Origin: a virus | Lineage: Duplodnaviria; Caudoviricetes | IMG/VR virus record: IMGVR_UViG_3300029319_000057 | Location: 1-56,814 of that record | Reading direction: 5' to 3' (one strand) | Length of the DNA stretch: 56,814 nt | In this document: positions 1-56,814 of the stretch, piece after piece | Layout of the letters: every line of letters begins with the position of its first letter | Position numbering within the stretch: position 1 is the first letter of the stretch | Program-made: the position numbers and the translations under genes | The notes under the pieces: generated by a model | Databases searched by the model: none | What the model was told of the DNA's origin: nothing | What the model saw: only the letters and a program-made list of their open reading frames with translations

Positions 1-250
1 CTTTATAAGCCTTAGTGTTTCTAGTTGACGAAGGTATTACTCGGTATTTCTTCAACTTATCGGGCTCAAGTATAGCGGTGTGAAAATATCCGCCAACAAG
101 AAACGCTGGGCTAGGCTTAGATTGTTCTCCAAGCGCTAAGGGGTTAGTTAATAAAGTCCTAATGTCACTATTACTTAAATATTGTTTACCAAATTCGCCG
201 TAATAGTTTTCATCATTTCTTAATTTTTCAATAACCTCTTCTTTGTTCAT
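1..250 (-). CDS. PD-(D/E)XK exonuclease, RecE/exonuclease VIII-like (truncated by window edge)
   Basis: Not in ORF track; hand translation from ATG at 250: MNKEEVIEKLRNDENYYGEFGKQYLSNSDIRTLL...AFLVGGYFHTAILEPDK, resembling the LSxS...GxxxHxxxLEP N-terminus of RecE-like phage nucleases; adjacent to ERF. Confidence 0.7.
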   Translation of the reverse strand, partial: MNKEEVIEKLRNDENYYGEFGKQYLSNSDIRTLLTNPLALGEQSKPSPAFLVGGYFHTAILEPDKLKKYRVIPSSTRNTKAYK

Positions 251-251
251 T

Positions 252-284
252 TATATTATCTGTATTGATTCGTATTTAGCTTGC
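252..284 (-). promoter_or_regulatory. Repeated promoter-like motif, copy 1
   Basis: Minus strand GCAAG-CTAAATACGA-N9-GATAATATA, ending 1 nt before the ATG at 250. Confidence 0.7.
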
Positions 285-827
285 GACCTTTGCTTTTGTT
301 AATGTTGAAAGCTGGCCAGGTGTTAAATCATATTTAGCTTTTATAGCATCTAATTTGCCACCCGCTTTTAAATAATCAATTGCTTTAGTTACATCATGAA
401 GTGTTTGTTTTGTTTTCTGTTTAGTTGTAACTTTGCCGTGATTATTTGTAGCGTCGCTATCTTGCGTATCATCGATTAATAATAGGTTTCCTAACGCATA
501 CTTTTTAGCATAGCTCGACGCCGAACCAAATTGTTGCGGAGTCTGCATACCTTTCTGGTTCAGATCCACACCAACTATCGCAACTGCAGATAATTCCATA
601 CCTTTTTCATCAATCAACTTTGCGGTTGTTTTAATTATAGGCATAGGTTCATTAGCAATTAACTTTTCAGTAATTGTTACTGCAACACCTAACTCGTCGT
701 TAAACGGTTTAATAGCTTCGAGAATGTCTTCGGCACTGCGAAAGTAATATTTGCCGAAGGAATTAAATCTACTCTTCTTCGATTTAAATCTTGTTTGAAT
801 TTTTGCTAGTTTCTGGTATATGGTCAT
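276..827 (-). CDS. erf: ERF-family single-strand annealing protein
   Basis: KLAKIQ...NSFGKYYFRSAEDILEAIKP N-terminus and QQFGSASSYAKKYALGNLLLIDD motif typical of ERF. Confidence 0.9.
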   Translation of the reverse strand: MTIYQKLAKIQTRFKSKKSRFNSFGKYYFRSAEDILEAIKPFNDELGVAVTITEKLIANEPMPIIKTTAKLIDEKGMELSAVAIVGVDLNQKGMQTPQQFGSASSYAKKYALGNLLLIDDTQDSDATNNHGKVTTKQKTKQTLHDVTKAIDYLKAGGKLDAIKAKYDLTPGQLSTLTKAKVAS

Positions 828-881
828 AATAATATAATTACATATTTTAGTTAATACTTAAACGGTAATTTTTACCGTAAC

Positions 882-1646
882 TTAAAGGTAATCAAGCACT
901 TGTGTTGCGTCAACATTATTAATTAAGCATTGAATAGCGTCGCGTTTTATCTGAGATATACGCACATGAGCGGTATTCACGTTAATATCTAACTTGCTTG
1001 CAATTTCATTTGCAGAGTGCTTATCACAGTCAAGACCATAGCTTAATCGCAAGACCTCATACTGTTTAAAATCTAAATGCTTTTTCATTAGCTGTAACAG
1101 ATAAGCATTGAGTAAATGTATATTATATGGTTCTGATTTATCAATTACTTGATAAGCCATATTTTCATCCTGTGCAGGATTTTCATCAATGCTAGAAAAT
1201 ACGCTATTAAAAAACATCGCAACCATTTTTTCGTCTTTAGGATTGCGCCTTATTTCATTTAGCTTATGTTCAGGTATGCGTACGCCGCCTCTATTAATAT
1301 CTACGGACCTCCGTACTGCGCCCTTTATTCTTTTTGATAGAAATGATTTAATTGTTTTTTCTTGGTCATCAGACTTCTTTAATGTGTCTCTATCTATTTT
1401 AGTAACAGCAGACCATAATCCGATACTACCTTCTTGTAATAAATCATTTATACTTAATACACCAGATGCTTGGTCTGATGTTGATTGTTTTCTCGCCAGT
1501 GTTTCAACTAACGGTAAAAAATTTATAAAGAGTTCTTCATTTGTTAAATATGTATAATCACCTTCAATTGGTTTTCTTACACGCTTAACAGCCGCTTCAA
1601 CTTCTTTCTTATATCTAACGTAATTAGATATGTTATATTTTCTCAT
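882..1646 (-). CDS. Phage RNA polymerase sigma-70 family factor
   Basis: Region 2 (LPLVETLARK...DLLQEGSIGLWSAV...RIKGAVRRSVD..RGGVRIP) and region 4 HTH (YEVLRLSYGL...SANEIASKL...RISQIKRDAI). Confidence 0.9.
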   Translation of the reverse strand: MRKYNISNYVRYKKEVEAAVKRVRKPIEGDYTYLTNEELFINFLPLVETLARKQSTSDQASGVLSINDLLQEGSIGLWSAVTKIDRDTLKKSDDQEKTIKSFLSKRIKGAVRRSVDINRGGVRIPEHKLNEIRRNPKDEKMVAMFFNSVFSSIDENPAQDENMAYQVIDKSEPYNIHLLNAYLLQLMKKHLDFKQYEVLRLSYGLDCDKHSANEIASKLDINVNTAHVRISQIKRDAIQCLINNVDATQVLDYL

Positions 1647-2263
1647 ATTTCTTTATTTAGTATTTCTTTTTCTCGCTTCAATTGATTACCCATATTTCTA
1701 TATATGGTTCGAGTAGTACACTTTAATAATTTAGCTAGCTTAGCTATAGTTATTTTCTGTTTACTATCGTTTAAATCTATCATGCATTGGTATATATCTT
1801 CTTCACATATTCTTTTACTTCTACCAATCAATCTTCCAACTATACTTAGCTTTTCGCTTAATGATAAACCAGTATAATCTTTAAATATTACTTTACGTAT
1901 ACGATTACGCGGAGGTTCGCCTCCTTCCATTAATACCTGACCGATCATATCTTCTAATAGTTTATTGTTAATAAAGAAAGTAACAAAACCATTTTCTTTT
2001 TTAGCTATAAATCTAGCTACAGTAACAAAATCGGAATTTATTATATTATCCATGTTAAGATAGTATAATACAAGCATATGCCATTTTAACGACTTATACG
2101 TAGTAATTTTTGCTTTACTTCTAAATAAACTATAACATTGATATGTACCTTCCGCGTAATAATCATATTGATCAGTACTTTCGGTAGGCTTATCTGTGAT
2201 AGGGTCACGTCTATAATTTATTCGCCTATCATTCAGCCACTTCATATTTCTTTCATGTGACAT
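1643..2263 (-). CDS. Putative DNA-binding protein with C-terminal HTH
   Basis: C-terminal ITIAKLAKLLKCTTRTIYRNM helix-turn-helix; 4-nt overlap with sigma gene. Confidence 0.7.
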   Translation of the reverse strand: MSHERNMKWLNDRRINYRRDPITDKPTESTDQYDYYAEGTYQCYSLFRSKAKITTYKSLKWHMLVLYYLNMDNIINSDFVTVARFIAKKENGFVTFFINNKLLEDMIGQVLMEGGEPPRNRIRKVIFKDYTGLSLSEKLSIVGRLIGRSKRICEEDIYQCMIDLNDSKQKITIAKLAKLLKCTTRTIYRNMGNQLKREKEILNKEI

Positions 2264-2301
2264 TTGCTTATTACTATTTATTTATTATTAGCTTTTGTCG
2301 C
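2256..2301. promoter_or_regulatory. Operator-like pseudopalindrome, copy A (overlaps HTH gene start codon)
   Basis: Minus strand GCGACAAAAGCTA-(AT-rich)-TAAGCAAATGTCACA; similar copies at 7470 and 8754. Confidence 0.55.
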
Positions 2302-2391
2302 TCTGCGCTTTTTAAATTGTTTTATTGATGAACTAATATTTCTATAATTAGTTTCAATTAAATGTTTATATAATTTTCTTCTAATACTCAT
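2278..2391 (-). CDS. Small basic hypothetical protein (37 aa)
   Basis: Hand translation MSIRRKLYKHLIETNYRNISSSIKQFKKRRATKANNK; fills gap in operon. Confidence 0.45.
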   Translation of the reverse strand: MSIRRKLYKHLIETNYRNISSSIKQFKKRRATKANNK

Positions 2392-2626
2392 TTTTTCTTT
2401 CGTGTCTTACATCACCGAAAATTATCAACTGCATATCGCTATCGTCATATTTTTCTTTCTCGGGATAATTAAAATATCTATTTAATATCATAACTCCTTG
2501 GTCCTCAGGCAAAGTTAAGTTTATGTATATCGCTGTTATTAGAGACGAATTGATTGCTATCAATAGTACTATAATAAGTTTCGATAACCTCTCTAGGAAC
2601 TGTGTCGTGTGTATAGGGTTTTTCAT
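2381..2626 (-). CDS. Small hypothetical protein, possibly membrane-anchored; start uncertain (2626 or 2491)
   Basis: Part of ORF 2381..2737; hydrophobic LIIVLLIAINSSLITAIYI stretch if started at 2626. Confidence 0.4.
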   Translation of the reverse strand: MKNPIHTTQFLERLSKLIIVLLIAINSSLITAIYINLTLPEDQGVMILNRYFNYPEKEKYDDSDMQLIIFGDVRHERKNEY

Positions 2627-3074
2627 TTTTGTTACAAATTTTTCGTTTGTCAATAATATAATATCGCCAGTAACCGTGTATAGCATTTGCCATTTTATAC
2701 TCGTCTGGCATACACTGTGGCGGGTCTGTCCACTCATAGCTAGTTATATTAGCAGGTGGTGTCGCTAAGAAATCTCTACATTTATTTATAGTGAGATGTT
2801 CTTTACCATATCGTTTAGTATATTCTTTACCCAGTGCAATCATATGGTCATATAACCACATATAGTTTGGTATAGAAGTTCTACACCATACAGTTGATGG
2901 GTGATTAAGGTGAGCCTGTTTATAAGGTACGTGTAGCTTTTGTTCTGAACTACCAAACACGTGGTGTGCAGTACAAAGCATTTGTGCGGACTCTAATATC
3001 ATTTTTACTTTATGCTTATCGTAAACATAAGACGCCGCTTTTGCGGGATCGTGGTGTAAGAAAAATATATTCAT
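2505..3074 (-). CDS. Pyrimidine-dimer DNA glycosylase / endonuclease V-like protein
   Basis: MNIFFL..DP..AA...DKHKVKMILESAQMLCTAH, HLNHPSTVWCR, PPQCMPDEYK motifs. Confidence 0.85.
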   Translation of the reverse strand: MNIFFLHHDPAKAASYVYDKHKVKMILESAQMLCTAHHVFGSSEQKLHVPYKQAHLNHPSTVWCRTSIPNYMWLYDHMIALGKEYTKRYGKEHLTINKCRDFLATPPANITSYEWTDPPQCMPDEYKMANAIHGYWRYYIIDKRKICNKNEKPYTHDTVPREVIETYYSTIDSNQFVSNNSDIHKLNFA

Positions 3075-3346
3075 AATTTTTTCTTTAAATAGTTAATTCG
3101 TTGGTTAATTACTGCAGCTTTTTCATATTCTTCAGTTACTAAATACTCTTGTAATATTAACTTTAGATTTTTTATTTCTTCTTTAATATCGTCTTCAGGT
3201 GTTTTAAAACTATCCTGTATTTGTTGGTTAAGAATATCTGCTCCATATGTTGCAGTATCAGGGTCTAAAAATTCTTCGTATAAATCTCTTTTTATACGAT
3301 TATATAATGCTTGGTATTCTTCTTCGCTCATACTTATATTATCCAT
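3071..3346 (-). CDS. Hypothetical protein with C-terminal UVR (UvrB/C) coiled-coil motif
   Basis: LQEYLVTEEYEKAAVINQRINYL. Confidence 0.65.
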   Translation of the reverse strand: MDNISMSEEEYQALYNRIKRDLYEEFLDPDTATYGADILNQQIQDSFKTPEDDIKEEIKNLKLILQEYLVTEEYEKAAVINQRINYLKKKL

Positions 3347-3358
3347 AGGTTTTCGTGT

Positions 3359-3898
3359 TTAGTCTGTAGTTAGTATATCAACTATGTTCTGAGCATTTGC
3401 TCTAATTTTATTATACTTAGCTATTTCGTCTTTAGTAATTGTATCAATTCCAACATCTCCGAATCTAGTTTTGCCATTAGCGAAATCTGTATAATCCATA
3501 TCATCTTTATATGTTTTAATTATATGTTCAGGTGTTGCAACAAATACACATTGTTCTTTATATCTATCGTGACAAGCAACCATAGTTCTAGCTTTATCAC
3601 CAGCCCATATTACATATGTATATTGGTGGTCTACATTATTTATATCAGCATATAAGTAGCAACTGTCGTAATACATATCGTGTACTAGTTTTGCCGCTAA
3701 AGCTGAGCCGTCTTGTCGGTTATTTACATTTAACCAATTAGCTATTTGTACTGCTTGCCATTCAGGATAACCGTCATGGTGATGGTACATATTTACATAG
3801 CTATATTTAGCTACGTTTTCGGGGTGTGTTGCAAGTCCGTAGGAACTACCTCTTGCGTGTTTTCGGTCTACGACCATAATTAAATTTCTAGTTGCCAT
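3359..3898 (-). CDS. Conserved phage hypothetical protein
   Basis: 179-aa ORF with MATR...YxHxDGYP motif seen in many phage proteins. Confidence 0.7.
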   Translation of the reverse strand: MATRNLIMVVDRKHARGSSYGLATHPENVAKYSYVNMYHHHDGYPEWQAVQIANWLNVNNRQDGSALAAKLVHDMYYDSCYLYADINNVDHQYTYVIWAGDKARTMVACHDRYKEQCVFVATPEHIIKTYKDDMDYTDFANGKTRFGDVGIDTITKDEIAKYNKIRANAQNIVDILTTD

Positions 3899-4154
3899 AT
3901 TCTATATCTTCGTTATTAGTTACCATCCACTCGCAATCACCCAATCTGTGACCAGCACCTAATAAAAATGCTTCACAAGATTCATGGTCTGGATTCCATT
4001 CGTTTTCTTCGTTACATAATGCTCTAACATTATATCTATATACTTTACCGTCATTAAAATCTAGTACAAATATATATTTAGCTCGTGCTATTCTGTGATG
4101 AGCCGGTCTTATATCCGTACCATGTTCTAATTCATATGCTTTTCTACTATTCAT
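3888..4154 (-). CDS. Hypothetical protein
   Basis: 88-aa ORF overlapping both neighbours. Confidence 0.7.
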   Translation of the reverse strand: MNSRKAYELEHGTDIRPAHHRIARAKYIFVLDFNDGKVYRYNVRALCNEENEWNPDHESCEAFLLGAGHRLGDCEWMVTNNEDIEYGN

Positions 4155-4605
4155 CTTCTTCTAATTTATATTCACCAGAGTCTAATAATTCTTCTTTATA
4201 TTGCTCAAAAAATTCTTCATATACATCAGGCCACCAGCTTTCTAGTTCATGATTAAAATCGTATTCCATATCATCCCATAAGCATGGGTCTATCCATACA
4301 TTATTGCCGTGAGTTATTTCTTCAACAGCTTTTACCGACCAGTCATTATAATCTTCATAATAATAACCGTCTTGTGATATATAAGGTTTATCTTCGTGAG
4401 TACACCAAAATATATCATAACCATCAGAGGTCATTTCAGTATATATTTTTAATGTCCATTTGTCATCTATATAATCACTTGTATTATCTAGTTTACCACC
4501 GTATTCTGTTTCGATATACTCTAGTAACCAGTTGGCATCAGGCTCTTCCATAAAGCCATCCATTTCTAATTTTTCTTTGATTATTTCGTCCGTTAAAATT
4601 TCCAT
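4147..4605 (-). CDS. Highly acidic hypothetical protein
   Basis: 152 aa, very D/E-rich with many W/Y. Confidence 0.75.
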   Translation of the reverse strand: MEILTDEIIKEKLEMDGFMEEPDANWLLEYIETEYGGKLDNTSDYIDDKWTLKIYTEMTSDGYDIFWCTHEDKPYISQDGYYYEDYNDWSVKAVEEITHGNNVWIDPCLWDDMEYDFNHELESWWPDVYEEFFEQYKEELLDSGEYKLEEDE

Positions 4606-4626
4606 AATTAATTGATTTTCAGTTAG

Positions 4627-4700
<74 letters not shown>

Positions 4701-4704
4701 ATAT

Positions 4705-5279
4705 TTTAACAGTAAGCATTGCGACTCGGTAACGCTGCACCCGCATTGTCGGCTCAAAGGTTTTAACCATTCAACAACCGGCTTGGTACTTACTGTTATA
4801 TTGTAGGGTGGTATCGTGCACAATACCCACGCTTTCAGGAGTAACGGGATAATTAGCATTAAGCCTTCCCCTTTACTGTCCTTCGTGTTTTAACCCTAAG
4901 GCTTCGCCCACGGTTCGGTTGTATTCAGCGTCTCAGTCGTGCACTATCTTTCAAGCTGCAACTGTTCTTAGCTTACTGTTACCGGGCCTCGGTCCCGCCT
5001 CAGTCTCGGGTCGCTCATAATGCTAGTGGAGGATTACCCTCTATCTTGTACTTGCATTAGCGGTGCGCCTCTGACATTAATATTTTCGGGGGAAGAAACC
5101 CCAGCAGTTTCTTCTCATTACAGGTGATTCACATATCGGCACTTAGTCCCTAATGTGATTTGTCTTGGGAGTCACCAACCCTTAAACGAGCCATTCACTT
5201 ATGTGGTGTAACGGAATTTTACCGTACTTGGTTTGAACTACCGTGCTAAACTTGCACACCCTAATTAAGCTACTCGTCT
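4705..5279 (-). ncRNA. Putative large structured non-coding RNA (~575 nt)
   Basis: GC-rich island with no credible ORF; many visible helices, e.g. 4707-4718/4787-4798, 5092-5099/5107-5114; abuts tRNA 5' end. Confidence 0.65.
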
Positions 5280-5471
5280 CTATTTACGCCGCCATGCTCT
5301 GTGAACACTTGCAGAGACTTCTTGGCTGACGATTTGTATAGTGTTACCCGTCTTGCCGCTGATAATTGGAACGTAACTATATTGTCGTATAGCACTGCAG
5401 GAAACGCAGGTACTATAACCTAAGGCGATACGGCCAGCGGGTATTATATTTGAACATTTACATTTTTTCAT
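5280..5471 (-). CDS. DksA/TraR-like C4 zinc-finger protein
   Basis: CKCSNIIPAGRIALGYSTCVSC resembles the C..C...IP..R......C..C finger. Confidence 0.6.
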   Translation of the reverse strand: MKKCKCSNIIPAGRIALGYSTCVSCSAIRQYSYVPIISGKTGNTIQIVSQEVSASVHRAWRRK

Positions 5472-5476
5472 ACATA

Positions 5477-5509
5477 TATATTATCGAAAATATTTCGTAT
5501 TTAATTTGC
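5477..5509 (-). promoter_or_regulatory. Repeated promoter-like motif, copy 2
   Basis: GCAAA-TTAAATACGA-N9-GATAATATA just upstream of the Zn-finger gene. Confidence 0.7.
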
Positions 5510-5510
5510 A

Positions 5511-5741
5511 TTATTTTATAACATCAAAATCTATTTCTGTACTTGGGTTAGCTTCTAACCAGTTTAGCATATACTCAATTGTTCTCGTCATTACTGCTTT
5601 TTTCATTTGATTATAGTCATCACCTTCTAACTTATCAAGGTGTGTACCATCAATAGCCCAGTCAATCGAGTCGTCTAATTGTTCTAAACATACTTCGTGT
5701 AAATATTCTGCTACTCTGTCTATATCTTTCATTTTACTCAT
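5511..5741 (-). CDS. Hypothetical protein
   Basis: 76-aa ORF in coupled run. Confidence 0.65.
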   Translation of the reverse strand: MSKMKDIDRVAEYLHEVCLEQLDDSIDWAIDGTHLDKLEGDDYNQMKKAVMTRTIEYMLNWLEANPSTEIDFDVIK

Positions 5742-5929
5742 TTTAATTTAATATTTTTTATAGAGTTAGATAAGTTAAGTTTACCTAATCTATTGTTATA
5801 CATATGCACTAAAAACTCATAAGCTATGTCAAAGTCTTCCCAGCTATCGTATTCATCTCGGTTTGCTTTGTAAAACTTTTCCCATTCTTCTTGAGCCCAT
5901 GCTCTATAATTTAATTCATTACTTGACAT
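5738..5929 (-). CDS. Hypothetical protein
   Basis: 63-aa ORF in coupled run. Confidence 0.6.
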   Translation of the reverse strand: MSSNELNYRAWAQEEWEKFYKANRDEYDSWEDFDIAYEFLVHMYNNRLGKLNLSNSIKNIKLK

Positions 5930-6116
5930 AATCTTTTTCTATTGTTAAACCTAATTCTCTTGCAACATAGTTAATATGTTTCTGGGTTGTTACACTCCAC
6001 CATCCGTGTTGTATAAGTTTTCCTGGATATTCGATCGTTGCGACGTGTGTTGAGTAAGACCATATATCATTACCAACTCGTCTTAAATTTTCTTTATATC
6101 TATTAAATTTTCTCAT
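5919..6116 (-). CDS. Conserved small phage protein
   Basis: SYxTxVA...SxTTxKHIN motif common among phage early proteins. Confidence 0.7.
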   Translation of the reverse strand: MRKFNRYKENLRRVGNDIWSYSTHVATIEYPGKLIQHGWWSVTTQKHINYVARELGLTIEKDYVK

Positions 6117-6337
6117 ATTCTTATTGGTTTATGTGTTAATTCTTCGTGAGCTTTAGCAAGACCTTGTCTCCACTCCCATTCTTTTTTTCTGTATTCGTAG
6201 CTAGTACACCATTTGTACCATGCTTTTGTTAAGTTATTAGAGCCATACTTTGCTTCAAACTCTTCAACTTGCTTTAACTTCGCAGCTATTTTTACTGGGT
6301 CAAAGTCTTTAAATTCTGTCATTGTCAATTTTTCCAT
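6113..6337 (-). CDS. Hypothetical protein
   Basis: ORF 6113..6370; start at 6337 (MEKLT) minimises overlap. Confidence 0.6.
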   Translation of the reverse strand: MEKLTMTEFKDFDPVKIAAKLKQVEEFEAKYGSNNLTKAWYKWCTSYEYRKKEWEWRQGLAKAHEELTHKPIRI

Positions 6338-6569
6338 TTGTAAATAATTTATCGCCATATTTAAAATCAATTCTATCCCATTTATATTCGTTTACATCGC
6401 CCCATATCATTAGGTCTTTGATGGTGCGCATAGTTAAGTCGTTGTAGGAAGTGAATCGGTGTAGTTCAGCAATTACTTCACGTGGTCCGTACTCGTATTT
6501 CTGAGCGTTTTCTTTTAGCTTTGCCTTGATTTCTGGCTTTAGCATTTGGTAAAGTGTTTTAATTTTCAT
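6309..6569 (-). CDS. Hypothetical protein
   Basis: 86-aa ORF downstream of motif copy 3. Confidence 0.65.
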   Translation of the reverse strand: MKIKTLYQMLKPEIKAKLKENAQKYEYGPREVIAELHRFTSYNDLTMRTIKDLMIWGDVNEYKWDRIDFKYGDKLFTNGKIDNDRI

Positions 6570-6591
6570 AGTATTTTATTTTAGTTACATT

Positions 6592-6624
6592 AATATTATC
6601 TTTATGGTATCGTATTTAGATTGC
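6592..6624 (-). promoter_or_regulatory. Repeated promoter-like motif, copy 3
   Basis: GCAAT-CTAAATACGA-N9-GATAATATT then AATGTAAC. Confidence 0.7.
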
Positions 6625-6774
6625 ATAATACTTTTTACTAAATACTTTTTTCTGTGGTACTTTATACCTTCGATTACCCATACCTTTACATTCACCATAT
6701 ATTTTTACCATTTCAATATGGTGATGTTTACGTGCTTTCTTTTTATTCTCTACATACTGGCAGAGTTCTTTCAT
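6616..6774 (-). CDS. Small basic hypothetical protein (52 aa)
   Basis: Hand translation MKELCQYVENKRKARKHHHIEMVKIYGECKGMGNRRYKVPQKKVFSKKYYAI. Confidence 0.5.
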   Translation of the reverse strand: MKELCQYVENKKKARKHHHIEMVKIYGECKGMGNRRYKVPQKKVFSKKYYAI

Positions 6775-6775
6775 A

Positions 6776-6919
6776 TTAGTTACTTTCATAAGCTTCGTCT
6801 ATTAAGTGGTTAATTTCTTTTAGTATTTCCTCTTTACTTAAGTCACTGTATTCTAGTCCACTTTTAGTGAACATTTCTATTTTCAGTAACGCTACTATTC
6901 TTTTATCTAATCTACTCAT
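6776..6919 (-). CDS. Small hypothetical protein (47 aa)
   Basis: Hand translation MSRLDKRIVALLKIEMFTKSGLEYSDLSKEEILKEINHLIDEAYESN; coupled to neighbours. Confidence 0.5.
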   Translation of the reverse strand: MSRLDKRIVALLKIEMFTKSGLEYSDLSKEEILKEINHLIDEAYESN

Positions 6920-7053
6920 AATATAGTTGTATTATTATATTCGTGTATTTCGTTTATTGCCTGTACAAATTCATCTTTGTCAATTGTACCGTCTTCAAGT
7001 TTACTTATTTGAAAACCTATCTCAGTCATTAATTCTATAAATTCTCTATTCAT
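6916..7053 (-). CDS. Small hypothetical protein (45 aa)
   Basis: Hand translation MNREFIELMTEIGFQISKLEDGTIDKDEFVQAINEIHEYNNTTIL; ATGA overlaps at both ends. Confidence 0.5.
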   Translation of the reverse strand: MNREFIELMTEIGFQISKLEDGTIDKDEFVQAINEIHEYNNTTIL

Positions 7054-7334
7054 AATTCAAAATATTGTATGTATTCATCTCTAGTTACTTCGTCTTCGTC
7101 ATGTTTGTCTAAGTGATTTAAGTATAATTCTCTTAGTATATCTTCTAACATTTCTATACTTGTTGACTTTAATCTCTCATCAAACCAGTCTTGATTCACT
7201 ATTCCATTATGTAATACATAGTTACATAATATTGTTTCATTGTTTACGTCTTCTTCTGTTCCCCAGTAGTCTACGTTTTCTTTGTGTTTTACTATTTCTT
7301 TTTTAGTAAAGTTAATAATTTCTTTAGTGTTCAT
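7050..7334 (-). CDS. Hypothetical acidic protein
   Basis: 94-aa ORF downstream of motif copy 4. Confidence 0.65.
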   Translation of the reverse strand: MNTKEIINFTKKEIVKHKENVDYWGTEEDVNNETILCNYVLHNGIVNQDWFDERLKSTSIEMLEDILRELYLNHLDKHDEDEVTRDEYIQYFEL

Positions 7335-7357
7335 TTTTAATTTTTTATAGTTACATT

Positions 7358-7390
7358 TATATTATCTAAAAAAGTTCGTATTTAGTTTGT
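7358..7390 (-). promoter_or_regulatory. Repeated promoter-like motif, copy 4
   Basis: ACAAA-CTAAATACGA-N9-GATAATATA then AATGTAAC. Confidence 0.7.
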
Positions 7391-7469
7391 AAAAGTATAC
7401 TAATTGTTTAATAGTATAAAAAGTGTTGTAGGTATAATTCGTAACTCTCTTTTGTGTAAAGTGAAAATA

Positions 7470-7516
7470 GTGACGTTAGCTAGTAATATTAGTAATAATA
7501 GTAAGCAAATGTCACA
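7470..7516. promoter_or_regulatory. Operator-like pseudopalindrome, copy B
   Basis: GTGACGTTAGCTA-(AT-rich)-TAAGCAAATGTCACA. Confidence 0.55.
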
Positions 7517-7529
7517 CTGTTTACCGGCA

Positions 7530-7627
7530 TGACGATCTGTCACGTTAGTAACTTTATATGACAATGCGTCATACGGTGAGATTTCCGGCGCAATTTTTGC
7601 TATACGCAATGCTATACATTGCTATAC
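7530..7627. repeat. Two TGAC-N5-GTCA palindromes and three TGCTATAC direct repeats
   Basis: Palindromes at 7530-7542 and 7559-7571; TGCTATAC at 7598, 7610, 7620. Confidence 0.7.
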
Positions 7628-7695
7628 ACCGAAACCCTCCGGTGCCGAGTGATACTTTCCGTATATCTTGCCTTTGGGTTTGGTGATTAGAGAGT

Positions 7696-7998
7696 CTACT
7701 TTACTTCAACTCTTTCTATTACTATGTCTCTTACATTTGAAGGCATTCTAGTACTTTGTGACCAGTAACCTCTTTTCAACCAACAAGGCATTATGTTTAG
7801 TTTAGGTAACATTACTTTTAGTACTTCGTCGTGGTTGTAAGTTACTTTTTCATTTTTGTTATTAACAAAGGTAATGATTTGATTTCTACCGTACCATGAC
7901 TTTCTTACTACAAAGTTTTTTCTTGTGATTGGTGGAAAGATTTCTTTTAACTCTTTCTTACTTAGTTTACTGATTGCTTGATTTAATTTAGTGTTCAT
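7696..7998 (-). CDS. Hypothetical basic protein
   Basis: 100-aa ORF with AT-rich leader. Confidence 0.7.
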   Translation of the reverse strand: MNTKLNQAISKLSKKELKEIFPPITRKNFVVRKSWYGRNQIITFVNNKNEKVTYNHDEVLKVMLPKLNIMPCWLKRGYWSQSTRMPSNVRDIVIERVEVK

Positions 7999-8187
7999 AA
8001 TTTTTAATTTTAATTGTTATTATTTAATTTTATATTTATGTATTATTTTATTTATATCTTTTATATTTGTTAAGTGATAATGACTATGAAATTTTTTATT
8101 ATAATTAATTGTTAAGTCATATAGTTTGAATTCATTTGAATAGTAAATGTTAAATGAGTACATAATTATTTTTTTATTTGTTACACT

Positions 8188-8220
8188 TATATTATCTAAT
8201 TTACTTCGTATTTAGTTTGC
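8188..8220 (-). promoter_or_regulatory. Repeated promoter-like motif, copy 5
   Basis: GCAAA-CTAAATACGA-N9-GATAATATA then AGTGTAAC. Confidence 0.7.
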
Positions 8221-8435
8221 TAAAAAGGTAATATAGTTTTTTCAATATAAGTTAGACCTTTTAGTTTTAGCCAGTGTGATTTACCAGTTTTATATTGGTG
8301 ATTTCCATCTTCATCTTGTCCTAAGTATTTTGTTTTAAAGCCAAATGAGTTAGGAAGATTGCCGACTGTGTAGCCTTGATAGTAAGTGTTATTAACTTTA
8401 ATAACATTGTCTTTTAAGAATTTAATTGTTAACAT
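8220..8435 (-). CDS. Hypothetical protein
   Basis: 71-aa ORF, first gene of leftward block. Confidence 0.65.
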   Translation of the reverse strand: MLTIKFLKDNVIKVNNTYYQGYTVGNLPNSFGFKTKYLGQDEDGNHQYKTGKSHWLKLKGLTYIEKTILPF

Positions 8436-8459
8436 AGTATAAGTTTTAATAGTTACACT

Positions 8460-8492
8460 TATATTATCGAAAGACCTTCGTGTTTAGTCTGC
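8460..8492 (-). promoter_or_regulatory. Repeated promoter-like motif, copy 6
   Basis: GCAGA-CTAAACACGA-N9-GATAATATA then AGTGTAAC. Confidence 0.7.
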
Positions 8493-8753
8493 CAAAAGCA
8501 CGGGTAATATGCTGAGGCAGAAAAAAGCTAAAATATATTTTAAAAATTATAATATACTATACGCTCCGCGTACTGCAATGCAGCTAAAAACCTAGAAACC
8601 TCGACTGTAAAACGTAAAACAGCAGGGGGCTGGCCAAATAAAAACGGCTTTTCCGTAATGCGCAGCGTCGATACGGCAAGGCGTAACCCGTTTCTTCTTT
8701 ATATCTTATAATATGCGCACCTTATAATAAATAATGTTATTATTTATTTATAT

Positions 8754-8798
8754 ATGACATAAGATATAATTATATAATAGTAAGCAGCAAGTGTCACA
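8754..8798. promoter_or_regulatory. Operator-like pseudopalindrome, copy C
   Basis: ATGACATAAGATA-(AT-rich)-GCAGCAAGTGTCACA directly upstream of first rightward gene. Confidence 0.5.
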
Positions 8799-8835
8799 TT
8801 ATTAAAATTTACTATTTTTGAGTAATAATATAGAT

Positions 8836-9066
8836 ATGGCACAAAAATTATCAGCAACAGCACGCCGAAATAAGGCAGCAAGGGACAAAAGATACGCTAT
8901 GAGCGAGTGGGGTAAGTATAAAAAACGTACCGCACAGAAAAAAGGTTGTCCAAAAGGCTATGATTATGACCATAGGCTCAGAAAATGCGTAAAATCCTCT
9001 AAAAATAGAGCCGGAGGAAAAGGCGGTACTAAAAATGAACGCACAAGAGAGCGTTATGGGTACTAA
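8836..9066 (+). CDS. Small basic hypothetical protein
   Basis: ATG at 8836 in ORF 8818..9066; K/R-rich; DYDH...KNR loosely HNH-like. Confidence 0.65.
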   Translation: MAQKLSATARRNKAARDKRYAMSEWGKYKKRTAQKKGCPKGYDYDHRLRKCVKSSKNRAGGKGGTKNERTRERYGY

Positions 9067-9111
9067 AAACCACTAATTTTACGTAATTATACTAATATAA
9101 AACCAAAACCA

Positions 9112-9399
9112 ATGACATTTTATTACAAAACCTACTCTTGGTCGCAAGGCGAAGCAGGAGTACCCGAAGAAACCAGGAAGCTTTGGGAGCACATCGCAGA
9201 AAAGAAGAACTGGCGAATTGTTCAACTACCAAATGGGTTCTATCAGGCCGAATATATTGACTTAGACGAACATTGGGTCGATGTTACAAGGCGAGAAACG
9301 ATAGAATCAGCTGAAAATGCTATTGATGGCAGCATCGATCATTATAAAAAGAAGCTTGATTTCTTAAAAGGACCAAAGATAGTTAAAACTTTCGAATAA
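9112..9399 (+). CDS. Hypothetical protein
   Basis: 95-aa ORF. Confidence 0.75.
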   Translation: MTFYYKTYSWSQGEAGVPEETRKLWEHIAEKKNWRIVQLPNGFYQAEYIDLDEHWVDVTRRETIESAENAIDGSIDHYKKKLDFLKGPKIVKTFE

Positions 9400-9427
9400 T
9401 AACCACTTAAACAATAAATTTAATTAA

Positions 9428-10993
9428 ATGGAATATAATAATCCAAGTGAGATAGTAAAGAATCTGTCTTTCGGGGCAGATGCAAGAGACAAAATAATGC
9501 ACGGGGTTGATAAACTAGCAAATGCGGTTAAATCAACCCTAGGTGCTTCCGGAAAATGCGTTATATACGAAGACGCGTTAGGCCGGCCGGTAATTACAAA
9601 AGACGGTGTAACCGTTGCGGAAAGCGTAGTCTTATATGACCCGGTCGAAAACATAGGGGCAACTCTTATAAAGGAAGCAGCTAGAAATACAGTAAAAGAA
9701 GCCGGAGACGGTACAACAACAGCAACAGTGCTTGCGCAGGCATTGTTGCACCTCGCATATGCAAAAATTAAGGATGAGGGTGTGCGTAATATTAAATTAG
9801 GTATATCCTCTGCCCTTGATAAAGTAACTGAGCACTTACAGGAGGAAGCAATTCCCGTCAAGGATGACATGTTAAGATCCGTAAGTGCTATTAGTTGCAA
9901 TAATGATGAGGCTCTGGGAAATATCATATCGCAAGCCTATTCGAAGGTAGGTAAGGATGGTGTCGTCCTTATGGAAGAGTCTGAGACCCATGACACATAC
10001 GTTAAATTCGTAGAGGGCACACGAATAGAAGGCGGACTCAAATCGCCACATTTTATGACAGATAGAGATAAAGGTAGAGCAGTACTAGACAATCCGTACG
10101 TACTAATAGTTACTTCGCCAATACCTAATATCCGTAAAATACAAAGTGTATTGGAGTTTGTTATTAAAAAGAAAAGGAGCTTATTAATCGTTGCAGGCGT
10201 AGAACAACAACCTATGGCAGCTTTATTAGCTAACAAGGTTAAAGGCAATATAAAAGTTAATGTTGTAGATCTGCCTGGATTCGGACCAACTAAGCAAGAT
10301 ACAGTAGAAGATCTTGCGATATTGACTGGAGCAAAAATAATAGACGAAGAACTTGGTGATGATTTAGATTTAATAAATCCAGATGTACTCGGTGAGGCTA
10401 AGCAAGCTATAACCGATAATACACATACAGTTCTTCAAACTATAGATCAAGGTGAAATTTCTAAAGAACGAGTTAAAAAAGTTGAAAAGAAAATAAAAAA
10501 AGAAAAAGACCCGTACTTTAAGAAGAAGCAACAAGAACGTTTAGCTATGCTAAATGGGCAAGTTGCGATGATAAAAGTCGGCGCCGATTCTAAAATTGAG
10601 CTAAAAGAAAAGAAAGATAGAGTTGAAGACGCTATTTATGCAACTAGAGCAGCATTACAAGAAGGAATAGTATCTGGAGGTGGAATTGCATTATTAGATG
10701 CTCATTATAATATACAGCCTGAAAATGAAGGCGAGCGTATTTTATTAGAAGCTATAAAAGCTCCATATAAAACTATTTTAGAAAATGCTAATTTAGAATA
10801 TAAAGAAACAGGTAAACAAGGGACAGGCGTTAATGTTATATCTGGCAAACAAGTTAATATGATTAAATCCGGTATTATTGATCCTGTGCTTGTAACTAAG
10901 ACAGCGTTAAAAAATGCAGTTAGCGTTGTCAATACTATATTTTCTGCAGATTGTGTAATTTCAAATATTAGAATAGACAATGCAAGCAGTTAA
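9428..10993 (+). CDS. groEL: Phage-encoded chaperonin GroEL
   Basis: ITKDGVTVA, AGDGTTTATVLA, PGFG, KDRVEDA, GIIDP motifs; no GGM tail. Confidence 0.97.
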   Translation: MEYNNPSEIVKNLSFGADARDKIMHGVDKLANAVKSTLGASGKCVIYEDALGRPVITKDGVTVAESVVLYDPVENIGATLIKEAARNTVKEAGDGTTTATVLAQALLHLAYAKIKDEGVRNIKLGISSALDKVTEHLQEEAIPVKDDMLRSVSAISCNNDEALGNIISQAYSKVGKDGVVLMEESETHDTYVKFVEGTRIEGGLKSPHFMTDRDKGRAVLDNPYVLIVTSPIPNIRKIQSVLEFVIKKKRSLLIVAGVEQQPMAALLANKVKGNIKVNVVDLPGFGPTKQDTVEDLAILTGAKIIDEELGDDLDLINPDVLGEAKQAITDNTHTVLQTIDQGEISKERVKKVEKKIKKEKDPYFKKKQQERLAMLNGQVAMIKVGADSKIELKEKKDRVEDAIYATRAALQEGIVSGGGIALLDAHYNIQPENEGERILLEAIKAPYKTILENANLEYKETGKQGTGVNVISGKQVNMIKSGIIDPVLVTKTALKNAVSVVNTIFSADCVISNIRIDNASS

Positions 10994-11237
10994 TTATTAT
11001 ATAGTAATAGAAAAAATAAAAGAAGCGCCGAAGAAAGTAGGCGGCTTAGAACTTACGGAAGATCAAAATAAAGACGTAAGATATGCAAAAGGTAAAATAA
11101 TTTCTGCTGGTGATAAAGTAGAAATGTTAAACACAGGTGATATAGTACATTATGATAGACATGCAGGCCATGGCATACAATGGAAAGATAAGCTGTATTA
11201 TGTATTAAAGCTTGGTGATATAGTTTTAGTTGAATGA
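10980..11237 (+). CDS. groES: Co-chaperonin GroES
   Basis: 85 aa; KVGGLEL mobile loop, GKIISAG..V...GDIVHY; overlaps groEL end. Confidence 0.88.
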   Translation: MQAVNYYIVIEKIKEAPKKVGGLELTEDQNKDVRYAKGKIISAGDKVEMLNTGDIVHYDRHAGHGIQWKDKLYYVLKLGDIVLVE

Positions 11238-11674
11238 AATTAGAACCAAGTGATTTAAGAGAATTAAATTTATTAAAGTATTATAGGCTCATACGTAAAT
11301 GGGCCTGTAAAACTTATGGGCTAAAAGACGCTGATTTAGAACTTTTAGTCTATTTAGATTGCAAATCGCGATTTACACGTAATGAATTTATAGAAGGCGC
11401 GTATACATACTCATGGGATAAAAATAGATGGGAGCGCTTAAGACGTGATGGCTGGATAGATGTATGGCGTCACAGAAATAGAACAACTATAAAATATAGT
11501 ATATACAAAACCTCATTTAAATGTAGTCAACTTATATCTCGTATATACAGGATAATGCTTGCGCAAGAAGACTTACCTACTAGCGAGCGTAGTATATTTT
11601 ATAATAATAAATCATATACCGATAAAGTTTATAATAAAGCTATAGACGATATGATTAAAGATAAAGAAAGATAA
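11234..11674 (+). CDS. Conserved phage hypothetical protein (possibly winged helix)
   Basis: 146-aa ORF coupled to groES. Confidence 0.75.
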   Translation: MKLEPSDLRELNLLKYYRLIRKWACKTYGLKDADLELLVYLDCKSRFTRNEFIEGAYTYSWDKNRWERLRRDGWIDVWRHRNRTTIKYSIYKTSFKCSQLISRIYRIMLAQEDLPTSERSIFYNNKSYTDKVYNKAIDDMIKDKER

Positions 11675-12075
11675 TGGGCTACAAAATGAAAACTGATATT
11701 CCGGGGTTATTAGGCTTAAATAAAAAACATTCAACGCTTGATATTCCAGTATTTGAAAAAAATTTAGGTAGCGAATGGGGCTATGCTGATATGGATAGAA
11801 CTATTACCATTAATAGTAAACTAAATGAAAAACAAAAAAACGAAGCTGTTAAACATGAAAAGCTTCATGTTATGCAAATGAAAACAGGTGAAGCGTGGTT
11901 TGATAGCAATAATGTTTATCATCATCCAAAAAAAGATGAACCAATACAAGTTTATCCAAGAATTGGTAATAGTATGATAGTAAAAGGAAAAAAAATGGAA
12001 GTAGGTGATCCAAATAATCCTATTGAAGAACCTATTTATGAAAAAACAAATTTTTTCCCAACAAAACTAAGTTAA
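11674..12075 (+). CDS. Putative zincin-like metallopeptidase
   Basis: TITINSKL....KNEAVKHEKLH (HExxH). Confidence 0.6.
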   Translation: MGYKMKTDIPGLLGLNKKHSTLDIPVFEKNLGSEWGYADMDRTITINSKLNEKQKNEAVKHEKLHVMQMKTGEAWFDSNNVYHHPKKDEPIQVYPRIGNSMIVKGKKMEVGDPNNPIEEPIYEKTNFFPTKLS

Positions 12076-12077
12076 TT

Positions 12078-12371
12078 ATGGCAAGTAAAAACGCACCATC
12101 AAAGAAAAAATCTTTAGGATATTATAATCCAGTAAAAGACAAGAAAAAAGAAGGCGCTGCTGCAGGTGGTGGTATGACCAAAAAAGGTGTTGCCAAATAT
12201 AGAAGAGATAACCCAGGCAGTAAATTAAAAACTGCTGTTACTAATTGTAAAGTAAAACCAGGCACTAAAGCTTATAAAAGGCAAAAAGCATTTTGCAACA
12301 GATCAAGAAGTTGGAAAAGTGAAAGAGGAAAAGCTGCTAGAAGAAGATGGTGCTGTAGTAGACACAGATAA
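12078..12371 (+). CDS. Small basic protein (DUF6321-like)
   Basis: GGMTKKGVAKYRRDNPGSKLKTAVT...RQKAFCNRS...ARRRW. Confidence 0.7.
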   Translation: MASKNAPSKKKSLGYYNPVKDKKKEGAAAGGGMTKKGVAKYRRDNPGSKLKTAVTNCKVKPGTKAYKRQKAFCNRSRSWKSERGKAARRRWCCSRHR

Positions 12372-12373
12372 TT

Positions 12374-12541
12374 ATGTATAGAGAAAAACCACAGGGTCTA
12401 GGAGACTCAATAGAAAATTTTACAACAAAAACAGGAATTAAAGGACTTGTAGATAGAGTATCTAATGGTCTTAGCATACCGTGCGGTTGCGAAGGTAGAC
12501 GTAAGGCTATGAATATTATGTTCCCATACAAAAACAGATAA
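12374..12541 (+). CDS. Small conserved phage protein (55 aa)
   Basis: Not in ORF track; MYREKPQGLGDSIENFTTKTGIKGLVDRVSNGLSIPCGCEGRRKAMNIMFPYKNR, a GLGD...CGCxxR phage family. Confidence 0.75.
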   Translation: MYREKPQGLGDSIENFTTKTGIKGLVDRVSNGLSIPCGCEGRRKAMNIMFPYKNR

Positions 12542-12552
12542 ATACAAAAAAA

Positions 12553-12831
12553 ATGGCAAAACACTCATACTTTAGAATGAAACACACATTTTCAATGGAC
12601 CCAGTAGGACAAGAAGATGATGATATTAATAATGATGGTAACGTAGATTCTACTGATGATTATTTAAAAAATCGTAGAGAAAAAATTGCACAATCAAAAG
12701 CCGGAATGAAAATGATGCCTCGACCCGCAACATATATGGTTATGGATTCAGTTAGAGATGAAAAAGCAATGGTGAATACAAACAATCTCAAACAAATTAT
12801 ATCTTTTCAAAAAGATAAAAACATAATGTAA
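12553..12831 (+). CDS. Hypothetical protein with EF-hand-like loop
   Basis: DINNDGNVDSTD Dx[DN]xDG motif. Confidence 0.7.
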   Translation: MAKHSYFRMKHTFSMDPVGQEDDDINNDGNVDSTDDYLKNRREKIAQSKAGMKMMPRPATYMVMDSVRDEKAMVNTNNLKQIISFQKDKNIM

Positions 12832-14696
12832 TGGCTTATAAATTAAAAAACGCAAAACTTGAAAATTTTACGAATTTAGCAGGGTCACCCCCTTCTCCAT
12901 TTAGACAAAAAAAGATAAGAATTATAGGCGATGATGATGAGGTAATAACTAGCTCAGATATGTTACAAGGCGATGATTCTGATTTTGATATTGATTATAC
13001 AGGTGCTTCTCAAATTGAACCTATTGTACTATCTAATAAGAAAATAAGTAAAAAAGAACAAAAAAGAATAATATCTGAAGAATCATCTAAACCAAAAATT
13101 AAAAGCACTATAAGGAGCACAGAATTTGATGATATAGCTGATAGAGAAAGATATGATAAAACTATGGCCCCTTTAATAGAAGGTTTTAAAGATGATGTTA
13201 GAGAAGGTATGGGTAAAGCTGCACAGGTTATGATGGACATCGGATTAATGGCTGCCCCAATGCCCGGCGCTGGATTAATTGCAAGAGGAATTGGTGGAGG
13301 TCTTAGATTTGCAAAAAATCTTGTTTCTCCTGTAGCTTCTAAATTGCCAAAGTTAAATTTAAATCTTTCAAGCACTTTTAAACCAACGCCTAATTTAACC
13401 ACTTCTCAGATACAGCTTAATTTACCTGATTCACCTGGTATATTTGGAAGATTTAATCCAAAAACAAAGCAATCAATGTTTGATGCTTTAAACTTATTAG
13501 CCAAAGGCGCTAATGTTAGCAAAAAACAAAGATTAGCAACAATAAAAAGATTAAAAAGCCCAGAAGGTCAAAAAAGATTATACGAACAAGAGTTTGGGTA
13601 TCTACAAGATCAATTTAAAAAATTAGATCTTTCATTAAAAAATAATCCAAAGTCTAGATTTTTTCCTCAAATACGTGCGGCTGAATCCGCTATTAAGCAG
13701 GGTAAAGAACCATTTATACAATATGATATGGGTACAAATATTCTTTTTGATCGAGGAGGAAAATTATTTAAATCGCAAATTCCTAAAGTAGCAAGAGAAA
13801 ATGTTAAGAAAAGAATATTTACAATATCTCAGCCTAATATAAATGAGATGGCGAAGGGAGCAATAAAGGGTGGAAAATTAGATTATAGTAAAGCTTATAA
13901 ATTATTATATGGCGAATCATCACCGCCTAAAGATATTATGTTTGGGAGAGGTGCCACTTTTGGCGGTTTTGGAGGACCTCTTAAAGACACATATTCAATA
14001 CCATCATTTTCAGGAGTTCAAAGAAGTATGAGTTATAATCCAGGAGAATTTGTATTAGGTGCTTCAAAAGTAAGCGGAAAAGGACAATTAAGCTTTATGA
14101 ATCCAAGAACATATCAGCATGAATTACAACATGGCCTTCAGGCTGGGCGTACAACTCCTCTTGATATTTCATTAGCAAAAATAAAACCAGGTTCAATTGT
14201 TACAAAATATAATAGAAGATTAGATGATGCCATTGCTGCAAAACAAAATATAAAAGTTACTGATAAAAACTTTTTTACTACTTATCCAAAAGCTAAAGCA
14301 AGAGTTGCAAAACTTGAATCAAATCCGCCTAGACAGGTAAGTGATTATAATTACTTTAGATATGGGGGCAGCGGGCAATTGGAGCCAAGAGCTTTTGCTG
14401 CTGAATTAAGACAAAGTTTATTAGATAAAGGTTTTATAAAAGATGTTTATCAACCAATAACACCAAACATTTTATCAAGTGCAAAAAAATATTTTGCTAA
14501 AAATCCATTTAGTCAAGGAGCTTTAAAATCTTCAACTGGTAAAACTTTTAATGTCAGCGGAACTAGACTTTTAGATTTTGCGTCAGGATCAAAATCTAAT
14601 CTTGGACAATTATCAAAATTAATGAATAAATTACCAACAGTAACGCTTCCTATTCTCGGCGGTACTACATTGAAATTTTCAGGGGATAGAAAATAA
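12831..14696 (+). CDS. Large basic protein with C-terminal zincin-like motif
   Basis: YQHELQHGLQ and downstream EPRAF; 621 aa. Confidence 0.65.
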   Translation: MAYKLKNAKLENFTNLAGSPPSPFRQKKIRIIGDDDEVITSSDMLQGDDSDFDIDYTGASQIEPIVLSNKKISKKEQKRIISEESSKPKIKSTIRSTEFDDIADRERYDKTMAPLIEGFKDDVREGMGKAAQVMMDIGLMAAPMPGAGLIARGIGGGLRFAKNLVSPVASKLPKLNLNLSSTFKPTPNLTTSQIQLNLPDSPGIFGRFNPKTKQSMFDALNLLAKGANVSKKQRLATIKRLKSPEGQKRLYEQEFGYLQDQFKKLDLSLKNNPKSRFFPQIRAAESAIKQGKEPFIQYDMGTNILFDRGGKLFKSQIPKVARENVKKRIFTISQPNINEMAKGAIKGGKLDYSKAYKLLYGESSPPKDIMFGRGATFGGFGGPLKDTYSIPSFSGVQRSMSYNPGEFVLGASKVSGKGQLSFMNPRTYQHELQHGLQAGRTTPLDISLAKIKPGSIVTKYNRRLDDAIAAKQNIKVTDKNFFTTYPKAKARVAKLESNPPRQVSDYNYFRYGGSGQLEPRAFAAELRQSLLDKGFIKDVYQPITPNILSSAKKYFAKNPFSQGALKSSTGKTFNVSGTRLLDFASGSKSNLGQLSKLMNKLPTVTLPILGGTTLKFSGDRK

Positions 14697-14715
14697 CCAA
14701 ATAAAATTAAATCAA

Positions 14716-15060
14716 ATGAAATTATTAAATCAATTAAAAAAATTAAATCAATTAGAGTTTTTAAATAAAAGACAAATGCATTTTGCATATTGTTTTGGCG
14801 CGTCAATAGTAATTGTGGGCGCTTGGATGAAAATAACACATGTAAGTTTTATGGGCATTACAGGTAATGCAATGCTAACTATAGGTTTATTAACAGAAGC
14901 TTTTATATTTCTTATATCCGCTTTTGAAAAACCAGAACCAACATATGATTGGACTATAGTATATCCAGATTTAAAAAAGAAAAAGAAGGAAGAAAGAAAG
15001 CTTTATGATATAAAAGTAAATGAAGACGAATTAAAAACTTTAAATCGTTTAAAAAAATAA
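14716..15060 (+). CDS. gldL: Truncated GldL/PorL homologue (transmembrane domain only)
   Basis: MHFAYCFGASIVIVGAWMKITH...MLTIGLLTEAFIFLISAFE...YDWTIVYPDL is colinear with the GldL N-terminal two-TM domain. Confidence 0.9.
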   Translation: MKLLNQLKKLNQLEFLNKRQMHFAYCFGASIVIVGAWMKITHVSFMGITGNAMLTIGLLTEAFIFLISAFEKPEPTYDWTIVYPDLKKKKKEERKLYDIKVNEDELKTLNRLKK

Positions 15061-15061
15061 A

Positions 15062-15460
15062 ATGAGTAAAATATTATCTAAACTATTCGGTAACTCTAGC
15101 GGAGCAGTCGTAGACAAGCTAGCTGGTGTTGCTGATAGGTTTATTAGAACAAAAGACGAAAAAGCAGAGTTTGAAAAAGAAATGACTCAAATATTTATAG
15201 AAGCAGAAAAAGAAATGCAAAAGAATGTTACCGAAAGATGGAAAGCTGATTTGGAGCATGGTAATTGGCTTACGCGTTCTGTAAGGCCATTAGTATTAGT
15301 ATTTTTAATTATAAGTACTGTATTAATGGTTTTTATTGATTCTGGCTCTATTGCTTTTCAAGTAGAAGATAAATGGACAGACTTATTGCAAATTGTCCTT
15401 ATAACAGTAATCGGCGCGTATTTTGGAGGGCGCTCGGTTGAAAAATTAAGAAAAAAATAA
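15062..15460 (+). CDS. 3TM (GTA-type) holin-family protein
   Basis: VTERWKAD...WLTRSVRP, two hydrophobic helices, GAYFGGRSVEK end. Confidence 0.8.
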   Translation: MSKILSKLFGNSSGAVVDKLAGVADRFIRTKDEKAEFEKEMTQIFIEAEKEMQKNVTERWKADLEHGNWLTRSVRPLVLVFLIISTVLMVFIDSGSIAFQVEDKWTDLLQIVLITVIGAYFGGRSVEKLRKK

Positions 15461-15802
15461 ATGCCTAGAATAAAGAGTTTTCCAACGGACAGTACTATCA
15501 ATGATAATGATAAGCTTATAGGAACAGATTCTCAAACTGGCAATACTAAAAATTATAAAGTTGGTGATTTGAAAGACCATATTAAATCTGCAAGGCTTCA
15601 TATACACCATCAAAATAATGCTTCAACAACTTGGGTAATAAATCATAATAAAGATACATTTCCAAGTGTAAGCATAAAATTTTCAAGCAGCGACGAAATT
15701 TATGAAAACGTAGGTGCGTTCGCTGGAATAACATACAACAACAGTAATACTATAACAATAACTTTAGCGGCTGCGGAAAGCGGTTACGCGTATTTAAACT
15801 AA
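15461..15802 (+). CDS. Hypothetical tail-associated protein
   Basis: DKLIGTD..TGNTKNY and H.Q..ASTTWVINHN...PSV motifs common in tail-fibre modules. Confidence 0.65.
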   Translation: MPRIKSFPTDSTINDNDKLIGTDSQTGNTKNYKVGDLKDHIKSARLHIHHQNNASTTWVINHNKDTFPSVSIKFSSSDEIYENVGAFAGITYNNSNTITITLAAAESGYAYLN

Positions 15803-15808
15803 AAAAAA

Positions 15809-17983
15809 ATGGCAATACCAATTTTAAATCATTTAGACTTAAGAAGTGCATCGGAGCTGCAAAACGCAATTCTGCATAAAACAACTGAGGGCTCTGCATC
15901 AAACGTAGAGGGTAAAATAATATATGACACCGGAACTGACACGATAAAATTTTATAATGGGTCATCATGGATTAATTTAGATGGTTCGGGAGATATTGGT
16001 GCTGTTACAGCCGGAGATGGTTTAACAGGCGGTGGTAGCTCAGGAACAGTATCATTAGCAGTAAATGTTGATGATTCTTCAATAGAAATTAATTCTGATA
16101 CAGTAAGAGTAAAAGCATCAGGTATAACAAATGCGATGTTAGCTGGTTCTATATCACCTACTAAATTATCTACAATTACAACTGCGAATAAAGTTGCATT
16201 ATCTTCATTAGATATTGACGGCGGAACAGATGTAGGTGAAGCGTTAGTAGATGCTGATCTAATGATTGTTGATAATGGTGCCGGTGGCACTAATAGAAAA
16301 GCAACAATGTCTAGGTTAAAAACCTATATGCAAAATAATTTAACATTCACAACCAATACCAATACAGTAGATATGGGTGATGGTTTTGTGATAGAAGATG
16401 GAGACGGTACTGAGGTAACAGTAACTGAAAATAAACAAGTTAAGTTTGTAGAAGGTGGTGGTATTGACATTAACTTTACAGATACCGACAGTGGAGCAGA
16501 TGGAGATGAATTTGATTTAACATTTACAGTTCAAACACTTAATCAAGATACAACTGGAAATGCAGCTACTGCAACAGCATTAGAAACAGCAAGAAACTTA
16601 TCATTAACTGGCGATGTTACTGCTACTTTATCTAGCTTTGACGGTTCTGGCAATGTTAGTGCTGCTGCAACAATAGCATCAGGTGCGGTTCATCATAGTA
16701 TGTTAAGTGATGATATTATTTCAGGACAAGGTGCATTAACATCAGGTTTAGCGAGCACAGATGAACTTATGATTAGCGACGCTGGTACTGTTAAAAGAAT
16801 GGATGTAAGTGTGATACAATCATACATGCAAAATAATTTAACATTTTCTGATAATAATGATGTTAATAACGCGAACTTATTAACAGCTTTAGCAAACTTA
16901 GAATCTACAAGTGGTGCCGCAAATGAAAATATTACAATAGGTACTGATAGTGGCGATACAATAGTAATAACTGGTAACTTACAAGTTTCAGGTACAACTA
17001 CAACAGTCAACTCAACTACGGTAAATCTTAATGACCATAACATAGTGCTTGACAGCGGCAACAGTACATCAGCGGTTGTTGATGGGGCTGGTATTACACT
17101 TGAGGGTGGTTCCGGTGATGATGCTACATTTACTTATAATGCTTCAACAAACGCATTTGATTTTAAATTAGGTAGTTCATTTGAAGATATTAAAGCAGCA
17201 AAAGTTACAGCTACTAGTTTAGATATTTCAGGAAATGTTGATATTGATGGCACTTTAGAAGCTGACGCAATAACAGTTAATGGTACTGCTTTAAATACAG
17301 TTATAGCAGGTGTAACGGTTTCAAATGCTACATTAGCAGCAACAACAACGGTTACAAACTCTACAGCTAATACAGCTTTTCCAATTGTATTTCATGATGA
17401 ATCAAACGGTTTATTAGATGATACAGGTACATTAACATATAATCCAAGTTCTGGTAAATTAGTTGCTCCTGGTGAAATAGAAGCGGCTAGTTTAGATATA
17501 TCTGGTAATGTTGATGTTGATGGAACACTCGAAACAGATGCTTTAACAATTAACGGAACTACTTCTGTAGCGTTTACAAGTAGTGATCATTCAAAGTTAG
17601 ATGGTATAGCCTCTAGTGCAACTGCTAATGCTGCTGCATCTCAGAGTGAAGTTCAAAATGGTACTAACACTACTAAATTTGTAACACCTGATACTTTAGC
17701 ATCTAGATCTGTGCATGCTACAATTGATGTATCTAATTCAACTTTTACATCAAATTTATATGCTGAAATTGCACATAATTTAAGCACTGAAGATATTATT
17801 GTTCAGTTATTTGATGCAACCACAAAGGAAACAGTTTATGCGGATGTTGCTAGAACAGATAAAGATGGTAGCAGTTCAAATGATGAAATTAAAATTACTT
17901 TTGCTTCAGCGCCTTCAAATGACATAGAAGTTTTAATCACTTCGCTTAGAGGCTCAACTGCTGGGACTGTAGCTTATTCATAA
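15809..17983 (+). CDS. Putative tail fibre protein
   Basis: 724 aa G/S/T/D/A-rich; internal repeats SLDISGNVD.DGTLE.DA.T.NGT (x2), YMQNNLTF (x2). Confidence 0.75.
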   Translation: MAIPILNHLDLRSASELQNAILHKTTEGSASNVEGKIIYDTGTDTIKFYNGSSWINLDGSGDIGAVTAGDGLTGGGSSGTVSLAVNVDDSSIEINSDTVRVKASGITNAMLAGSISPTKLSTITTANKVALSSLDIDGGTDVGEALVDADLMIVDNGAGGTNRKATMSRLKTYMQNNLTFTTNTNTVDMGDGFVIEDGDGTEVTVTENKQVKFVEGGGIDINFTDTDSGADGDEFDLTFTVQTLNQDTTGNAATATALETARNLSLTGDVTATLSSFDGSGNVSAAATIASGAVHHSMLSDDIISGQGALTSGLASTDELMISDAGTVKRMDVSVIQSYMQNNLTFSDNNDVNNANLLTALANLESTSGAANENITIGTDSGDTIVITGNLQVSGTTTTVNSTTVNLNDHNIVLDSGNSTSAVVDGAGITLEGGSGDDATFTYNASTNAFDFKLGSSFEDIKAAKVTATSLDISGNVDIDGTLEADAITVNGTALNTVIAGVTVSNATLAATTTVTNSTANTAFPIVFHDESNGLLDDTGTLTYNPSSGKLVAPGEIEAASLDISGNVDVDGTLETDALTINGTTSVAFTSSDHSKLDGIASSATANAAASQSEVQNGTNTTKFVTPDTLASRSVHATIDVSNSTFTSNLYAEIAHNLSTEDIIVQLFDATTKETVYADVARTDKDGSSSNDEIKITFASAPSNDIEVLITSLRGSTAGTVAYS

Positions 17984-17996
17984 TAACAATTAAAAT

Positions 17997-18028
17997 ATGG
18001 CGGTGTTTTTATGCCGCCATGTTAACTT
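17997..18028 (+). terminator. Putative intrinsic terminator/hairpin
   Basis: ATGGCGG...CCGCCAT stem right after the stop codon; weak U tail. Confidence 0.5.
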
Positions 18029-18042
18029 TAATATAAATATAC

Positions 18043-21000
18043 ATGCCTAAATTTTTTAATACACTTGAAGCACAAGTTGGGAATTTTACTATTCAAAACT
18101 CAGCAGATGACAAAGATATTACTTTTAAAAGCGACAACGGCAGTGGTGGGCTTACTGAATACTTTAGAATGGATGGTAGCGCAGTACAAATGTTTGGCTC
18201 TGTTCCTTTAAAGCTTGGTGATAGTAAAGAACTTTGGCTTGGTAACGCTAGCGATTTTTATTTAACTCATGATGGAACAAATAACTTTATTATTGCACAA
18301 AATGGGCCTTTATATATTAGACAAACTGAAAATGATCAAGATATAATATTTGAATCAGATGATGGCTCTGGTGGTACAACTGAATATTTTAAATTAGATG
18401 GTAGCGCCACAAGAACTGTATTTTCCAGAACAACAAGACATACAGACGGAGTAATAGCACAATTTGGTACTTCGGGAGATTTAGGTATTCAACACGATGG
18501 CACAGATAGCACAATAGCTAATGCAGTAGGTGATCTAATTATAAGTAACGATGCTAATGATAAAGATATTATATTTAAATGTGATACAGGTGGCGGAGGA
18601 CTTGCTACATATTTCTTTTTAGATGGAAGTTTAGCTGACAGTACTTATAAATATACTAGATGGGTTGATTATAGTGTTGTAAGTTTAGGTACAGGAAATG
18701 ACTTTCAGCTTTTTCACGATTCAACAAAAAGTAGAATTGAAAATCTTACAGGTAATTTAGAAATAACTCAAAAAGCTGACGATGCAGATATTGTATTTAG
18801 GTCAGATGACGGATCTGGAGGAACAGCAGACTATTTTAGGGTGGTTGGTAGCGATGAGCAGATTGTTTTTAGTAAAGATGTTAAATTAAAAGACAGTATA
18901 CTTTTAAAAATAGGTGATAGTGCAGATTTTAAATTATCACACAATGGCACTTTAAGTACAATACTTAATGAAACGGGTAATTTACTTATAAAAAATCAAG
19001 CTAATGATAGTGATATAGTATTTCAATGCGATGATGGTAGTGGAGGTTTAGCTGAATATTTTAGAGTTGATGGTGGAACAGAGGATATAAGATTCTCAAA
19101 AAACACAAGGCATCTTGACAATGTAAGGGCTGAATTTGGTAATAGTGGTGATTTTGACATATATTATGACGGTTCAAATGCCTATGTAGTAAATGGTGGC
19201 TCGGCAGCAGGTGATATACAAATTATAAATAATACTGATGATGGTGATATAAAATTCTTTTCTGATGATGGTACAGGAAGCACAACTGAATATTTTAGAT
19301 TAGATGGCGGTTTAGGTTATTCTGTAGCTAGTAAACATATACAAATGGTAGACGGCAAAGCTGTGTACTATGGTAGTGGAAATGACTTAGGAATATATCA
19401 TTCAAGTAATAATTCTTTTATAGAAAACATTACAGGTGACTTAACTATACAAAATACAACTGATGATGCTGATATTATATTTAAATCTGATAATGGTTCT
19501 GGTGGCTTAATGACTTATTTTAGTCTTGATGGAAGTGACGTAAGAATAAACGTAAATGCAACTAATGGTATGCAGTTTATGGACGATGTTAAAGCTAAAT
19601 TTGGTACCAGTGGTGATTTAACTATTAGGCACGATTCAAGTAATAGTATAATAGAAAATTCAGTAGGTGATTTAAGATTTACAAATAAAGCAGATGATAA
19701 AGATATTGTATTTCAAACTGATGATGGATCAGGAGCTGTAACTACGTATTTCTTTTTAGATGGTAGTAGGGCTGATGGTACTTATATTTATACAGAGTTT
19801 CCTGATAATTCTGTTATAGGTTTAGGAAATGATACTGATTTTCAATTATATCACGATGGTAGTAATAGTTTAATAGATAATTTTGTAGGTCATTTAATAA
19901 TACAACAAAGAACAGACGATAAAGATATAATATTTAAAAGCGATGATGGTTCAGGTGGGGTAGCTGAATACTTTAGATTAGATGGTGGAACAACATCTAT
20001 AATAGCAAGTAAGAATGTAGAGCTTTTAGATAATGTCGAACTTAAAATTGGCACTGGTAATGATTTGAACATTAGACATAGTGGAACTGAATCATTTATA
20101 CAAAACCAAACAGGCAACCTAACTATACAGAATCTAACTGATGATGCTGATATTATATTCAAATCTGATAATGGAAGCGGCGGTGTTATAGAATACTTAA
20201 GATTAGATGGAAGTGAGGAAAGACTAACAGTAAACGCACCAAACGGCATGCTATTTTTTGATGATATAAAAGCTAAGTTTGGAACTGGCAGTGATTTACA
20301 AATATACCACAATAGCACGACAGGTAATGGTATTATAGAGAATGGCACAGGTGATTTAGTAATACAAAATAATTTAGATGATTCAGATATATTATTTAGA
20401 TCTGATGATGGTAGTGGTGGGGTTACTGAATACTTTAGATTAGATGGTGGGCTAGAAAAAATAGTTTTTTCAAAAAATATAATGTGTCTTGATAATGTAA
20501 AAGCACAGTTTGGTGATAGTAATGATTTACAAATATATCACGATGGTACTAATTCATATATACAAGATAATGGAACAGGAGATTTACTTGTATATTTTGA
20601 TAATGAATTTAAAGTAATTAAAAATGGAAGTTCGGAAATTTGTATTGAAGCAACAGCCGATGGAAGTGTTGATTTATACCACAATAGCAGCCAAAAGTTT
20701 GCAACAACAAGTACAGGAGTAGCAGTTACTGGTGGTATAACATTAAGTGGAACTGTCCAGGGTAGAGAAATACCTTTTGTTATAAGAAGCAGCTTTGATG
20801 ATATGTCTAATAGTACTTCTATATTTGTTATACCGTGGGATGCTAATGTTGAAACAACAGTTTCCGGAGCAGATGAAGAGCATATATTTGTAGCGCCTTA
20901 TGCTGGAAAGCTTAAAAAAGTACAATTTAAACATGTAAAAGGTAGTTTAAGTTCAAGTTTTACAACGGAATTAAAGTTTTATAAAAATGGAAGTTCAGTG

Positions 21001-21177
21001 GCCGCCAGCGGTGAATTAACAGCCTCAAATGATGCAATTACCTGGACACCAACAAGCAGTAATACTTTTTCAGCAAATGATGAATTAATGATAGCATATC
21101 AAAAAAGCGCAACATCTAAATATTGGCAACATGTTTCAGTTAGCGTGGTATTTAGTTTTACAAATTATGATATTTAA
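18043..21177 (+). CDS. Repeat-built tail fibre/spike protein
   Basis: 1044 aa; 11 tandem ~76-80-aa repeats with core DxDIxFxSDxGSGG..EYFRxDG; distinct C-terminal domain. Confidence 0.8.
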   Translation: MPKFFNTLEAQVGNFTIQNSADDKDITFKSDNGSGGLTEYFRMDGSAVQMFGSVPLKLGDSKELWLGNASDFYLTHDGTNNFIIAQNGPLYIRQTENDQDIIFESDDGSGGTTEYFKLDGSATRTVFSRTTRHTDGVIAQFGTSGDLGIQHDGTDSTIANAVGDLIISNDANDKDIIFKCDTGGGGLATYFFLDGSLADSTYKYTRWVDYSVVSLGTGNDFQLFHDSTKSRIENLTGNLEITQKADDADIVFRSDDGSGGTADYFRVVGSDEQIVFSKDVKLKDSILLKIGDSADFKLSHNGTLSTILNETGNLLIKNQANDSDIVFQCDDGSGGLAEYFRVDGGTEDIRFSKNTRHLDNVRAEFGNSGDFDIYYDGSNAYVVNGGSAAGDIQIINNTDDGDIKFFSDDGTGSTTEYFRLDGGLGYSVASKHIQMVDGKAVYYGSGNDLGIYHSSNNSFIENITGDLTIQNTTDDADIIFKSDNGSGGLMTYFSLDGSDVRINVNATNGMQFMDDVKAKFGTSGDLTIRHDSSNSIIENSVGDLRFTNKADDKDIVFQTDDGSGAVTTYFFLDGSRADGTYIYTEFPDNSVIGLGNDTDFQLYHDGSNSLIDNFVGHLIIQQRTDDKDIIFKSDDGSGGVAEYFRLDGGTTSIIASKNVELLDNVELKIGTGNDLNIRHSGTESFIQNQTGNLTIQNLTDDADIIFKSDNGSGGVIEYLRLDGSEERLTVNAPNGMLFFDDIKAKFGTGSDLQIYHNSTTGNGIIENGTGDLVIQNNLDDSDILFRSDDGSGGVTEYFRLDGGLEKIVFSKNIMCLDNVKAQFGDSNDLQIYHDGTNSYIQDNGTGDLLVYFDNEFKVIKNGSSEICIEATADGSVDLYHNSSQKFATTSTGVAVTGGITLSGTVQGREIPFVIRSSFDDMSNSTSIFVIPWDANVETTVSGADEEHIFVAPYAGKLKKVQFKHVKGSLSSSFTTELKFYKNGSSVAASGELTASNDAITWTPTSSNTFSANDELMIAYQKSATSKYWQHVSVSVVFSFTNYDI

Positions 21178-21180
21178 ATT

Positions 21181-21675
21181 ATGGGATATTTTGAGCAAAT
21201 AGATACAAGCAAATTAAATTGGAAAACCGATGGTCAAGTACGCAGAGTTAATGGCGGGCTTACTTTAGTGCCATATATAAATGGTACGGATGATGATATA
21301 TATAAAGGCTGTATTGAAGATTTATTAAAATTAGATTGGTCTGGATATAAATTATATTTAGTCGGAGGTGTATTACACGGCTGGCCAACAACAGATATTG
21401 ATATATGTATAACAGGTACTATTGGTGATGATTTACCTGTATTAATGGAAGAAGCAACAAAGCTTGGCCCTTTTGATTTGTATTATGTTAAATCACTAGA
21501 TGAAATAAAAGATAATACAACTAGAATATGGGAATTTGCAAAACATAGCGATAGAAAATATCCAAATGCAGCAAGATGGCATGGCCAATGGAAACAAGAT
21601 GGTTTATTTTGGATGACAGAAAAGTTTGATGCAAAGGGCAGAACATATGACAAAGAGCCCTTAATGCTCAACTAA
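21181..21675 (+). CDS. Putative Pol-beta-superfamily nucleotidyltransferase-like protein
   Basis: LYLVGGVLHGWPTTDIDICITG (hGG...DxD) and later PFDLYY. Confidence 0.55.
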   Translation: MGYFEQIDTSKLNWKTDGQVRRVNGGLTLVPYINGTDDDIYKGCIEDLLKLDWSGYKLYLVGGVLHGWPTTDIDICITGTIGDDLPVLMEEATKLGPFDLYYVKSLDEIKDNTTRIWEFAKHSDRKYPNAARWHGQWKQDGLFWMTEKFDAKGRTYDKEPLMLN

Positions 21676-21741
21676 TTAAAGTAAAAATTACGTAAAATAC
21701 GTAATGATATAAACATAGTAATAACAATTAAATTAAATTTT

Positions 21742-22008
21742 ATGGCAAAGAAAACAAATGATTTAAAAATCACAGATGAAGAGCTAAAATTAGTTCAAGA
21801 AAAAGTACAACAAATTAATAACGGCCAAATGCAAGTAGGCGGTTTAGAAATGCAAAAACAACTTGCAGTTCTTAACGTACAACAAGCACAAGCAGAGCTA
21901 ATAGAATTACAAAAAGTTCTTGAAGAAAAATATGGCAAAGTTACTGTAAATTTAAATGACGGTACTTTAAAAGAAATTGAAGAAGATGGGCCTAGTAAGA
22001 AAAATTAG
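21742..22008 (+). CDS. Coiled-coil hypothetical protein
   Basis: 88 aa, Q/E/L heptads. Confidence 0.75.
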   Translation: MAKKTNDLKITDEELKLVQEKVQQINNGQMQVGGLEMQKQLAVLNVQQAQAELIELQKVLEEKYGKVTVNLNDGTLKEIEEDGPSKKN

Positions 22009-22204
22009 TATTGGCAGAGATTATAAAAATGATGCAATGCATTATTCTGTAGGGCAAGAAGTATATGGTGGCCATATTATAGATTCTATTATAGAAGAAG
22101 ATAATAAATTTTCTATTTTTATTAAAAAAGGTAAAGAAGTTTTACCATGGAAAGATTTTAATAAGAATATGGCGATTGCAGTTGAATATAATTTAGAATA
22201 TTAA
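21986..22204 (+). CDS. Conserved hypothetical protein
   Basis: ATG at 21986; RKISIGRDYKNDAMHYSVGQ. Confidence 0.7.
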   Translation: MGLVRKISIGRDYKNDAMHYSVGQEVYGGHIIDSIIEEDNKFSIFIKKGKEVLPWKDFNKNMAIAVEYNLEY

Positions 22205-22791
22205 TGCAAAGTTTATTTGATTTTATAATCAAACCAAAAAAAGAACGATACGACAATATAAAACAAATTGGTGACCAAGAGCTGATATTAAATTCAGAAA
22301 TATCTAGTCACCAATATGTTAGTCGTATTGGTATTGTTCTAGCTATTCCAAAAGCTGAACCTACAGATATTAAAGTTGGGGATGAAGTTATTATACATCA
22401 TAATGTTTTTAGAAGATGGTACGATGTTAGAGGTATAGAAAAAAATAGTAGAAGCTATTGGAAAGAAGATAAATATTTTGTTAAACCAGACCAAATATTT
22501 TTATATAAAAGAAATAATAAATGGCATGCACCTAAAGGTTATTGTTTTGTAAAACCAATTCAATCAAATAATATATTATTAGAAAAAGAAGTTCCATTAA
22601 GAGGTATTATAAAATACGTAGATAAAGAACTTAAAAATATAGATAAAGAAGATTTAGTTGGATTTACACCTAGTAGCGAATATGAATTTGTTATTGATGG
22701 TGAAAGATTATATAGAGTATTAACTAATTCAATATCTATTAAATATGAACGTCAAAGAAACGAAAAAGAATATAATCCAAGCTGGGCATAG
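22204..22791 (+). CDS. Second GroES-like protein, apparently two tandem GroES-type domains
   Basis: FIIKP...GIVLAIP...DIKVGDEVIIHH then YCFVKP...GIIKYVD...IDKEDLVGF. Confidence 0.65.
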   Translation: MQSLFDFIIKPKKERYDNIKQIGDQELILNSEISSHQYVSRIGIVLAIPKAEPTDIKVGDEVIIHHNVFRRWYDVRGIEKNSRSYWKEDKYFVKPDQIFLYKRNNKWHAPKGYCFVKPIQSNNILLEKEVPLRGIIKYVDKELKNIDKEDLVGFTPSSEYEFVIDGERLYRVLTNSISIKYERQRNEKEYNPSWA

Positions 22792-23017
22792 CGCAGTTAA
22801 GGAATTAATAAAAGTTGCAAAAGAGCCTATAGTTGAAACAGAAGATGATGTTTCTGCAGATAGATTAAAAAATGCCGCCGCAACTAAAAAGTTAGCTATA
22901 TTTGATGCGTTTGAAATATTAAATCGTATTGAAGAAGAAAAAGCATTATTAGAAAATAAACCTTTGGAAAATAAAGATGATACTTTTAAAGGTTTTGCAG
23001 AAAGGAGATCTAAATAA
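22745..23017 (+). CDS. Putative terminase small subunit
   Basis: 90-aa helical ORF coupled to terL; positional inference. Confidence 0.5.
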   Translation: MNVKETKKNIIQAGHSAVKELIKVAKEPIVETEDDVSADRLKNAAATKKLAIFDAFEILNRIEEEKALLENKPLENKDDTFKGFAERRSK

Positions 23018-25236
23018 TGTATAAACAAAATTTATATAAGATAATACAACCAGTTAGATTAAATACTGTTAAAAGATTAAATAAATCTAAGAAGTGGCAA
23101 TATGGATATAATAAAGAACACGATATTGTTGTTATATCTAAAACAGGAATGATTGGTGATATTTATGAAATACAAAATTTAAAAATAGCATTGCCTAAAC
23201 AACCTAATAAAGTTTTTAAAGGTAATGATAAATGGGAGGTTCAAGAATATCCTAAAGAGCTAAATAAAATAAAAACAATATTTGATTGGCGTAGTTTGCC
23301 TTCAGATTTTAAAAATAATTGGTATGCGTATATTGACTCAGAATTTACTAAGCGGGAACAAGGCTTTTGGTTTTATAACAAAGGCATTCCTACTTATATT
23401 ACTGGGACTCATTATATGTACTTGCAGTGGACCAAAATTGATATTGGGAAACCAGAATTTAGAGAAGCAAATAGATTATTCTTTATTTTCTGGGAAGCTT
23501 GTAAAGCAGATTCACGATCCTATGGGATGTGTTATCTTAAGAACAGGCGTTCCGGGTTTTCTTTCATGGCCTCAGGAGAGGTGGTTAACTTGGCAACCAT
23601 ATCAAGTGACTCCAGGTATGGTATATTATCTAAGTCCGGTGCTGACGCCAAAAAAATGTTTACAGATAAGGTGGTTCCCATCTCTGTCAATTACCCATTC
23701 TTTTTCAAGCCGATACAGGACGGAATGGACAGGCCCAAGACTGAACTTGCATACCGTGTACCAGCCAGTAAATTTACCAGAAGAAAACTCACAGCCAACG
23801 AAGCCGTGGAAGACATACAGGGATTGGACACCACCATCGACTGGAAGAACACCGGTGATAATTCCTACGATGGGGAGAAGCTTGCCCTCCTCATACATGA
23901 CGAAGCCGGTAAATGGGAGAGGCCAGAAAACATTCTCAACAACTGGAGGGTCACGAAAACCACATTAAGATTAGGTAGTAGAATTATAGGTAAGTGTATG
24001 ATGGGTTCTACTAGCAACTCAGCAGATAAAGGAGGTGATAATTTTAAAAAATTATATAACGATTCAGATGTTACAAAAAGAAACCGCAATGGACAGACTC
24101 GCTCGGGATTATATAGTTTGTTCATACCTATGGAATGGAACTTCGAGGGATTCATTGATTCTTATGGCCTACCTGTATTCGATACACCCGAAGCAATTAT
24201 TAAAGACGCATACGGCGAAGATATTGACACCGGGGTTATTGAGCATTGGGAAAATGAAGTCGAAGGCTTAAAGTCCGACCAAGACGCTTTAAATGAGTTT
24301 TATAGACAATTTCCAAGAACAGAAGAACATGCGTTTAGAGACGAAACAAAAAATAGTATATTTAATCTAGCAAAAATTTACGAACAAATTGATTACAATG
24401 ATGAAGTCGCAAATCTGTCACAAGTTACCGTTGGCAGTTTTACGTGGCAAAATGGAATTAAAGACACGAAAGTCCAGTTTACGCCAAATCCTAACGGAAG
24501 GTTTAAAGTCAGCTGGGTTCCGAATGTAAGATTACAAAATAATATTATAACTAAAAATGGTATTAAATATCCAGGTAATGAGCATATGGGTGCTTTTGGC
24601 TGTGATAGTTATGATATATCTGGAACTACAGATGGGCAAGGATCTAAAGGCTCGTTGCATGGTTTAACTAAATTTAGCATGGAAGAAGCTCCAGCAAATA
24701 TGTTTTTTTTAGAATATATAGCTAGACCGCAAACTGCAGAAATGTTTTTTGAAGATGTGTTAATGGCATTAGTATTTTATGGTATGCCATTACTTGCAGA
24801 AAATAATAAACCTAGATTATTATATTATTTAAAACGTAGAGGTTATAGAGGTTATTCAATGAATAGACCTGATAAAGCTAGAAATAAATTATCTGTTACA
24901 GAAAAAGAGATAGGTGGTATACCTAATTCAAGTGAAGATATAAGACAAGCTCACGCCGCTGCAATTGAAACATATATAAATGATTATGTTGGTATTATAG
25001 GAGATGGGCAATATGGAAATTTATATTTTAATAGAACATTAAATGATTGGGCTAAATTTGACATAAATAAAAGAACAAAATTTGATGCTGCTATAAGCTC
25101 AGGGTTAGCAATAATGGGATGTAATAAAAATAAATACAGACCAAATGCTGAAAGAATAAAATCAAAAGTTAATATCAATTTTTCAAAATACGAAAATAAA
25201 GGAACTATATCAAAAATAATAAAAAATTATGGCTGA
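23017..25236 (+). CDS. terL: Terminase large subunit
   Basis: Walker A-like LKNRRSGFS, Walker B LLIHDEAGKW, motif III GST, nuclease GCDSYD...LAENN. Confidence 0.93.
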   Translation: MYKQNLYKIIQPVRLNTVKRLNKSKKWQYGYNKEHDIVVISKTGMIGDIYEIQNLKIALPKQPNKVFKGNDKWEVQEYPKELNKIKTIFDWRSLPSDFKNNWYAYIDSEFTKREQGFWFYNKGIPTYITGTHYMYLQWTKIDIGKPEFREANRLFFIFWEACKADSRSYGMCYLKNRRSGFSFMASGEVVNLATISSDSRYGILSKSGADAKKMFTDKVVPISVNYPFFFKPIQDGMDRPKTELAYRVPASKFTRRKLTANEAVEDIQGLDTTIDWKNTGDNSYDGEKLALLIHDEAGKWERPENILNNWRVTKTTLRLGSRIIGKCMMGSTSNSADKGGDNFKKLYNDSDVTKRNRNGQTRSGLYSLFIPMEWNFEGFIDSYGLPVFDTPEAIIKDAYGEDIDTGVIEHWENEVEGLKSDQDALNEFYRQFPRTEEHAFRDETKNSIFNLAKIYEQIDYNDEVANLSQVTVGSFTWQNGIKDTKVQFTPNPNGRFKVSWVPNVRLQNNIITKNGIKYPGNEHMGAFGCDSYDISGTTDGQGSKGSLHGLTKFSMEEAPANMFFLEYIARPQTAEMFFEDVLMALVFYGMPLLAENNKPRLLYYLKRRGYRGYSMNRPDKARNKLSVTEKEIGGIPNSSEDIRQAHAAAIETYINDYVGIIGDGQYGNLYFNRTLNDWAKFDINKRTKFDAAISSGLAIMGCNKNKYRPNAERIKSKVNINFSKYENKGTISKIIKNYG

Positions 25237-27655
25237 ATCAGTTATGAAAAACTACTTTCCAAGTCAAGCTGTTAGTGACGATGAGAAATTATCAATGCAG
25301 TATGGCTTAGAAGTTGCTAAAGCTATAGAAAATGAATGGTTTAAAAAATCTTCTGGTATAAACAGATATTTACAAAATCAAAATCGTTTTCATAAATTAA
25401 GATTGTATGCTAGAGGCGAACAGTCAACACAAAAATATAAAGACGAATTATCTATTAATGGTGATTTATCATATTTAAATTTAGATTGGAAGCCTGTACC
25501 TATTATACCAAAATTTGTTGATATAGTTGTAAATGGTATTGCTGAAAGAACATATGATATTAAGGCATTTTCCCAAGATCCTCATGGTGTAAATCAGAGA
25601 ACTGAGTATATGAAAAGAATGTTAGTTGATATGCAAACGCAAGATACAACACAATATATACAAGAAAATTTTGGAATTAATTTACAAAGCACACCACAAG
25701 ATCAACTTCCAGCAAATAATGAAGAATTGCAGCTTCATATGCAATTAAATTATAAGCAAGCAATTGAAATTGCAGAAGAGCAAGCAATTGAAACAGTGTT
25801 TAATTTAAACAACTATGAATTAATAAAGAAAAGATTTTATTATGATTTAGCTGTATTAGGAATGGGCTGTGTTAAAAATACATTTAATTTATCAGAAGGA
25901 ATAAAAATAGAATATGTTGACCCTGCTAATATAGTGTATTCACATTCAGATTCGCCATACTTTGATGATATATATTATGTTGGTGAAATGAAAACTATAA
26001 ACTTAGTAGACCTTAAAAAAGAATTTCCAAACTTAACTGACGAAGATTTAAAATCAATAACTAAAAATGGAGGTTCTAGTTATAATTTGTTTAATAGATA
26101 TACATCTAGGCATGATAAAACAGATAATAACGCAATAGAAGTTTTATATTTTAATTATAAAACATATATGAATGAGGTTTATAAAGTTAAAGAAACTGCA
26201 ACAGGCGCTGAAAAAATTATTAGAAAAACAGACGCTTTTAATCCTCCACCTGATTCTAAAGGTTTAAGATTTGAAAGAATAGCTAGAAATGTGGAGGTGC
26301 TTTATGAAGGTGTATATATACCAGGCTCAAAACAACTTTTAAAATGGAATCTTTGCGAAAACATGTTAAGAGAAAAAAGCGATTCTAGCAAAGTAAAAAT
26401 GAATTATTCTATAGTTGCGCCTAGAATATATAATGGATCTGTTGAATCTTTAGTTAGCAGAATAACTAGTTTTGCGGACATGATTCAATTAACGCATTTA
26501 AAAATACAGCAGATTCTTTCAAGAATGGTTCCTGATGGTGTTTATGTAGATGCCGATGGTTTAGCTGAAATAGACTTAGGAAATGGTAGTAATTATAATC
26601 CACAAGAAGCATTAAATATGTTTTTCCAAACTGGTAGTATAATTGGTAGATCATTTACTTCAGATGGAGAACTAAATCCGGGAAAAATTCCTATTCAAGA
26701 AATAAATAATTCCGCTGGCACAAATAAATTAGCTGCATTAATAAGTACTTATAACTATTATATGCAAATGATTAGAGATGCTACTGGTTTAAATGAAGCA
26801 AGAGACGCAAGTACACCAGATAAAAATGCCTTAGTTGGAATTCAAAAATTAGCAGCCGCAAATAGTAACACTGCTACAAGACACATATTACAAAGTGGAT
26901 TATTTTTAACTGCAGAAACTGCTGAAAAAATATCATTAAGAATATCAGATGTTTTAGAATATTCTCCTACGGCAACTGCTTTTATACAATCTATAGGTTC
27001 TCATAATGTGGCAACTTTAGATGAATTATCAGAATTGCATCTGCATGATTTTGGTATATTTTTAGAATTAGAGCCAGATGAAGAAGAAAAACAAATGTTA
27101 GAAAATAATATCCAAGTAGCTATTGCACAAAATAATATTGAACTAGAAGACGCTATTGATTTAAGACAAATTAAAAATGTTAAATTAGCTAATCAACTTT
27201 TAAAATTAAGAAGAAAGAAAAAGCAGCAACAAGATCAATTAATGCAACAGCAAAATATACAGGCACAAGCACAAGCTAATGCGCAAGCACAACAAGTTGC
27301 TGCTGCTGCTGAGGTTCAAAAGCAACAATCACTTACTCAAAGTAAAATACAATTAGAATCAGCTAAAAGTAATTTAGAAATGCAAAAATTAATGGCTGAA
27401 GCTAATTTGAAAAAAGAATTAATGACTTTAGAATTTCAAATGAATATGCAGCTGCATAGTGCTAAAAATAATATTGAAAAAGAAAAAATTAAAGAAAAAG
27501 AAGATAGAAAAGACGAGCGAACAAAAATTCAAGCAAGTCAACAAAGTGAACTTATAAATCAACGTAAAAATAACTTACCTCCAAAATCTTTTGAATCTGC
27601 AGGTAATGATATTTTAAGCGGTGATTTTAACTTAGGTGTTTTTGAACCTAGGTAA
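25229..27655 (+). CDS. Portal protein
   Basis: 808 aa after terL; PIIPKFVDIVV motif, Q-rich C-terminal coiled-coil barrel. Confidence 0.88.
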   Translation: MAESVMKNYFPSQAVSDDEKLSMQYGLEVAKAIENEWFKKSSGINRYLQNQNRFHKLRLYARGEQSTQKYKDELSINGDLSYLNLDWKPVPIIPKFVDIVVNGIAERTYDIKAFSQDPHGVNQRTEYMKRMLVDMQTQDTTQYIQENFGINLQSTPQDQLPANNEELQLHMQLNYKQAIEIAEEQAIETVFNLNNYELIKKRFYYDLAVLGMGCVKNTFNLSEGIKIEYVDPANIVYSHSDSPYFDDIYYVGEMKTINLVDLKKEFPNLTDEDLKSITKNGGSSYNLFNRYTSRHDKTDNNAIEVLYFNYKTYMNEVYKVKETATGAEKIIRKTDAFNPPPDSKGLRFERIARNVEVLYEGVYIPGSKQLLKWNLCENMLREKSDSSKVKMNYSIVAPRIYNGSVESLVSRITSFADMIQLTHLKIQQILSRMVPDGVYVDADGLAEIDLGNGSNYNPQEALNMFFQTGSIIGRSFTSDGELNPGKIPIQEINNSAGTNKLAALISTYNYYMQMIRDATGLNEARDASTPDKNALVGIQKLAAANSNTATRHILQSGLFLTAETAEKISLRISDVLEYSPTATAFIQSIGSHNVATLDELSELHLHDFGIFLELEPDEEEKQMLENNIQVAIAQNNIELEDAIDLRQIKNVKLANQLLKLRRKKKQQQDQLMQQQNIQAQAQANAQAQQVAAAAEVQKQQSLTQSKIQLESAKSNLEMQKLMAEANLKKELMTLEFQMNMQLHSAKNNIEKEKIKEKEDRKDERTKIQASQQSELINQRKNNLPPKSFESAGNDILSGDFNLGVFEPR

Positions 27656-27688
27656 TATATAAATTGTATAATCATATAATATTTTATT

Positions 27689-28927
27689 ATGGCAGAAGAA
27701 ATTAAAGCAAAAGCCGTAGAGACCGAAGAAAAGTCTTTACAAGAAAAAGAACAAGAAGTACAAAAAAATGCTGGGTTCGACGAGGAGTCTGGTATGTACA
27801 AGGTAGATTTAACACAACCCCCAAAACAAGAACAAGATGCCGTTACAGAGCAAGTCGCAGATGAGGTACCTGTTCGCGACGAATCCGGAACTAGCGGAGA
27901 AATTTCTGAAGAAAACGTCGAAGAGCAAGTTGAAGAATCTGCCGGAGAAAAAGAAGAAACAGAAGAAGTAATACTTGAAGAAATAACAGATGAAGAAGAT
28001 ACAGTTGACGATACAGGAGTGGAAGCAAGCCCTGAGATTGCCGACACCGCACCGGAACAAAAAGAAGTATTACCGGAAACAAAAACACAAGAATCAATAG
28101 AATATCCTCAAAACATTCAAGATTTAGTAAAATTTATGAATGAAACAGGAGGCACATTAGAAGATTATGTTGAGCTAAATAAAGATTATGAGAAATTTGA
28201 TAATATGGAATTATTAAATGAATATTATTCTCAAACTAAACCTCACTTATCACCAGATGAAATTGTATTTTTAATTGATGATAAATTTTCTTATGATGAA
28301 GAAGTTGATGATGTAAAAACTATTAAAAGAAAAAAATTACTTTTTAAAGAAGAAGTTGCACAAGCAAAAAAACAACTTCAATTAAAAAAAGATAATTATT
28401 ATAAAGAAATTAAAGCTGGTAACAGATTAACTCCTGAAGCTAAAGAAGCATTAGACTTTTTTAATAGATATAATAAGGAGTCTGAACAGCAAGAACAAAT
28501 AACGCAAATTCAAAGAGATGCGTTTAACAATAAAACCAATTCGCTTTTTAACGATAAGTTCAAAGGTTTTGAATATAATGTCGGAGATAAGAGATTTAGG
28601 TTTAATGTGAAGAATGTAAATAATGTTAAAGAAACCCAGAGCGACATTAATAACTTTACTAAGAAGTTCTTAGATAAAGAAAATAAGATGGCTGATGCTG
28701 CTGGTTATCATAAAGCTTTATTTACCGCGATGAATCCCGACGCTATAGCTCAACATTTTTATGAGCAAGGCAAAGCAGATGCTATTAAAGAATCTGTTAA
28801 GTCTGCAAAAAACATTAATATGGATCCACGGTCAGCGCACCAAGAGATTGAAGTTGGTGGCATAAAAGCAAAAGTTATTAGCGGAGATGATTTGTCAGGA
28901 ATTAAACTAAAATTAAAAAACTATTAA
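27689..28927 (+). CDS. Putative capsid scaffolding protein
   Basis: Very acidic disordered N-half, helical C-half; between portal and capsid genes. Confidence 0.65.
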   Translation: MAEEIKAKAVETEEKSLQEKEQEVQKNAGFDEESGMYKVDLTQPPKQEQDAVTEQVADEVPVRDESGTSGEISEENVEEQVEESAGEKEETEEVILEEITDEEDTVDDTGVEASPEIADTAPEQKEVLPETKTQESIEYPQNIQDLVKFMNETGGTLEDYVELNKDYEKFDNMELLNEYYSQTKPHLSPDEIVFLIDDKFSYDEEVDDVKTIKRKKLLFKEEVAQAKKQLQLKKDNYYKEIKAGNRLTPEAKEALDFFNRYNKESEQQEQITQIQRDAFNNKTNSLFNDKFKGFEYNVGDKRFRFNVKNVNNVKETQSDINNFTKKFLDKENKMADAAGYHKALFTAMNPDAIAQHFYEQGKADAIKESVKSAKNINMDPRSAHQEIEVGGIKAKVISGDDLSGIKLKLKNY

Positions 28928-28939
28928 AACTTTTGAAAA

Positions 28940-30376
28940 ATGGCAAACAATAATGTTTCATTTGCTGGCCCAATCGCCGGCAGTATAGTTACGCCAGCAG
29001 CTCAGAAAATGACGCTACAGAGTAACTATTTAAACTTTCATGGTTCAGGTGGGGCAAACTGGTCACAACAGTATTTACCTGAATTATATGCTCAAGAAGT
29101 AGAAAGATATGGAAATAGATCTGTATCTTCGTTTTTGAGAATGGTAGGTGCTGAAATGCCTATGGCTTCTGATCAAGTTATTTGGTCTGAGCAAGGTAGA
29201 TTACACTTAGCTTACACTGGAGAAATTAATCCAACTAATGGTGTAGTTGATAATATTGTTGGTATTGATTCAGGTGCAACAGAAGCGCATGCTGTAAGAA
29301 AAGGCGCAACTGTAGTAGCTGTTGTTAATAGCGTTGTATTCAAAGCTTTCGTTGAAGAAGGTATTGAAACAGCAACCGACACTTTAAAAATTAGACCTTA
29401 CGGTGGTACAAACGTTGACAATATCGCAGGTATTGCTGCAACTGACAATCAAGCGATTAAGTTCTTTGTTTATGGTTCTGAATTCGGAAAAGGTACTGAT
29501 ACTATGTTAAATTCTGTAGAGCCTGTGTTCAAGTCTTTCACTAATAAGCCTTTAATTATTAAAGATCACTTTGAAATTTCTGGTTCTGATACTGCTCAAA
29601 TCGGGTGGGTTGAAGTAAGTGGAGAAGCTGGGCAAGCTGGTTACCTATGGTATTTAAAATCTGAAGGAGATACTAGAGTAAGATATGAGGACTATTTAGA
29701 AATGACAATGATTGAAGCAGAAAAATCTGTAGCAGACGCTAGCGCAAGTGTTCCAGATGGTTCTGAAGGTTTATTAGCTGCAATTGCAAACAGAGGTATA
29801 GTAGCAACGAATCAATTTGATTCTTCTACAACTGCTCCTGATAAACTTGCTGAGTTTGATGCTTTACTAAAAGAATTAGACAAGCAAGGTTCAATTGAAG
29901 AGAATATGTTATTCTTAGATAGAGACGCTAACTTATACATCGACGATTTACTAGCGGGATTAAACCCACATGTAACTGGCGGTGTTAATTACGGTGTATT
30001 TGAAAACTCTGCTGACATGGCACTTAACTTAGGGTTTACTGGATTTAGAAGAGGTTCTTATGACTTCTATAAGACTGATTGGAAATATCTAAATGATGCT
30101 TCTACAAGAGGTCATGTAGGTGGATTAAAAGGACTTTTAGTGCCAGCAGGTACATCTTCTGTATACGACCAAATGTTAGGTAAAAATGTTAGAAGACCTT
30201 TCTTACACGTAAGATATAGAGCTTCTGAAATGGATGATAGAAGAATGAAATCTTGGATTACTGGATCAGTAGGAGGAGCTACTGCATCAGGTGTTGATAA
30301 GATGGAAGTACACTATCTTTCTGAAAGATGTTTAGTAACACAAGCTGCTAACAACTTTATCAGATTTGACTCTTAA
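28940..30376 (+). CDS. Major capsid protein
   Basis: 478 aa; gene position, followed by strong terminator; WSEQGRLH and SERCL motifs. Confidence 0.85.
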   Translation: MANNNVSFAGPIAGSIVTPAAQKMTLQSNYLNFHGSGGANWSQQYLPELYAQEVERYGNRSVSSFLRMVGAEMPMASDQVIWSEQGRLHLAYTGEINPTNGVVDNIVGIDSGATEAHAVRKGATVVAVVNSVVFKAFVEEGIETATDTLKIRPYGGTNVDNIAGIAATDNQAIKFFVYGSEFGKGTDTMLNSVEPVFKSFTNKPLIIKDHFEISGSDTAQIGWVEVSGEAGQAGYLWYLKSEGDTRVRYEDYLEMTMIEAEKSVADASASVPDGSEGLLAAIANRGIVATNQFDSSTTAPDKLAEFDALLKELDKQGSIEENMLFLDRDANLYIDDLLAGLNPHVTGGVNYGVFENSADMALNLGFTGFRRGSYDFYKTDWKYLNDASTRGHVGGLKGLLVPAGTSSVYDQMLGKNVRRPFLHVRYRASEMDDRRMKSWITGSVGGATASGVDKMEVHYLSERCLVTQAANNFIRFDS

Positions 30377-30390
30377 TCACAATTAATATA

Positions 30391-30427
30391 AAGGAATGGG
30401 TGCTTCGGCACCCTGCCCTTTTATTTT
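30391..30427 (+). terminator. Intrinsic terminator
   Basis: GGGTGC-TTCG-GCACCC stem with UUCG loop followed by T-rich tail. Confidence 0.85.
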
Positions 30428-30448
30428 AAATTTTTATTATATTATATC

Positions 30449-31240
30449 ATGGAAAAAACAAAAAAAGAAAAAGTTGTTGAACAAAAAGTTGTTCAACAAA
30501 AAGCAGAAATTAAAAAAGCTGTAAAACCAACATATAGAGATAAGGTATATGAATTAAATTTAAATCAAACACCTATCGTATATGTATTAAAAAGCAGAGG
30601 GCTTTTTTGGTTTGATGAAGAATTAGGCTATGAAAGAGAAATGAAATACTGTGAAAATCAAAAAACAGTATTTGTTGATGAAATGAAAGGACCGCAAAGA
30701 TTAAGCCACATTATTTTTAGAGACGGACAATTATATGTTCCAAAAGAAAAACAAACATTACAAAAATTTTTAGAATTACATCCTTGGAATAACCAAAAGT
30801 TTAAAGAATATAATCCTGTAAAAATTGCTGAAAATGATATGGAATATCTTGAAGCAGAAATTGCAGCATTAAATACAGCTCAAACTTTAGAAATAGATAG
30901 AATGGAAGCTATATTGAGGACTGAGCTTGGAAATAAGGTATCTAAGATGAGTTCTAAGGAGATAAAAAGAGATTGCTTACTATTTGCTAGGCAAAATCCT
31001 TATTTGTTCTTAGAATTAGCTAATGATGAAAATATAAATATTAGAAATATTGGAATTAAAGCTACTGAACTAGGTATTATAAAATTATCAAATGACCAAA
31101 GAACGTTTATGTGGGGTACAAATGATAGAAAGCTTATGACAGTTCCATTCGATGAAAATCCATATTCTGCTTTAGCGGCATACTTTAAAACTGATGAAGG
31201 TATTGAAGTATATCAAACAATTGAAAAGAAACTAAAGTAA
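30449..31240 (+). CDS. Conserved hypothetical protein downstream of capsid gene
   Basis: 263-aa ORF. Confidence 0.75.
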   Translation: MEKTKKEKVVEQKVVQQKAEIKKAVKPTYRDKVYELNLNQTPIVYVLKSRGLFWFDEELGYEREMKYCENQKTVFVDEMKGPQRLSHIIFRDGQLYVPKEKQTLQKFLELHPWNNQKFKEYNPVKIAENDMEYLEAEIAALNTAQTLEIDRMEAILRTELGNKVSKMSSKEIKRDCLLFARQNPYLFLELANDENINIRNIGIKATELGIIKLSNDQRTFMWGTNDRKLMTVPFDENPYSALAAYFKTDEGIEVYQTIEKKLK

Positions 31241-31249
31241 ACAAAATGT

Positions 31250-31280
31250 AGGTAAGGCCTGCATTTGTGGGCCTTAACCT
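31250..31280 (+). terminator. Intergenic hairpin (terminator or processing site)
   Basis: AGGTAAGGCCTGC-ATTT-GTGGGCCTTAACCT; no U tail. Confidence 0.45.
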
Positions 31281-31294
31281 ATAATAAAAATATA

Positions 31295-32002
31295 ATGGCA
31301 GTAAACGTAAACACAGTATACCAAAGAGTATTAGCTATAATAAATAAAGAGCAGCGAGGCTATCTAACACCTCAGGAGTTTAATACTATTGCAAATCAAG
31401 CTCAGCTTGATATATTTGAACAGTATTTTTATGATTTAAATCAATTCGGCAGAATACCAGGTAATCAAACCGACTATGCCGACATGTTAGAAATACTAGA
31501 AGAAAAAATTAGCATATTTGAAAAAGTACAAATATCAGTATCAGGTGGGACTACATTGCCAGCTGATTTATATAGATTAGGTTCTATATTAACAAACTGC
31601 CCTTCTTGCCGAGAGGCCGAGCAACTAACCCAAAAAGAATGGTTATATATTTTAAAATCACCTATTGCTCAACCATCAAATGAATTTCCTATATTTATAA
31701 GAGACAACGCTGGAATAAAAGTATATGGCGATGTTGACGCGAGCACAGGTCTAGCAGCGCAAATAACAAGCGGTGTATATATTAATTATGTTAAAGTGCC
31801 AACAACGGTTGAATGGGCTGCTAATAGTTCGACGGGTTTATATAATTCAGCAACATCTGTTAATTTTGAATTACATGAATCAGAAGAAACAGAATTGGTA
31901 ATTAAAATATTAGCATTAGCTGGAATAGTAATTAAAGATAATAACGTTTATGCAGTAGCTAGCGGAGAAGATACTAAAAACGTACAACAAGAAAAAGCAT
32001 AA
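31295..32002 (+). CDS. Putative tail adaptor/ring protein
   Basis: ATG at 31295; NKEQRGYLTPQEFN..ANQAQ; position. Confidence 0.65.
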   Translation: MAVNVNTVYQRVLAIINKEQRGYLTPQEFNTIANQAQLDIFEQYFYDLNQFGRIPGNQTDYADMLEILEEKISIFEKVQISVSGGTTLPADLYRLGSILTNCPSCREAEQLTQKEWLYILKSPIAQPSNEFPIFIRDNAGIKVYGDVDASTGLAAQITSGVYINYVKVPTTVEWAANSSTGLYNSATSVNFELHESEETELVIKILALAGIVIKDNNVYAVASGEDTKNVQQEKA

Positions 32003-32005
32003 GAA

Positions 32006-33118
32006 ATGGGATTCATAAATCAAACACAATACCAATATTATAAAACCGGTCAAAAGTTTACGGCAACAGCTAACCAGACCGAGTTTCTATTAACACTAGA
32101 TCCTTTGCCTTCTGCAAAATCTAAGTTTATTGTACTTGTAAATAATACAGAAGTAGATGATAACTTATATAGCTATAGCGCAGCAGGCGGAAACGCGGGT
32201 AAAGTAATATTTACATCAGGTAGAACTGTAGGTGATGTTATTGAAGTTAGATTACTTAACCCTGTAATTGCTGGTAATTATAGATATATATCATTGAGTG
32301 ATATAGTTAATAATTTTATGATTTCATATGTTGGTAAAGATAAAGTTATTCCAAGAATAAAAAGAACAGATGTATTGTTCCATGCGAAAAGAGGAATACA
32401 AGAGTTTAGTTATGATGTAGCTAAAGTTGAAAAAATACAAGAAATAGAAGTTCCAGATAGTTTAGCTATGGTTATGCCACAAGATTATGTTGACTATGTT
32501 CAAATATCTAGAGTTGATTCTTTAGGTGTAGAACATCATATATATCCAGGTAGATTAACTTCTATACCAAGTGAATCTATAGCGCAAGATGATCAGTATA
32601 ATTATTTATTTGACGACGACGATAGTTTATTAACTCAAACACCAGAGGCGTCTAGAAGATTTAAAGATGCTAATATGGATAATGTTACAGCAACATTTAT
32701 TGATGATAGCCTAGACGATATTGATAGTTTAAACCAAAGAGTAAACGAATTTGGTCAAAGATATGGTATTAATCCAGAATTAGCAAATAGAAATGGTAAT
32801 TTTATAATTGATGAAGTAAACGGTAAAATACATTTTAGCGCTGACTTAGTTGGTAAAGTTATAACATTAAAATATGTTTCTGACGGTATGGGAACAGACG
32901 AAGAAATGCGTGTTCATAAATTTGCTGAAGAGGCTATATATAAACACATCGTTTATGCAGTTATGAGCGCAAGATCAAATGCTCCTGAATATATTATTAG
33001 AAGATATAAGAGAGATAGATTTGCAGCATTAAGAACTGCTAAATTAAGATTAGCTAATCTGAATCCGCGTGAATTAGCGCAAGTAATGAGAAATAAATCA
33101 AAACGAATTAAACATTAA
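32006..33118 (+). CDS. Putative tail ring/tubular protein
   Basis: 370 aa; MPQDYVDYVQIS motif; position. Confidence 0.65.
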   Translation: MGFINQTQYQYYKTGQKFTATANQTEFLLTLDPLPSAKSKFIVLVNNTEVDDNLYSYSAAGGNAGKVIFTSGRTVGDVIEVRLLNPVIAGNYRYISLSDIVNNFMISYVGKDKVIPRIKRTDVLFHAKRGIQEFSYDVAKVEKIQEIEVPDSLAMVMPQDYVDYVQISRVDSLGVEHHIYPGRLTSIPSESIAQDDQYNYLFDDDDSLLTQTPEASRRFKDANMDNVTATFIDDSLDDIDSLNQRVNEFGQRYGINPELANRNGNFIIDEVNGKIHFSADLVGKVITLKYVSDGMGTDEEMRVHKFAEEAIYKHIVYAVMSARSNAPEYIIRRYKRDRFAALRTAKLRLANLNPRELAQVMRNKSKRIKH

Positions 33119-33121
33119 AAT

Positions 33122-36100
33122 ATGCCAGAAATAAAAAATGCTTTTATTAAAGGTAAAATGAATAAAGACCTTGATGAAAGATTGCTTCCTAATGGTGAAT
33201 ATAGAGATGCGGTAAATGTTGACGTTGACTATTCTGAGGGCAGCGACGTTGGTGCATTAAAAAATATTTTAGGTAATACTCAAAGGGATAGTATAAGTTT
33301 AAGTAGTGCAAAATGCATAGGTGTTGCAAAAGATATTGAAAATAGTAAAGTATATTGGTTTATAACATCTTCTGCAAAAGATTTAATAGCTGAATGGGAT
33401 TATGGCACAAATACATACGATACAATATTAGTTGATAGCGGAAGTGTATTAAATTTTAATACTAATAATTATATAACGGGCGCTAATGTTTTAGATGGCT
33501 TTTTATTTTTTACAGATAATTTAAATGAGCCTAGACAAATTGATATTGAATATTGGAGAAGTCAAACTTCAGGATCTTCAGGTACAAGTACAGGGTTGAC
33601 AGCTGAAAGAATAACTGTTATTAAAAAATCACCACTATCAGCGCCATCATTAACAATGAGCAGCTCTGTTAGAGCTACTGGCGGAAATGATAAAGGAACT
33701 GCGGGTGGTACAGCTATATTTGTAGATGTAGACTTTGGTGCTTCTAATAGTGTTGGTAATTTAGTAAACTCAGTAGATATTGGTTTTCAATTTTCATCTT
33801 CTCAAACAGGTGTTAGTAAATTTAAAATTGCCAACGGAACGGCAACAGATCCAAATTACCAAGCTAACGACATAATTATATTAACTCACAAATTTACAGA
33901 ATCAGATAATACTGTAAAAACAATTAAAGCAAGAATAAAATTAGCTAGTAATTATACTCAACAAGGAGGCGGTAACGCGGGTGTATTTTCTAACGCAACA
34001 TTATTAAGTATTTCAAAAAGATCACCAGGTGGCCCAGTAACGTTTACATGCATATTAGAAGAAGATGAGCCGTTATTTAAAGAAAAGTTTCCTAGATTTG
34101 CATATAGATATAAATATAATAACGGGCAATATTCTTGTTTTTCTCCGTTTTCTAATGCTGCATTTTTACCAGATCCTACCGTAGGGGCAGGCACTGGAAT
34201 AGAATATGATATAAAAGCAGGCGCAAATTTAGCTATGGTTAATAGTCTCAGAACATTAACTTTAACAGGTTTATCACATAATATACATGCCGATGTTGAT
34301 GAAATAGATATAATATATAAAGACTCCGTAAGCACAAATTGTTATCTTGTTGATACAATTAAAAGAGCTAGTAATGGAACTATTGCTAGCACATTTACTG
34401 TAAAAGATGATCAAATATTTAAAACATTACCATCAAATCAATTATTAAGATTATTTGATAATGTGCCTAAAAAAGCATTAGCACAAGAAATTACTGCCAA
34501 TAGATTAATATATGGTAATTATACAGAAAATTTTAATTTAATAGATTCTAACGGCGCAGATGTAAAACCTGTTTTTGAAATAGAATTAAAAAATAGATAT
34601 AACCCAGGCTCTTCAAATAGAGATGAAAGACAATCTATAAAATCAAAAAGAACATATCAGTTTGGTATTGTATATATGGATGAGTTTGGTAGACAAACAC
34701 CGGTATTAACTGATGACAGCGGTATAATAAAAGTTGATCAAGAAAGCGCTTCATTTATGACGCAATTTACAGTTAAAACAACTTCTGATGCACCCGCTTT
34801 TGCTAATTCATATAAATATTTTATAAAAGAAATTTCATCTACAACTCATAATTTTATTGGTGATAGCTTTTATCAAGATAAAGAAGGTTTTATATATATA
34901 GCTGTACCATCTGCAGATGTTAATAAAGTTGATGTTGATGACACTATAGTATTAAAAAAGAAAAGAGGAAATAATGTTTCTGATATTACGGAAGAATTTA
35001 AAGTATTAGATAAATTTACAACAGGCCCACCACCTTTTTTAGCAAAACCTTTGAAAGAAATTTATGTGCCAGATATATTTGTTTTTAGTAAAAATCTAGA
35101 GCAAGATAGAGACCAGCATTTATTAAAACCAGGATCAACACCTGTACCTGGAAGAAATAGAGTAACTATTAGTGCAATGTTTCAGTTTCGCGAGAATAAA
35201 GTACAGGGCGGTGGTGTTATAAATAGTGATACTACAGATGGTGTTAGCACACAGGCATATAATCTTTTAAATCCAGGCGCTAAAGTAAAGTTTGTTACAG
35301 GTGCTGGTGAAACAGATATTTACACTGTTGCTAATAAAGAAATAGATTTAGCAGATGATAATGATTTTGAATTACATTTTACCGAAGAGTTTGGTGACGA
35401 TGTAAAAGTTCTTTATGAAAATTTTGAACAAGATAAACTGTTTGATATGACTGATGGCACCGTTAATGCAGGCGCTACATTAGTTGGTGGAGATGACACT
35501 TTAGACGGAACAGATAATTCTTATGGAGGTGGAGTTAAAATGGTTATAGTAGATACCGTAGATGAAAGCGGTAAAGAAGAATACCAAGGTAAATTTTTTA
35601 TAAAGATAAAAAATAATTCTACATTATTACAAGAATTAAAAGGTGAAGAAGATTTAAATAATTTACAAGTTTTAAGCACAATATCTTTAGATGGTGATCA
35701 AACTGACAATGACCCAAGGCAATTTCATATGTATGGTGGTGGTTTAGCAAATAGTGATTCATCTATAACAAGAAATGGGGTTGTTGGCGCAACAAGCCCA
35801 GATGATGGTGGATTTGATGGTAGCACAAATCATTTAGCGTCAAATCAAAATAATTATGGAGAAGGGCAATCGTATTTAGCGGCAAGAGGTTTTATTACAA
35901 ACGATGAATTAGATAATGGCTATCACTTTGCTATAAGAACTGATTTAGCATTTGCAAACGTAACAGCAAATTATGCAACATTGCCTCTTATTACAGGTCT
36001 TGAAGAATCACCTTCAAATAAAAATCTTTATAATACAGATAATGATGATGTGTATTTAAGATTTGATAGATCACGTGCTCAAGTTGCCGCTGGTAATGCA

Positions 36101-37885
36101 ATAGATAATCAACTTTATAAGATAATAAGAGTATATAAATATCTTGAAAGAGGCGTTACAGTTAGTGCTCAATTAGACGGCAGTGCAAAAGTTGGAAGCC
36201 AACAAGATTTTAATGACGGACAGGCTGTATATTTAATAAAGCTAGATAAACAATTAGCGCAAAATTTAATTTTTAATGGTGATAAAGAAACTGCAGGTAA
36301 CCCTGGGAATGCCGATAATGTAATGCAAATATCAGTATTAAAGTTTAGAAAAGAAGATGAGCTAATAGGTATACCTGAACCACCTATATTTGAAGTATTA
36401 CCAAAAGATGATACTGATATTGATATATATTTTGAAACACAAGAAGTATTTACAGTATCTAGTAATCACGGTAATGACAATGTGCTTTCTTATTATAATT
36501 GTTTTACTTTTGAAAATGGTGTTGAATCATTAACTATTAGAGACGATTTTAATACACCTGCAATTGGCAAAGGAGTAAGAGTATCTACAGTGTTTGAAGA
36601 TAAACCATATATTGAAGAAACATTAAAAAATAATTTAATATTTTCTCAAATATATAATGGTAAAAACGCAATAAATAGATTAAATCAATTTATTATTGCT
36701 GAAGATATTACAAAAGAAATAAATCCAGATTATGGAAGTATTCAATTATTACATACAAGATATAATGATGTAATAGCTTATTGCGAAAATAAAGTTGTAA
36801 AAATATTAACAAATAAAGACGCATTATTTAATGCTGACGGAAATGTTAATATAACATCTAATAAAGCTGTATTAGGGCAAGCCATGCCTTATAATTCAAA
36901 CTATGGCATATCTACTAATCCAGAAAGCTTTGCGGCATATACACATAGATCTTATTTTACTGATAAAAAAAGAGGTGTAGTTGTAAGACATTCTATGGAT
37001 GGTATGGAAGAAATATCTGGTTATGGAATGAAGGACTTTTTTAGAGACGCTTTAGCTGCTAACAATGGATTAATGGTTGGATCATACGATGTTAGAAAGC
37101 ATCAATATAATATTAGCACACATGAAAGTAATGCTAATAGTACAGTTTCATTTTCAGAATCTATAAACGGTTGGGTAAGTAAAAAATCATTTATACCAGA
37201 AGCTGGTTTTAGTTTAGAAAATAAGTATTTTACATTTAAAAATGGCCATATATTTGAACATCATGTTGGCACAAGAAATACTTTTTATGGCAGCGCAACA
37301 ACACCATTTGTAGAATTTTTATTAAATACAGCGCCGGCTAATATGAAAAACTTTAGAACATTAAATTATGAAGGAGATAGCGGATGGACATGTGCTAGTA
37401 TAGTTACCGACCAACAAGACGGTGTTGTGTCCTCGTTTATTGAAAAAGAAAATAAATATTTTAACTATATAAAAGGTGTTGCTGAAACACAAAGTACAAT
37501 AGATACAAAAGCTTATAATATACAAGGCGTTGGTGACTGGGCAAGCAATGCTAGTGGTGGCGGTAATTTAAGAGTATATACTTTTGCAAATGCGGTTCCA
37601 CAAGATTTACAAATTGGAGATGATTTATATTATGTACACCCAAGCAGCAGCGCTAATACTAGAATAGGCCCTGTAACAGCTATTACATCAACAACAATTA
37701 CTGTTGATTTTACATCAACATCTTCACCACCATCATCACCTGCGTATTTTATATTTTATGTTAAAAATGCAGAATGGCAAACAAGCGGGTTATTAGGTTA
37801 TTTTGCAACAGTTAAAATGCAAAACACATCAACAGATTCTAAAGAAATTTATTCAGTAGGTAGCGAAATTAGTATAAGTAGTTAA
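33122..37885 (+). CDS. Tail stabilisation/nozzle protein (crAss-like muzzle / P22 gp10-like)
   Basis: GKMNKDLDERLLPNGEYRDAVN N-terminus, FFTDNLNEPR, YGISTNPESFA; 1587 aa. Confidence 0.8.
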   Translation: MPEIKNAFIKGKMNKDLDERLLPNGEYRDAVNVDVDYSEGSDVGALKNILGNTQRDSISLSSAKCIGVAKDIENSKVYWFITSSAKDLIAEWDYGTNTYDTILVDSGSVLNFNTNNYITGANVLDGFLFFTDNLNEPRQIDIEYWRSQTSGSSGTSTGLTAERITVIKKSPLSAPSLTMSSSVRATGGNDKGTAGGTAIFVDVDFGASNSVGNLVNSVDIGFQFSSSQTGVSKFKIANGTATDPNYQANDIIILTHKFTESDNTVKTIKARIKLASNYTQQGGGNAGVFSNATLLSISKRSPGGPVTFTCILEEDEPLFKEKFPRFAYRYKYNNGQYSCFSPFSNAAFLPDPTVGAGTGIEYDIKAGANLAMVNSLRTLTLTGLSHNIHADVDEIDIIYKDSVSTNCYLVDTIKRASNGTIASTFTVKDDQIFKTLPSNQLLRLFDNVPKKALAQEITANRLIYGNYTENFNLIDSNGADVKPVFEIELKNRYNPGSSNRDERQSIKSKRTYQFGIVYMDEFGRQTPVLTDDSGIIKVDQESASFMTQFTVKTTSDAPAFANSYKYFIKEISSTTHNFIGDSFYQDKEGFIYIAVPSADVNKVDVDDTIVLKKKRGNNVSDITEEFKVLDKFTTGPPPFLAKPLKEIYVPDIFVFSKNLEQDRDQHLLKPGSTPVPGRNRVTISAMFQFRENKVQGGGVINSDTTDGVSTQAYNLLNPGAKVKFVTGAGETDIYTVANKEIDLADDNDFELHFTEEFGDDVKVLYENFEQDKLFDMTDGTVNAGATLVGGDDTLDGTDNSYGGGVKMVIVDTVDESGKEEYQGKFFIKIKNNSTLLQELKGEEDLNNLQVLSTISLDGDQTDNDPRQFHMYGGGLANSDSSITRNGVVGATSPDDGGFDGSTNHLASNQNNYGEGQSYLAARGFITNDELDNGYHFAIRTDLAFANVTANYATLPLITGLEESPSNKNLYNTDNDDVYLRFDRSRAQVAAGNAIDNQLYKIIRVYKYLERGVTVSAQLDGSAKVGSQQDFNDGQAVYLIKLDKQLAQNLIFNGDKETAGNPGNADNVMQISVLKFRKEDELIGIPEPPIFEVLPKDDTDIDIYFETQEVFTVSSNHGNDNVLSYYNCFTFENGVESLTIRDDFNTPAIGKGVRVSTVFEDKPYIEETLKNNLIFSQIYNGKNAINRLNQFIIAEDITKEINPDYGSIQLLHTRYNDVIAYCENKVVKILTNKDALFNADGNVNITSNKAVLGQAMPYNSNYGISTNPESFAAYTHRSYFTDKKRGVVVRHSMDGMEEISGYGMKDFFRDALAANNGLMVGSYDVRKHQYNISTHESNANSTVSFSESINGWVSKKSFIPEAGFSLENKYFTFKNGHIFEHHVGTRNTFYGSATTPFVEFLLNTAPANMKNFRTLNYEGDSGWTCASIVTDQQDGVVSSFIEKENKYFNYIKGVAETQSTIDTKAYNIQGVGDWASNASGGGNLRVYTFANAVPQDLQIGDDLYYVHPSSSANTRIGPVTAITSTTITVDFTSTSSPPSSPAYFIFYVKNAEWQTSGLLGYFATVKMQNTSTDSKEIYSVGSEISISS

Positions 37886-37918
37886 TACGTAATAATAAAT
37901 ATATAAAAAAATTATAAT

Positions 37919-38653
37919 ATGTCAAGTCATACAACAACAACCGGAACAACGCAAACAATAAATCTTTCACAACAGACACAAGATATTATGAAAAATCTTG
38001 CTGGTGGGCTTATGGGACAATTAAACCCTGTTGCCGCCGCTGGTCAAGCTTTAGGTGGTATAGCGCAGGTTGCAGGTAGTTTAATTGGTGGCGGCGCTAG
38101 AAGGCGTGAACAAAGACGAGCTAGGCAAGAAATGGAGCAAAGAAAAGCTGATTACGAAGCTTTAGACACTTCAAATCCATACAAAAATATTACAAATACA
38201 TTTGAAAATTTAACTGTAAATACACAGGCAGCTGATTTTGCCGCACAACAAAGCGCCCAAGGGGCTGCTAATATTATGAATAATTTAGCAGCTGCTGCAG
38301 GTGGGGGCGGTATAGCCGCATTAGCTCAATCATTAGCTAATTCACAAGTACAGGCTGCTCAACAAGCTTCAGCAAGTATTGCTCAACAAGAACAAAGAAA
38401 TGCAATGTTAGGTGCCCAAGGTGAAGCTACTAGGCAAAGAGCAGTTGCTGCTGGCGAAAGACAATCACAACAAATGGAAATGGAAAAACAAGGAACTTTA
38501 TTTGGAATGGCTCAGCAAAGATTAGCGGCTGCAAATGAAGCAAGAGCACAAGCAACTCAACAATTGGTAGGGGGATTAGGGCAAATAGCGGGTGCTGTTG
38601 GAGGAGCAGGTGGATTTGGCGAACTTGGAAAAGGATTCCAAAAAATATTTTAA
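37919..38653 (+). CDS. Putative internal virion/ejection protein
   Basis: A/G/Q-rich helical protein following tail genes. Confidence 0.65.
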   Translation: MSSHTTTTGTTQTINLSQQTQDIMKNLAGGLMGQLNPVAAAGQALGGIAQVAGSLIGGGARRREQRRARQEMEQRKADYEALDTSNPYKNITNTFENLTVNTQAADFAAQQSAQGAANIMNNLAAAAGGGGIAALAQSLANSQVQAAQQASASIAQQEQRNAMLGAQGEATRQRAVAAGERQSQQMEMEKQGTLFGMAQQRLAAANEARAQATQQLVGGLGQIAGAVGGAGGFGELGKGFQKIF

Positions 38654-38657
38654 AATT

Positions 38658-40361
38658 ATGGCAAATAAAACATTAATATTAGGTGCTGCATTAGCATATA
38701 GAAATCAACCTTATAATTTAGGTTTAGTTGCAGGTAAAGAAGCTAATAAAGCTATTCAAAAAAGCACTAACGAACTGGTTAAGATGTTTGAAAAAGAGCA
38801 AAAAATGCTTATGGCATCAAATCTTTTAGGCCAAAAAATATTTAACGAATTACCAGAAAACCCGTTAATTCCTTTATTGCCACAACCCGTTCAAGAACAA
38901 GCTTATAGCGAATTAGCTCAAATAAGACAAAATATTGCAAATTTAAGAACTTTTATGATGACAAACGCAGCAAGATTACCTGTTGATAGTCCTGAATTTG
39001 CAACACTAAATGCAGAAATTGCAAGACAAAATAATCTTTTAGTTCAATACAGAGACGAATACGGTGATTTACAACAAAAAACCGCGGATTATATTGATAA
39101 TTTTAATAATATATCTGAAAGCTGGAAACTTAATAATAGAGGTAAATTTGAAGATTTTAATGAAAGAATATTTAATATAAAAAATCCTAATTATAAAACT
39201 ACTAGAAACGAAGATGGTAAATTAGTTATTAAAACTGATACTGGTTTTGGAGGCGAATACACTATTGATGATTTAAAATGGGAAGAAGTGCCTAGCGTTG
39301 AATTACAAGAAATAAATAATTATCTAACAAGAGCAAGCGTATATAAACAAAAGAAGCTTGAAATTCCAGAATCAGAGTTGTACACGCTTAGAAAATATTT
39401 AGAAGATAGTATAACTACACAAAGCGAATTAGATACTTTTATGTTTGACCCACTGCGTTTGAATGAAAAAACAAAAATACCATTATTTTCAGAACAAGAA
39501 ATACTTAACATGTTTGAATATAATGAAGAATTGGGGTATGCAGAGGCACCAGAAGATTTAGATTTTGAAGCTATGAAAACAATGACTATTGATAAAATTA
39601 TTGGATTAGTTAAGGCGGAGGCTCCTGCGGTAATTGAACCAAGCTCCAGTTCTGGCTCAGGTTCAGGTTCAGGCTCAGGTTCTGGCGGAAATAACAATAA
39701 TAATAATATTATTGATCCTAATGATTTTACAGCGAGTTTACAACAAGATATAAAATTAGCTGGCCCTTTTATAAATGATGCTTTTGAATTTACTTTTAAT
39801 AATTTATCTACTTCGGAAATGGTTAATAAATTAAGATTAGCTAATCCTAGTTTAGATGTTAATACTAGAGGTGAAATATATAGCGCATGGAATGCTTTAA
39901 ATTCTTCAGGTGATAATGATGATAGAACTGTTGCTATAAGTAAAGACGAATTTAATGAATTAAGCGAAGCTGATAAGGTTAAATTATTTAATGAAGCATA
40001 CGGAAATGATCCATTCGGGATATTTATTGGTCAAAATCCAATGATATTTAAAGATCAAGAAGATTTATTTAGGTTTTATTTAAAGTCAATAGGTGTAAAA
40101 GATAATGTAATTAACTTTTATACAGGACAAGTAAGAGGAGGGTTTTATGAAGGAATTAGTTTTGGAAATATTCAAACCCCACAAGGTTATCAATATTATG
40201 ATCCAATGAACCAAAATATGCCACCCGCAAGAGACGCAACTGGCAATATAGTTGATGATGGTTTTATGTTAAAAATTGAAAATTGGAAAAGAAGTTTAAA
40301 TAACCAGAATCCGCTAACCGAAGAGGAATTTGAAGGTGGTTTAGATTTTACTAAATTTTAA
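38658..40361 (+). CDS. Putative internal virion protein
   Basis: ATG at 38658; two regions joined by SSSSGSGSGSGSGSGGNNNNNN linker. Confidence 0.65.
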   Translation: MANKTLILGAALAYRNQPYNLGLVAGKEANKAIQKSTNELVKMFEKEQKMLMASNLLGQKIFNELPENPLIPLLPQPVQEQAYSELAQIRQNIANLRTFMMTNAARLPVDSPEFATLNAEIARQNNLLVQYRDEYGDLQQKTADYIDNFNNISESWKLNNRGKFEDFNERIFNIKNPNYKTTRNEDGKLVIKTDTGFGGEYTIDDLKWEEVPSVELQEINNYLTRASVYKQKKLEIPESELYTLRKYLEDSITTQSELDTFMFDPLRLNEKTKIPLFSEQEILNMFEYNEELGYAEAPEDLDFEAMKTMTIDKIIGLVKAEAPAVIEPSSSSGSGSGSGSGSGGNNNNNNIIDPNDFTASLQQDIKLAGPFINDAFEFTFNNLSTSEMVNKLRLANPSLDVNTRGEIYSAWNALNSSGDNDDRTVAISKDEFNELSEADKVKLFNEAYGNDPFGIFIGQNPMIFKDQEDLFRFYLKSIGVKDNVINFYTGQVRGGFYEGISFGNIQTPQGYQYYDPMNQNMPPARDATGNIVDDGFMLKIENWKRSLNNQNPLTEEEFEGGLDFTKF

Positions 40362-40364
40362 TTA

Positions 40365-43300
40365 ATGGAAAAAATATATAAATCATTATACAGTAAATAT
40401 GCTCCTAATTTAACTGATGAGGAGATAAATTCTGGTGTGGCTTATTTATTAACTCAAAGTCCCAGCCAAGCTGTTGATTCTTTTTATGAAAAATATGTAG
40501 GAAATTTGCCAACTGTTGAACAAAAGGGCTATATTTTTTCAAGAATGGCTGATTCAATACCTGAACCAAATCAACCTCAAGAAAAACTTGACGCGGGATA
40601 TTGGAAAAGATTTACAAATTCAATGAAAAGAATATTTTCTAGTGTTGTTGACGATGTTCCAAGAGATAATGCCGCTAGACAAATACAAAGAGCAAATGCT
40701 AATTTAGATAGAATTTATAATAATCCTGATTTAACAGAATTTAAAGTAGGTAGTAGTTTTATGCCAATTGCATCACCTACAACTAATATTTCTTCATCTG
40801 TACCTTCATATAAATCTTTACCAAGGGATGAGGCAATACAGTATTATAAAGACATAATAGCAAAAAATGAGCAGATTTATATGGAAAATTATATTGAATC
40901 TGCTGAAGTACAAAACTATTTAAATCAATATAAAAAAATACATATATTTGAAGATGATGGAGATAGTGAATTATGGGATGATTTTCATTTAACTTTTGAT
41001 AAAGCAGCAGGTGTGGCTGTTGAGCAATTACCACAAATGCTTGGTGCTTTTATTAGTTTTGGATATACAACATATGCGCAGGAAGGAGGGTCTGTTGCTT
41101 CTGAATTAATAGATAAACTTGCCGCGCAAAATTTAAATGTAAGCTATGAAGAGTTTTTAACGCTAGATGAAACTACAAGAGCAAAAGAAGTTCTTAATGT
41201 AATACAAGATGGCGATGCTGTAGAAGCTTTACAAGAAGCTCACAGGGTAGGATTGCAAAATGCTGCTTTTGATTATGCTAGCAATCTTTTTTTAGTTGGT
41301 AAAGCTACAAAATTTGTGCCTAAGAGCGCGTTTAGAGGCTTTTTAAGAGGCAAGATTAATAAAGACGCAGGAAATTATTTAAAAGGCTTAGGTTATTCAC
41401 AATTAGCAGAAGTAGTTACTGAAAATGCACAAGAAATAAACTCCGCATTAGCTACTGATAATCCTATAACAGCTAATCTTATTGCAGAAACTACTGCGCA
41501 AACTATATTAGGCGCTGGTACAACTCAGGTAGCTATTGGTACAACGAAATTTACTATTTCAGAAGGTATTGCTGAATTAACAGCTTTAAATGATCCTACA
41601 AGTTTAAGAGCAATAGCTAATGAATTAAAAAGACAAATTAAAAATAGCAATAGAACAAACGACGAAAAAAATTCTATGCTTAGAGAAATAGATATTGCAG
41701 AAAATATTGTAAATAATTCAAAAAACAAATATTTGTCTTATGAAGCTAAAAAAGCTATGTTTCAACTTGAAATTGAAAAAGTTAATGCTCAAGAAAAGCT
41801 TACAGGTTTAGAAAACGAATTTAAAACAAATAAAAGTATTTCAATTGAAGCGCAAATTCAAAATGAAAAAAATAGAATTGAAAGCTATAATAATCAGCTA
41901 GCAAAAACTATATATTTTGAATATTTTAATACATCTGGTAAAAATTTATTATCTTATATAAATGCAGATAAAACTGGATTTTTTGCTAATAAAAAAGGCA
42001 TAATGAGAGCTACCAGGGCTGAATTAAAAACTTGGCTAGAAAATAATAGACCGGATTTGCTAAATGATCCCGAGGTTATAAATATGCTAGAGGGCACTGT
42101 TAATGAAGCTGGTATGCGTGTATATAATCCTGGTATTATGAAAGGCGATTTAGCTTTGTTTGTTGAAGAAAATGTTGAAAATAACATATTTAAAAATAAA
42201 GGTGTATTTAGTACTTCCGCAAATGTAGTTCATCATGAGGTTATGCACTTTATATTTGATTCTTTAAGTAATAAAGATAAAGCACAAGTTGTAAAAGAAT
42301 TAAATACAGCATTTGCCAATTCAAAAGACACTAAAATGATAAACGCTTATAATCAATTACTAAAAAGATTAAGCGTATATGGTAAATTTGATTTAAATAA
42401 CATGACAATAGTTAATGAGTATTTGTCAGGGTTATCAGATGTTTTAAGTCAACAAACAGCATTAGAAAATATACAGCAAGGCGATATGTTTAATCAAATG
42501 GGAGACGCTTTTGCTAAAGCATTTTCAAAAACATTAAAAGATATACCTTTTGAAATTGACGGCGAAAACGCATTAGAATTAATTTTAAGATATAATAGTT
42601 TTGCTGGAATTAAGCCCGCTTCAGTTCGACCAACAATAGAGGCTGTTGCTGATGTTGTACAAACAGCGGTTACAACAGGTAAAACAGATATTGACGAAGA
42701 AACTAAACCTTCTATTGAAGTTGAATTATCATCTGAAGAAATACAAAACAGTCAAAATGCTTTAGACAAATATATAACTGAAGATATAAAAACGCAAGAT
42801 GATTTTAAAAATAATGATACAGCAAGAGCTGGTATATATACAGAAATAGAAGTAAATCTTGTTATAGACCCAGTTATTAATAGTATAATACAAAGAGACG
42901 AAAATACCAGTGGTCTAGCACCTGAAATACAGGAAGATATTAAAAGAAAAGTAAGAGAAAGAATTACAGAAAGAGTATTTAAAAACTTTAACCCAGTATT
43001 AGACGGAAATAAAAGAAGTGTATTTAGTTATATTTATGGTAAAAAAGAAACTAAAGGTACTGGCGGTATTGCATTTAGAGCTTTTCAAGATGTTAAATTA
43101 GAATATGTAAAAAAACCACAAGGGCAGTCTATTGAAACTGACGCTGGTGTTACAATTGATATTGTAGATGAAACTGCAACAGACATAGAAAGCGCTATTG
43201 ATAGCAAAATATTAAGCGAAAACATAGAAAATACTTCTAATCCTAAAATAGAAGATGAAATTGATATACTTACAGAAGATGATATAAAAGATTTAGAAGA

Positions 43301-46300
43301 ATTTGTTAATGAAATATTTGGAGAGGACCAAGCTTTTGACCCAAGCGACCCTGATTTTAGAAAAAATATTAAAACCTTATTTGAAAGTGCAGTAATGCCT
43401 AAAATAAGAAAAGCGGCTGGTAATTTTAAAACTTTTTATGATAATTATATTGAAAAATTATTTGATCCAGATAAAAAATTATTATCAATACAGTATTTAT
43501 ATCAAGCAGAAAGAAGCTTAGAAGATAAAAATTTTGCTAAATTTAACAAAACTTTAACTACGCAAAAAGAAATTAGGAAAGCAAGAGACGAAAAAAGAGC
43601 TTTTGTAGAAAATGAAGCGCAAGGTGTTAGTTTATATGATAGACTAGAATTTAATAAAGAAGCAACAGATAGCTATTATGAGCCTAATAATACTAAGCCA
43701 AACTCTACAATAAGAGCAAGAAGAAATAAACTTTTTGCTGAAATTGGTAAAGAGCTTTTATTTAATTTAGCTCCGTCTGCAATAAAAAAATCACCATTAT
43801 CAACTGAAGAGCAGGCTACTGCCGCTAGAAAAATAGAAAGAGGTTTAGCTAGTAAAGAGTTTGCTTTTGAAATGGGTCTAGAGGGTATTTATTACAATGT
43901 TGGCAATGACGTTACAAGATATTCAAATGGTATGATTGAATTTTTACCATATCTTGATAAATATCCAGGATTATTAAATATTGGTATTGTTACTAGCGGT
44001 TTAGAAATGGGCGGCTATATTAGCAAAGAACAAATTCAAGAAATTAAACAAAACTTATTAAAAGCTTCTAATAATTGGGTTGGTAAAAAGAATTTTTCTT
44101 ATGGCAAATCAGCAACAAGAAAACAAGCACTTACTGATACTGAGAAAAATTATTATAAAGGTGCGCCTTTTACAAGATCTATGCTGCAAAAAAATACCAA
44201 TTCACAAAATAAAGACAGAAGTAAAAGGTATGTTAATGCTGGTATGCATTTATGGTTAGCTATTAATGAATTTATAAACGAGCCTAATATTACAAAAGAG
44301 CAAAGAAATGAAAGAATTTTAACTATGATACATTTTATGGTTAATTCTTTTAAAGATAAATCGCATTTACATAGAAGAATGGCTGGGCTAGCAGGCTATG
44401 ATGTAGTTGCAGTAGCAAATAATGAGCCAATAATAATGGAGCATGCAATGCAAAGTTCTACCGCTTGGAAAGAATTAATACGTGGCAGCGTAAAAAAAGA
44501 AATACCATTTATACAATTATTAGATAAGGTTGTACAAAACTATGCGTTAGTAGGCTTATCAAAAAAAGACGCGGATAAAGTTGACACAGCATTTTATATA
44601 GATAATAATGGCAAAAGAAAATCTTATAAATTTGGGATGGGCCGTAATTGGAATATATTTAATAATAGATGGATAGAAAGATTTGCAAATCAAGATGTAG
44701 CTAATAATGGCGGTATAAACCTTAAAAGAATTAAAACGTTAGAAGGTGTTACATTTGAAAAACAATATGATATTAATAAAGATGGCTCGCCTCTTACTAA
44801 ACCTAGTAGAGAAGTTGATATTAATATTGAAAGAAAAGGTATTAGTGTTTTTGATTTTGATGATACTTTAGCTTTTAGTGATAGCAAAGTTATTGTTAAT
44901 TTACCAGACGGCACAACAAGAGAAATAACACCAGCTCAATTTGCTTCTGAATCTGAATCGTTACAAGAACAAGGCGCTACATTTAATTTTGAACAATTTA
45001 ATAAGGTTATAAAAGGCAGAAAAGGCCCTTTAGCAGATTTAGCATTAAAAAGACAAAATAAATTTGGCAGTGGAGATATATTTGTTTTAACAGCAAGACC
45101 TCAGGAGGCTGCAGGGGCTATTAAATTATTTTTAGATAGTATAGGATTAAATATACCTTTAGAAAATATTACAGGGTTATCAAACGGGAGCCCTGAAGCA
45201 AAATCATTATGGATGTTAGGAAAGGCACAAGAAGGTTATAATGATTTTTATTTTGCTGATGATGCTTTACCTAATGTACAAGCGGTAAAAAATGTATTAG
45301 ATCAAGTTGATGTTAAATCAAGAGTTGAACAAGCAAAAGCAGCTAAAGATATTGATTTAAGTGCTGAATTTAATAGTATTATAGAGCAAAAAACAGGTGT
45401 ATTAGCTACAGATACATATTCTGCAGTAAGAGCAAGAAGAAGGGGTAAAAGAAAAGGTATGTTTAACTTTTTTATACCACCAAGCGCGGAAGACTTTCAA
45501 GGATTAATGTATACTTTATTACCAAAAAGCAAAGAAGGTGAACAGGCTATAGAATGGTTTAGAAAAAATTTATTTAAACCATTTGGTGTTGCGATGCAAA
45601 ATATAGAAAAAGAAAGAGCAGCTATTATGGCTGACTTTCAAGAATTGAAAAAAAGACTGCCTAAACTACCTAAAAAAGCTGGTATACTTAGCAGATCGCC
45701 ATTAGATAAAAAAATATTAGATGGTGATTTTACAATGCAAGACGCCGTGAGGGTTTATATATGGGATAAACAGGGTATGAAAATACCTAATTTAGATAAA
45801 TCTGAAAAAGATGCTTTAGTAAATATTATTAAAAAAGATAAAATATTTAAAGATTTTGCAGATAATTTAATATTAATTAATAAATCTGATGGGTATGTAA
45901 AACCTGATAATAATTGGGAATCAGGAAATATTAGTACAGATTTAAAGCAAAATATAAATACATCGAAAAGGGCTAAACATTTACAAGAGTGGCAAAAAAA
46001 TGTTGATGAAATTTTTACAGAAGAAAATTTAAACAAATTAGAAGGTTTATTTGGAAGAGGATTTAGAAGTGCTTTAGAAGATATTTTAAGAAGAATGAAA
46101 ACGGGTGTTAATAGAAACCCTGGAGGAAATAAAATAGTTAATGACATGTTGGACTGGCTTAATAATGCAGTTGGTACAATTATGTTTTTAAATAGAAAAT
46201 CTGCTTTACTACAAACCATTTCTTCAGTAAATTTTATAAACTGGAGCGATAATAATTTATTGAAAGCTGGTCAAGCTTGGGCTAATCAACCACAATTTTG

Positions 46301-47396
46301 GAAAGATTTTATACGTTTATTTAATTCTGATTATTTAATGCAAAGACGAGGTGGATTAAAGCTAAATATAAATGAATCAGAGCTTGTAGAACAAGCAGAA
46401 AGAGGTGGTGTTAGAGGTGTAATAAGTCTTTTGCTTAATAAAGGTTTTGTTTTAACCAGATATGCTGATAGTTTTGCTATTGCAATTGGAGGATCAACAT
46501 TTTTTAGAAATAGAACTCAAACTTATTTAAATAGAGGACAAACTTTAGAAGAAGCCGAGGCAAATGCTTTCCAAGATTTTAGAGAAATATCAGAAGAAAC
46601 ACAACAGTCTAGTAGGCCTGATAGAATATCTCAACAACAAGCATCTGCTTTAGGTCGTGTAATATTAGCGTTTGCTAATACACCTATGCAGTATGCTAGA
46701 TTAATGAAAAGAGCAGCGCAAGATATAATAAATAAACGTGGTGATTGGAAAACTAATTGGTCTAAATTAATATATTATAGTTTTGTTCAAAACTTCTTAT
46801 TCAACGCTATGCAGCAAGCTTTATTTGCAATGGGATTCGACGACGAAGATGATGAAAAGTCACAAGAAAGACTCGCAAAAACAGCAGAAGGTATGTTTGA
46901 TTCTGTATTAAGAGGTACTGGTATTTATGGCAATATAGTTATGATGGGTAAAAATGTTGCAGTTGATGTTGCAAGAAGAGCAAATAAACCAGTGCCTAAA
47001 TTTGGAGAAGCTGCATGGAAATTATTTGATGTTGCACCGCCATTAGATCGTAAAGTAACTCAAATAAGACAAGCACTTTATGTATTTGATTATGAAATGG
47101 ATGAAGTTAAAGACGCTGGAATAAGTTTAGATAATCCAGCTGCAATGTCTGCTGCAAGATTAATTTCAGCAACAGCAAATATACCAGTTGATCAAGCTAT
47201 GAGGCTATATGAGCAAGTCAAAGCTGTTTCCGATGACGAAACAGAAACTTGGCAAAAAGTTGCATTAATATTAGGTTGGGACGGCTGGACTTTAAATATT
47301 GAAGAAGATAGAGATATATTAGGCGACGATAAAGGTGGTAAATTAAAAACTAAAAAGCTTAAACCATTAAAACTTAAAAAGATTAAATTAAAATAA
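40365..47396 (+). CDS. Giant (2343 aa) polyvalent virion protein with zincin-like and HAD-like domains
   Basis: VHHEVMH (~42231); VFDFDDTL...VLTARP...K...YFADD (~44841-45270). Confidence 0.75.
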   Translation: MEKIYKSLYSKYAPNLTDEEINSGVAYLLTQSPSQAVDSFYEKYVGNLPTVEQKGYIFSRMADSIPEPNQPQEKLDAGYWKRFTNSMKRIFSSVVDDVPRDNAARQIQRANANLDRIYNNPDLTEFKVGSSFMPIASPTTNISSSVPSYKSLPRDEAIQYYKDIIAKNEQIYMENYIESAEVQNYLNQYKKIHIFEDDGDSELWDDFHLTFDKAAGVAVEQLPQMLGAFISFGYTTYAQEGGSVASELIDKLAAQNLNVSYEEFLTLDETTRAKEVLNVIQDGDAVEALQEAHRVGLQNAAFDYASNLFLVGKATKFVPKSAFRGFLRGKINKDAGNYLKGLGYSQLAEVVTENAQEINSALATDNPITANLIAETTAQTILGAGTTQVAIGTTKFTISEGIAELTALNDPTSLRAIANELKRQIKNSNRTNDEKNSMLREIDIAENIVNNSKNKYLSYEAKKAMFQLEIEKVNAQEKLTGLENEFKTNKSISIEAQIQNEKNRIESYNNQLAKTIYFEYFNTSGKNLLSYINADKTGFFANKKGIMRATRAELKTWLENNRPDLLNDPEVINMLEGTVNEAGMRVYNPGIMKGDLALFVEENVENNIFKNKGVFSTSANVVHHEVMHFIFDSLSNKDKAQVVKELNTAFANSKDTKMINAYNQLLKRLSVYGKFDLNNMTIVNEYLSGLSDVLSQQTALENIQQGDMFNQMGDAFAKAFSKTLKDIPFEIDGENALELILRYNSFAGIKPASVRPTIEAVADVVQTAVTTGKTDIDEETKPSIEVELSSEEIQNSQNALDKYITEDIKTQDDFKNNDTARAGIYTEIEVNLVIDPVINSIIQRDENTSGLAPEIQEDIKRKVRERITERVFKNFNPVLDGNKRSVFSYIYGKKETKGTGGIAFRAFQDVKLEYVKKPQGQSIETDAGVTIDIVDETATDIESAIDSKILSENIENTSNPKIEDEIDILTEDDIKDLEEFVNEIFGEDQAFDPSDPDFRKNIKTLFESAVMPKIRKAAGNFKTFYDNYIEKLFDPDKKLLSIQYLYQAERSLEDKNFAKFNKTLTTQKEIRKARDEKRAFVENEAQGVSLYDRLEFNKEATDSYYEPNNTKPNSTIRARRNKLFAEIGKELLFNLAPSAIKKSPLSTEEQATAARKIERGLASKEFAFEMGLEGIYYNVGNDVTRYSNGMIEFLPYLDKYPGLLNIGIVTSGLEMGGYISKEQIQEIKQNLLKASNNWVGKKNFSYGKSATRKQALTDTEKNYYKGAPFTRSMLQKNTNSQNKDRSKRYVNAGMHLWLAINEFINEPNITKEQRNERILTMIHFMVNSFKDKSHLHRRMAGLAGYDVVAVANNEPIIMEHAMQSSTAWKELIRGSVKKEIPFIQLLDKVVQNYALVGLSKKDADKVDTAFYIDNNGKRKSYKFGMGRNWNIFNNRWIERFANQDVANNGGINLKRIKTLEGVTFEKQYDINKDGSPLTKPSREVDINIERKGISVFDFDDTLAFSDSKVIVNLPDGTTREITPAQFASESESLQEQGATFNFEQFNKVIKGRKGPLADLALKRQNKFGSGDIFVLTARPQEAAGAIKLFLDSIGLNIPLENITGLSNGSPEAKSLWMLGKAQEGYNDFYFADDALPNVQAVKNVLDQVDVKSRVEQAKAAKDIDLSAEFNSIIEQKTGVLATDTYSAVRARRRGKRKGMFNFFIPPSAEDFQGLMYTLLPKSKEGEQAIEWFRKNLFKPFGVAMQNIEKERAAIMADFQELKKRLPKLPKKAGILSRSPLDKKILDGDFTMQDAVRVYIWDKQGMKIPNLDKSEKDALVNIIKKDKIFKDFADNLILINKSDGYVKPDNNWESGNISTDLKQNINTSKRAKHLQEWQKNVDEIFTEENLNKLEGLFGRGFRSALEDILRRMKTGVNRNPGGNKIVNDMLDWLNNAVGTIMFLNRKSALLQTISSVNFINWSDNNLLKAGQAWANQPQFWKDFIRLFNSDYLMQRRGGLKLNINESELVEQAERGGVRGVISLLLNKGFVLTRYADSFAIAIGGSTFFRNRTQTYLNRGQTLEEAEANAFQDFREISEETQQSSRPDRISQQQASALGRVILAFANTPMQYARLMKRAAQDIINKRGDWKTNWSKLIYYSFVQNFLFNAMQQALFAMGFDDEDDEKSQERLAKTAEGMFDSVLRGTGIYGNIVMMGKNVAVDVARRANKPVPKFGEAAWKLFDVAPPLDRKVTQIRQALYVFDYEMDEVKDAGISLDNPAAMSAARLISATANIPVDQAMRLYEQVKAVSDDETETWQKVALILGWDGWTLNIEEDRDILGDDKGGKLKTKKLKPLKLKKIKLK

Positions 47397-47398
47397 CT

Positions 47399-47533
47399 AT
47401 GAGTAAAAAAGACGCATGTTATCACAAAGTAAAGGCAAGGTACAAAGTTTTTCCTTCTGCATATGCCAGCGGGGCGCTAGCAAAATGTAGAAAAGTGGGT
47501 GCTAAAAACTGGGGAAACAAATCAAAAAAATAA
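47399..47533 (+). CDS. Small basic Cys-containing protein (44 aa)
   Basis: Not in ORF track; MSKKDACYHKVKARYKVFPSAYASGALAKCRKVGAKNWGNKSKK. Confidence 0.75.
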   Translation: MSKKDACYHKVKARYKVFPSAYASGALAKCRKVGAKNWGNKSKK

Positions 47534-47558
47534 GTTAAACAATTAAAAATTAGAAATT

Positions 47559-47759
47559 ATGCCAGGAACAGATTATAGAGCAGGTATGAAAATGGATGCA
47601 CAAAACTTTAAGCCTCACAAAATGTATTGTAAGGACGGAAGTGTAAAAGATGCAAAAACATTTAAAGACCATTTAAAATTTAAAAAAATGGGATGTGGGC
47701 ACACTAAAAAAGAAGCTATGGCTATGGAGCATGGCGGCAAAAAGAAAAAGAAAAAATAG
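47559..47759 (+). CDS. Small basic protein
   Basis: 66 aa; FKPHKMY...H motif, poly-K end. Confidence 0.7.
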   Translation: MPGTDYRAGMKMDAQNFKPHKMYCKDGSVKDAKTFKDHLKFKKMGCGHTKKEAMAMEHGGKKKKKK

Positions 47760-48040
47760 TGGCTGACCCAAAAAAAGGTACAGGTAAAAAACCTAAAGGA
47801 TCTGGAAGACGGTTGTATACGGATGAAAATCCAAAAGATACTGTAAGTATTAAATATGCAACCGTTGCAGATGCTAGAGCAACCTGCGCTAAAGTAAAAA
47901 AAATTAATAAGCCTTATGCGCGTAAAATACAGATATTAACTGTTATGGAGCAAAGAGCTAAATATGGTAAAAAACCACAACAAGCAGCTATAGCTAAAAG
48001 GTGCAAAATGGCATTAAAAAGGAGACATGGCAAAAAGTAA
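47759..48040 (+). CDS. Small basic protein
   Basis: GTG start; KPKGSGRRLYTDENPKDTV. Confidence 0.7.
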   Translation: MADPKKGTGKKPKGSGRRLYTDENPKDTVSIKYATVADARATCAKVKKINKPYARKIQILTVMEQRAKYGKKPQQAAIAKRCKMALKRRHGKK

Positions 48041-48278
48041 AAGACCTACATGGAAAGATTCTGACGCTCCCGACGCGGAAGGTAAATTTAAAGAATTATC
48101 TTGCGATGCTTTAGCTAAATGGATGATAAAAACAAGAAAAGGTAATATTAAAAAAATTGTTGGTAGTTTAAATCAACAATATGTATTTAATAGAAAAAAG
48201 AATCCTAGCTATGCTAAAAAAATGGTATGCGCAAGAAATAAAGCTAAAAAAATATTAGATGGCAGTAAGAAAAACTAA
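48027..48278 (+). CDS. Small basic protein
   Basis: 83 aa K-rich, overlaps neighbours. Confidence 0.7.
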   Translation: MAKSKRPTWKDSDAPDAEGKFKELSCDALAKWMIKTRKGNIKKIVGSLNQQYVFNRKKNPSYAKKMVCARNKAKKILDGSKKN

Positions 48279-48537
48279 AAAAGGATTAGCGCTTAAACGA
48301 TGGTTTAAAGAAAAATGGATTGATGTTCGTACAGGAAAACCTTGCGGTAGACGTAAAGGCGAAAAGCGTGGTACGCCTTATTGTAGACCAAGTAAGAGAG
48401 TATCAAGCAAAACACCTAAAACAGCCGGCGAAATGACTGCAGCAGAGAAAAAAGCTAAAATAGCTGAGAAAAAAAGGCTGGGGCAGCCAGCAGGCAAGCC
48501 AAGAAGAGTAAAAAACGTTAAAAGACGTAAAAAATAA
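48259..48537 (+). CDS. Small basic protein (DUF5872-like)
   Basis: LKRWFKEKWIDV...PYCRPSKRVSSKTPKT. Confidence 0.7.
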   Translation: MAVRKTKKGLALKRWFKEKWIDVRTGKPCGRRKGEKRGTPYCRPSKRVSSKTPKTAGEMTAAEKKAKIAEKKRLGQPAGKPRRVKNVKRRKK

Positions 48538-48570
48538 GTAATTACATATATTATATAAACTTAACAAAAC

Positions 48571-49761
48571 ATGAAAAAAATATTAAGTATTTTAGTATTA
48601 TTAATATCTTTTAATATTACTGCACAAGAAGAAAAAGAAAAAGGTAAATTTTTTAAATCTATTTATAATGAATTATTTAAATATGGTACTTTCTATGTTG
48701 CGGGAGATGTCCAGAATCCGAAAGAAAATCCTAAAGATTATTTTGTAAGAACAAACCCAGATGGAAACTTATACACACCACCTGTCGTTGTTGACGGAAC
48801 AGATTATTATGATTTTGATTATCGTTATGGATTTGGTTTTCGTAAAATAGCTAGATTTGATTACGAAAGAAAAACTAAAGACTATTTTAACGGTACAGAA
48901 ACTAACGTAGCTATGACAGCGCCTAACTCTTCAATTAAAGGGTTAGAGTATTTGTTTCATTATGAAAAAGAAAGATCTAGAGACGAAATATTTAAAAACC
49001 ATAGATATTTTGTAAAATGGAGCGGCGATTATCATATGATAAAGCTTGAGAGTAGAGCACAAGGAAAAGTTGATTTTAATTATAAATCAGCAGAAATTAG
49101 AGCTAAATTGCCTATTGGTAAAAAGTTTAGCTTATCAGCAGGTGCAATGTATCGTACACATGAAAGAGCTTACGGATATAATCCAATTGAAATATGGTTA
49201 AATGAAACAGATAGCAATGGCTATCCTGTTAATTATTGGTATCAATTAGGTTATAACTATGGTTTTACTGATCAATGGGTAACTATTAATATTGACGGCG
49301 AAGAAGTATATGATTATTACTGGTATGACCCACAAGGTAATCCTGTAGCTTATACGGATTTACAGTTTCGCGATACTATATTTGAATCTTTAATTAATCG
49401 TTATAATAATGAGCAATGGGATTTATTAGACCCTTTCGGTGTAGTTTCACCAATCGTCGGTTTTGATTTTTATCATTACAAGTCAAATTTTTGGCTTCAC
49501 GCGTACGGTTCTTATTTATTACCATATCATAAATATGTTGAAGGTGATGAAGACTTTAGCTATTTAAACCGTAATAACTGGGGGCTTGGTGGATTAAGAC
49601 AAGACTCAGAGCTTGAGCAATGGGAAGATTTTCAAGCTGGTATAAATTTTGGATGGAAATTAAATAGATCAATAGGTGTATTCTTTGAAGGTGAATATAC
49701 TAAGTTCTGGGATAGTAAAATATATAACGGATCCGTAGGATTCAACATAACACTTAGATAA
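48571..49761 (+). CDS. Putative outer-membrane beta-barrel protein
   Basis: Sec signal MKKILSILVLLISFNITAQ (cleavage before Q, typical of Bacteroidota), aromatic amphipathic strands, C-terminal YNGSVGFNITLR. Confidence 0.7.
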   Translation: MKKILSILVLLISFNITAQEEKEKGKFFKSIYNELFKYGTFYVAGDVQNPKENPKDYFVRTNPDGNLYTPPVVVDGTDYYDFDYRYGFGFRKIARFDYERKTKDYFNGTETNVAMTAPNSSIKGLEYLFHYEKERSRDEIFKNHRYFVKWSGDYHMIKLESRAQGKVDFNYKSAEIRAKLPIGKKFSLSAGAMYRTHERAYGYNPIEIWLNETDSNGYPVNYWYQLGYNYGFTDQWVTINIDGEEVYDYYWYDPQGNPVAYTDLQFRDTIFESLINRYNNEQWDLLDPFGVVSPIVGFDFYHYKSNFWLHAYGSYLLPYHKYVEGDEDFSYLNRNNWGLGGLRQDSELEQWEDFQAGINFGWKLNRSIGVFFEGEYTKFWDSKIYNGSVGFNITLR

Positions 49762-49762
49762 A

Positions 49763-49963
49763 ATGGCATATAATTTAGATAAATTAAGAAATGAAAGAGG
49801 TGTAATAACTCCTTTTGCAATGATGGACAGAAGCAAAAAAGCATTACGCAAAGCTAAAAGAAAACTTATTAAAGAACAAAGAGGCCTAAAAAGAAGCGGA
49901 GAGATTACTAAACAAGAATTTAAAGAAGCTAAAAAAGAAATAAAAAAATATACAGATTACTAA
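49763..49963 (+). CDS. Small basic protein
   Basis: 66 aa K/R-rich. Confidence 0.6.
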   Translation: MAYNLDKLRNERGVITPFAMMDRSKKALRKAKRKLIKEQRGLKRSGEITKQEFKEAKKEIKKYTDY

Positions 49964-49984
49964 ACTAAATAATACTTAGATAAA

Positions 49985-50272
49985 ATGGCAAAGCAAATTG
50001 GCGAAGATACTAAATTAACATTAGATTTAAAAACTATAGGAATGATTATTGGGTTTATAATAACCCTTGCTGGTATGTGGTTTGGATTAAAAGCCGATAT
50101 AGCTGAAGCTAAAGAGCTACCGGCCCCTGTAATTGATAGAGTTGAATATGATTTGAAAGATGAATTAATTCGCCAGACAATTATGGACACGCAGGAAGAT
50201 GTAGAGGAGATAAAAGAAACTATTGAAAAAATAGACGAAAGGTTATACGATATACAAAGTAAACAAAGATAA
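49985..50272 (+). CDS. Single-TM coiled-coil protein
   Basis: IGMIIGFIITLAGMWFGL then heptad-rich C-terminus. Confidence 0.7.
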   Translation: MAKQIGEDTKLTLDLKTIGMIIGFIITLAGMWFGLKADIAEAKELPAPVIDRVEYDLKDELIRQTIMDTQEDVEEIKETIEKIDERLYDIQSKQR

Positions 50273-50670
50273 TGAAATATTTAAATGTAATTTTAATATT
50301 ATTGTCGCTAAATAGTTATTCACAAGAATGGATTACTGATAGCAACTTTGATAGTAAAATAAATGAAAAGCAAGCTTTTGGTGATAATCAAAACTTGCCG
50401 GTAATAGTTGAGTTTTATGCATCATTTAACGACGCTAATAAATTTGAAGACTGGAATAAATTAGAAAACGTTATATATTATAGAGCAGATATAGCTAAAT
50501 GTCCAGCAGCAAAAAAGAAATATAAAGTGCGAATGGCACCAACTTTAATTATATTCAAAGAAGGTATAAAAGAAATAGTATTTAAAGCAGGATTAGATTT
50601 AATGTTACCTGCTGATTTAGAAGAAATACAAGAATCCATTAATGAAGTTAATGCAGCTTCACAATTTTAA
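50272..50670 (+). CDS. Secreted thioredoxin-fold protein lacking CxxC
   Basis: Signal peptide; ITDSNF...VIVEFYASFN...KYKVRMAPTLIIFKEG. Confidence 0.7.
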   Translation: MKYLNVILILLSLNSYSQEWITDSNFDSKINEKQAFGDNQNLPVIVEFYASFNDANKFEDWNKLENVIYYRADIAKCPAAKKKYKVRMAPTLIIFKEGIKEIVFKAGLDLMLPADLEEIQESINEVNAASQF

Positions 50671-50675
50671 AAATT

Positions 50676-51185
50676 ATGAGTAACGGTAAAAAACCAACAA
50701 TAACACAGGGCAGAAGTAAATTAAGTCACTTTTTTAGTGATATAAAAGGAAAATTTAAAAACGAAGGCTTTAAAAAAGATTTAACAGCATATGGGGCTAT
50801 TGCATCGTTTATTCCTTTAGGTAGAATATTTAAAACTGGAGCTGGTTTATTATCAGGTGGTTTTTTAGCGCCTGCAGGAAAAGGAAAAGGAATGGTTAAT
50901 TTTGGCAGTGATATGATAGGGGCATTTAGAAATACGCCCACTCAGTATTCATCTAAATTACCGGCTAGTTTAAAAGCTATGTTTTCAAAAAACACTAATG
51001 TTACCAATAGATATATTCCACCTAATTATGCTCCGCAAATTATGACAACAAAAAAAATTGTGGATAAAAAAAATTTAAAATTAAAAGAAAACTTAATTAA
51101 ATCTGCAGAAAAATTTAAGGGTGAAGAATTTCTTGATCCATTATATAAATATCAACCAGATCCTAAAATTTATAACAAATTATGA
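50676..51185 (+). CDS. Hypothetical protein
   Basis: 169 aa, basic, Gly-rich hydrophobic patch. Confidence 0.65.
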   Translation: MSNGKKPTITQGRSKLSHFFSDIKGKFKNEGFKKDLTAYGAIASFIPLGRIFKTGAGLLSGGFLAPAGKGKGMVNFGSDMIGAFRNTPTQYSSKLPASLKAMFSKNTNVTNRYIPPNYAPQIMTTKKIVDKKNLKLKENLIKSAEKFKGEEFLDPLYKYQPDPKIYNKL

Positions 51186-51571
51186 GCGACGCAAAATATA
51201 TGAGTAGGTTATATAATCAGCCTATTCAAAACATGAGCCAAGAAGAAGCTGAAGCATATTCTAAAGGCCAAAACACAGGAATAGTAGCAGGTATATCTAT
51301 GCTGCCTATAGGTAAAGCAATCGGTATTGGAGGTAATATACTTACAAAAGCACCTCAATTATCAAGAATAATAAAAGCATTTACACAAGCACCTAAACAA
51401 TATTTTAATTTATTTTCAAAAGGTATTAATGTTGGCGATAAAGCTAAAAAAGCAAGCGCGGTTAAAGATGTAGCAACAAGTGTACCAAGAACTGGAGAGG
51501 GTAATATTCATCCTATAATTTCAGGTAATAAAATAATAACAGAACTGCCAAAAGTAAGTAGTAGAAAATAA
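51182..51571 (+). CDS. Hypothetical protein
   Basis: 129 aa, Gly-rich hydrophobic patch. Confidence 0.65.
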   Translation: MSDAKYMSRLYNQPIQNMSQEEAEAYSKGQNTGIVAGISMLPIGKAIGIGGNILTKAPQLSRIIKAFTQAPKQYFNLFSKGINVGDKAKKASAVKDVATSVPRTGEGNIHPIISGNKIITELPKVSSRK

Positions 51572-51585
51572 AAACATAATTATGA

Positions 51586-51936
51586 GTGAAAAAAATAATT
51601 GTCCTTTTTGTGGCGGTTTTTGTGGGCTGTGCTAGTTCACAAACAATAACCAAAGATAAATATTATCATTTTGCAGCAGGAGCAACAACAGCGGCTGTAG
51701 CAAATGAAATAGATGTACCTAAAGTTTCTTCTGCTTTTGCAGCAGGATTTGCTAAAGAAAGTTTTGACTATATACAATACGGTGTATTTGATACAAAAGA
51801 TTTATTAGCAACAACTTTAGGGGGAATAATAGTAAACTATATAATTAAATTAATAAAAAAGAAAAACCATGTGGAAATTAACAAAGAAATACCTAAAGGA
51901 CATTTGGGTATTATTATGGAGCAAAACAGAAGTTGA
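51586..51936 (+). CDS. Putative lipoprotein, YfiM/DUF2279-like
   Basis: GTG start, lipobox-like FVGC, DKxxHF...GxxKExxD...DLLAxxxG. Confidence 0.65.
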   Translation: MKKIIVLFVAVFVGCASSQTITKDKYYHFAAGATTAAVANEIDVPKVSSAFAAGFAKESFDYIQYGVFDTKDLLATTLGGIIVNYIIKLIKKKNHVEINKEIPKGHLGIIMEQNRS

Positions 51937-52108
51937 CGAAAAAGCAATAGCTACTTTAAAAGAAGTACAAAAAAGATATAAGTTAACTGTACAAGAAATT
52001 GAGGATGTTGCCTCAGCAATGAAAGAAGTTGCAAATCAAATAGAAGATATACCTAGTGCATTAAAAGGTGAGGCTCGTAAAGGAAGAAAAAATGGAAAGA
52101 ATAAGTAA
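51869..52108 (+). CDS. Hypothetical coiled-coil protein
   Basis: 79-aa ORF upstream of endolysin. Confidence 0.6.
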   Translation: MWKLTKKYLKDIWVLLWSKTEVDEKAIATLKEVQKRYKLTVQEIEDVASAMKEVANQIEDIPSALKGEARKGRKNGKNK

Positions 52109-52559
52109 AAATATAAGCTATAAAGAAGGTGTGTATAGCATAACTGCTAATAGATTAGGATTAGAAAATAAACCCAACGAAGAACAATTAGCTAACATGA
52201 AAACAATAGCTGAAAAAGTTTTTCAACCTTTAAGAAACTGGGTTGGCGGACCAATAAAAATTAATTCATTTTTTCGTTCACCTGAACTTAATAAAAAAAT
52301 TGGCGGGAGTAAAACCAGCCAACATTGTAAAGGTCAAGCAATTGATTTTGATGATAATTTTGGGCATAAAACAAATGCAGAAATGTTTATGTACATTAGA
52401 GAAAATTTAGATTTTGATCAAATGATATGGGAATTCGGAGATGATAACAATCCTAATTGGGTGCATGTAAGTTATGTATCACCTGAAGCAAATAGAAAAA
52501 GATGTTTAAAAGCATATAGAAATCCTGGTTCAAGAAGCACTAAATATAAAGTAATATAA
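52092..52559 (+). CDS. Peptidase M15A-family endolysin
   Basis: INSFFRSPELNKKIGG...SQHCKGQAID...WVHVS zinc ligands. Confidence 0.9.
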   Translation: MERISKNISYKEGVYSITANRLGLENKPNEEQLANMKTIAEKVFQPLRNWVGGPIKINSFFRSPELNKKIGGSKTSQHCKGQAIDFDDNFGHKTNAEMFMYIRENLDFDQMIWEFGDDNNPNWVHVSYVSPEANRKRCLKAYRNPGSRSTKYKVI

Positions 52560-52924
52560 TGTACGAATATAAAATAATAATTGATCGCTGGGTTGATGGA
52601 GATACTGTAGATGTAGATATAGATTTAGGATTTGATGTTGTATTAAAAAAACAACGTGTAAGGCTACATGGTATAAACGCACCTGAATCAAGAACTAGAG
52701 ATTTAGAAGAAAAAGAAAGAGGATTAGCGGCAAAAGAATTTTGTAAAGGATTTTGCAAAGAAGGCGAGGCGGCTATTCTTAAAACAAAAACTTATGATGC
52801 TAGCGGTAAATACGGTAGGATATTAGGTGAAATATGGTCAGCAGGCGAATTTGCTGATAAATCATTAAACGAATACTTAATTGAAAAAGGACACGCTACT
52901 GAATATTTCGGTGGTAAAAGATAA
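52559..52924 (+). CDS. Thermonuclease (SNase-like)
   Basis: VDGDT...VRLHGINAPE...GKYGRILG. Confidence 0.9.
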   Translation: MYEYKIIIDRWVDGDTVDVDIDLGFDVVLKKQRVRLHGINAPESRTRDLEEKERGLAAKEFCKGFCKEGEAAILKTKTYDASGKYGRILGEIWSAGEFADKSLNEYLIEKGHATEYFGGKR

Positions 52925-52927
52925 ATT

Positions 52928-53146
52928 ATGTGGAAATTATTTAAAGACGAAAATGATATAAATGAAAAAGCTATTGTAGGTTTTGCTTCATTTATTATCA
53001 TGGTTATATTTGCTTTAGCAGATTTAATAACCGGTTATTTTGGTGAAGATCTAGTTATAAACGAAGTTATTTATAACTCTTTTGTCATAGTGACATTAGG
53101 TAGTTTTGGAATAAGTTCTATAGAAAAAATAAAGGGAAGCAGTTAA
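52928..53146 (+). CDS. Small two-TM membrane protein (holin-like)
   Basis: Two hydrophobic helices, charged C-terminus, near endolysin. Confidence 0.55.
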   Translation: MWKLFKDENDINEKAIVGFASFIIMVIFALADLITGYFGEDLVINEVIYNSFVIVTLGSFGISSIEKIKGSS

Positions 53147-53159
53147 GCCTCCCTTTTTT
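53131..53159. terminator. Putative bidirectional terminator at convergent junction
   Basis: AAAGGGA...TCCCTTT stem flanked by A and T tracts. Confidence 0.65.
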
Positions 53160-53160
53160 A

Positions 53161-54882
53161 TTATCCATCACAAGCTAAACAATTCTCATCCATAGCTTGC
53201 TCAGCAATATCTCCTCTTAATACAGACTCTGTACGAACATAATACAAAGTTTTAATACCTTTTTTCCAAGCTTCTAAATGAACTTTATTAAGCCATTTGG
53301 GTGTAGCTATAGAGGGAAATGCTAAATTTAAACTAACGGATTGGTCAATATATTGTTGACGTATTCCAGCTTGATTAACTAATTCTAGTTGATTTATTTC
53401 TTTAAATGTTTTAAATACTTCTTTAACGGGTACATTATGTTCGCCTATTGTAATTTTATCAAGCTCTTTTATTCCTTGAACTGAACCTCCGTCTTTTAAT
53501 ATTTTATTCCAAATTTTTTCGTTATCTAATTTATATCTTCTTAATATTTTTTTAAGCGTAGGATTTTTTCTTATAAAGGTTCCTTTCGCAGACTGTTCAG
53601 TAAAAATATTAGCGGCCCAAGGCTCAATGCCAGGGCTAACGTTACCGCTAAGCTTACTATTAGACACAGTAGGAGCAATAGCCCTGAGATGCGTGTTACG
53701 CATTCCAGTACCACGGCACCATAACGGTTCACCATATGTTTCAGCCAACGCACGACTCGCTCTTTCACTTTCAATTTTAATTTGCGAAAATATTCTACGA
53801 GTTTCAAACTGTGCGAGTAAACCTTCAAAAGGTAAACCTTTATTTTGTAAATAGGTATGCCAACCAAGAACACCAAGTCCAAGAGCTCTGCCCTTTTCAG
53901 CCGACCTAACAGCGTTTTCAAACCCATACCTATATTTTGCTCTTTGTATAAATTCTTCAAGCACACCATCCAAGAACCAAATAGAGTCGTGTATGATATT
54001 TGTGTTTTTCCATTCTTCATATTTTGCTAAGTTTAATGATGATAAACAACAAACAAAACTATGCGATTCATCTGTATGTAATACTATTTCACTACATATA
54101 TTTGTCATATGAACTTTTAAAGCGTTATCTTTATACGCTGAAGGGTTCTGTTTATTTGTATTTCCTTTAAAAAGTATATAAGGTTCTCCAGTCGCTTTAC
54201 GTTTTTGTAATAGCTTACTCCATTTTTTTCTTGCAACTTTATCGCCAGCTTCAAGCTTTCGCATGAATTTATCACCGACAACAGCGCATTGGTGTAAGTT
54301 AAGTGATTGTCTATTGATGTCTCCTTTAGGTTCTCTAATTTCGAGCCACTCTTCAAAATCATCGTGGTCAATGTTAATATTAACGCTAGCTGCTCCTCTT
54401 CTAACGGATCCTTGATTTGTTGCAAGAATAGTTGAATCGTATATTTTGCAAAAAGGAACCACTCCGTCGCTTGTTCCATTTCCTGTTATTTTTGCGCCAG
54501 CGGGTCTAATCATATTTATTCCGATACCCACTCCACCGCCGTGCTTAGCGAGCAGCATCATTTCTAAATTTTTCTTTCCAATATCCTGTATACTATCAGC
54601 AACATCAATTCCAAAACAACTTATAGGCAAACCTCGATCTATACCTGTATTAGAAAGCACTGGTGAAGCTAAACATAACCAACCCTTCCATATGTATTCA
54701 AAAAAAGTTTCGGCTAATTCTGGGCGATATAAACGCTTCGCAACAGTATTAGATACACGCATATAAGCATCCCGTGGTGATTCGCCATTATATAAATAGC
54801 CACCTGATATTGTTTTTTTATAAACATCTGTATCTCCCCAAGCAGGGTAATCAATTCCTTTTTTCCAATCTTTATTCCACAT
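53161..54882 (-). CDS. nrdA: Ribonucleotide reductase class I alpha subunit (no ATP-cone)
   Basis: PISCF, GGGVG, TNICSEI, APT, KTLYY, C-terminal CLAC; start 54882 via TAATG overlap. Confidence 0.95.
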   Translation of the reverse strand: MWNKDWKKGIDYPAWGDTDVYKKTISGGYLYNGESPRDAYMRVSNTVAKRLYRPELAETFFEYIWKGWLCLASPVLSNTGIDRGLPISCFGIDVADSIQDIGKKNLEMMLLAKHGGGVGIGINMIRPAGAKITGNGTSDGVVPFCKIYDSTILATNQGSVRRGAASVNINIDHDDFEEWLEIREPKGDINRQSLNLHQCAVVGDKFMRKLEAGDKVARKKWSKLLQKRKATGEPYILFKGNTNKQNPSAYKDNALKVHMTNICSEIVLHTDESHSFVCCLSSLNLAKYEEWKNTNIIHDSIWFLDGVLEEFIQRAKYRYGFENAVRSAEKGRALGLGVLGWHTYLQNKGLPFEGLLAQFETRRIFSQIKIESERASRALAETYGEPLWCRGTGMRNTHLRAIAPTVSNSKLSGNVSPGIEPWAANIFTEQSAKGTFIRKNPTLKKILRRYKLDNEKIWNKILKDGGSVQGIKELDKITIGEHNVPVKEVFKTFKEINQLELVNQAGIRQQYIDQSVSLNLAFPSIATPKWLNKVHLEAWKKGIKTLYYVRTESVLRGDIAEQAMDENCLACDG

Positions 54883-55139
54883 TATAAACCTTTTATTAAA
54901 TGATTTGTCCAAGCTATTAAACCATTAAGATTTAACGCAACTAAGTTCCACTGTTTACGCGATGATACCTGTATTATAACGCATATAAAACCTATAATAA
55001 AAAACAAAGGTTCAACAGTCCATTGTCCAGCTATTACAAATCCAGTTCCCATATATCCAACACGAGACGCGAACTTTTGATAGCTTGTTAATTTATTTGT
55101 ATAAGCTAATAACTTAAGTAGTTTTCTTTTTGTTACCAT
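54882..55139 (-). CDS. Small membrane protein between nrdB and nrdA
   Basis: 85 aa with 2-3 hydrophobic segments; overlaps both RNR genes. Confidence 0.65.
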   Translation of the reverse strand: MVTKRKLLKLLAYTNKLTSYQKFASRVGYMGTGFVIAGQWTVEPLFFIIGFICVIIQVSSRKQWNLVALNLNGLIAWTNHLIKGL

Positions 55140-56092
55140 ATATCTTCAAAGTCTTCACCTTCGTTAGCTTTGCTATAATCAGTTGGCCTAATTGCGAAAA
55201 AATCTGTATGAGTGTGACCACCAGTAAGATGATAAAACCAGTTAAGATTATTTGCACAGCCTTCATCATAAGTAAAAACGCCGCTATAACCAAGTTCATT
55301 AAGTTTTTCATTTAATCTTTTCTTTATAAAATGTTTTAAATCATTTGCTTTTAAATTTTCAATATCACCCATTTCAAACATTTTATCAATATATTTCATT
55401 TCAGCATCATGCATTAAACTTGCGGCTTCCAATATATCTTTTTCCGCATCTTTTTTAAGTGTTGGTATTTCTTCACACATATGTCTGAATAATCTACAAC
55501 CCATTTTACTATGTAATGATTCATCTCTTACGGACCACTTCATTTGCTGCCCAATCCCTTTGAGTAGATTGCGTAACTGAAAAGAATATAAAACAGCAAA
55601 AGCACTATATAAGCTAACACCTTCCGCAAATGCAGAAAAGATTGCCAAACTTCTACCAATCCCAACAGGATCATTGCCGTCATAACCAACCAGGTTATCA
55701 AAACGCTCAGCTGTAGCAGGCTCGTGTAAAAATGCCTCAAAATTTTCAAGACCCAGTGTTTCATTTAAATAACTATAAGCTACAGCATGTATTGTTTCTT
55801 GTGAGCCGAACATCATAGCCATCTGCTGTATTTCGTGTTTAGGAAACCATGATACGACTTTTTGTGTCCAATAATCTGACACAGCACATTCAGTTTGCGC
55901 AAAACCTAAAAGGATATTACCAACTAAATGTTTTTCTTCTTTTGTTAATTTTTCATTCCAGTCTTTAACATCACCTGACATTGGTATTTCTGTATGTAAC
56001 CAAAACGCCTGAGCTTGTTTTAACCAACCTTCTGTGTAATACTCAGGGTACTCAAAAGGCTTATAAGGTATTCTTTCTTTAAATAATCCCAT
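55133..56092 (-). CDS. nrdB: Ribonucleotide reductase class I beta subunit
   Basis: FW..TEI, ETIHAVAY, EG...YSAF, RDESLH, DFF....DY. Confidence 0.95.
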   Translation of the reverse strand: MGLFKERIPYKPFEYPEYYTEGWLKQAQAFWLHTEIPMSGDVKDWNEKLTKEEKHLVGNILLGFAQTECAVSDYWTQKVVSWFPKHEIQQMAMMFGSQETIHAVAYSYLNETLGLENFEAFLHEPATAERFDNLVGYDGNDPVGIGRSLAIFSAFAEGVSLYSAFAVLYSFQLRNLLKGIGQQMKWSVRDESLHSKMGCRLFRHMCEEIPTLKKDAEKDILEAASLMHDAEMKYIDKMFEMGDIENLKANDLKHFIKKRLNEKLNELGYSGVFTYDEGCANNLNWFYHLTGGHTHTDFFAIRPTDYSKANEGEDFEDIW

Positions 56093-56093
56093 T

Positions 56094-56246
56094 TTAATTA
56101 TAAGGCATTGTAAATGCTACGTCCACAAATGGAACGTAAAACACATAAGTTAATTGATTTTCTTCTTCATAGGCTCTACAGCCAAACAATATACCTGGAT
56201 AAAATCCTACAGATAAACTCCAGTTCCATTTTTCTTTATTTTCCAT
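56094..56246 (-). CDS. Small hypothetical protein
   Basis: MENKEKWNWSLSVGFYPGILFG... Confidence 0.6.
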   Translation of the reverse strand: MENKEKWNWSLSVGFYPGILFGCRAYEEENQLTYVFYVPFVDVAFTMPYN

Positions 56247-56250
56247 ATTA

Positions 56251-56400
56251 TTATTCTTCACTAAATATCGCGTAAACATTTGCTTTTCGTTTTTTACTAA
56301 GTTTAACTACAGCAATTAACTCTTTGCGTTCTTTTATCTCATCTTCTTTTACGGGATAATATTTTGGGTTTGTACTATTTAATTTTCTTTTTTTAGCCAT
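56251..56400 (-). CDS. Small basic hypothetical protein (49 aa)
   Basis: Hand translation MAKKRKLNSTNPKYYPVKEDEIKERKELIAVVKLSKKRKANVYAIFSEE. Confidence 0.55.
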   Translation of the reverse strand: MAKKRKLNSTNPKYYPVKEDEIKERKELIAVVKLSKKRKANVYAIFSEE

Positions 56401-56563
56401 AACATTTTATTGAGTATTTATCATGTATAAACATTAAATCTTTCCATCTTAAACCGCCTCTTGCTTTAATGCTCCATTTGATAAACGTATCAATTTTACG
56501 TTCTTTATACTTACGTCTTGCTAAATGCTTGGCGCTTGTAGTATTTCTATTACCTTGTCGCAT
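56393..56563 (-). CDS. Small basic hypothetical protein (56 aa)
   Basis: Hand translation MRQGNRNTTSAKHLARRKYKERKIDTFIKWSIKARGGLRWKDLMFIHDKYSIKCYG. Confidence 0.5.
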   Translation of the reverse strand: MRQGNRNTTSAKHLARRKYKERKIDTFIKWSIKARGGLRWKDLMFIHDKYSIKCYG

Positions 56564-56814
56564 TCTTTTTGATTTTGTGGTTTAAATAATTTATAATTAG
56601 GAAACTGTTGCATTACTAATCTTTTAAACAATTTCCATCGCATTGGAAACGATTCATTAGGTCTTCCTTTAGTTTCAATAATAAAATCTTTACCAATAAA
56701 GTCTGGCGTATATTTTATAGGTAGTATTCTTTTACAACCTCTATTTTTAAAATCGCCTTTACTATTTGATTGTCTTTCCCAGCATTCATTATCAAAATGA
56801 AAGCCGTTTAATAA
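56521..56814 (-). CDS. PD-(D/E)XK endonuclease, T7 endonuclease I/resolvase-like (5' partial)
   Basis: Hand translation ...PIKYTPDFIGKDFIIETKGRPNESFPMRWKLFK... Confidence 0.8.
   Translation of the reverse strand, partial: LLNGFHFDNECWERQSNSKGDFKNRGCKRILPIKYTPDFIGKDFIIETKGRPNESFPMRWKLFKRLVMQQFPNYKLFKPQNQKECDKVIEILQAPSI

Follow-up and report, generated by a model that had tools for sequence, protein, structure and literature searches.

The tRNA cluster of phage T4 encodes small stable RNAs that are not tRNAs (species 1 and 2) and that share a precursor with the tRNAs. Murine gammaherpesvirus 68 carries small RNAs that are linked to tRNAs or tRNA-like elements. In both systems the small RNAs are freed by tRNA-processing enzymes. 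GOLLD and ROOL are RNAs of several hundred nucleotides. To our knowledge, no function has been established over decades for GOLLD, ROOL or the T4 stable RNAs, and we know of nothing on interchangeable cargo placed on conserved scaffolds in the RNAs of T4 and murine gammaherpesvirus 68. GOLLD and ROOL are described as structured non-coding RNAs of phages that often lie beside tRNA genes (bioRxiv 10.1101/2024.12.08.627333). Fremin et al. 2023 have reported 8495 candidate structured RNAs of 29-151 nt from IMG/VR, some of which are tRNA-like (PMC10690425). A coding-less form of tmRNA has been recorded for mycobacteriophage DS6A, and this form inhibits the host tmRNA when expressed in E. coli (PMC11915505). 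We have analyzed the minus strand of region 4701-5281 in a 56.8-kb virus record (IMGVR_UViG_3300029319_000057, 56,814 nucleotides, here called the window). A preliminary description had proposed that this region encodes one large ornate RNA, belonging either to the GOLLD and ROOL kind or to a new class. Here, we show that the region consists of about six independently folding modules arranged head to tail, which are joined by short A/U linkers and end at a tRNA-Met (Table 1).

The GC-rich island without open reading frames that had been noticed between the stop codon of a zinc-finger gene and the tRNA is confirmed by scans of GC content and reading frames. The GC content is 0.47-0.49 over positions 4651-5250 and about 0.27-0.35 in the flanks, and the surrounding genome is gene-dense. 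The 575-nt gap has no credible open reading frame; its longest frame has 65 aa and extends into the tRNA, and all other frames have at most 41 aa. The tRNA-Met has A11:U24, a mismatch at 1:72 and an anticodon stem whose base consists of three G-C pairs, marks that we take to be those of an initiator-type tRNA. In the relatives the AAAAUAU linker is likewise found directly 5' of the tRNA. At the other end of the array the first bases of H0 overlap the stop codon of the zinc-finger frame. The encoded protein has no match in Pfam or in a PDB sequence search; the closest named Atlas cluster is zf-dskA_traR (0.87), which can be taken as a lead only. A likeness of its C-terminal half to CsrA, noticed by eye, was dropped since 26 members of the family gave no match to Pfam CsrA at E<=10. 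Among 20 open reading frames of the early region we found no RNA-processing or RNA-binding protein family.

Table 1. Coordinates of the array modules and their neighbors in the window
Feature	Position	Strand	Basis or remark
tRNA-Met (CAU)	4626..4700	-	ARAGORN; Rfam 66.7 bits
Linker AAAAUAU, doubling as tRNA 5' leader	4701..4707	-	from sequence
D3 module, closed by 12-bp helix UAACAGUAAGUA/UGCUUACUGUUA	4707..4798	-	homologues L179, L143, L155
Core three-way junction	4806..4896	-	17-sequence alignment
X module, long irregular hairpin closed by GAGGC/GCCUU	4898..5001	-	11-sequence alignment
M3 scaffold hairpin	5003..5075	-	12 copies, covariation
Linker GAAAAUAUUA, U to M3	5078..5087	-	variant array joined here straight to tRNA
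U module	5088..5181	-	homologues in L187, L060, L217
H0 scaffold hairpin, M1 nested in tip	5184..5281	-	model R1, covariation
M1 module, in H0 tip here	5205..5260	-	12 distinct copies, covariation
63-aa CxC...CxxC zinc-finger protein, C-terminal WRRK	5280..5471	-	stop codon abuts H0

The modular nature of the locus is evident from its relatives. Starting from the downstream 152-aa protein we reached 11 related viral contigs, nine of which have a tRNA-Met; in these contigs the non-coding stretch 5' of the tRNA has a length between 0 and about 840 nt, and its similarity to the window is limited to pieces. A scan for the core motif yielded 119 stretches that reduce to 20 distinct true sequences, while the H0 motif was found in 94 stretches of viral contigs and, together with metagenome loci, gave 86 distinct H0 sequences. 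A scan of metagenome contigs with the H0 3' end of the window's subfamily added 18 loci. This subfamily comprises 19 distinct arrays with 13 module compositions, which span 120-661 nt between H0 and the tRNA. The array of the window reads H0[M1]-U-M3-X-core-D3, and other compositions include H0-M1, H0[M1]-U, H0-U-M1, H0-M1-core[M3], H0-U-M3-M5 and H0-M1-M3-X-core. The shortest of them, H0-M1-tRNA, has 120 nt. M1, which sits in the tip of H0 in the window, stands free after H0 or after U in other arrays, and M3 occurs either free-standing or inside helix P3 of the core. The core itself is missing in one array (L187) and is the sole module after H0 in another (L230). Apart from H0, each module can be lacking in some array, and the order is mostly kept as H0, U or M1, M3, X, core and extras. 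H0 is the sole widespread module (86 distinct copies), and there is no conserved large core. In the wider family we collected 90 distinct H0 arrays, of which 65 have 1200 nt of downstream sequence available. Among these 65, H0 is followed by a tRNA-like element with a T arm in 47, by the tRNA-Met within 1200 nt in 29 and by the core in 10.

The linkers between the modules follow the pattern (U)AAAAUAU(UA), and AAAATAT has a density of 4.42 per kb in the arrays compared to 0.65 per kb in the loci. These linkers are the sites at which genomes differ by the gain, loss or re-ordering of entire modules. In a contig from an RNA library the tRNA is fused straight to the linker that follows U; the identical form is found in a metagenome locus (L231). 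The claim of a single large RNA with a fixed architecture therefore did not hold, as the 13 compositions in 19 arrays of 120-661 nt contradict it, while the part of the earlier interpretation that saw a structured non-coding RNA on the minus strand and beside a tRNA is supported.

The best populated module is H0. From the outside inward it consists of helix P1, the loop ACGAGUA / GAAUGG, helix P2 (GCUUA/UAAGU), the loop AUUAGG / CACA and a tip. We defined the family (model R1) by P1, ACGAGUA / GAAUNG, P2 as GSUUA/UAASU, AUUAG / ACA and a variable tip; the window has a single copy that matches R1 at 5183-5285 with 63.2 bits (E 5.8e-14). In 75 sequences anchored on the motif, P2 reads GCUUA/UAAGU in 50, GGUUA/UAACU in 19 and GCUUA/UAAGC in 5, and hence a C-G pair is switched to G-C in 19 of the 75. 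P1 covaries at three positions, and the loop sequences are invariant across all 75. In the window the two outer pairs of P1 are non-standard, and an alternative closing helix of 8 bp is possible. The M1 module nested in the tip is closed by GGUGU/ACACC and contains the conserved AAGUUUAGCA, then a hairpin of variable sequence and a further one that reads ACGG-UAAAAUU-CCGU. Its 12 distinct copies support 14 consensus pairs, eight of them with compensatory changes.

The core is a three-way junction with P1 GGGU/ACCC, P2 CACG/CGUG, P3 GG-AC-AG.../...CUCC that carries the cargo hairpin C2, and P4 GGUAUUG-UGCA-CGAUACC. The family was defined by P2 CAMG/CKUG, a variable insert in P3, the hairpin P4 and the conserved junctions UAAAAC, GAA and AGRAAG; the window shows all of these and forms a row in our alignment A3, to which it contributes a compensatory A-U at pair 21-147. 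The alignment contains 17 of the 20 distinct sequences. P2 reads CACG/CGUG in 14 of them and CAAG/CUUG in the other three, the inserts in P3 range from 6 to 150 nt and P4 has four covarying pairs. The minimum free energy structure predicted from the single window sequence equals the comparative fold of the core (z = -2.46).

In U, a GGG/CCC helix closes GGUGA/UCACC, which holds the hairpin UCACAU/AUGUGA, and the hairpin GAAGAAACU/GGUUUCUUC follows; four copies support 28 consensus pairs with four compensatory. M3 has an outer GUC/GAC, a loop, CGC/GCG, the loop ACCGCUA / UAUGA and the cargo hairpin C1, and its 12 copies give eight consensus pairs, four of them compensatory. For X the alignment of 11 sequences supports 15 pairs, six with compensatory changes. 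The three homologues of D3 each come after a tmRNA-like RNA, and the four copies have 21 pairs, two of which are compensatory; the copy in the window contains an insert of 27 nt.

Compensatory base changes are thus found in each module, as had been asked of homologues. Since the covarying positions were kept degenerate in the search patterns and filters, the covariation is not a product of the way the sequences were collected. In the H0 alignment of 36 sequences 92% of the cells pair and in the three helices of the core 99.2% do (with both bases changed in 7 of 15 core pairs), and none of 500 shuffles matches either value, although such controls overstate the significance because the aligned sequences are related. 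The covariation score of H0 in these 36 sequences is 0.447, compared to 0.151 for shuffles and a maximum of 0.097 for slid controls. Core P1 and the closing helix of H0 in the window's subfamily are invariant and hence carry no covariation information. The structured strand can be read from G-U pairs at conserved positions that are valid on the minus strand only, as had been suggested: 34 of 36 aligned sequences have G-U at H0 pair 16-81, and 12 of 17 have U-G at core pair 165-172.

The earlier expectation that the stretch folds better than shuffled controls failed, with z = -0.62 for the whole minus strand, where 26 of 100 shuffles fold equally well, and z = -1.70 for the plus strand. The individual modules have z-scores of -1.75, -0.95, +0.27, -0.41, -2.46 and -1.05, and four of the six lie inside the shuffle range. 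The case for structure therefore rests on the comparative data. All eight helices that the preliminary description had named are present at their places, and six of them receive comparative support. GGTGT/ACACC and ACGG/CCGT show compensatory changes in M1, GAAGAAAC/GTTTCTTC is kept in four of four homologues with one change from A-U to G-U, and GTGGGTATTG/CGATACCAC turned out to be helix P4 of the core, where four of six pairs change on both sides. TAATGC/GCATTA with GAGG/CCTC is a cargo hairpin that recurs in L002, where it is closed by CUGC/GCAG, and the 12-bp helix has one compensatory and one G-U change in four sequences. In contrast, GTGC/GCAC is not supported and is missing from the family consensus. 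AGACGAGT/GCTCGTTT is invariant in the subfamily and competes with the register of the family, which leaves it ambiguous.

At the gathering score, Rfam 15 finds only the tRNA in the whole window. At E<=10, a search of 4500-5500 on both strands with all 4227 models returned the tRNA and three chance-level matches that overlap it. The array is thus not a GOLLD, ROOL, tmRNA, RNase P RNA, intron, known ribozyme or riboswitch, and the suggested membership in GOLLD or ROOL finds no covariance-model match at either threshold. In 12 related loci (E<=1-5), Rfam gave the tRNA and sub-threshold tmRNA only. Likenesses to RNase P RNA, 5S rRNA and the sarcin-ricin loop, seen by eye, amount to short words that Rfam does not support. 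Type III antitoxin RNAs consist of tandem near-identical repeats of about 34-45 nt. A ToxI-like RNA or a phage mimic of it was considered and rejected, since 4500-5500 contains no tandem repeat with a score >=30; the direct repeats of the region are two only, of 10-11 nt.

A blastn search of the region against GenBank phages matches in the tRNA part alone, and H0 with the tRNA-like element finds no match there at E<=1. The structural proteins of the window are about 36% identical to those of podophages of Flavobacterium, Cellulophaga and Maribacter. Model R1 did not match the cultured relatives Maribacter phage Panino or Flavobacterium phage elemoE, two of the 77 records with a match to the capsid-like protein. 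A scan of 596 Gb of prokaryote genomes gave three occurrences of the H0 motif, only one of which, on a 6.7-kb MAG contig, is a true array. As far as searched, the array family is confined to uncultured marine phage contigs, whose structural proteins resemble those of Flavobacteriia podophages distantly.

The comparison of arrays further reveals that the modules are conserved scaffolds (H0, core, M1, M3 and the tmRNA-like RNA) whose tips carry interchangeable cargo hairpins. The same small hairpins recur on the tips of differing scaffolds. All 11 cargo motifs that we followed occur in at least two contexts, a count to be read with the bias that the motifs were picked by eye. The M2 cargo is found on H0 (10 contexts), on core P3 (5), on the tmRNA-like RNA (4) and elsewhere (6), and its ACGGAAGUGUAU is invariant in 24. 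C1 (UAAUGC...GAGG-GUAAU-CCUC...GCAUUA) sits on M3 in the window and on M1 in L002, while C2 sits on core P3 in the window and on a tRNA-like element in L201.

The tmRNA-like RNAs of the relatives have a length of 86-149 nt and match Rfam tmRNA with 31-42 bits, where the gathering score is 47. Their acceptor stem contains G3:U70, a T arm is present, and their length makes them too short to hold the pseudoknots and the tag region. The X module is homologous to the inner part of these RNAs (P2 and tip), and the short GAGGC/GCCUU helix replaces their acceptor and T arms. Without these arms X cannot be charged. In the window the T-arm motif is present in the tRNA-Met only, and the acceptor motif GGGCGYGA is not found.

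Short contigs from four RNA libraries of three studies map to the stretch. Two of them, of 203 nt and 184 nt, come from separate runs of one study and are identical over 4874-5077, a third contig of 160 nt covers 5173-5330 with one difference, and a fourth run provides pieces over U, H0 and D3. Uncovered parts of the region and the small word shares of runs X16-X20 were left out of the evidence. As a sign of expression these contigs are a weak hint, given that they show neither strand nor ends and that RNA libraries can hold DNA. Some contigs break at module borders, and this fits a shuffling of modules at the level of the population as well as it fits RNA processing.

In our view the locus is best explained as a module array that is transcribed as one precursor and gives rise to stable small RNAs, which would act as mimics or decoys of translation-related RNAs; we hold this to be moderately probable. 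The array would be transcribed within the leftward early operon; no promoter or terminator signal exceeds chance there, and H0 begins at the stop codon of the frame upstream. RNase P would cut at the 5' end of the tRNA and thereby free the 3' end of D3, a release that is plausible in view of the last helix, which leaves 7 nt between its end and tRNA position 1. Cleavage of the single-stranded linkers might then yield the stable small RNAs, the linkers serving either for cleavage or for recombination. The released RNAs could serve as mimics or decoys for those host factors that act on tRNA, tmRNA or ribosomes, and they may work jointly with the small zinc-finger protein encoded upstream, a candidate partner. 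The decoy role is a best guess by analogy with the sister modules: tRNA-like and tmRNA-like RNAs occupy the same positions in the relatives, and X is derived from one of them.

Other explanations have to be weighed against this array of processed small RNAs. One of them retains a single RNA of about 575 nt with one global fold, similar to GOLLD and ROOL, in which our modules are domains and the variation is peripheral. Such an RNA would lie beside a phage tRNA, as GOLLD and ROOL are described to do (bioRxiv 10.1101/2024.12.08.627333), and the largely kept order of the modules, with five of them in the order of the window in L223, would agree with it. However, a common architecture is hard to reconcile with complete H0-M1-tRNA arrays of 120 nt, with the dispensability of each non-H0 module and with the absence of H0 from the fetched stretch at 10 of 15 related loci. 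Moreover, no pairing between modules was found that survives in the relatives, the modules are closed by separate helices and Rfam offers no match at E<=10. We regard this explanation as quite unlikely. Slightly more room, although it too is unlikely, should be given to an element that acts in cis or in a ribonucleoprotein. The array, and above all H0 with its base overlapping the stop codon, would then be the RNA partner or the regulatory target of the zinc-finger protein, or else a leader that controls the expression of the tRNA and the downstream early genes. A zinc-finger homologue is the upstream frame at 48 of 75 distinct H0 loci; the stop codon of the conserved protein of 62-67 aa (CxC..CxxC..WRRK) and the H0 motif are 5-14 nt apart in most of the cases listed, and the protein family is large (1434 clusters, no named function). 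On the other side, a different frame precedes H0 at 27 of the 75 loci, and a scan for sigma-70-type promoters and intrinsic terminators, not tuned to Bacteroidota, gave no signals above chance.

The array could also be functionless debris, namely decaying tRNA and tmRNA remains with recombination products in a hyperplastic tRNA region. X, as a tmRNA-like RNA minus its acceptor and T arms, looks like such a remnant, and the highly variable module content and the folding energies close to those of shuffles are what decay would leave. But decay does not keep helices through compensatory changes in every module, nor does it keep loops invariant in 75 sequences of H0 or ACGGAAGUGUAU in 24, and the genome is otherwise gene-dense. 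This makes the idea very unlikely. A function of the DNA itself is in our opinion highly improbable. Here the modules would be mobile cassettes with terminal inverted repeats and AAAATAT targets, or sites for protein binding or recombination; the 12-bp inverted ends of D3 are indeed flanked by ACAATAT and AAAATAT, gain and loss of modules occur exactly at the linkers, and the phage encodes an ERF-type recombinase. Yet the strand-specific G-U pairs of H0 and core (34/36; 12/17) would be A-C mismatches in the hairpin of the other strand, the conserved internal loops are asymmetric, and identical contigs were recovered from RNA libraries.

We return to the array of processed small RNAs as the preferred explanation. 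A bolder version of it is possible, and we offer it tentatively, as clearly the less probable of the two. In this version the array is a scaffold-and-cargo system of customisable small RNAs freed by tRNA-processing enzymes. Abundant marine phages would trade short cargo hairpins between the tips of a few conserved scaffolds and join the loaded scaffolds through AAAAUAU linkers ahead of the initiator tRNA. The cargoes rather than the scaffolds would be active, as aptamer-like decoys, and the targets would be host factors of translation, RNA repair or defense. If true, the array would be the RNA counterpart of a gene-cassette array. Since the parts are small and each has clear covariation, each can be tested alone. 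The occurrence of the same cargo on different scaffolds points to the site of function, and the tRNA-like and tmRNA-like sister modules point to the translation machinery as the target. Phages of this group are common in the ocean and the neighboring protein is found in 1434 clusters, so that these RNAs may matter in infections of marine Flavobacteriia. The scaffolds may also serve as natural stable carriers for RNA expression.

Compared with known systems, the literature on phage tRNA-like and structured RNAs, as searched, does not describe these elements, and the motif strings found no match in a literature search. H0, the core or other single modules may be among the candidates of Fremin et al.; the accessible text of that study mentions neither the array, nor the pattern of scaffolds and cargo, nor the motifs of the window (PMC10690425). 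The tmRNA-like RNAs of the relatives resemble the coding-less form of DS6A, and X of the window is homologous to their inner helix; X differs, however, in having neither acceptor nor T arm. With GOLLD (RF01998) and ROOL (RF03087) the array shares a length of several hundred nucleotides and that it is a structured non-coding RNA borne by a phage and placed beside a tRNA. It differs from them in lacking a model match at E<=10 and a conserved large core, and in that separable modules of 40-100 nt are strung together in varying combinations. We therefore rate the locus as of a kind already known, a structured RNA of phages that is linked to a tRNA, and as unusual in its combinatorial array of modules and in the cargo that these modules share.

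Seven of the loci related to the window carry coding-less tmRNA-like RNAs of 82-149 nt, which combine a T arm and an acceptor stem with G3:U70 and hold variable cargo (small interchangeable hairpins) in the middle. They are followed by CUA in place of CCA, and with the Rfam tmRNA model they reach 31-42 bits, which is below the gathering score. Most arrays of structured RNA modules also have a second tRNA-like element 3′ of the scaffold hairpin H0, with a T-arm element in 47 of 65. Here an ACUAG/CUAGU acceptor-like stem is followed by GUMWGG, cargo, CUACCGACGGGUA and the T arm; neither ARAGORN nor Rfam called this second element.

Locus L217 (JABSQH010000086.1), a 6.7-kb contig of an Ilumatobacteraceae MAG, harbors a full array with H0, a tRNA-like element, a tmRNA-like RNA, and the modules U and core. 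Probably this is no bacterial locus but a phage contig binned with the MAG.

Within the window array two short direct repeats link the modules: D3 with X, the module homologous to the inner part of the tmRNA-like RNAs, and the P4 hairpin of the core with the tip of X.

Features of the window and of related loci (L-numbers)
Feature	Position	Strand	Remark
Coding-less tmRNA-like RNAs	L003:3829-3977; L005:4853-4966; L006:3848-3981; L023:7056-7176; L060:9426-9511; L138:4069-4150; L183:2835-2916		
Second tRNA-like element, example	L179, directly after H0	-	
Second tRNA-like element, example	L003:2140-2330		
Direct repeat pair	window 4789-4798 / 4972-4981		UAACAGUAAG, common to D3 and X
Direct repeat pair	window 4814-4824 / 4937-4947		A(U/A)UGUGCACGA-like words, core P4 and tip of X
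63-aa protein, CxC...CxxC	window 5280-5471	-	C-terminal WRRK invariant
tRNA-Met	window 4626-4700	-	
ERF-type recombinase	window 279-827	-	
Protein weakly matching sigma-70 regions 2 and 4	window 885-1646	-	
GroEL-like chaperonin	window 9428-10993	+	PHROG E 6.5e-137
Ribonucleotide reductase, both subunits	window 53161-56092	-	

The base of H0 contains the stop codon of the 63-aa protein, and none of the 1434 metagenome clusters related to this protein has a Pfam family or name. Further along the phage genome, GC falls to 0.16-0.25 between 7800 and 8400, a stretch that separates the leftward early genes from rightward genes starting near 8818; a divergent promoter or an origin may lie here.

The tRNA-Met of the window is followed on its 3′ side by CUA, not CCA. 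An A:A mismatch stands at 1:72, its anticodon stem has three G-C pairs at the base, and A11:U24 is present; a 1:72 mismatch, three such G-C pairs and A11:U24 are marks of bacterial initiator tRNA.

Follow-up and report, generated by a model that had tools for sequence, protein, structure and literature searches.

The window analysed here, a stretch of DNA of 56,814 nucleotides, is a ~57 kb marine podophage, probably of Flavobacteriaceae, and one of its genes encodes a 114-amino-acid protein that, by its profile and structure-chain matches, is a GldL-type ring subunit minus the cytoplasmic domain. In the proton-driven motor that powers type IX secretion (T9SS) and gliding, GldL is the ring subunit; GldL or PorL is normally encoded in a gldK-L-M-N cluster, immediately ahead of gldM, and acts in a GldL5-GldM2 complex. 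The explanation that we consider best, at a probability of roughly 45%, is that the phage protein assembles by its membrane helices around the GldM of the host and takes over, probably uncoupling, the secretion and gliding motor. More broadly, this phage group appears to tamper with or rebuild the motor of its host.

A GldL protein reduced to its membrane end

The 114-aa open reading frame was matched by the Pfam family GldL_N (PF22827) at 95.1 bits (cut-off 24; E-value 2.8e-27), residues 24–88 of the protein aligning with profile positions 1–61 of 62. The NCBIfam PorL/GldL model TIGR03513 matched with an E-value of 1.1e-27 (97.6 bits against a cut-off of 68.3), only its positions 1–74 of 247 being aligned. 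A phmmer search of PDB chains returned Flavobacterium johnsoniae GldL (6ys8_G, 215 aa) at 2.9e-22, and matches to the solved GldL/PorL chains (PDB 6YS8, 7SAU, 7SAZ, 7SAT and 7SAX) ran from this value to 8e-08. The alignment with 6ys8_G is gapless (query 15–91 against chain 3–79; ~42 of 77 residues identical by hand count) and gives an offset of 12, so that Y25, K39, H42, E61 and E71 of the phage protein correspond to Y13, K27, H30, E49 and E59 of F. johnsoniae, whose numbering is used below. All five equivalents are present in 7/7 sequences of the window's own form, which we call class A. The initial annotation, made from the letters alone, had proposed the GldL homology, with a GldL_N search as its check, and the correspondence of Y25, K39, E61 and E71; both are borne out.

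From the alignment and the hydrophobic segments, the protein has the architecture of GldL, two transmembrane (TM) helices with a short periplasmic loop between them (Table 1). Helix 1 holds Y25, with K39 at its periplasmic end and H42 following, and helix 2 holds E61, the equivalent of the proton-binding E49, with E71 after the helix. Roles of the residues in these helices have been described (10.1101/2020.05.11.089193; PMC8986121): E49 pairs with R9 of GldM, and the Lys and His of the periplasmic loop touch GldM (10.1101/2020.05.11.089193). The cage, defined as E64–L74, follows; its deletion alone is reported to cause a small gliding defect (10.1101/2022.01.28.478170). In the window protein its D and W are kept and the E73 equivalent is D, and the W67 equivalent is found in 7/7 class A sequences.

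Beyond the cage only the charged tail remains. The cytoplasmic domain of ~130 residues, in cells the PorX-binding part of GldL, is absent, as the initial annotation had said; this is apparent both from the stretch of TIGR03513 that was aligned and from an alignment with 24 cellular GldLs, which gave no cytoplasmic counterpart past a possible first helix. It is this domain that is reported to bind phosphorylated PorX (PMC10951265). MAFFT aligns the tail with the first cytoplasmic helix of GldL, of which it may be a remnant, but an HMM search comparing seven class A tails with that helix scored ~1 bit, which is not significant. The description of the protein as the membrane domain alone therefore holds for the lost cytoplasmic domain, but not for the cage and the 20-residue N-terminal extension, both of which are present. 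The extension is conserved in 7/7 class A sequences with dN/dS of 0.31–0.60, and the tail has dN/dS of 0.11–0.20 within the class.

Cellular proteins are of another length. In a metagenome scan, 23/23 cellular GldL loci encode 176–218 aa, and 78 of 80 genome loci encode 170–219 aa, the remaining two being explained by a contig end and by a script artefact; all cellular GldLs examined are full length and keep the cytoplasmic domain. Like cellular GldL/PorL, the phage form has a pair of TM helices, Lys and His in the loop between them, Glu in TM helix 2, the cage and residues equivalent to Y13 and E59; it differs in its length, its extra N-terminus and its place outside a gld cluster. Of 31 positions conserved to 95% or more in 101 cellular GldLs, it retains 27, and its core is 52–66% identical to those proteins (median 59%). 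It carries G14C, L25W and A54L at positions that are invariant or near-invariant among them.

Table 1. Features of the window discussed in the text; positions are those of the whole window.
Feature	Position	Strand	Basis or remark
Phage GroEL	9428..10993	+	phrog_5725 E 6.5e-137; homologues in L003, L031, L032, L230
621-aa protein of variable slot, HELQH motif	12831..14696	+	stop 19 nt ahead of GldL
Short GldL gene (class A), 114 aa plus stop	14716..15060	+	GldL_N, TIGR03513 and 6ys8_G matches
N-terminal extension, residues 1–20, basic, Leu-rich; not in F. johnsoniae GldL	14716..14775	+	alignment from residue 15
TM helix 1, ~residues 22–41	14779..14838	+	6ys8_G alignment; hydropathy segment 23–41
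TM helix 2, ~residues 52–70	14869..14925	+	6ys8_G alignment; hydropathy segment 52–70
Cage region, residues 74–86 (EPTYDWTIVYPDL), F. johnsoniae E64–L74	14935..14973	+	6ys8_G alignment
Charged tail, residues 87–114	14974..15057	+	charge count: 12 K/R, 7 D/E in last 30
Holin-like protein, 132 aa	15062..15460	+	phrog_3427 E 1.3e-24; PF11351 E 2.6e-06
Terminase large subunit	23017..25236	+	phrog_6681 E 6.6e-166
Endolysin candidate (Peptidase_M15_3)	52068..52559	+	phrog_894 E 4.7e-30; PF08291 E 1.4e-14

Genomic setting and the holin-like neighbour

A Bacteroidota host, proposed from the gene itself, is likely: in GenBank, relatives of the large terminase subunit (TerL) come from phages of Flavobacterium, Cellulophaga, Tenacibaculum and Maribacter. 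The best 80 cellular GldL matches are from Flavobacteriaceae or unclassified Bacteroidota metagenome-assembled genomes. The gldK, gldM and gldN neighbours are absent from the short GldL gene in the window, the next gene being holin-like, and no GldM was found anywhere in the window by tblastn, phmmer or PF12081 at E-values up to 10; the whole takeover reading consequently depends on the GldM of the host. Nor does the window hold T9SS cargo signals (TIGR04183, TIGR04131), and five proteins compared with the PADLOC defence-system models gave no match.

Upstream lies a 621-aa protein with no match in Pfam, PHROG or PADLOC. A relative in the class A locus L003 is 38.6% identical over 635 columns, the class A locus L004 has only a 29-residue match, and in 80 IMG/VR loci the region ahead of the holin holds no relative. 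Downstream, the GldL stop codon (TAA, 15058–15060) is followed by one base (A, 15061) and then by the ATG of the holin-like gene at 15062, exactly as first annotated. The name "3TM holin" given to this product is in part upheld: its match to PF11351 (GTA_holin_3TM) exceeds the cut-off (28.4 bits against 24.8), but only two hydrophobic segments were seen (residues 74–92 and 108–126; Kyte-Doolittle), 3TM being the name of the family. In L003 and L004 a holin-like protein 90–92% identical to that of the window stands directly 3' of GldL with a gap of 0 nt, making the adjacency complete among class A contigs (3/3).

Such an arrangement has been taken to suggest a leak of the proton-motive force that tunes lysis: short GldL rings, with or without GldM, would leak protons and lower the membrane potential, which would set the firing of the holin. 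We regard this role as very unlikely. It would accord with the class A adjacency and with the retained proton-path residues, and a lysis-related gene does stand directly upstream of the holin in some related phages, as read from the sequence rather than from a family search (an M15-like peptidase motif in L139, a lipoprotein-like product in L144 and L145). Outside class A, however, the pattern is lost: loci of classes B, C and D have no holin close to their short GldL, and 0/80 related IMG/VR loci with the same holin (53–90% identical) carry GldL. The endolysin candidate is 37 kb distant from the holin-like gene, and in flagellar stators a ring subunit without its partner is not known to conduct protons. 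Moreover, the 80 loci reveal a hypervariable slot ahead of the holin, where a 97-aa open reading frame in two of them is the only relative of a window gene, and spacings of -8 to +11 nt between the holin and the directly adjacent gene occur among the related loci listed. Since the slot is so variable and tight spacing is common elsewhere, the adjacency may simply mark a permissive insertion site, and the GldL–holin link is weak.

A scan for sigma-70 promoters and terminators found no more matches than in shuffled sequences, Bacteroidota promoters lying outside its scope. The sequencing runs matched to the window were all contigs. One RNA library held an identical 171-nt contig over 15362–15532, which covers the end of the holin gene only, and a spurious 35-nt piece. 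One DNA contig joins 14729 to 15061 and may be a GldL-less variant, although the match is weak (a short side of 31 nt at 85% likeness).

Selection and short GldL forms of kin phages

The short GldL gene is dispensable and rare among kin phages. A related terminase is encoded by 87 GenBank phages, none of which turned up when phage collections were matched to short GldL or GldM, and scans of IMG/VR seeded with class A gave no further class A copy, records of the window itself or near it being possibly masked. In marine and freshwater metagenomes, on the other hand, carrier phages occur commonly. A protein identical to that of the window was found on 38 contigs, and sightings of exact or near class A copies sum to 192 (~190 contigs), with frames intact. 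The gene is under purifying selection, with dN/dS of 0.13–0.22 for the window against L003 and L004 and dS of up to 0.84. Neutral decay and occurrence in a single genome, which had been named beforehand among the findings fatal to a functional reading, are both ruled against by these data, as is a missing GldL match by the strong profile scores. That the gene is a functionless passenger, a fragment left over from the capture of a host gene, as its absence from most relatives might suggest, is already disfavoured and in our view extremely improbable, given the selection on both core and tail, the intact frames and the four separately shaped forms across kin phages.

Three further short forms were found in those kin phages, of 149, 133 and 87 aa; the class loci are L027, L028, L031, L032 and L229, L230 for classes B and D, beside L003 and L004 for class A. 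The 149-aa and 133-aa forms (classes B and D) are each followed directly by a full four-domain GldM, a point absent from the initial annotation. The 87-aa form (class C) is solitary; its genome, 65.9 kb long and bearing terminal repeats, has no GldM_1st match. Class C was found via the seed AWMKITH, and classes with other motifs may be missed. Class B and D phages share with the window a podophage backbone (TerL 73% identical in L032 and in L230; portal 54–59%), whereas TerL of class C is 29% identical. Classes A, B and D all carry the short GldL in the interval between GroEL on the left and terminase on the right.

What all four classes have in common is limited to the TM hairpin and its K27, H30 and E49. 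Class B and D GldLs resemble the window protein in keeping the hairpin and in having a trimmed cytoplasmic part, but they have lost the cage and the first helix, have kept the C-terminal half and are accompanied by the phage's own GldM. Class B GldL is 84–87% identical to freshwater Flavobacterium-like GldL and is nested within that clade in a tree resting on 71 columns; by this placement it is a recent capture. Values of dN/dS are 0.14–0.21 for class B GldL and 0.01–0.12 for class C GldL (dS up to 1.16), and 0.10–0.15 for the phage GldM, which is thus under purifying selection and in both classes retains R9 and Y17.

The presence of GldM beside the short GldL in kin phages lowers confidence in a simple "poison subunit", and a full GldM under purifying selection in classes B and D suggests that whole motors are built there. 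This favours the possibility that short GldL, with host or phage GldM, is a working replacement or supplement that keeps T9SS and gliding running; the gene would then be an auxiliary host-function gene sustaining nutrient-acquiring secretion or movement while host synthesis fails. Because PorX would have no docking site, the motor might even be constitutively on. Equivalents of Y13, K27, H30, E49 and E59 are all present in classes A, B and D. Some trimming is evidently tolerated, cage deletion having a mild effect (10.1101/2022.01.28.478170), and E59 is reported to be required for adhesin movement only and to be dispensable for secretion (PMC8986121). In class C, however, Y13 is T and E59 is Leu, and the retention of the cytoplasmic domain by every cellular GldL examined makes it unlikely that a form without it is fully sufficient. 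The altered invariants G14 and L25 in classes A and C likewise tell against a working replacement, as does the lack of T9SS cargo signals in the window and in 10 proteins encoded nearby in loci of classes B and D. On balance we hold a working replacement to be possible but rather unlikely.

These altered positions also hint at a changed function. At positions invariant in 101/101 cellular sequences, classes A and C depart together (G14 to C or S, L25 to W), the W25-M26 common to both being in part an ascertainment artefact of the class C seed; S56 is likewise departed from in 6/7 class A and 5/5 class C sequences. With the gene standing among accessory genes and being rare in kin, the hairpin might have been reused without GldM for another inner-membrane role, such as superinfection exclusion by blocking DNA entry or a decoy for a host factor normally bound to GldL. 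This seems quite unlikely, since the best-kept residues, K27, H30 and E49, have contact with GldM as their sole known role, GldM stands beside the gene in two classes, and no defence-system model was matched.

Proposed takeover of the host motor and its implications

Takeover of the host motor would proceed as follows. The gene would be made together with its tightly packed structural and lysis neighbours, and the product would enter the host inner membrane. There, rings of short GldL, pure or mixed with host GldL, would surround the host GldM dimer; GldL and GldM bind through membrane helices, which the short GldL keeps, and their interaction is reported to need these helices, the soluble domains alone not interacting (PMC8986121). 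Such motor units would still conduct protons, but could be neither restrained nor regulated from the cytoplasmic side, giving the phage control over the type IX secretion and gliding motor. We infer that the cytoplasmic domain is required for torque. The likeliest outcome would be a loss of productive output, by uncoupling or by a dominant-negative effect, the direction of the effect being the least certain step: an inert plug would need no full set of proton-path residues, so that a working or free-running motor fits equally well.

With output lost, the surface adhesins used by flavobacterial phages would no longer be exported or moved, which would shield the infected cell against superinfection and keep progeny phages from sticking to it. 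Resistance mutations point to the same machinery. Phage-resistant isolates of F. psychrophilum are reported with mutations in gldK (4), gldM (5), gldL (1) and sprA (5) (PMC9804748), and F. columnare isolates with mutations in gldG, gldM and gldN (10.1101/2020.10.02.323337). Exploitation of T9SS by a Bacteroidota phage with genes of its own has a parallel in the "Cryophage" cargo proteins (PMC7468147), which are secreted proteins with C-terminal sorting domains and not, as here, a motor subunit.

Phages depend on other ion-driven motors too, but none is known to us to encode a ring subunit of MotAB, ExbBD or TolQR, which share with GldLM a pentameric ring, a dimeric axle and a membrane acidic residue. 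A 5:2 comparison of GldLM with other ion-driven motors is given in PMC8986121. In the literature searched, we found no paper on a phage-encoded GldL or GldM, and targeting of GldL by a phage would be a host-takeover target undescribed there.

A wider hypothesis, which we put forward as speculative and rather improbable, is that Flavobacteriia podophages have repeatedly captured and trimmed the T9SS and gliding motor and run their own proton-driven rotary units when infecting. If so, two lineages would have complete GldL–GldM pairs, and hybrids of phage GldL and host GldM would form here and in the 87-aa lineage; phage motor units would plug into the outer-membrane secretion rings of the host under phage control. 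It would be the first ion-driven motor known to be encoded by a virus, and the four natural truncations would map which parts of GldL serve what.

Few ion-driven rotary motors are known, GldLM being one of them, and no experiment deleting the GldL cytoplasmic domain was found in the literature searched. The phages provide natural truncations under selection: hairpin, cage and short tail in class A, hairpin and a helix-1-like tail in class C, and hairpin and C-terminal half with their own GldM in classes B and D. These could be used directly in F. johnsoniae genetics and in the cryo-EM protocol of 6YS8. Because flavobacteria that infect fish often become phage-resistant by losing this motor, one of their main routes, a phage gene acting on it would bear on superinfection, on receptor display and on phage therapy in aquaculture.

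A truncated GldL beside a holin-like gene

The 114-residue product of the ORF at 14716–15060 was compared with profile and structure databases. It matched Pfam GldL_N (E 2.8e-27), as the initial annotation had proposed, and NCBIfam TIGR03513 (PorL/GldL; E 1.1e-27), the latter at profile positions 1–74 of 247 only, in agreement with the annotated absence of the long cytoplasmic domain. No PHROG family matched the protein. Its best match among solved structures was chain 6ys8_G, the F. johnsoniae GldL (E 2.9e-22), and the ungapped alignment of query residues 15–91 with chain residues 3–79 gave the equivalences Y25=Y13, K39=K27, H42=H30, E61=E49, and E71=E59, bearing out the four (Y25, K39, E61, and E71) given in the initial annotation. 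The description of the protein as reduced to its membrane domain was accurate for the missing cytoplasmic domain but too strict otherwise, as the membrane-proximal cage (F. johnsoniae E64–L74) is also present as residues 74–86. The window protein keeps 27 of the 31 positions conserved in at least 95% of 101 cellular GldLs (the departures are G14C, L25W, A54L, and E73D) and shares 52–66% core identity with these GldLs (median 59%). Sequence comparison confirmed that the GldL homology is real and far above chance, placing the protein in the GldL N-terminal domain family. Because it lacks both the cytoplasmic domain and the gldKLMN neighbourhood by which a full GldL is defined, the protein was filed as a truncated phage variant rather than as a GldL equivalent.

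One base separates the GldL stop codon, which ends at 15060, from the following ORF, which begins at 15062. The product of this ORF matched a PHROG holin family (E 1.3e-24) and barely exceeded the cut-off for Pfam GTA_holin_3TM, and a hydropathy scan revealed two hydrophobic segments. The annotated holin starting 1 nt after GldL is therefore supported in family and spacing, but not in its three transmembrane segments. In two divergent class A contigs (GldL 74–76% identical at the protein level), a holin-like gene 90–92% identical to that of the window directly follows. The record spans 56,814 bases with an estimated completeness of about 90%, and its features are listed together with those of related loci in the table.

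Coordinates of features in the window, in related phage loci, and in cellular genomes
Feature	Location	Strand	Remarks
tRNA-Met (CAT)	4626–4700	minus	single gene
Phage GroEL	9428–10993
85-aa ORF after GroEL	10980–11237		probably a second co-chaperonin, by position and homologues in related loci
Short GldL	14716–15060	plus	114 aa
Holin-like ORF	15062–15460
GroES-like protein	22204–22791		195 aa; phrog_13932
Large terminase (TerL)	23017–25236
Portal	25229–27655
Giant ORF	33122–37885		1587 aa; weak match to crAss-phage muzzle C-terminal domain (24.7 bits vs cut-off 27); counted as very large structural protein
Giant ORF	40365–47396		2343 aa; no Pfam match; counted as very large structural protein
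Ribonucleotide reductase subunits	window	minus
M15 endolysin candidate	window
Class B GldL-GldM pair	L032:9968–12001
Class B GldL-GldM pair	L031:9968–12001
Class B GldL-GldM pair	L027:2904–4935
Class B GldL-GldM pair	L028:2255–4283
Class D GldL-GldM pair	L230:7557–9593		identical in L229
Second GldL_N-like match, cellular genome	G025:C1:1725298–1725771
Second GldL_N-like match, cellular genome	G226:C1:1113396–1113866

Recurrence of short GldLs in related phages

A word-indexed search of approximately 5.8 billion proteins identified six close short relatives of 99–114 aa. An exhaustive profile search resulted in 961 proteins at E ≤0.001 and one cluster representative at E ≤1e-30, indicating that class A is a single tight cluster. 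By exact look-up, the window protein was found on 38 contigs, the window contig being the longest, and variants of the class on 9, 36, 40, 18 contigs and more. Sightings of class A total 192 across four 90% clusters, so the gene is not confined to a single genome, and neutral decay is likewise not the case, as pairwise dN/dS is 0.13–0.22 (0.11–0.20 in the tail and 0.31–0.60 in the N-terminal extension, from three DNA sequences only). That the gene is a functionless passenger is thus highly improbable. The stretch 12800–16000 occurs in at least 20 runs from eight studies, almost all of them carrying the label marine metagenome. Of the 20 listed runs, 10 contain half or more of its sampled words, and one of the 20 could be the sample of origin. 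P0002, which represents class A at 50% clustering, is a 99-aa protein from one 1.7 kb contig in which 15 residues of the second TM helix are missing, reflecting either misassembly or a damaged copy. Three other metagenome proteins with a short GldL_N domain and non-canonical tails (P0128, P0145, and P0087; 104–145 aa) may be additional phage forms.

Scanning JGI and ENA metagenome contigs resulted in 41 loci, which by frame length comprise three of class A, five of class B (149 aa), ten of class C (87 aa), and 23 cellular loci (176–218 aa); the labels A to D were coined in this analysis. Class B derives from freshwater relatives of the window phage (GroEL 54%, TerL 73%, and portal 59% identical), in which the gene immediately after GldL encodes a 511-aa GldM that has each of the four Pfam domains and retains R9 and Y17. 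By sequence, these two phage genes make up a complete inner-membrane motor. An IMG/VR scan with the class B GldM added class D on two contigs, with the order GroEL, a 133-aa GldL_N protein (E 8.1e-26), a 530-aa four-domain GldM, a GroES-like protein, TerL, and portal (TerL 73% and portal 54% identical to those of the window); this GldM is 35% identical to that of class B and approximately 45% identical to marine Flavobacteriaceae GldMs. Class C contigs are more distant (TerL 29%, portal 25.5%) and include a 65,922-base IMG/VR genome that ends in direct terminal repeats and in which GldM_1st found no match; within the available DNA, none of the ten class C loci encodes a GldM. The names GldL or GldM have been assigned to some of these proteins by JGI's automatic annotation, and the homology itself is therefore already recorded.

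Alignment of the four classes revealed a common hairpin with K27, H30, and E49. Class A retains the cage and a short tail and the class C tail aligns with the first cytoplasmic helix of GldL, while in classes B and D, as alignment and translation show, both the cage and this helix are gone and the C-terminal half remains. Classes A and C are changed at positions invariant in 101/101 cellular sequences (G14 to C/S, L25 to W, and S56 to A/Y), a sharing that is partly a product of the search route, as class C was found via the seed AWMKITH. The window protein retains S56, classes B and D retain all three residues, and class C additionally lacks Y13 and E59. Within-class dN/dS, calculated from three to six sequences per class, is 0.14–0.21 for class B GldL, 0.10–0.15 for class B GldM, and 0.01–0.12 for class C (dS up to 1.16).

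A maximum-likelihood tree was built from a 71-column core of 103 different sequences, with identical ones merged. Class A and one long-branch 140-aa metagenome protein were split from all 95 other rows (support 98/100), class B was nested within a freshwater clade of Flavobacterium type comprising 13 rows (96/98), and class C formed a very long branch. The nearest cellular core identity is 84–87% for class B, 61–67% for class A, and 57–61% for class C. We read these data as at least two captures of GldL by phages, one of them recent (class B), a tentative count of origins given the 71 columns.

A variable slot and the cellular counterparts

Of 8,000 scored candidates from marine metagenomes, 7,996 matched the holin-like protein at E ≤1e-05, and the 120 matches listed share 91–100% identity with it and lie on contigs as long as 66 kb. 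This extreme abundance shows that the phage group is very common, though the GldL gene is rare in it: no GldL-type frame was found within 3 kb of a related holin (53–90% identical) in 80 IMG/VR loci, in a search that recovered all five positive controls. The ORF upstream of the holin is unrelated to that of the window in 74 of these loci, matches another window ORF in two, and is missing in four. The idea that the short GldL times lysis, possibly as a leak of proton motive force, draws its sole support from adjacency to the holin in class A, and as the occupant of the slot before the holin varies among phages, we consider it improbable. Read from the sequences alone, the approximately 3 kb upstream of the holin homologues (L123–L202) holds Lys/Glu-rich proteins of 300–680 aa, a protein with an M15-peptidase-like motif (L139), lipoprotein-like ORFs (L144 and L145), or capsid-decoration-like ORFs (L130 and L136). 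One contig from a metagenome run (X6) apparently joins 14729 to 15061, skipping the GldL ORF; with 31 letters at 85% likeness on its short side, the junction could be a mis-join or reflect a variant without GldL.

In a complete relative of 60.8 kb, with a TerL 64% identical, the GroEL-to-terminase interval lacks GldL and contains approximately 20 small genes, an M15 peptidase among them. With the gene absent from such kin phages and from the 80 holin loci, and the slot contents unrelated, the short GldL is accessory and occupies a slot of variable content. GenBank phages with a related terminase number 87 (68 Flavobacterium, 15 Cellulophaga, 2 Tenacibaculum, 1 Maribacter, and 1 unnamed), and we infer a Bacteroidota host of the Flavobacteriaceae type for the window phage. 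When the GldLs of classes A and C and the class B GldM served as tblastn queries against the phage collection, the only record matched was MT839621.1 (10.5 kb; "Bacteriophage sp.", human faeces), with adjacent GldL-like (43%) and GldM-like (32%) matches at 7066–8653; this is probably a piece of cellular porL-porM that was classified as phage.

The best 80 genome matches all belong to Flavobacteriaceae or unclassified Bacteroidota MAGs (47–60% identity), with frames of 170–219 aa in 78; the other two reflect a contig end and a script artefact. In the family of one cellular locus, 296 of 301 genomes have a GldL_N match, and the 150 listed frames are 181–278 aa. Extra GldL_N matches in five inspected genomes are weak partial paralogues. 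The weak second matches in some Flavobacteriaceae genomes (E 1e-06 to 1e-07), two per 181–218-aa frame, may represent remote paralogues in which the hairpin is duplicated.

Possible consequences for the host motor

According to the cited papers, five GldL hairpins surround two GldM helices, only GldL residues 3–62 are ordered, E49 is salt-bridged to GldM R9, Y13 is functionally important, and two invariant loop residues of GldL touch the periplasmic domain of GldM (10.1101/2020.05.11.089193). These loop residues are printed as K17/H20 in section 6 of that text; in 6YS8 chain numbering the sole Lys and His there are K27 and H30. Secretion requires E49, E59 is required for adhesin movement only, and GldL and GldM make contact through their membrane helices rather than their soluble domains (PMC8986121). 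Deletion of the cage, which is defined in the same source, causes only a small gliding defect (10.1101/2022.01.28.478170), and the cytoplasmic domain binds phosphorylated PorX (PMC10951265); P. gingivalis PorL is the subject of PMC5005315. From these accounts, the phage protein retains exactly the GldM-binding, proton-carrying part and lacks the regulator-binding part.

With homology, kept residues, a lost domain, purifying selection, recurrence, phage context, and GldM in two kin lineages established, we tentatively propose, at a probability of roughly 0.45 including the direction of effect, that the phage takes over the type IX secretion/gliding motor through GldM. The short GldL would insert into the host inner membrane and ring host GldM, and the hybrid units would still conduct protons while escaping cytoplasmic control. 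Loss of productive output is the likelier direction, as every cellular GldL examined keeps the domain missing in the phage forms. Of the readings in the initial annotation, the dominant-negative or uncoupling subunit ranks above the leak. The retention of that domain in cells speaks against the short GldL serving in a functioning motor, which nonetheless is the most credible of the alternatives, if still unlikely, since Y13 and E59 are kept where a plug would not need them and the full GldM of classes B and D resembles motor building. An unrelated membrane role is doubtful, only slightly less so than lysis timing is.

No description of a phage-borne motor subunit was found in the openly accessible articles examined. 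The nearest case is that of phage-encoded type IX cargo proteins (PMC7468147), whereas the window gene encodes a motor subunit. For the phage, the pay-off of motor takeover would be fewer surface adhesins and receptors and a motionless surface, which fits accounts of flavobacteria evading phages through disruption of gldK, gldL, gldM, gldN, or sprA (PMC9804748; 10.1101/2020.10.02.323337).
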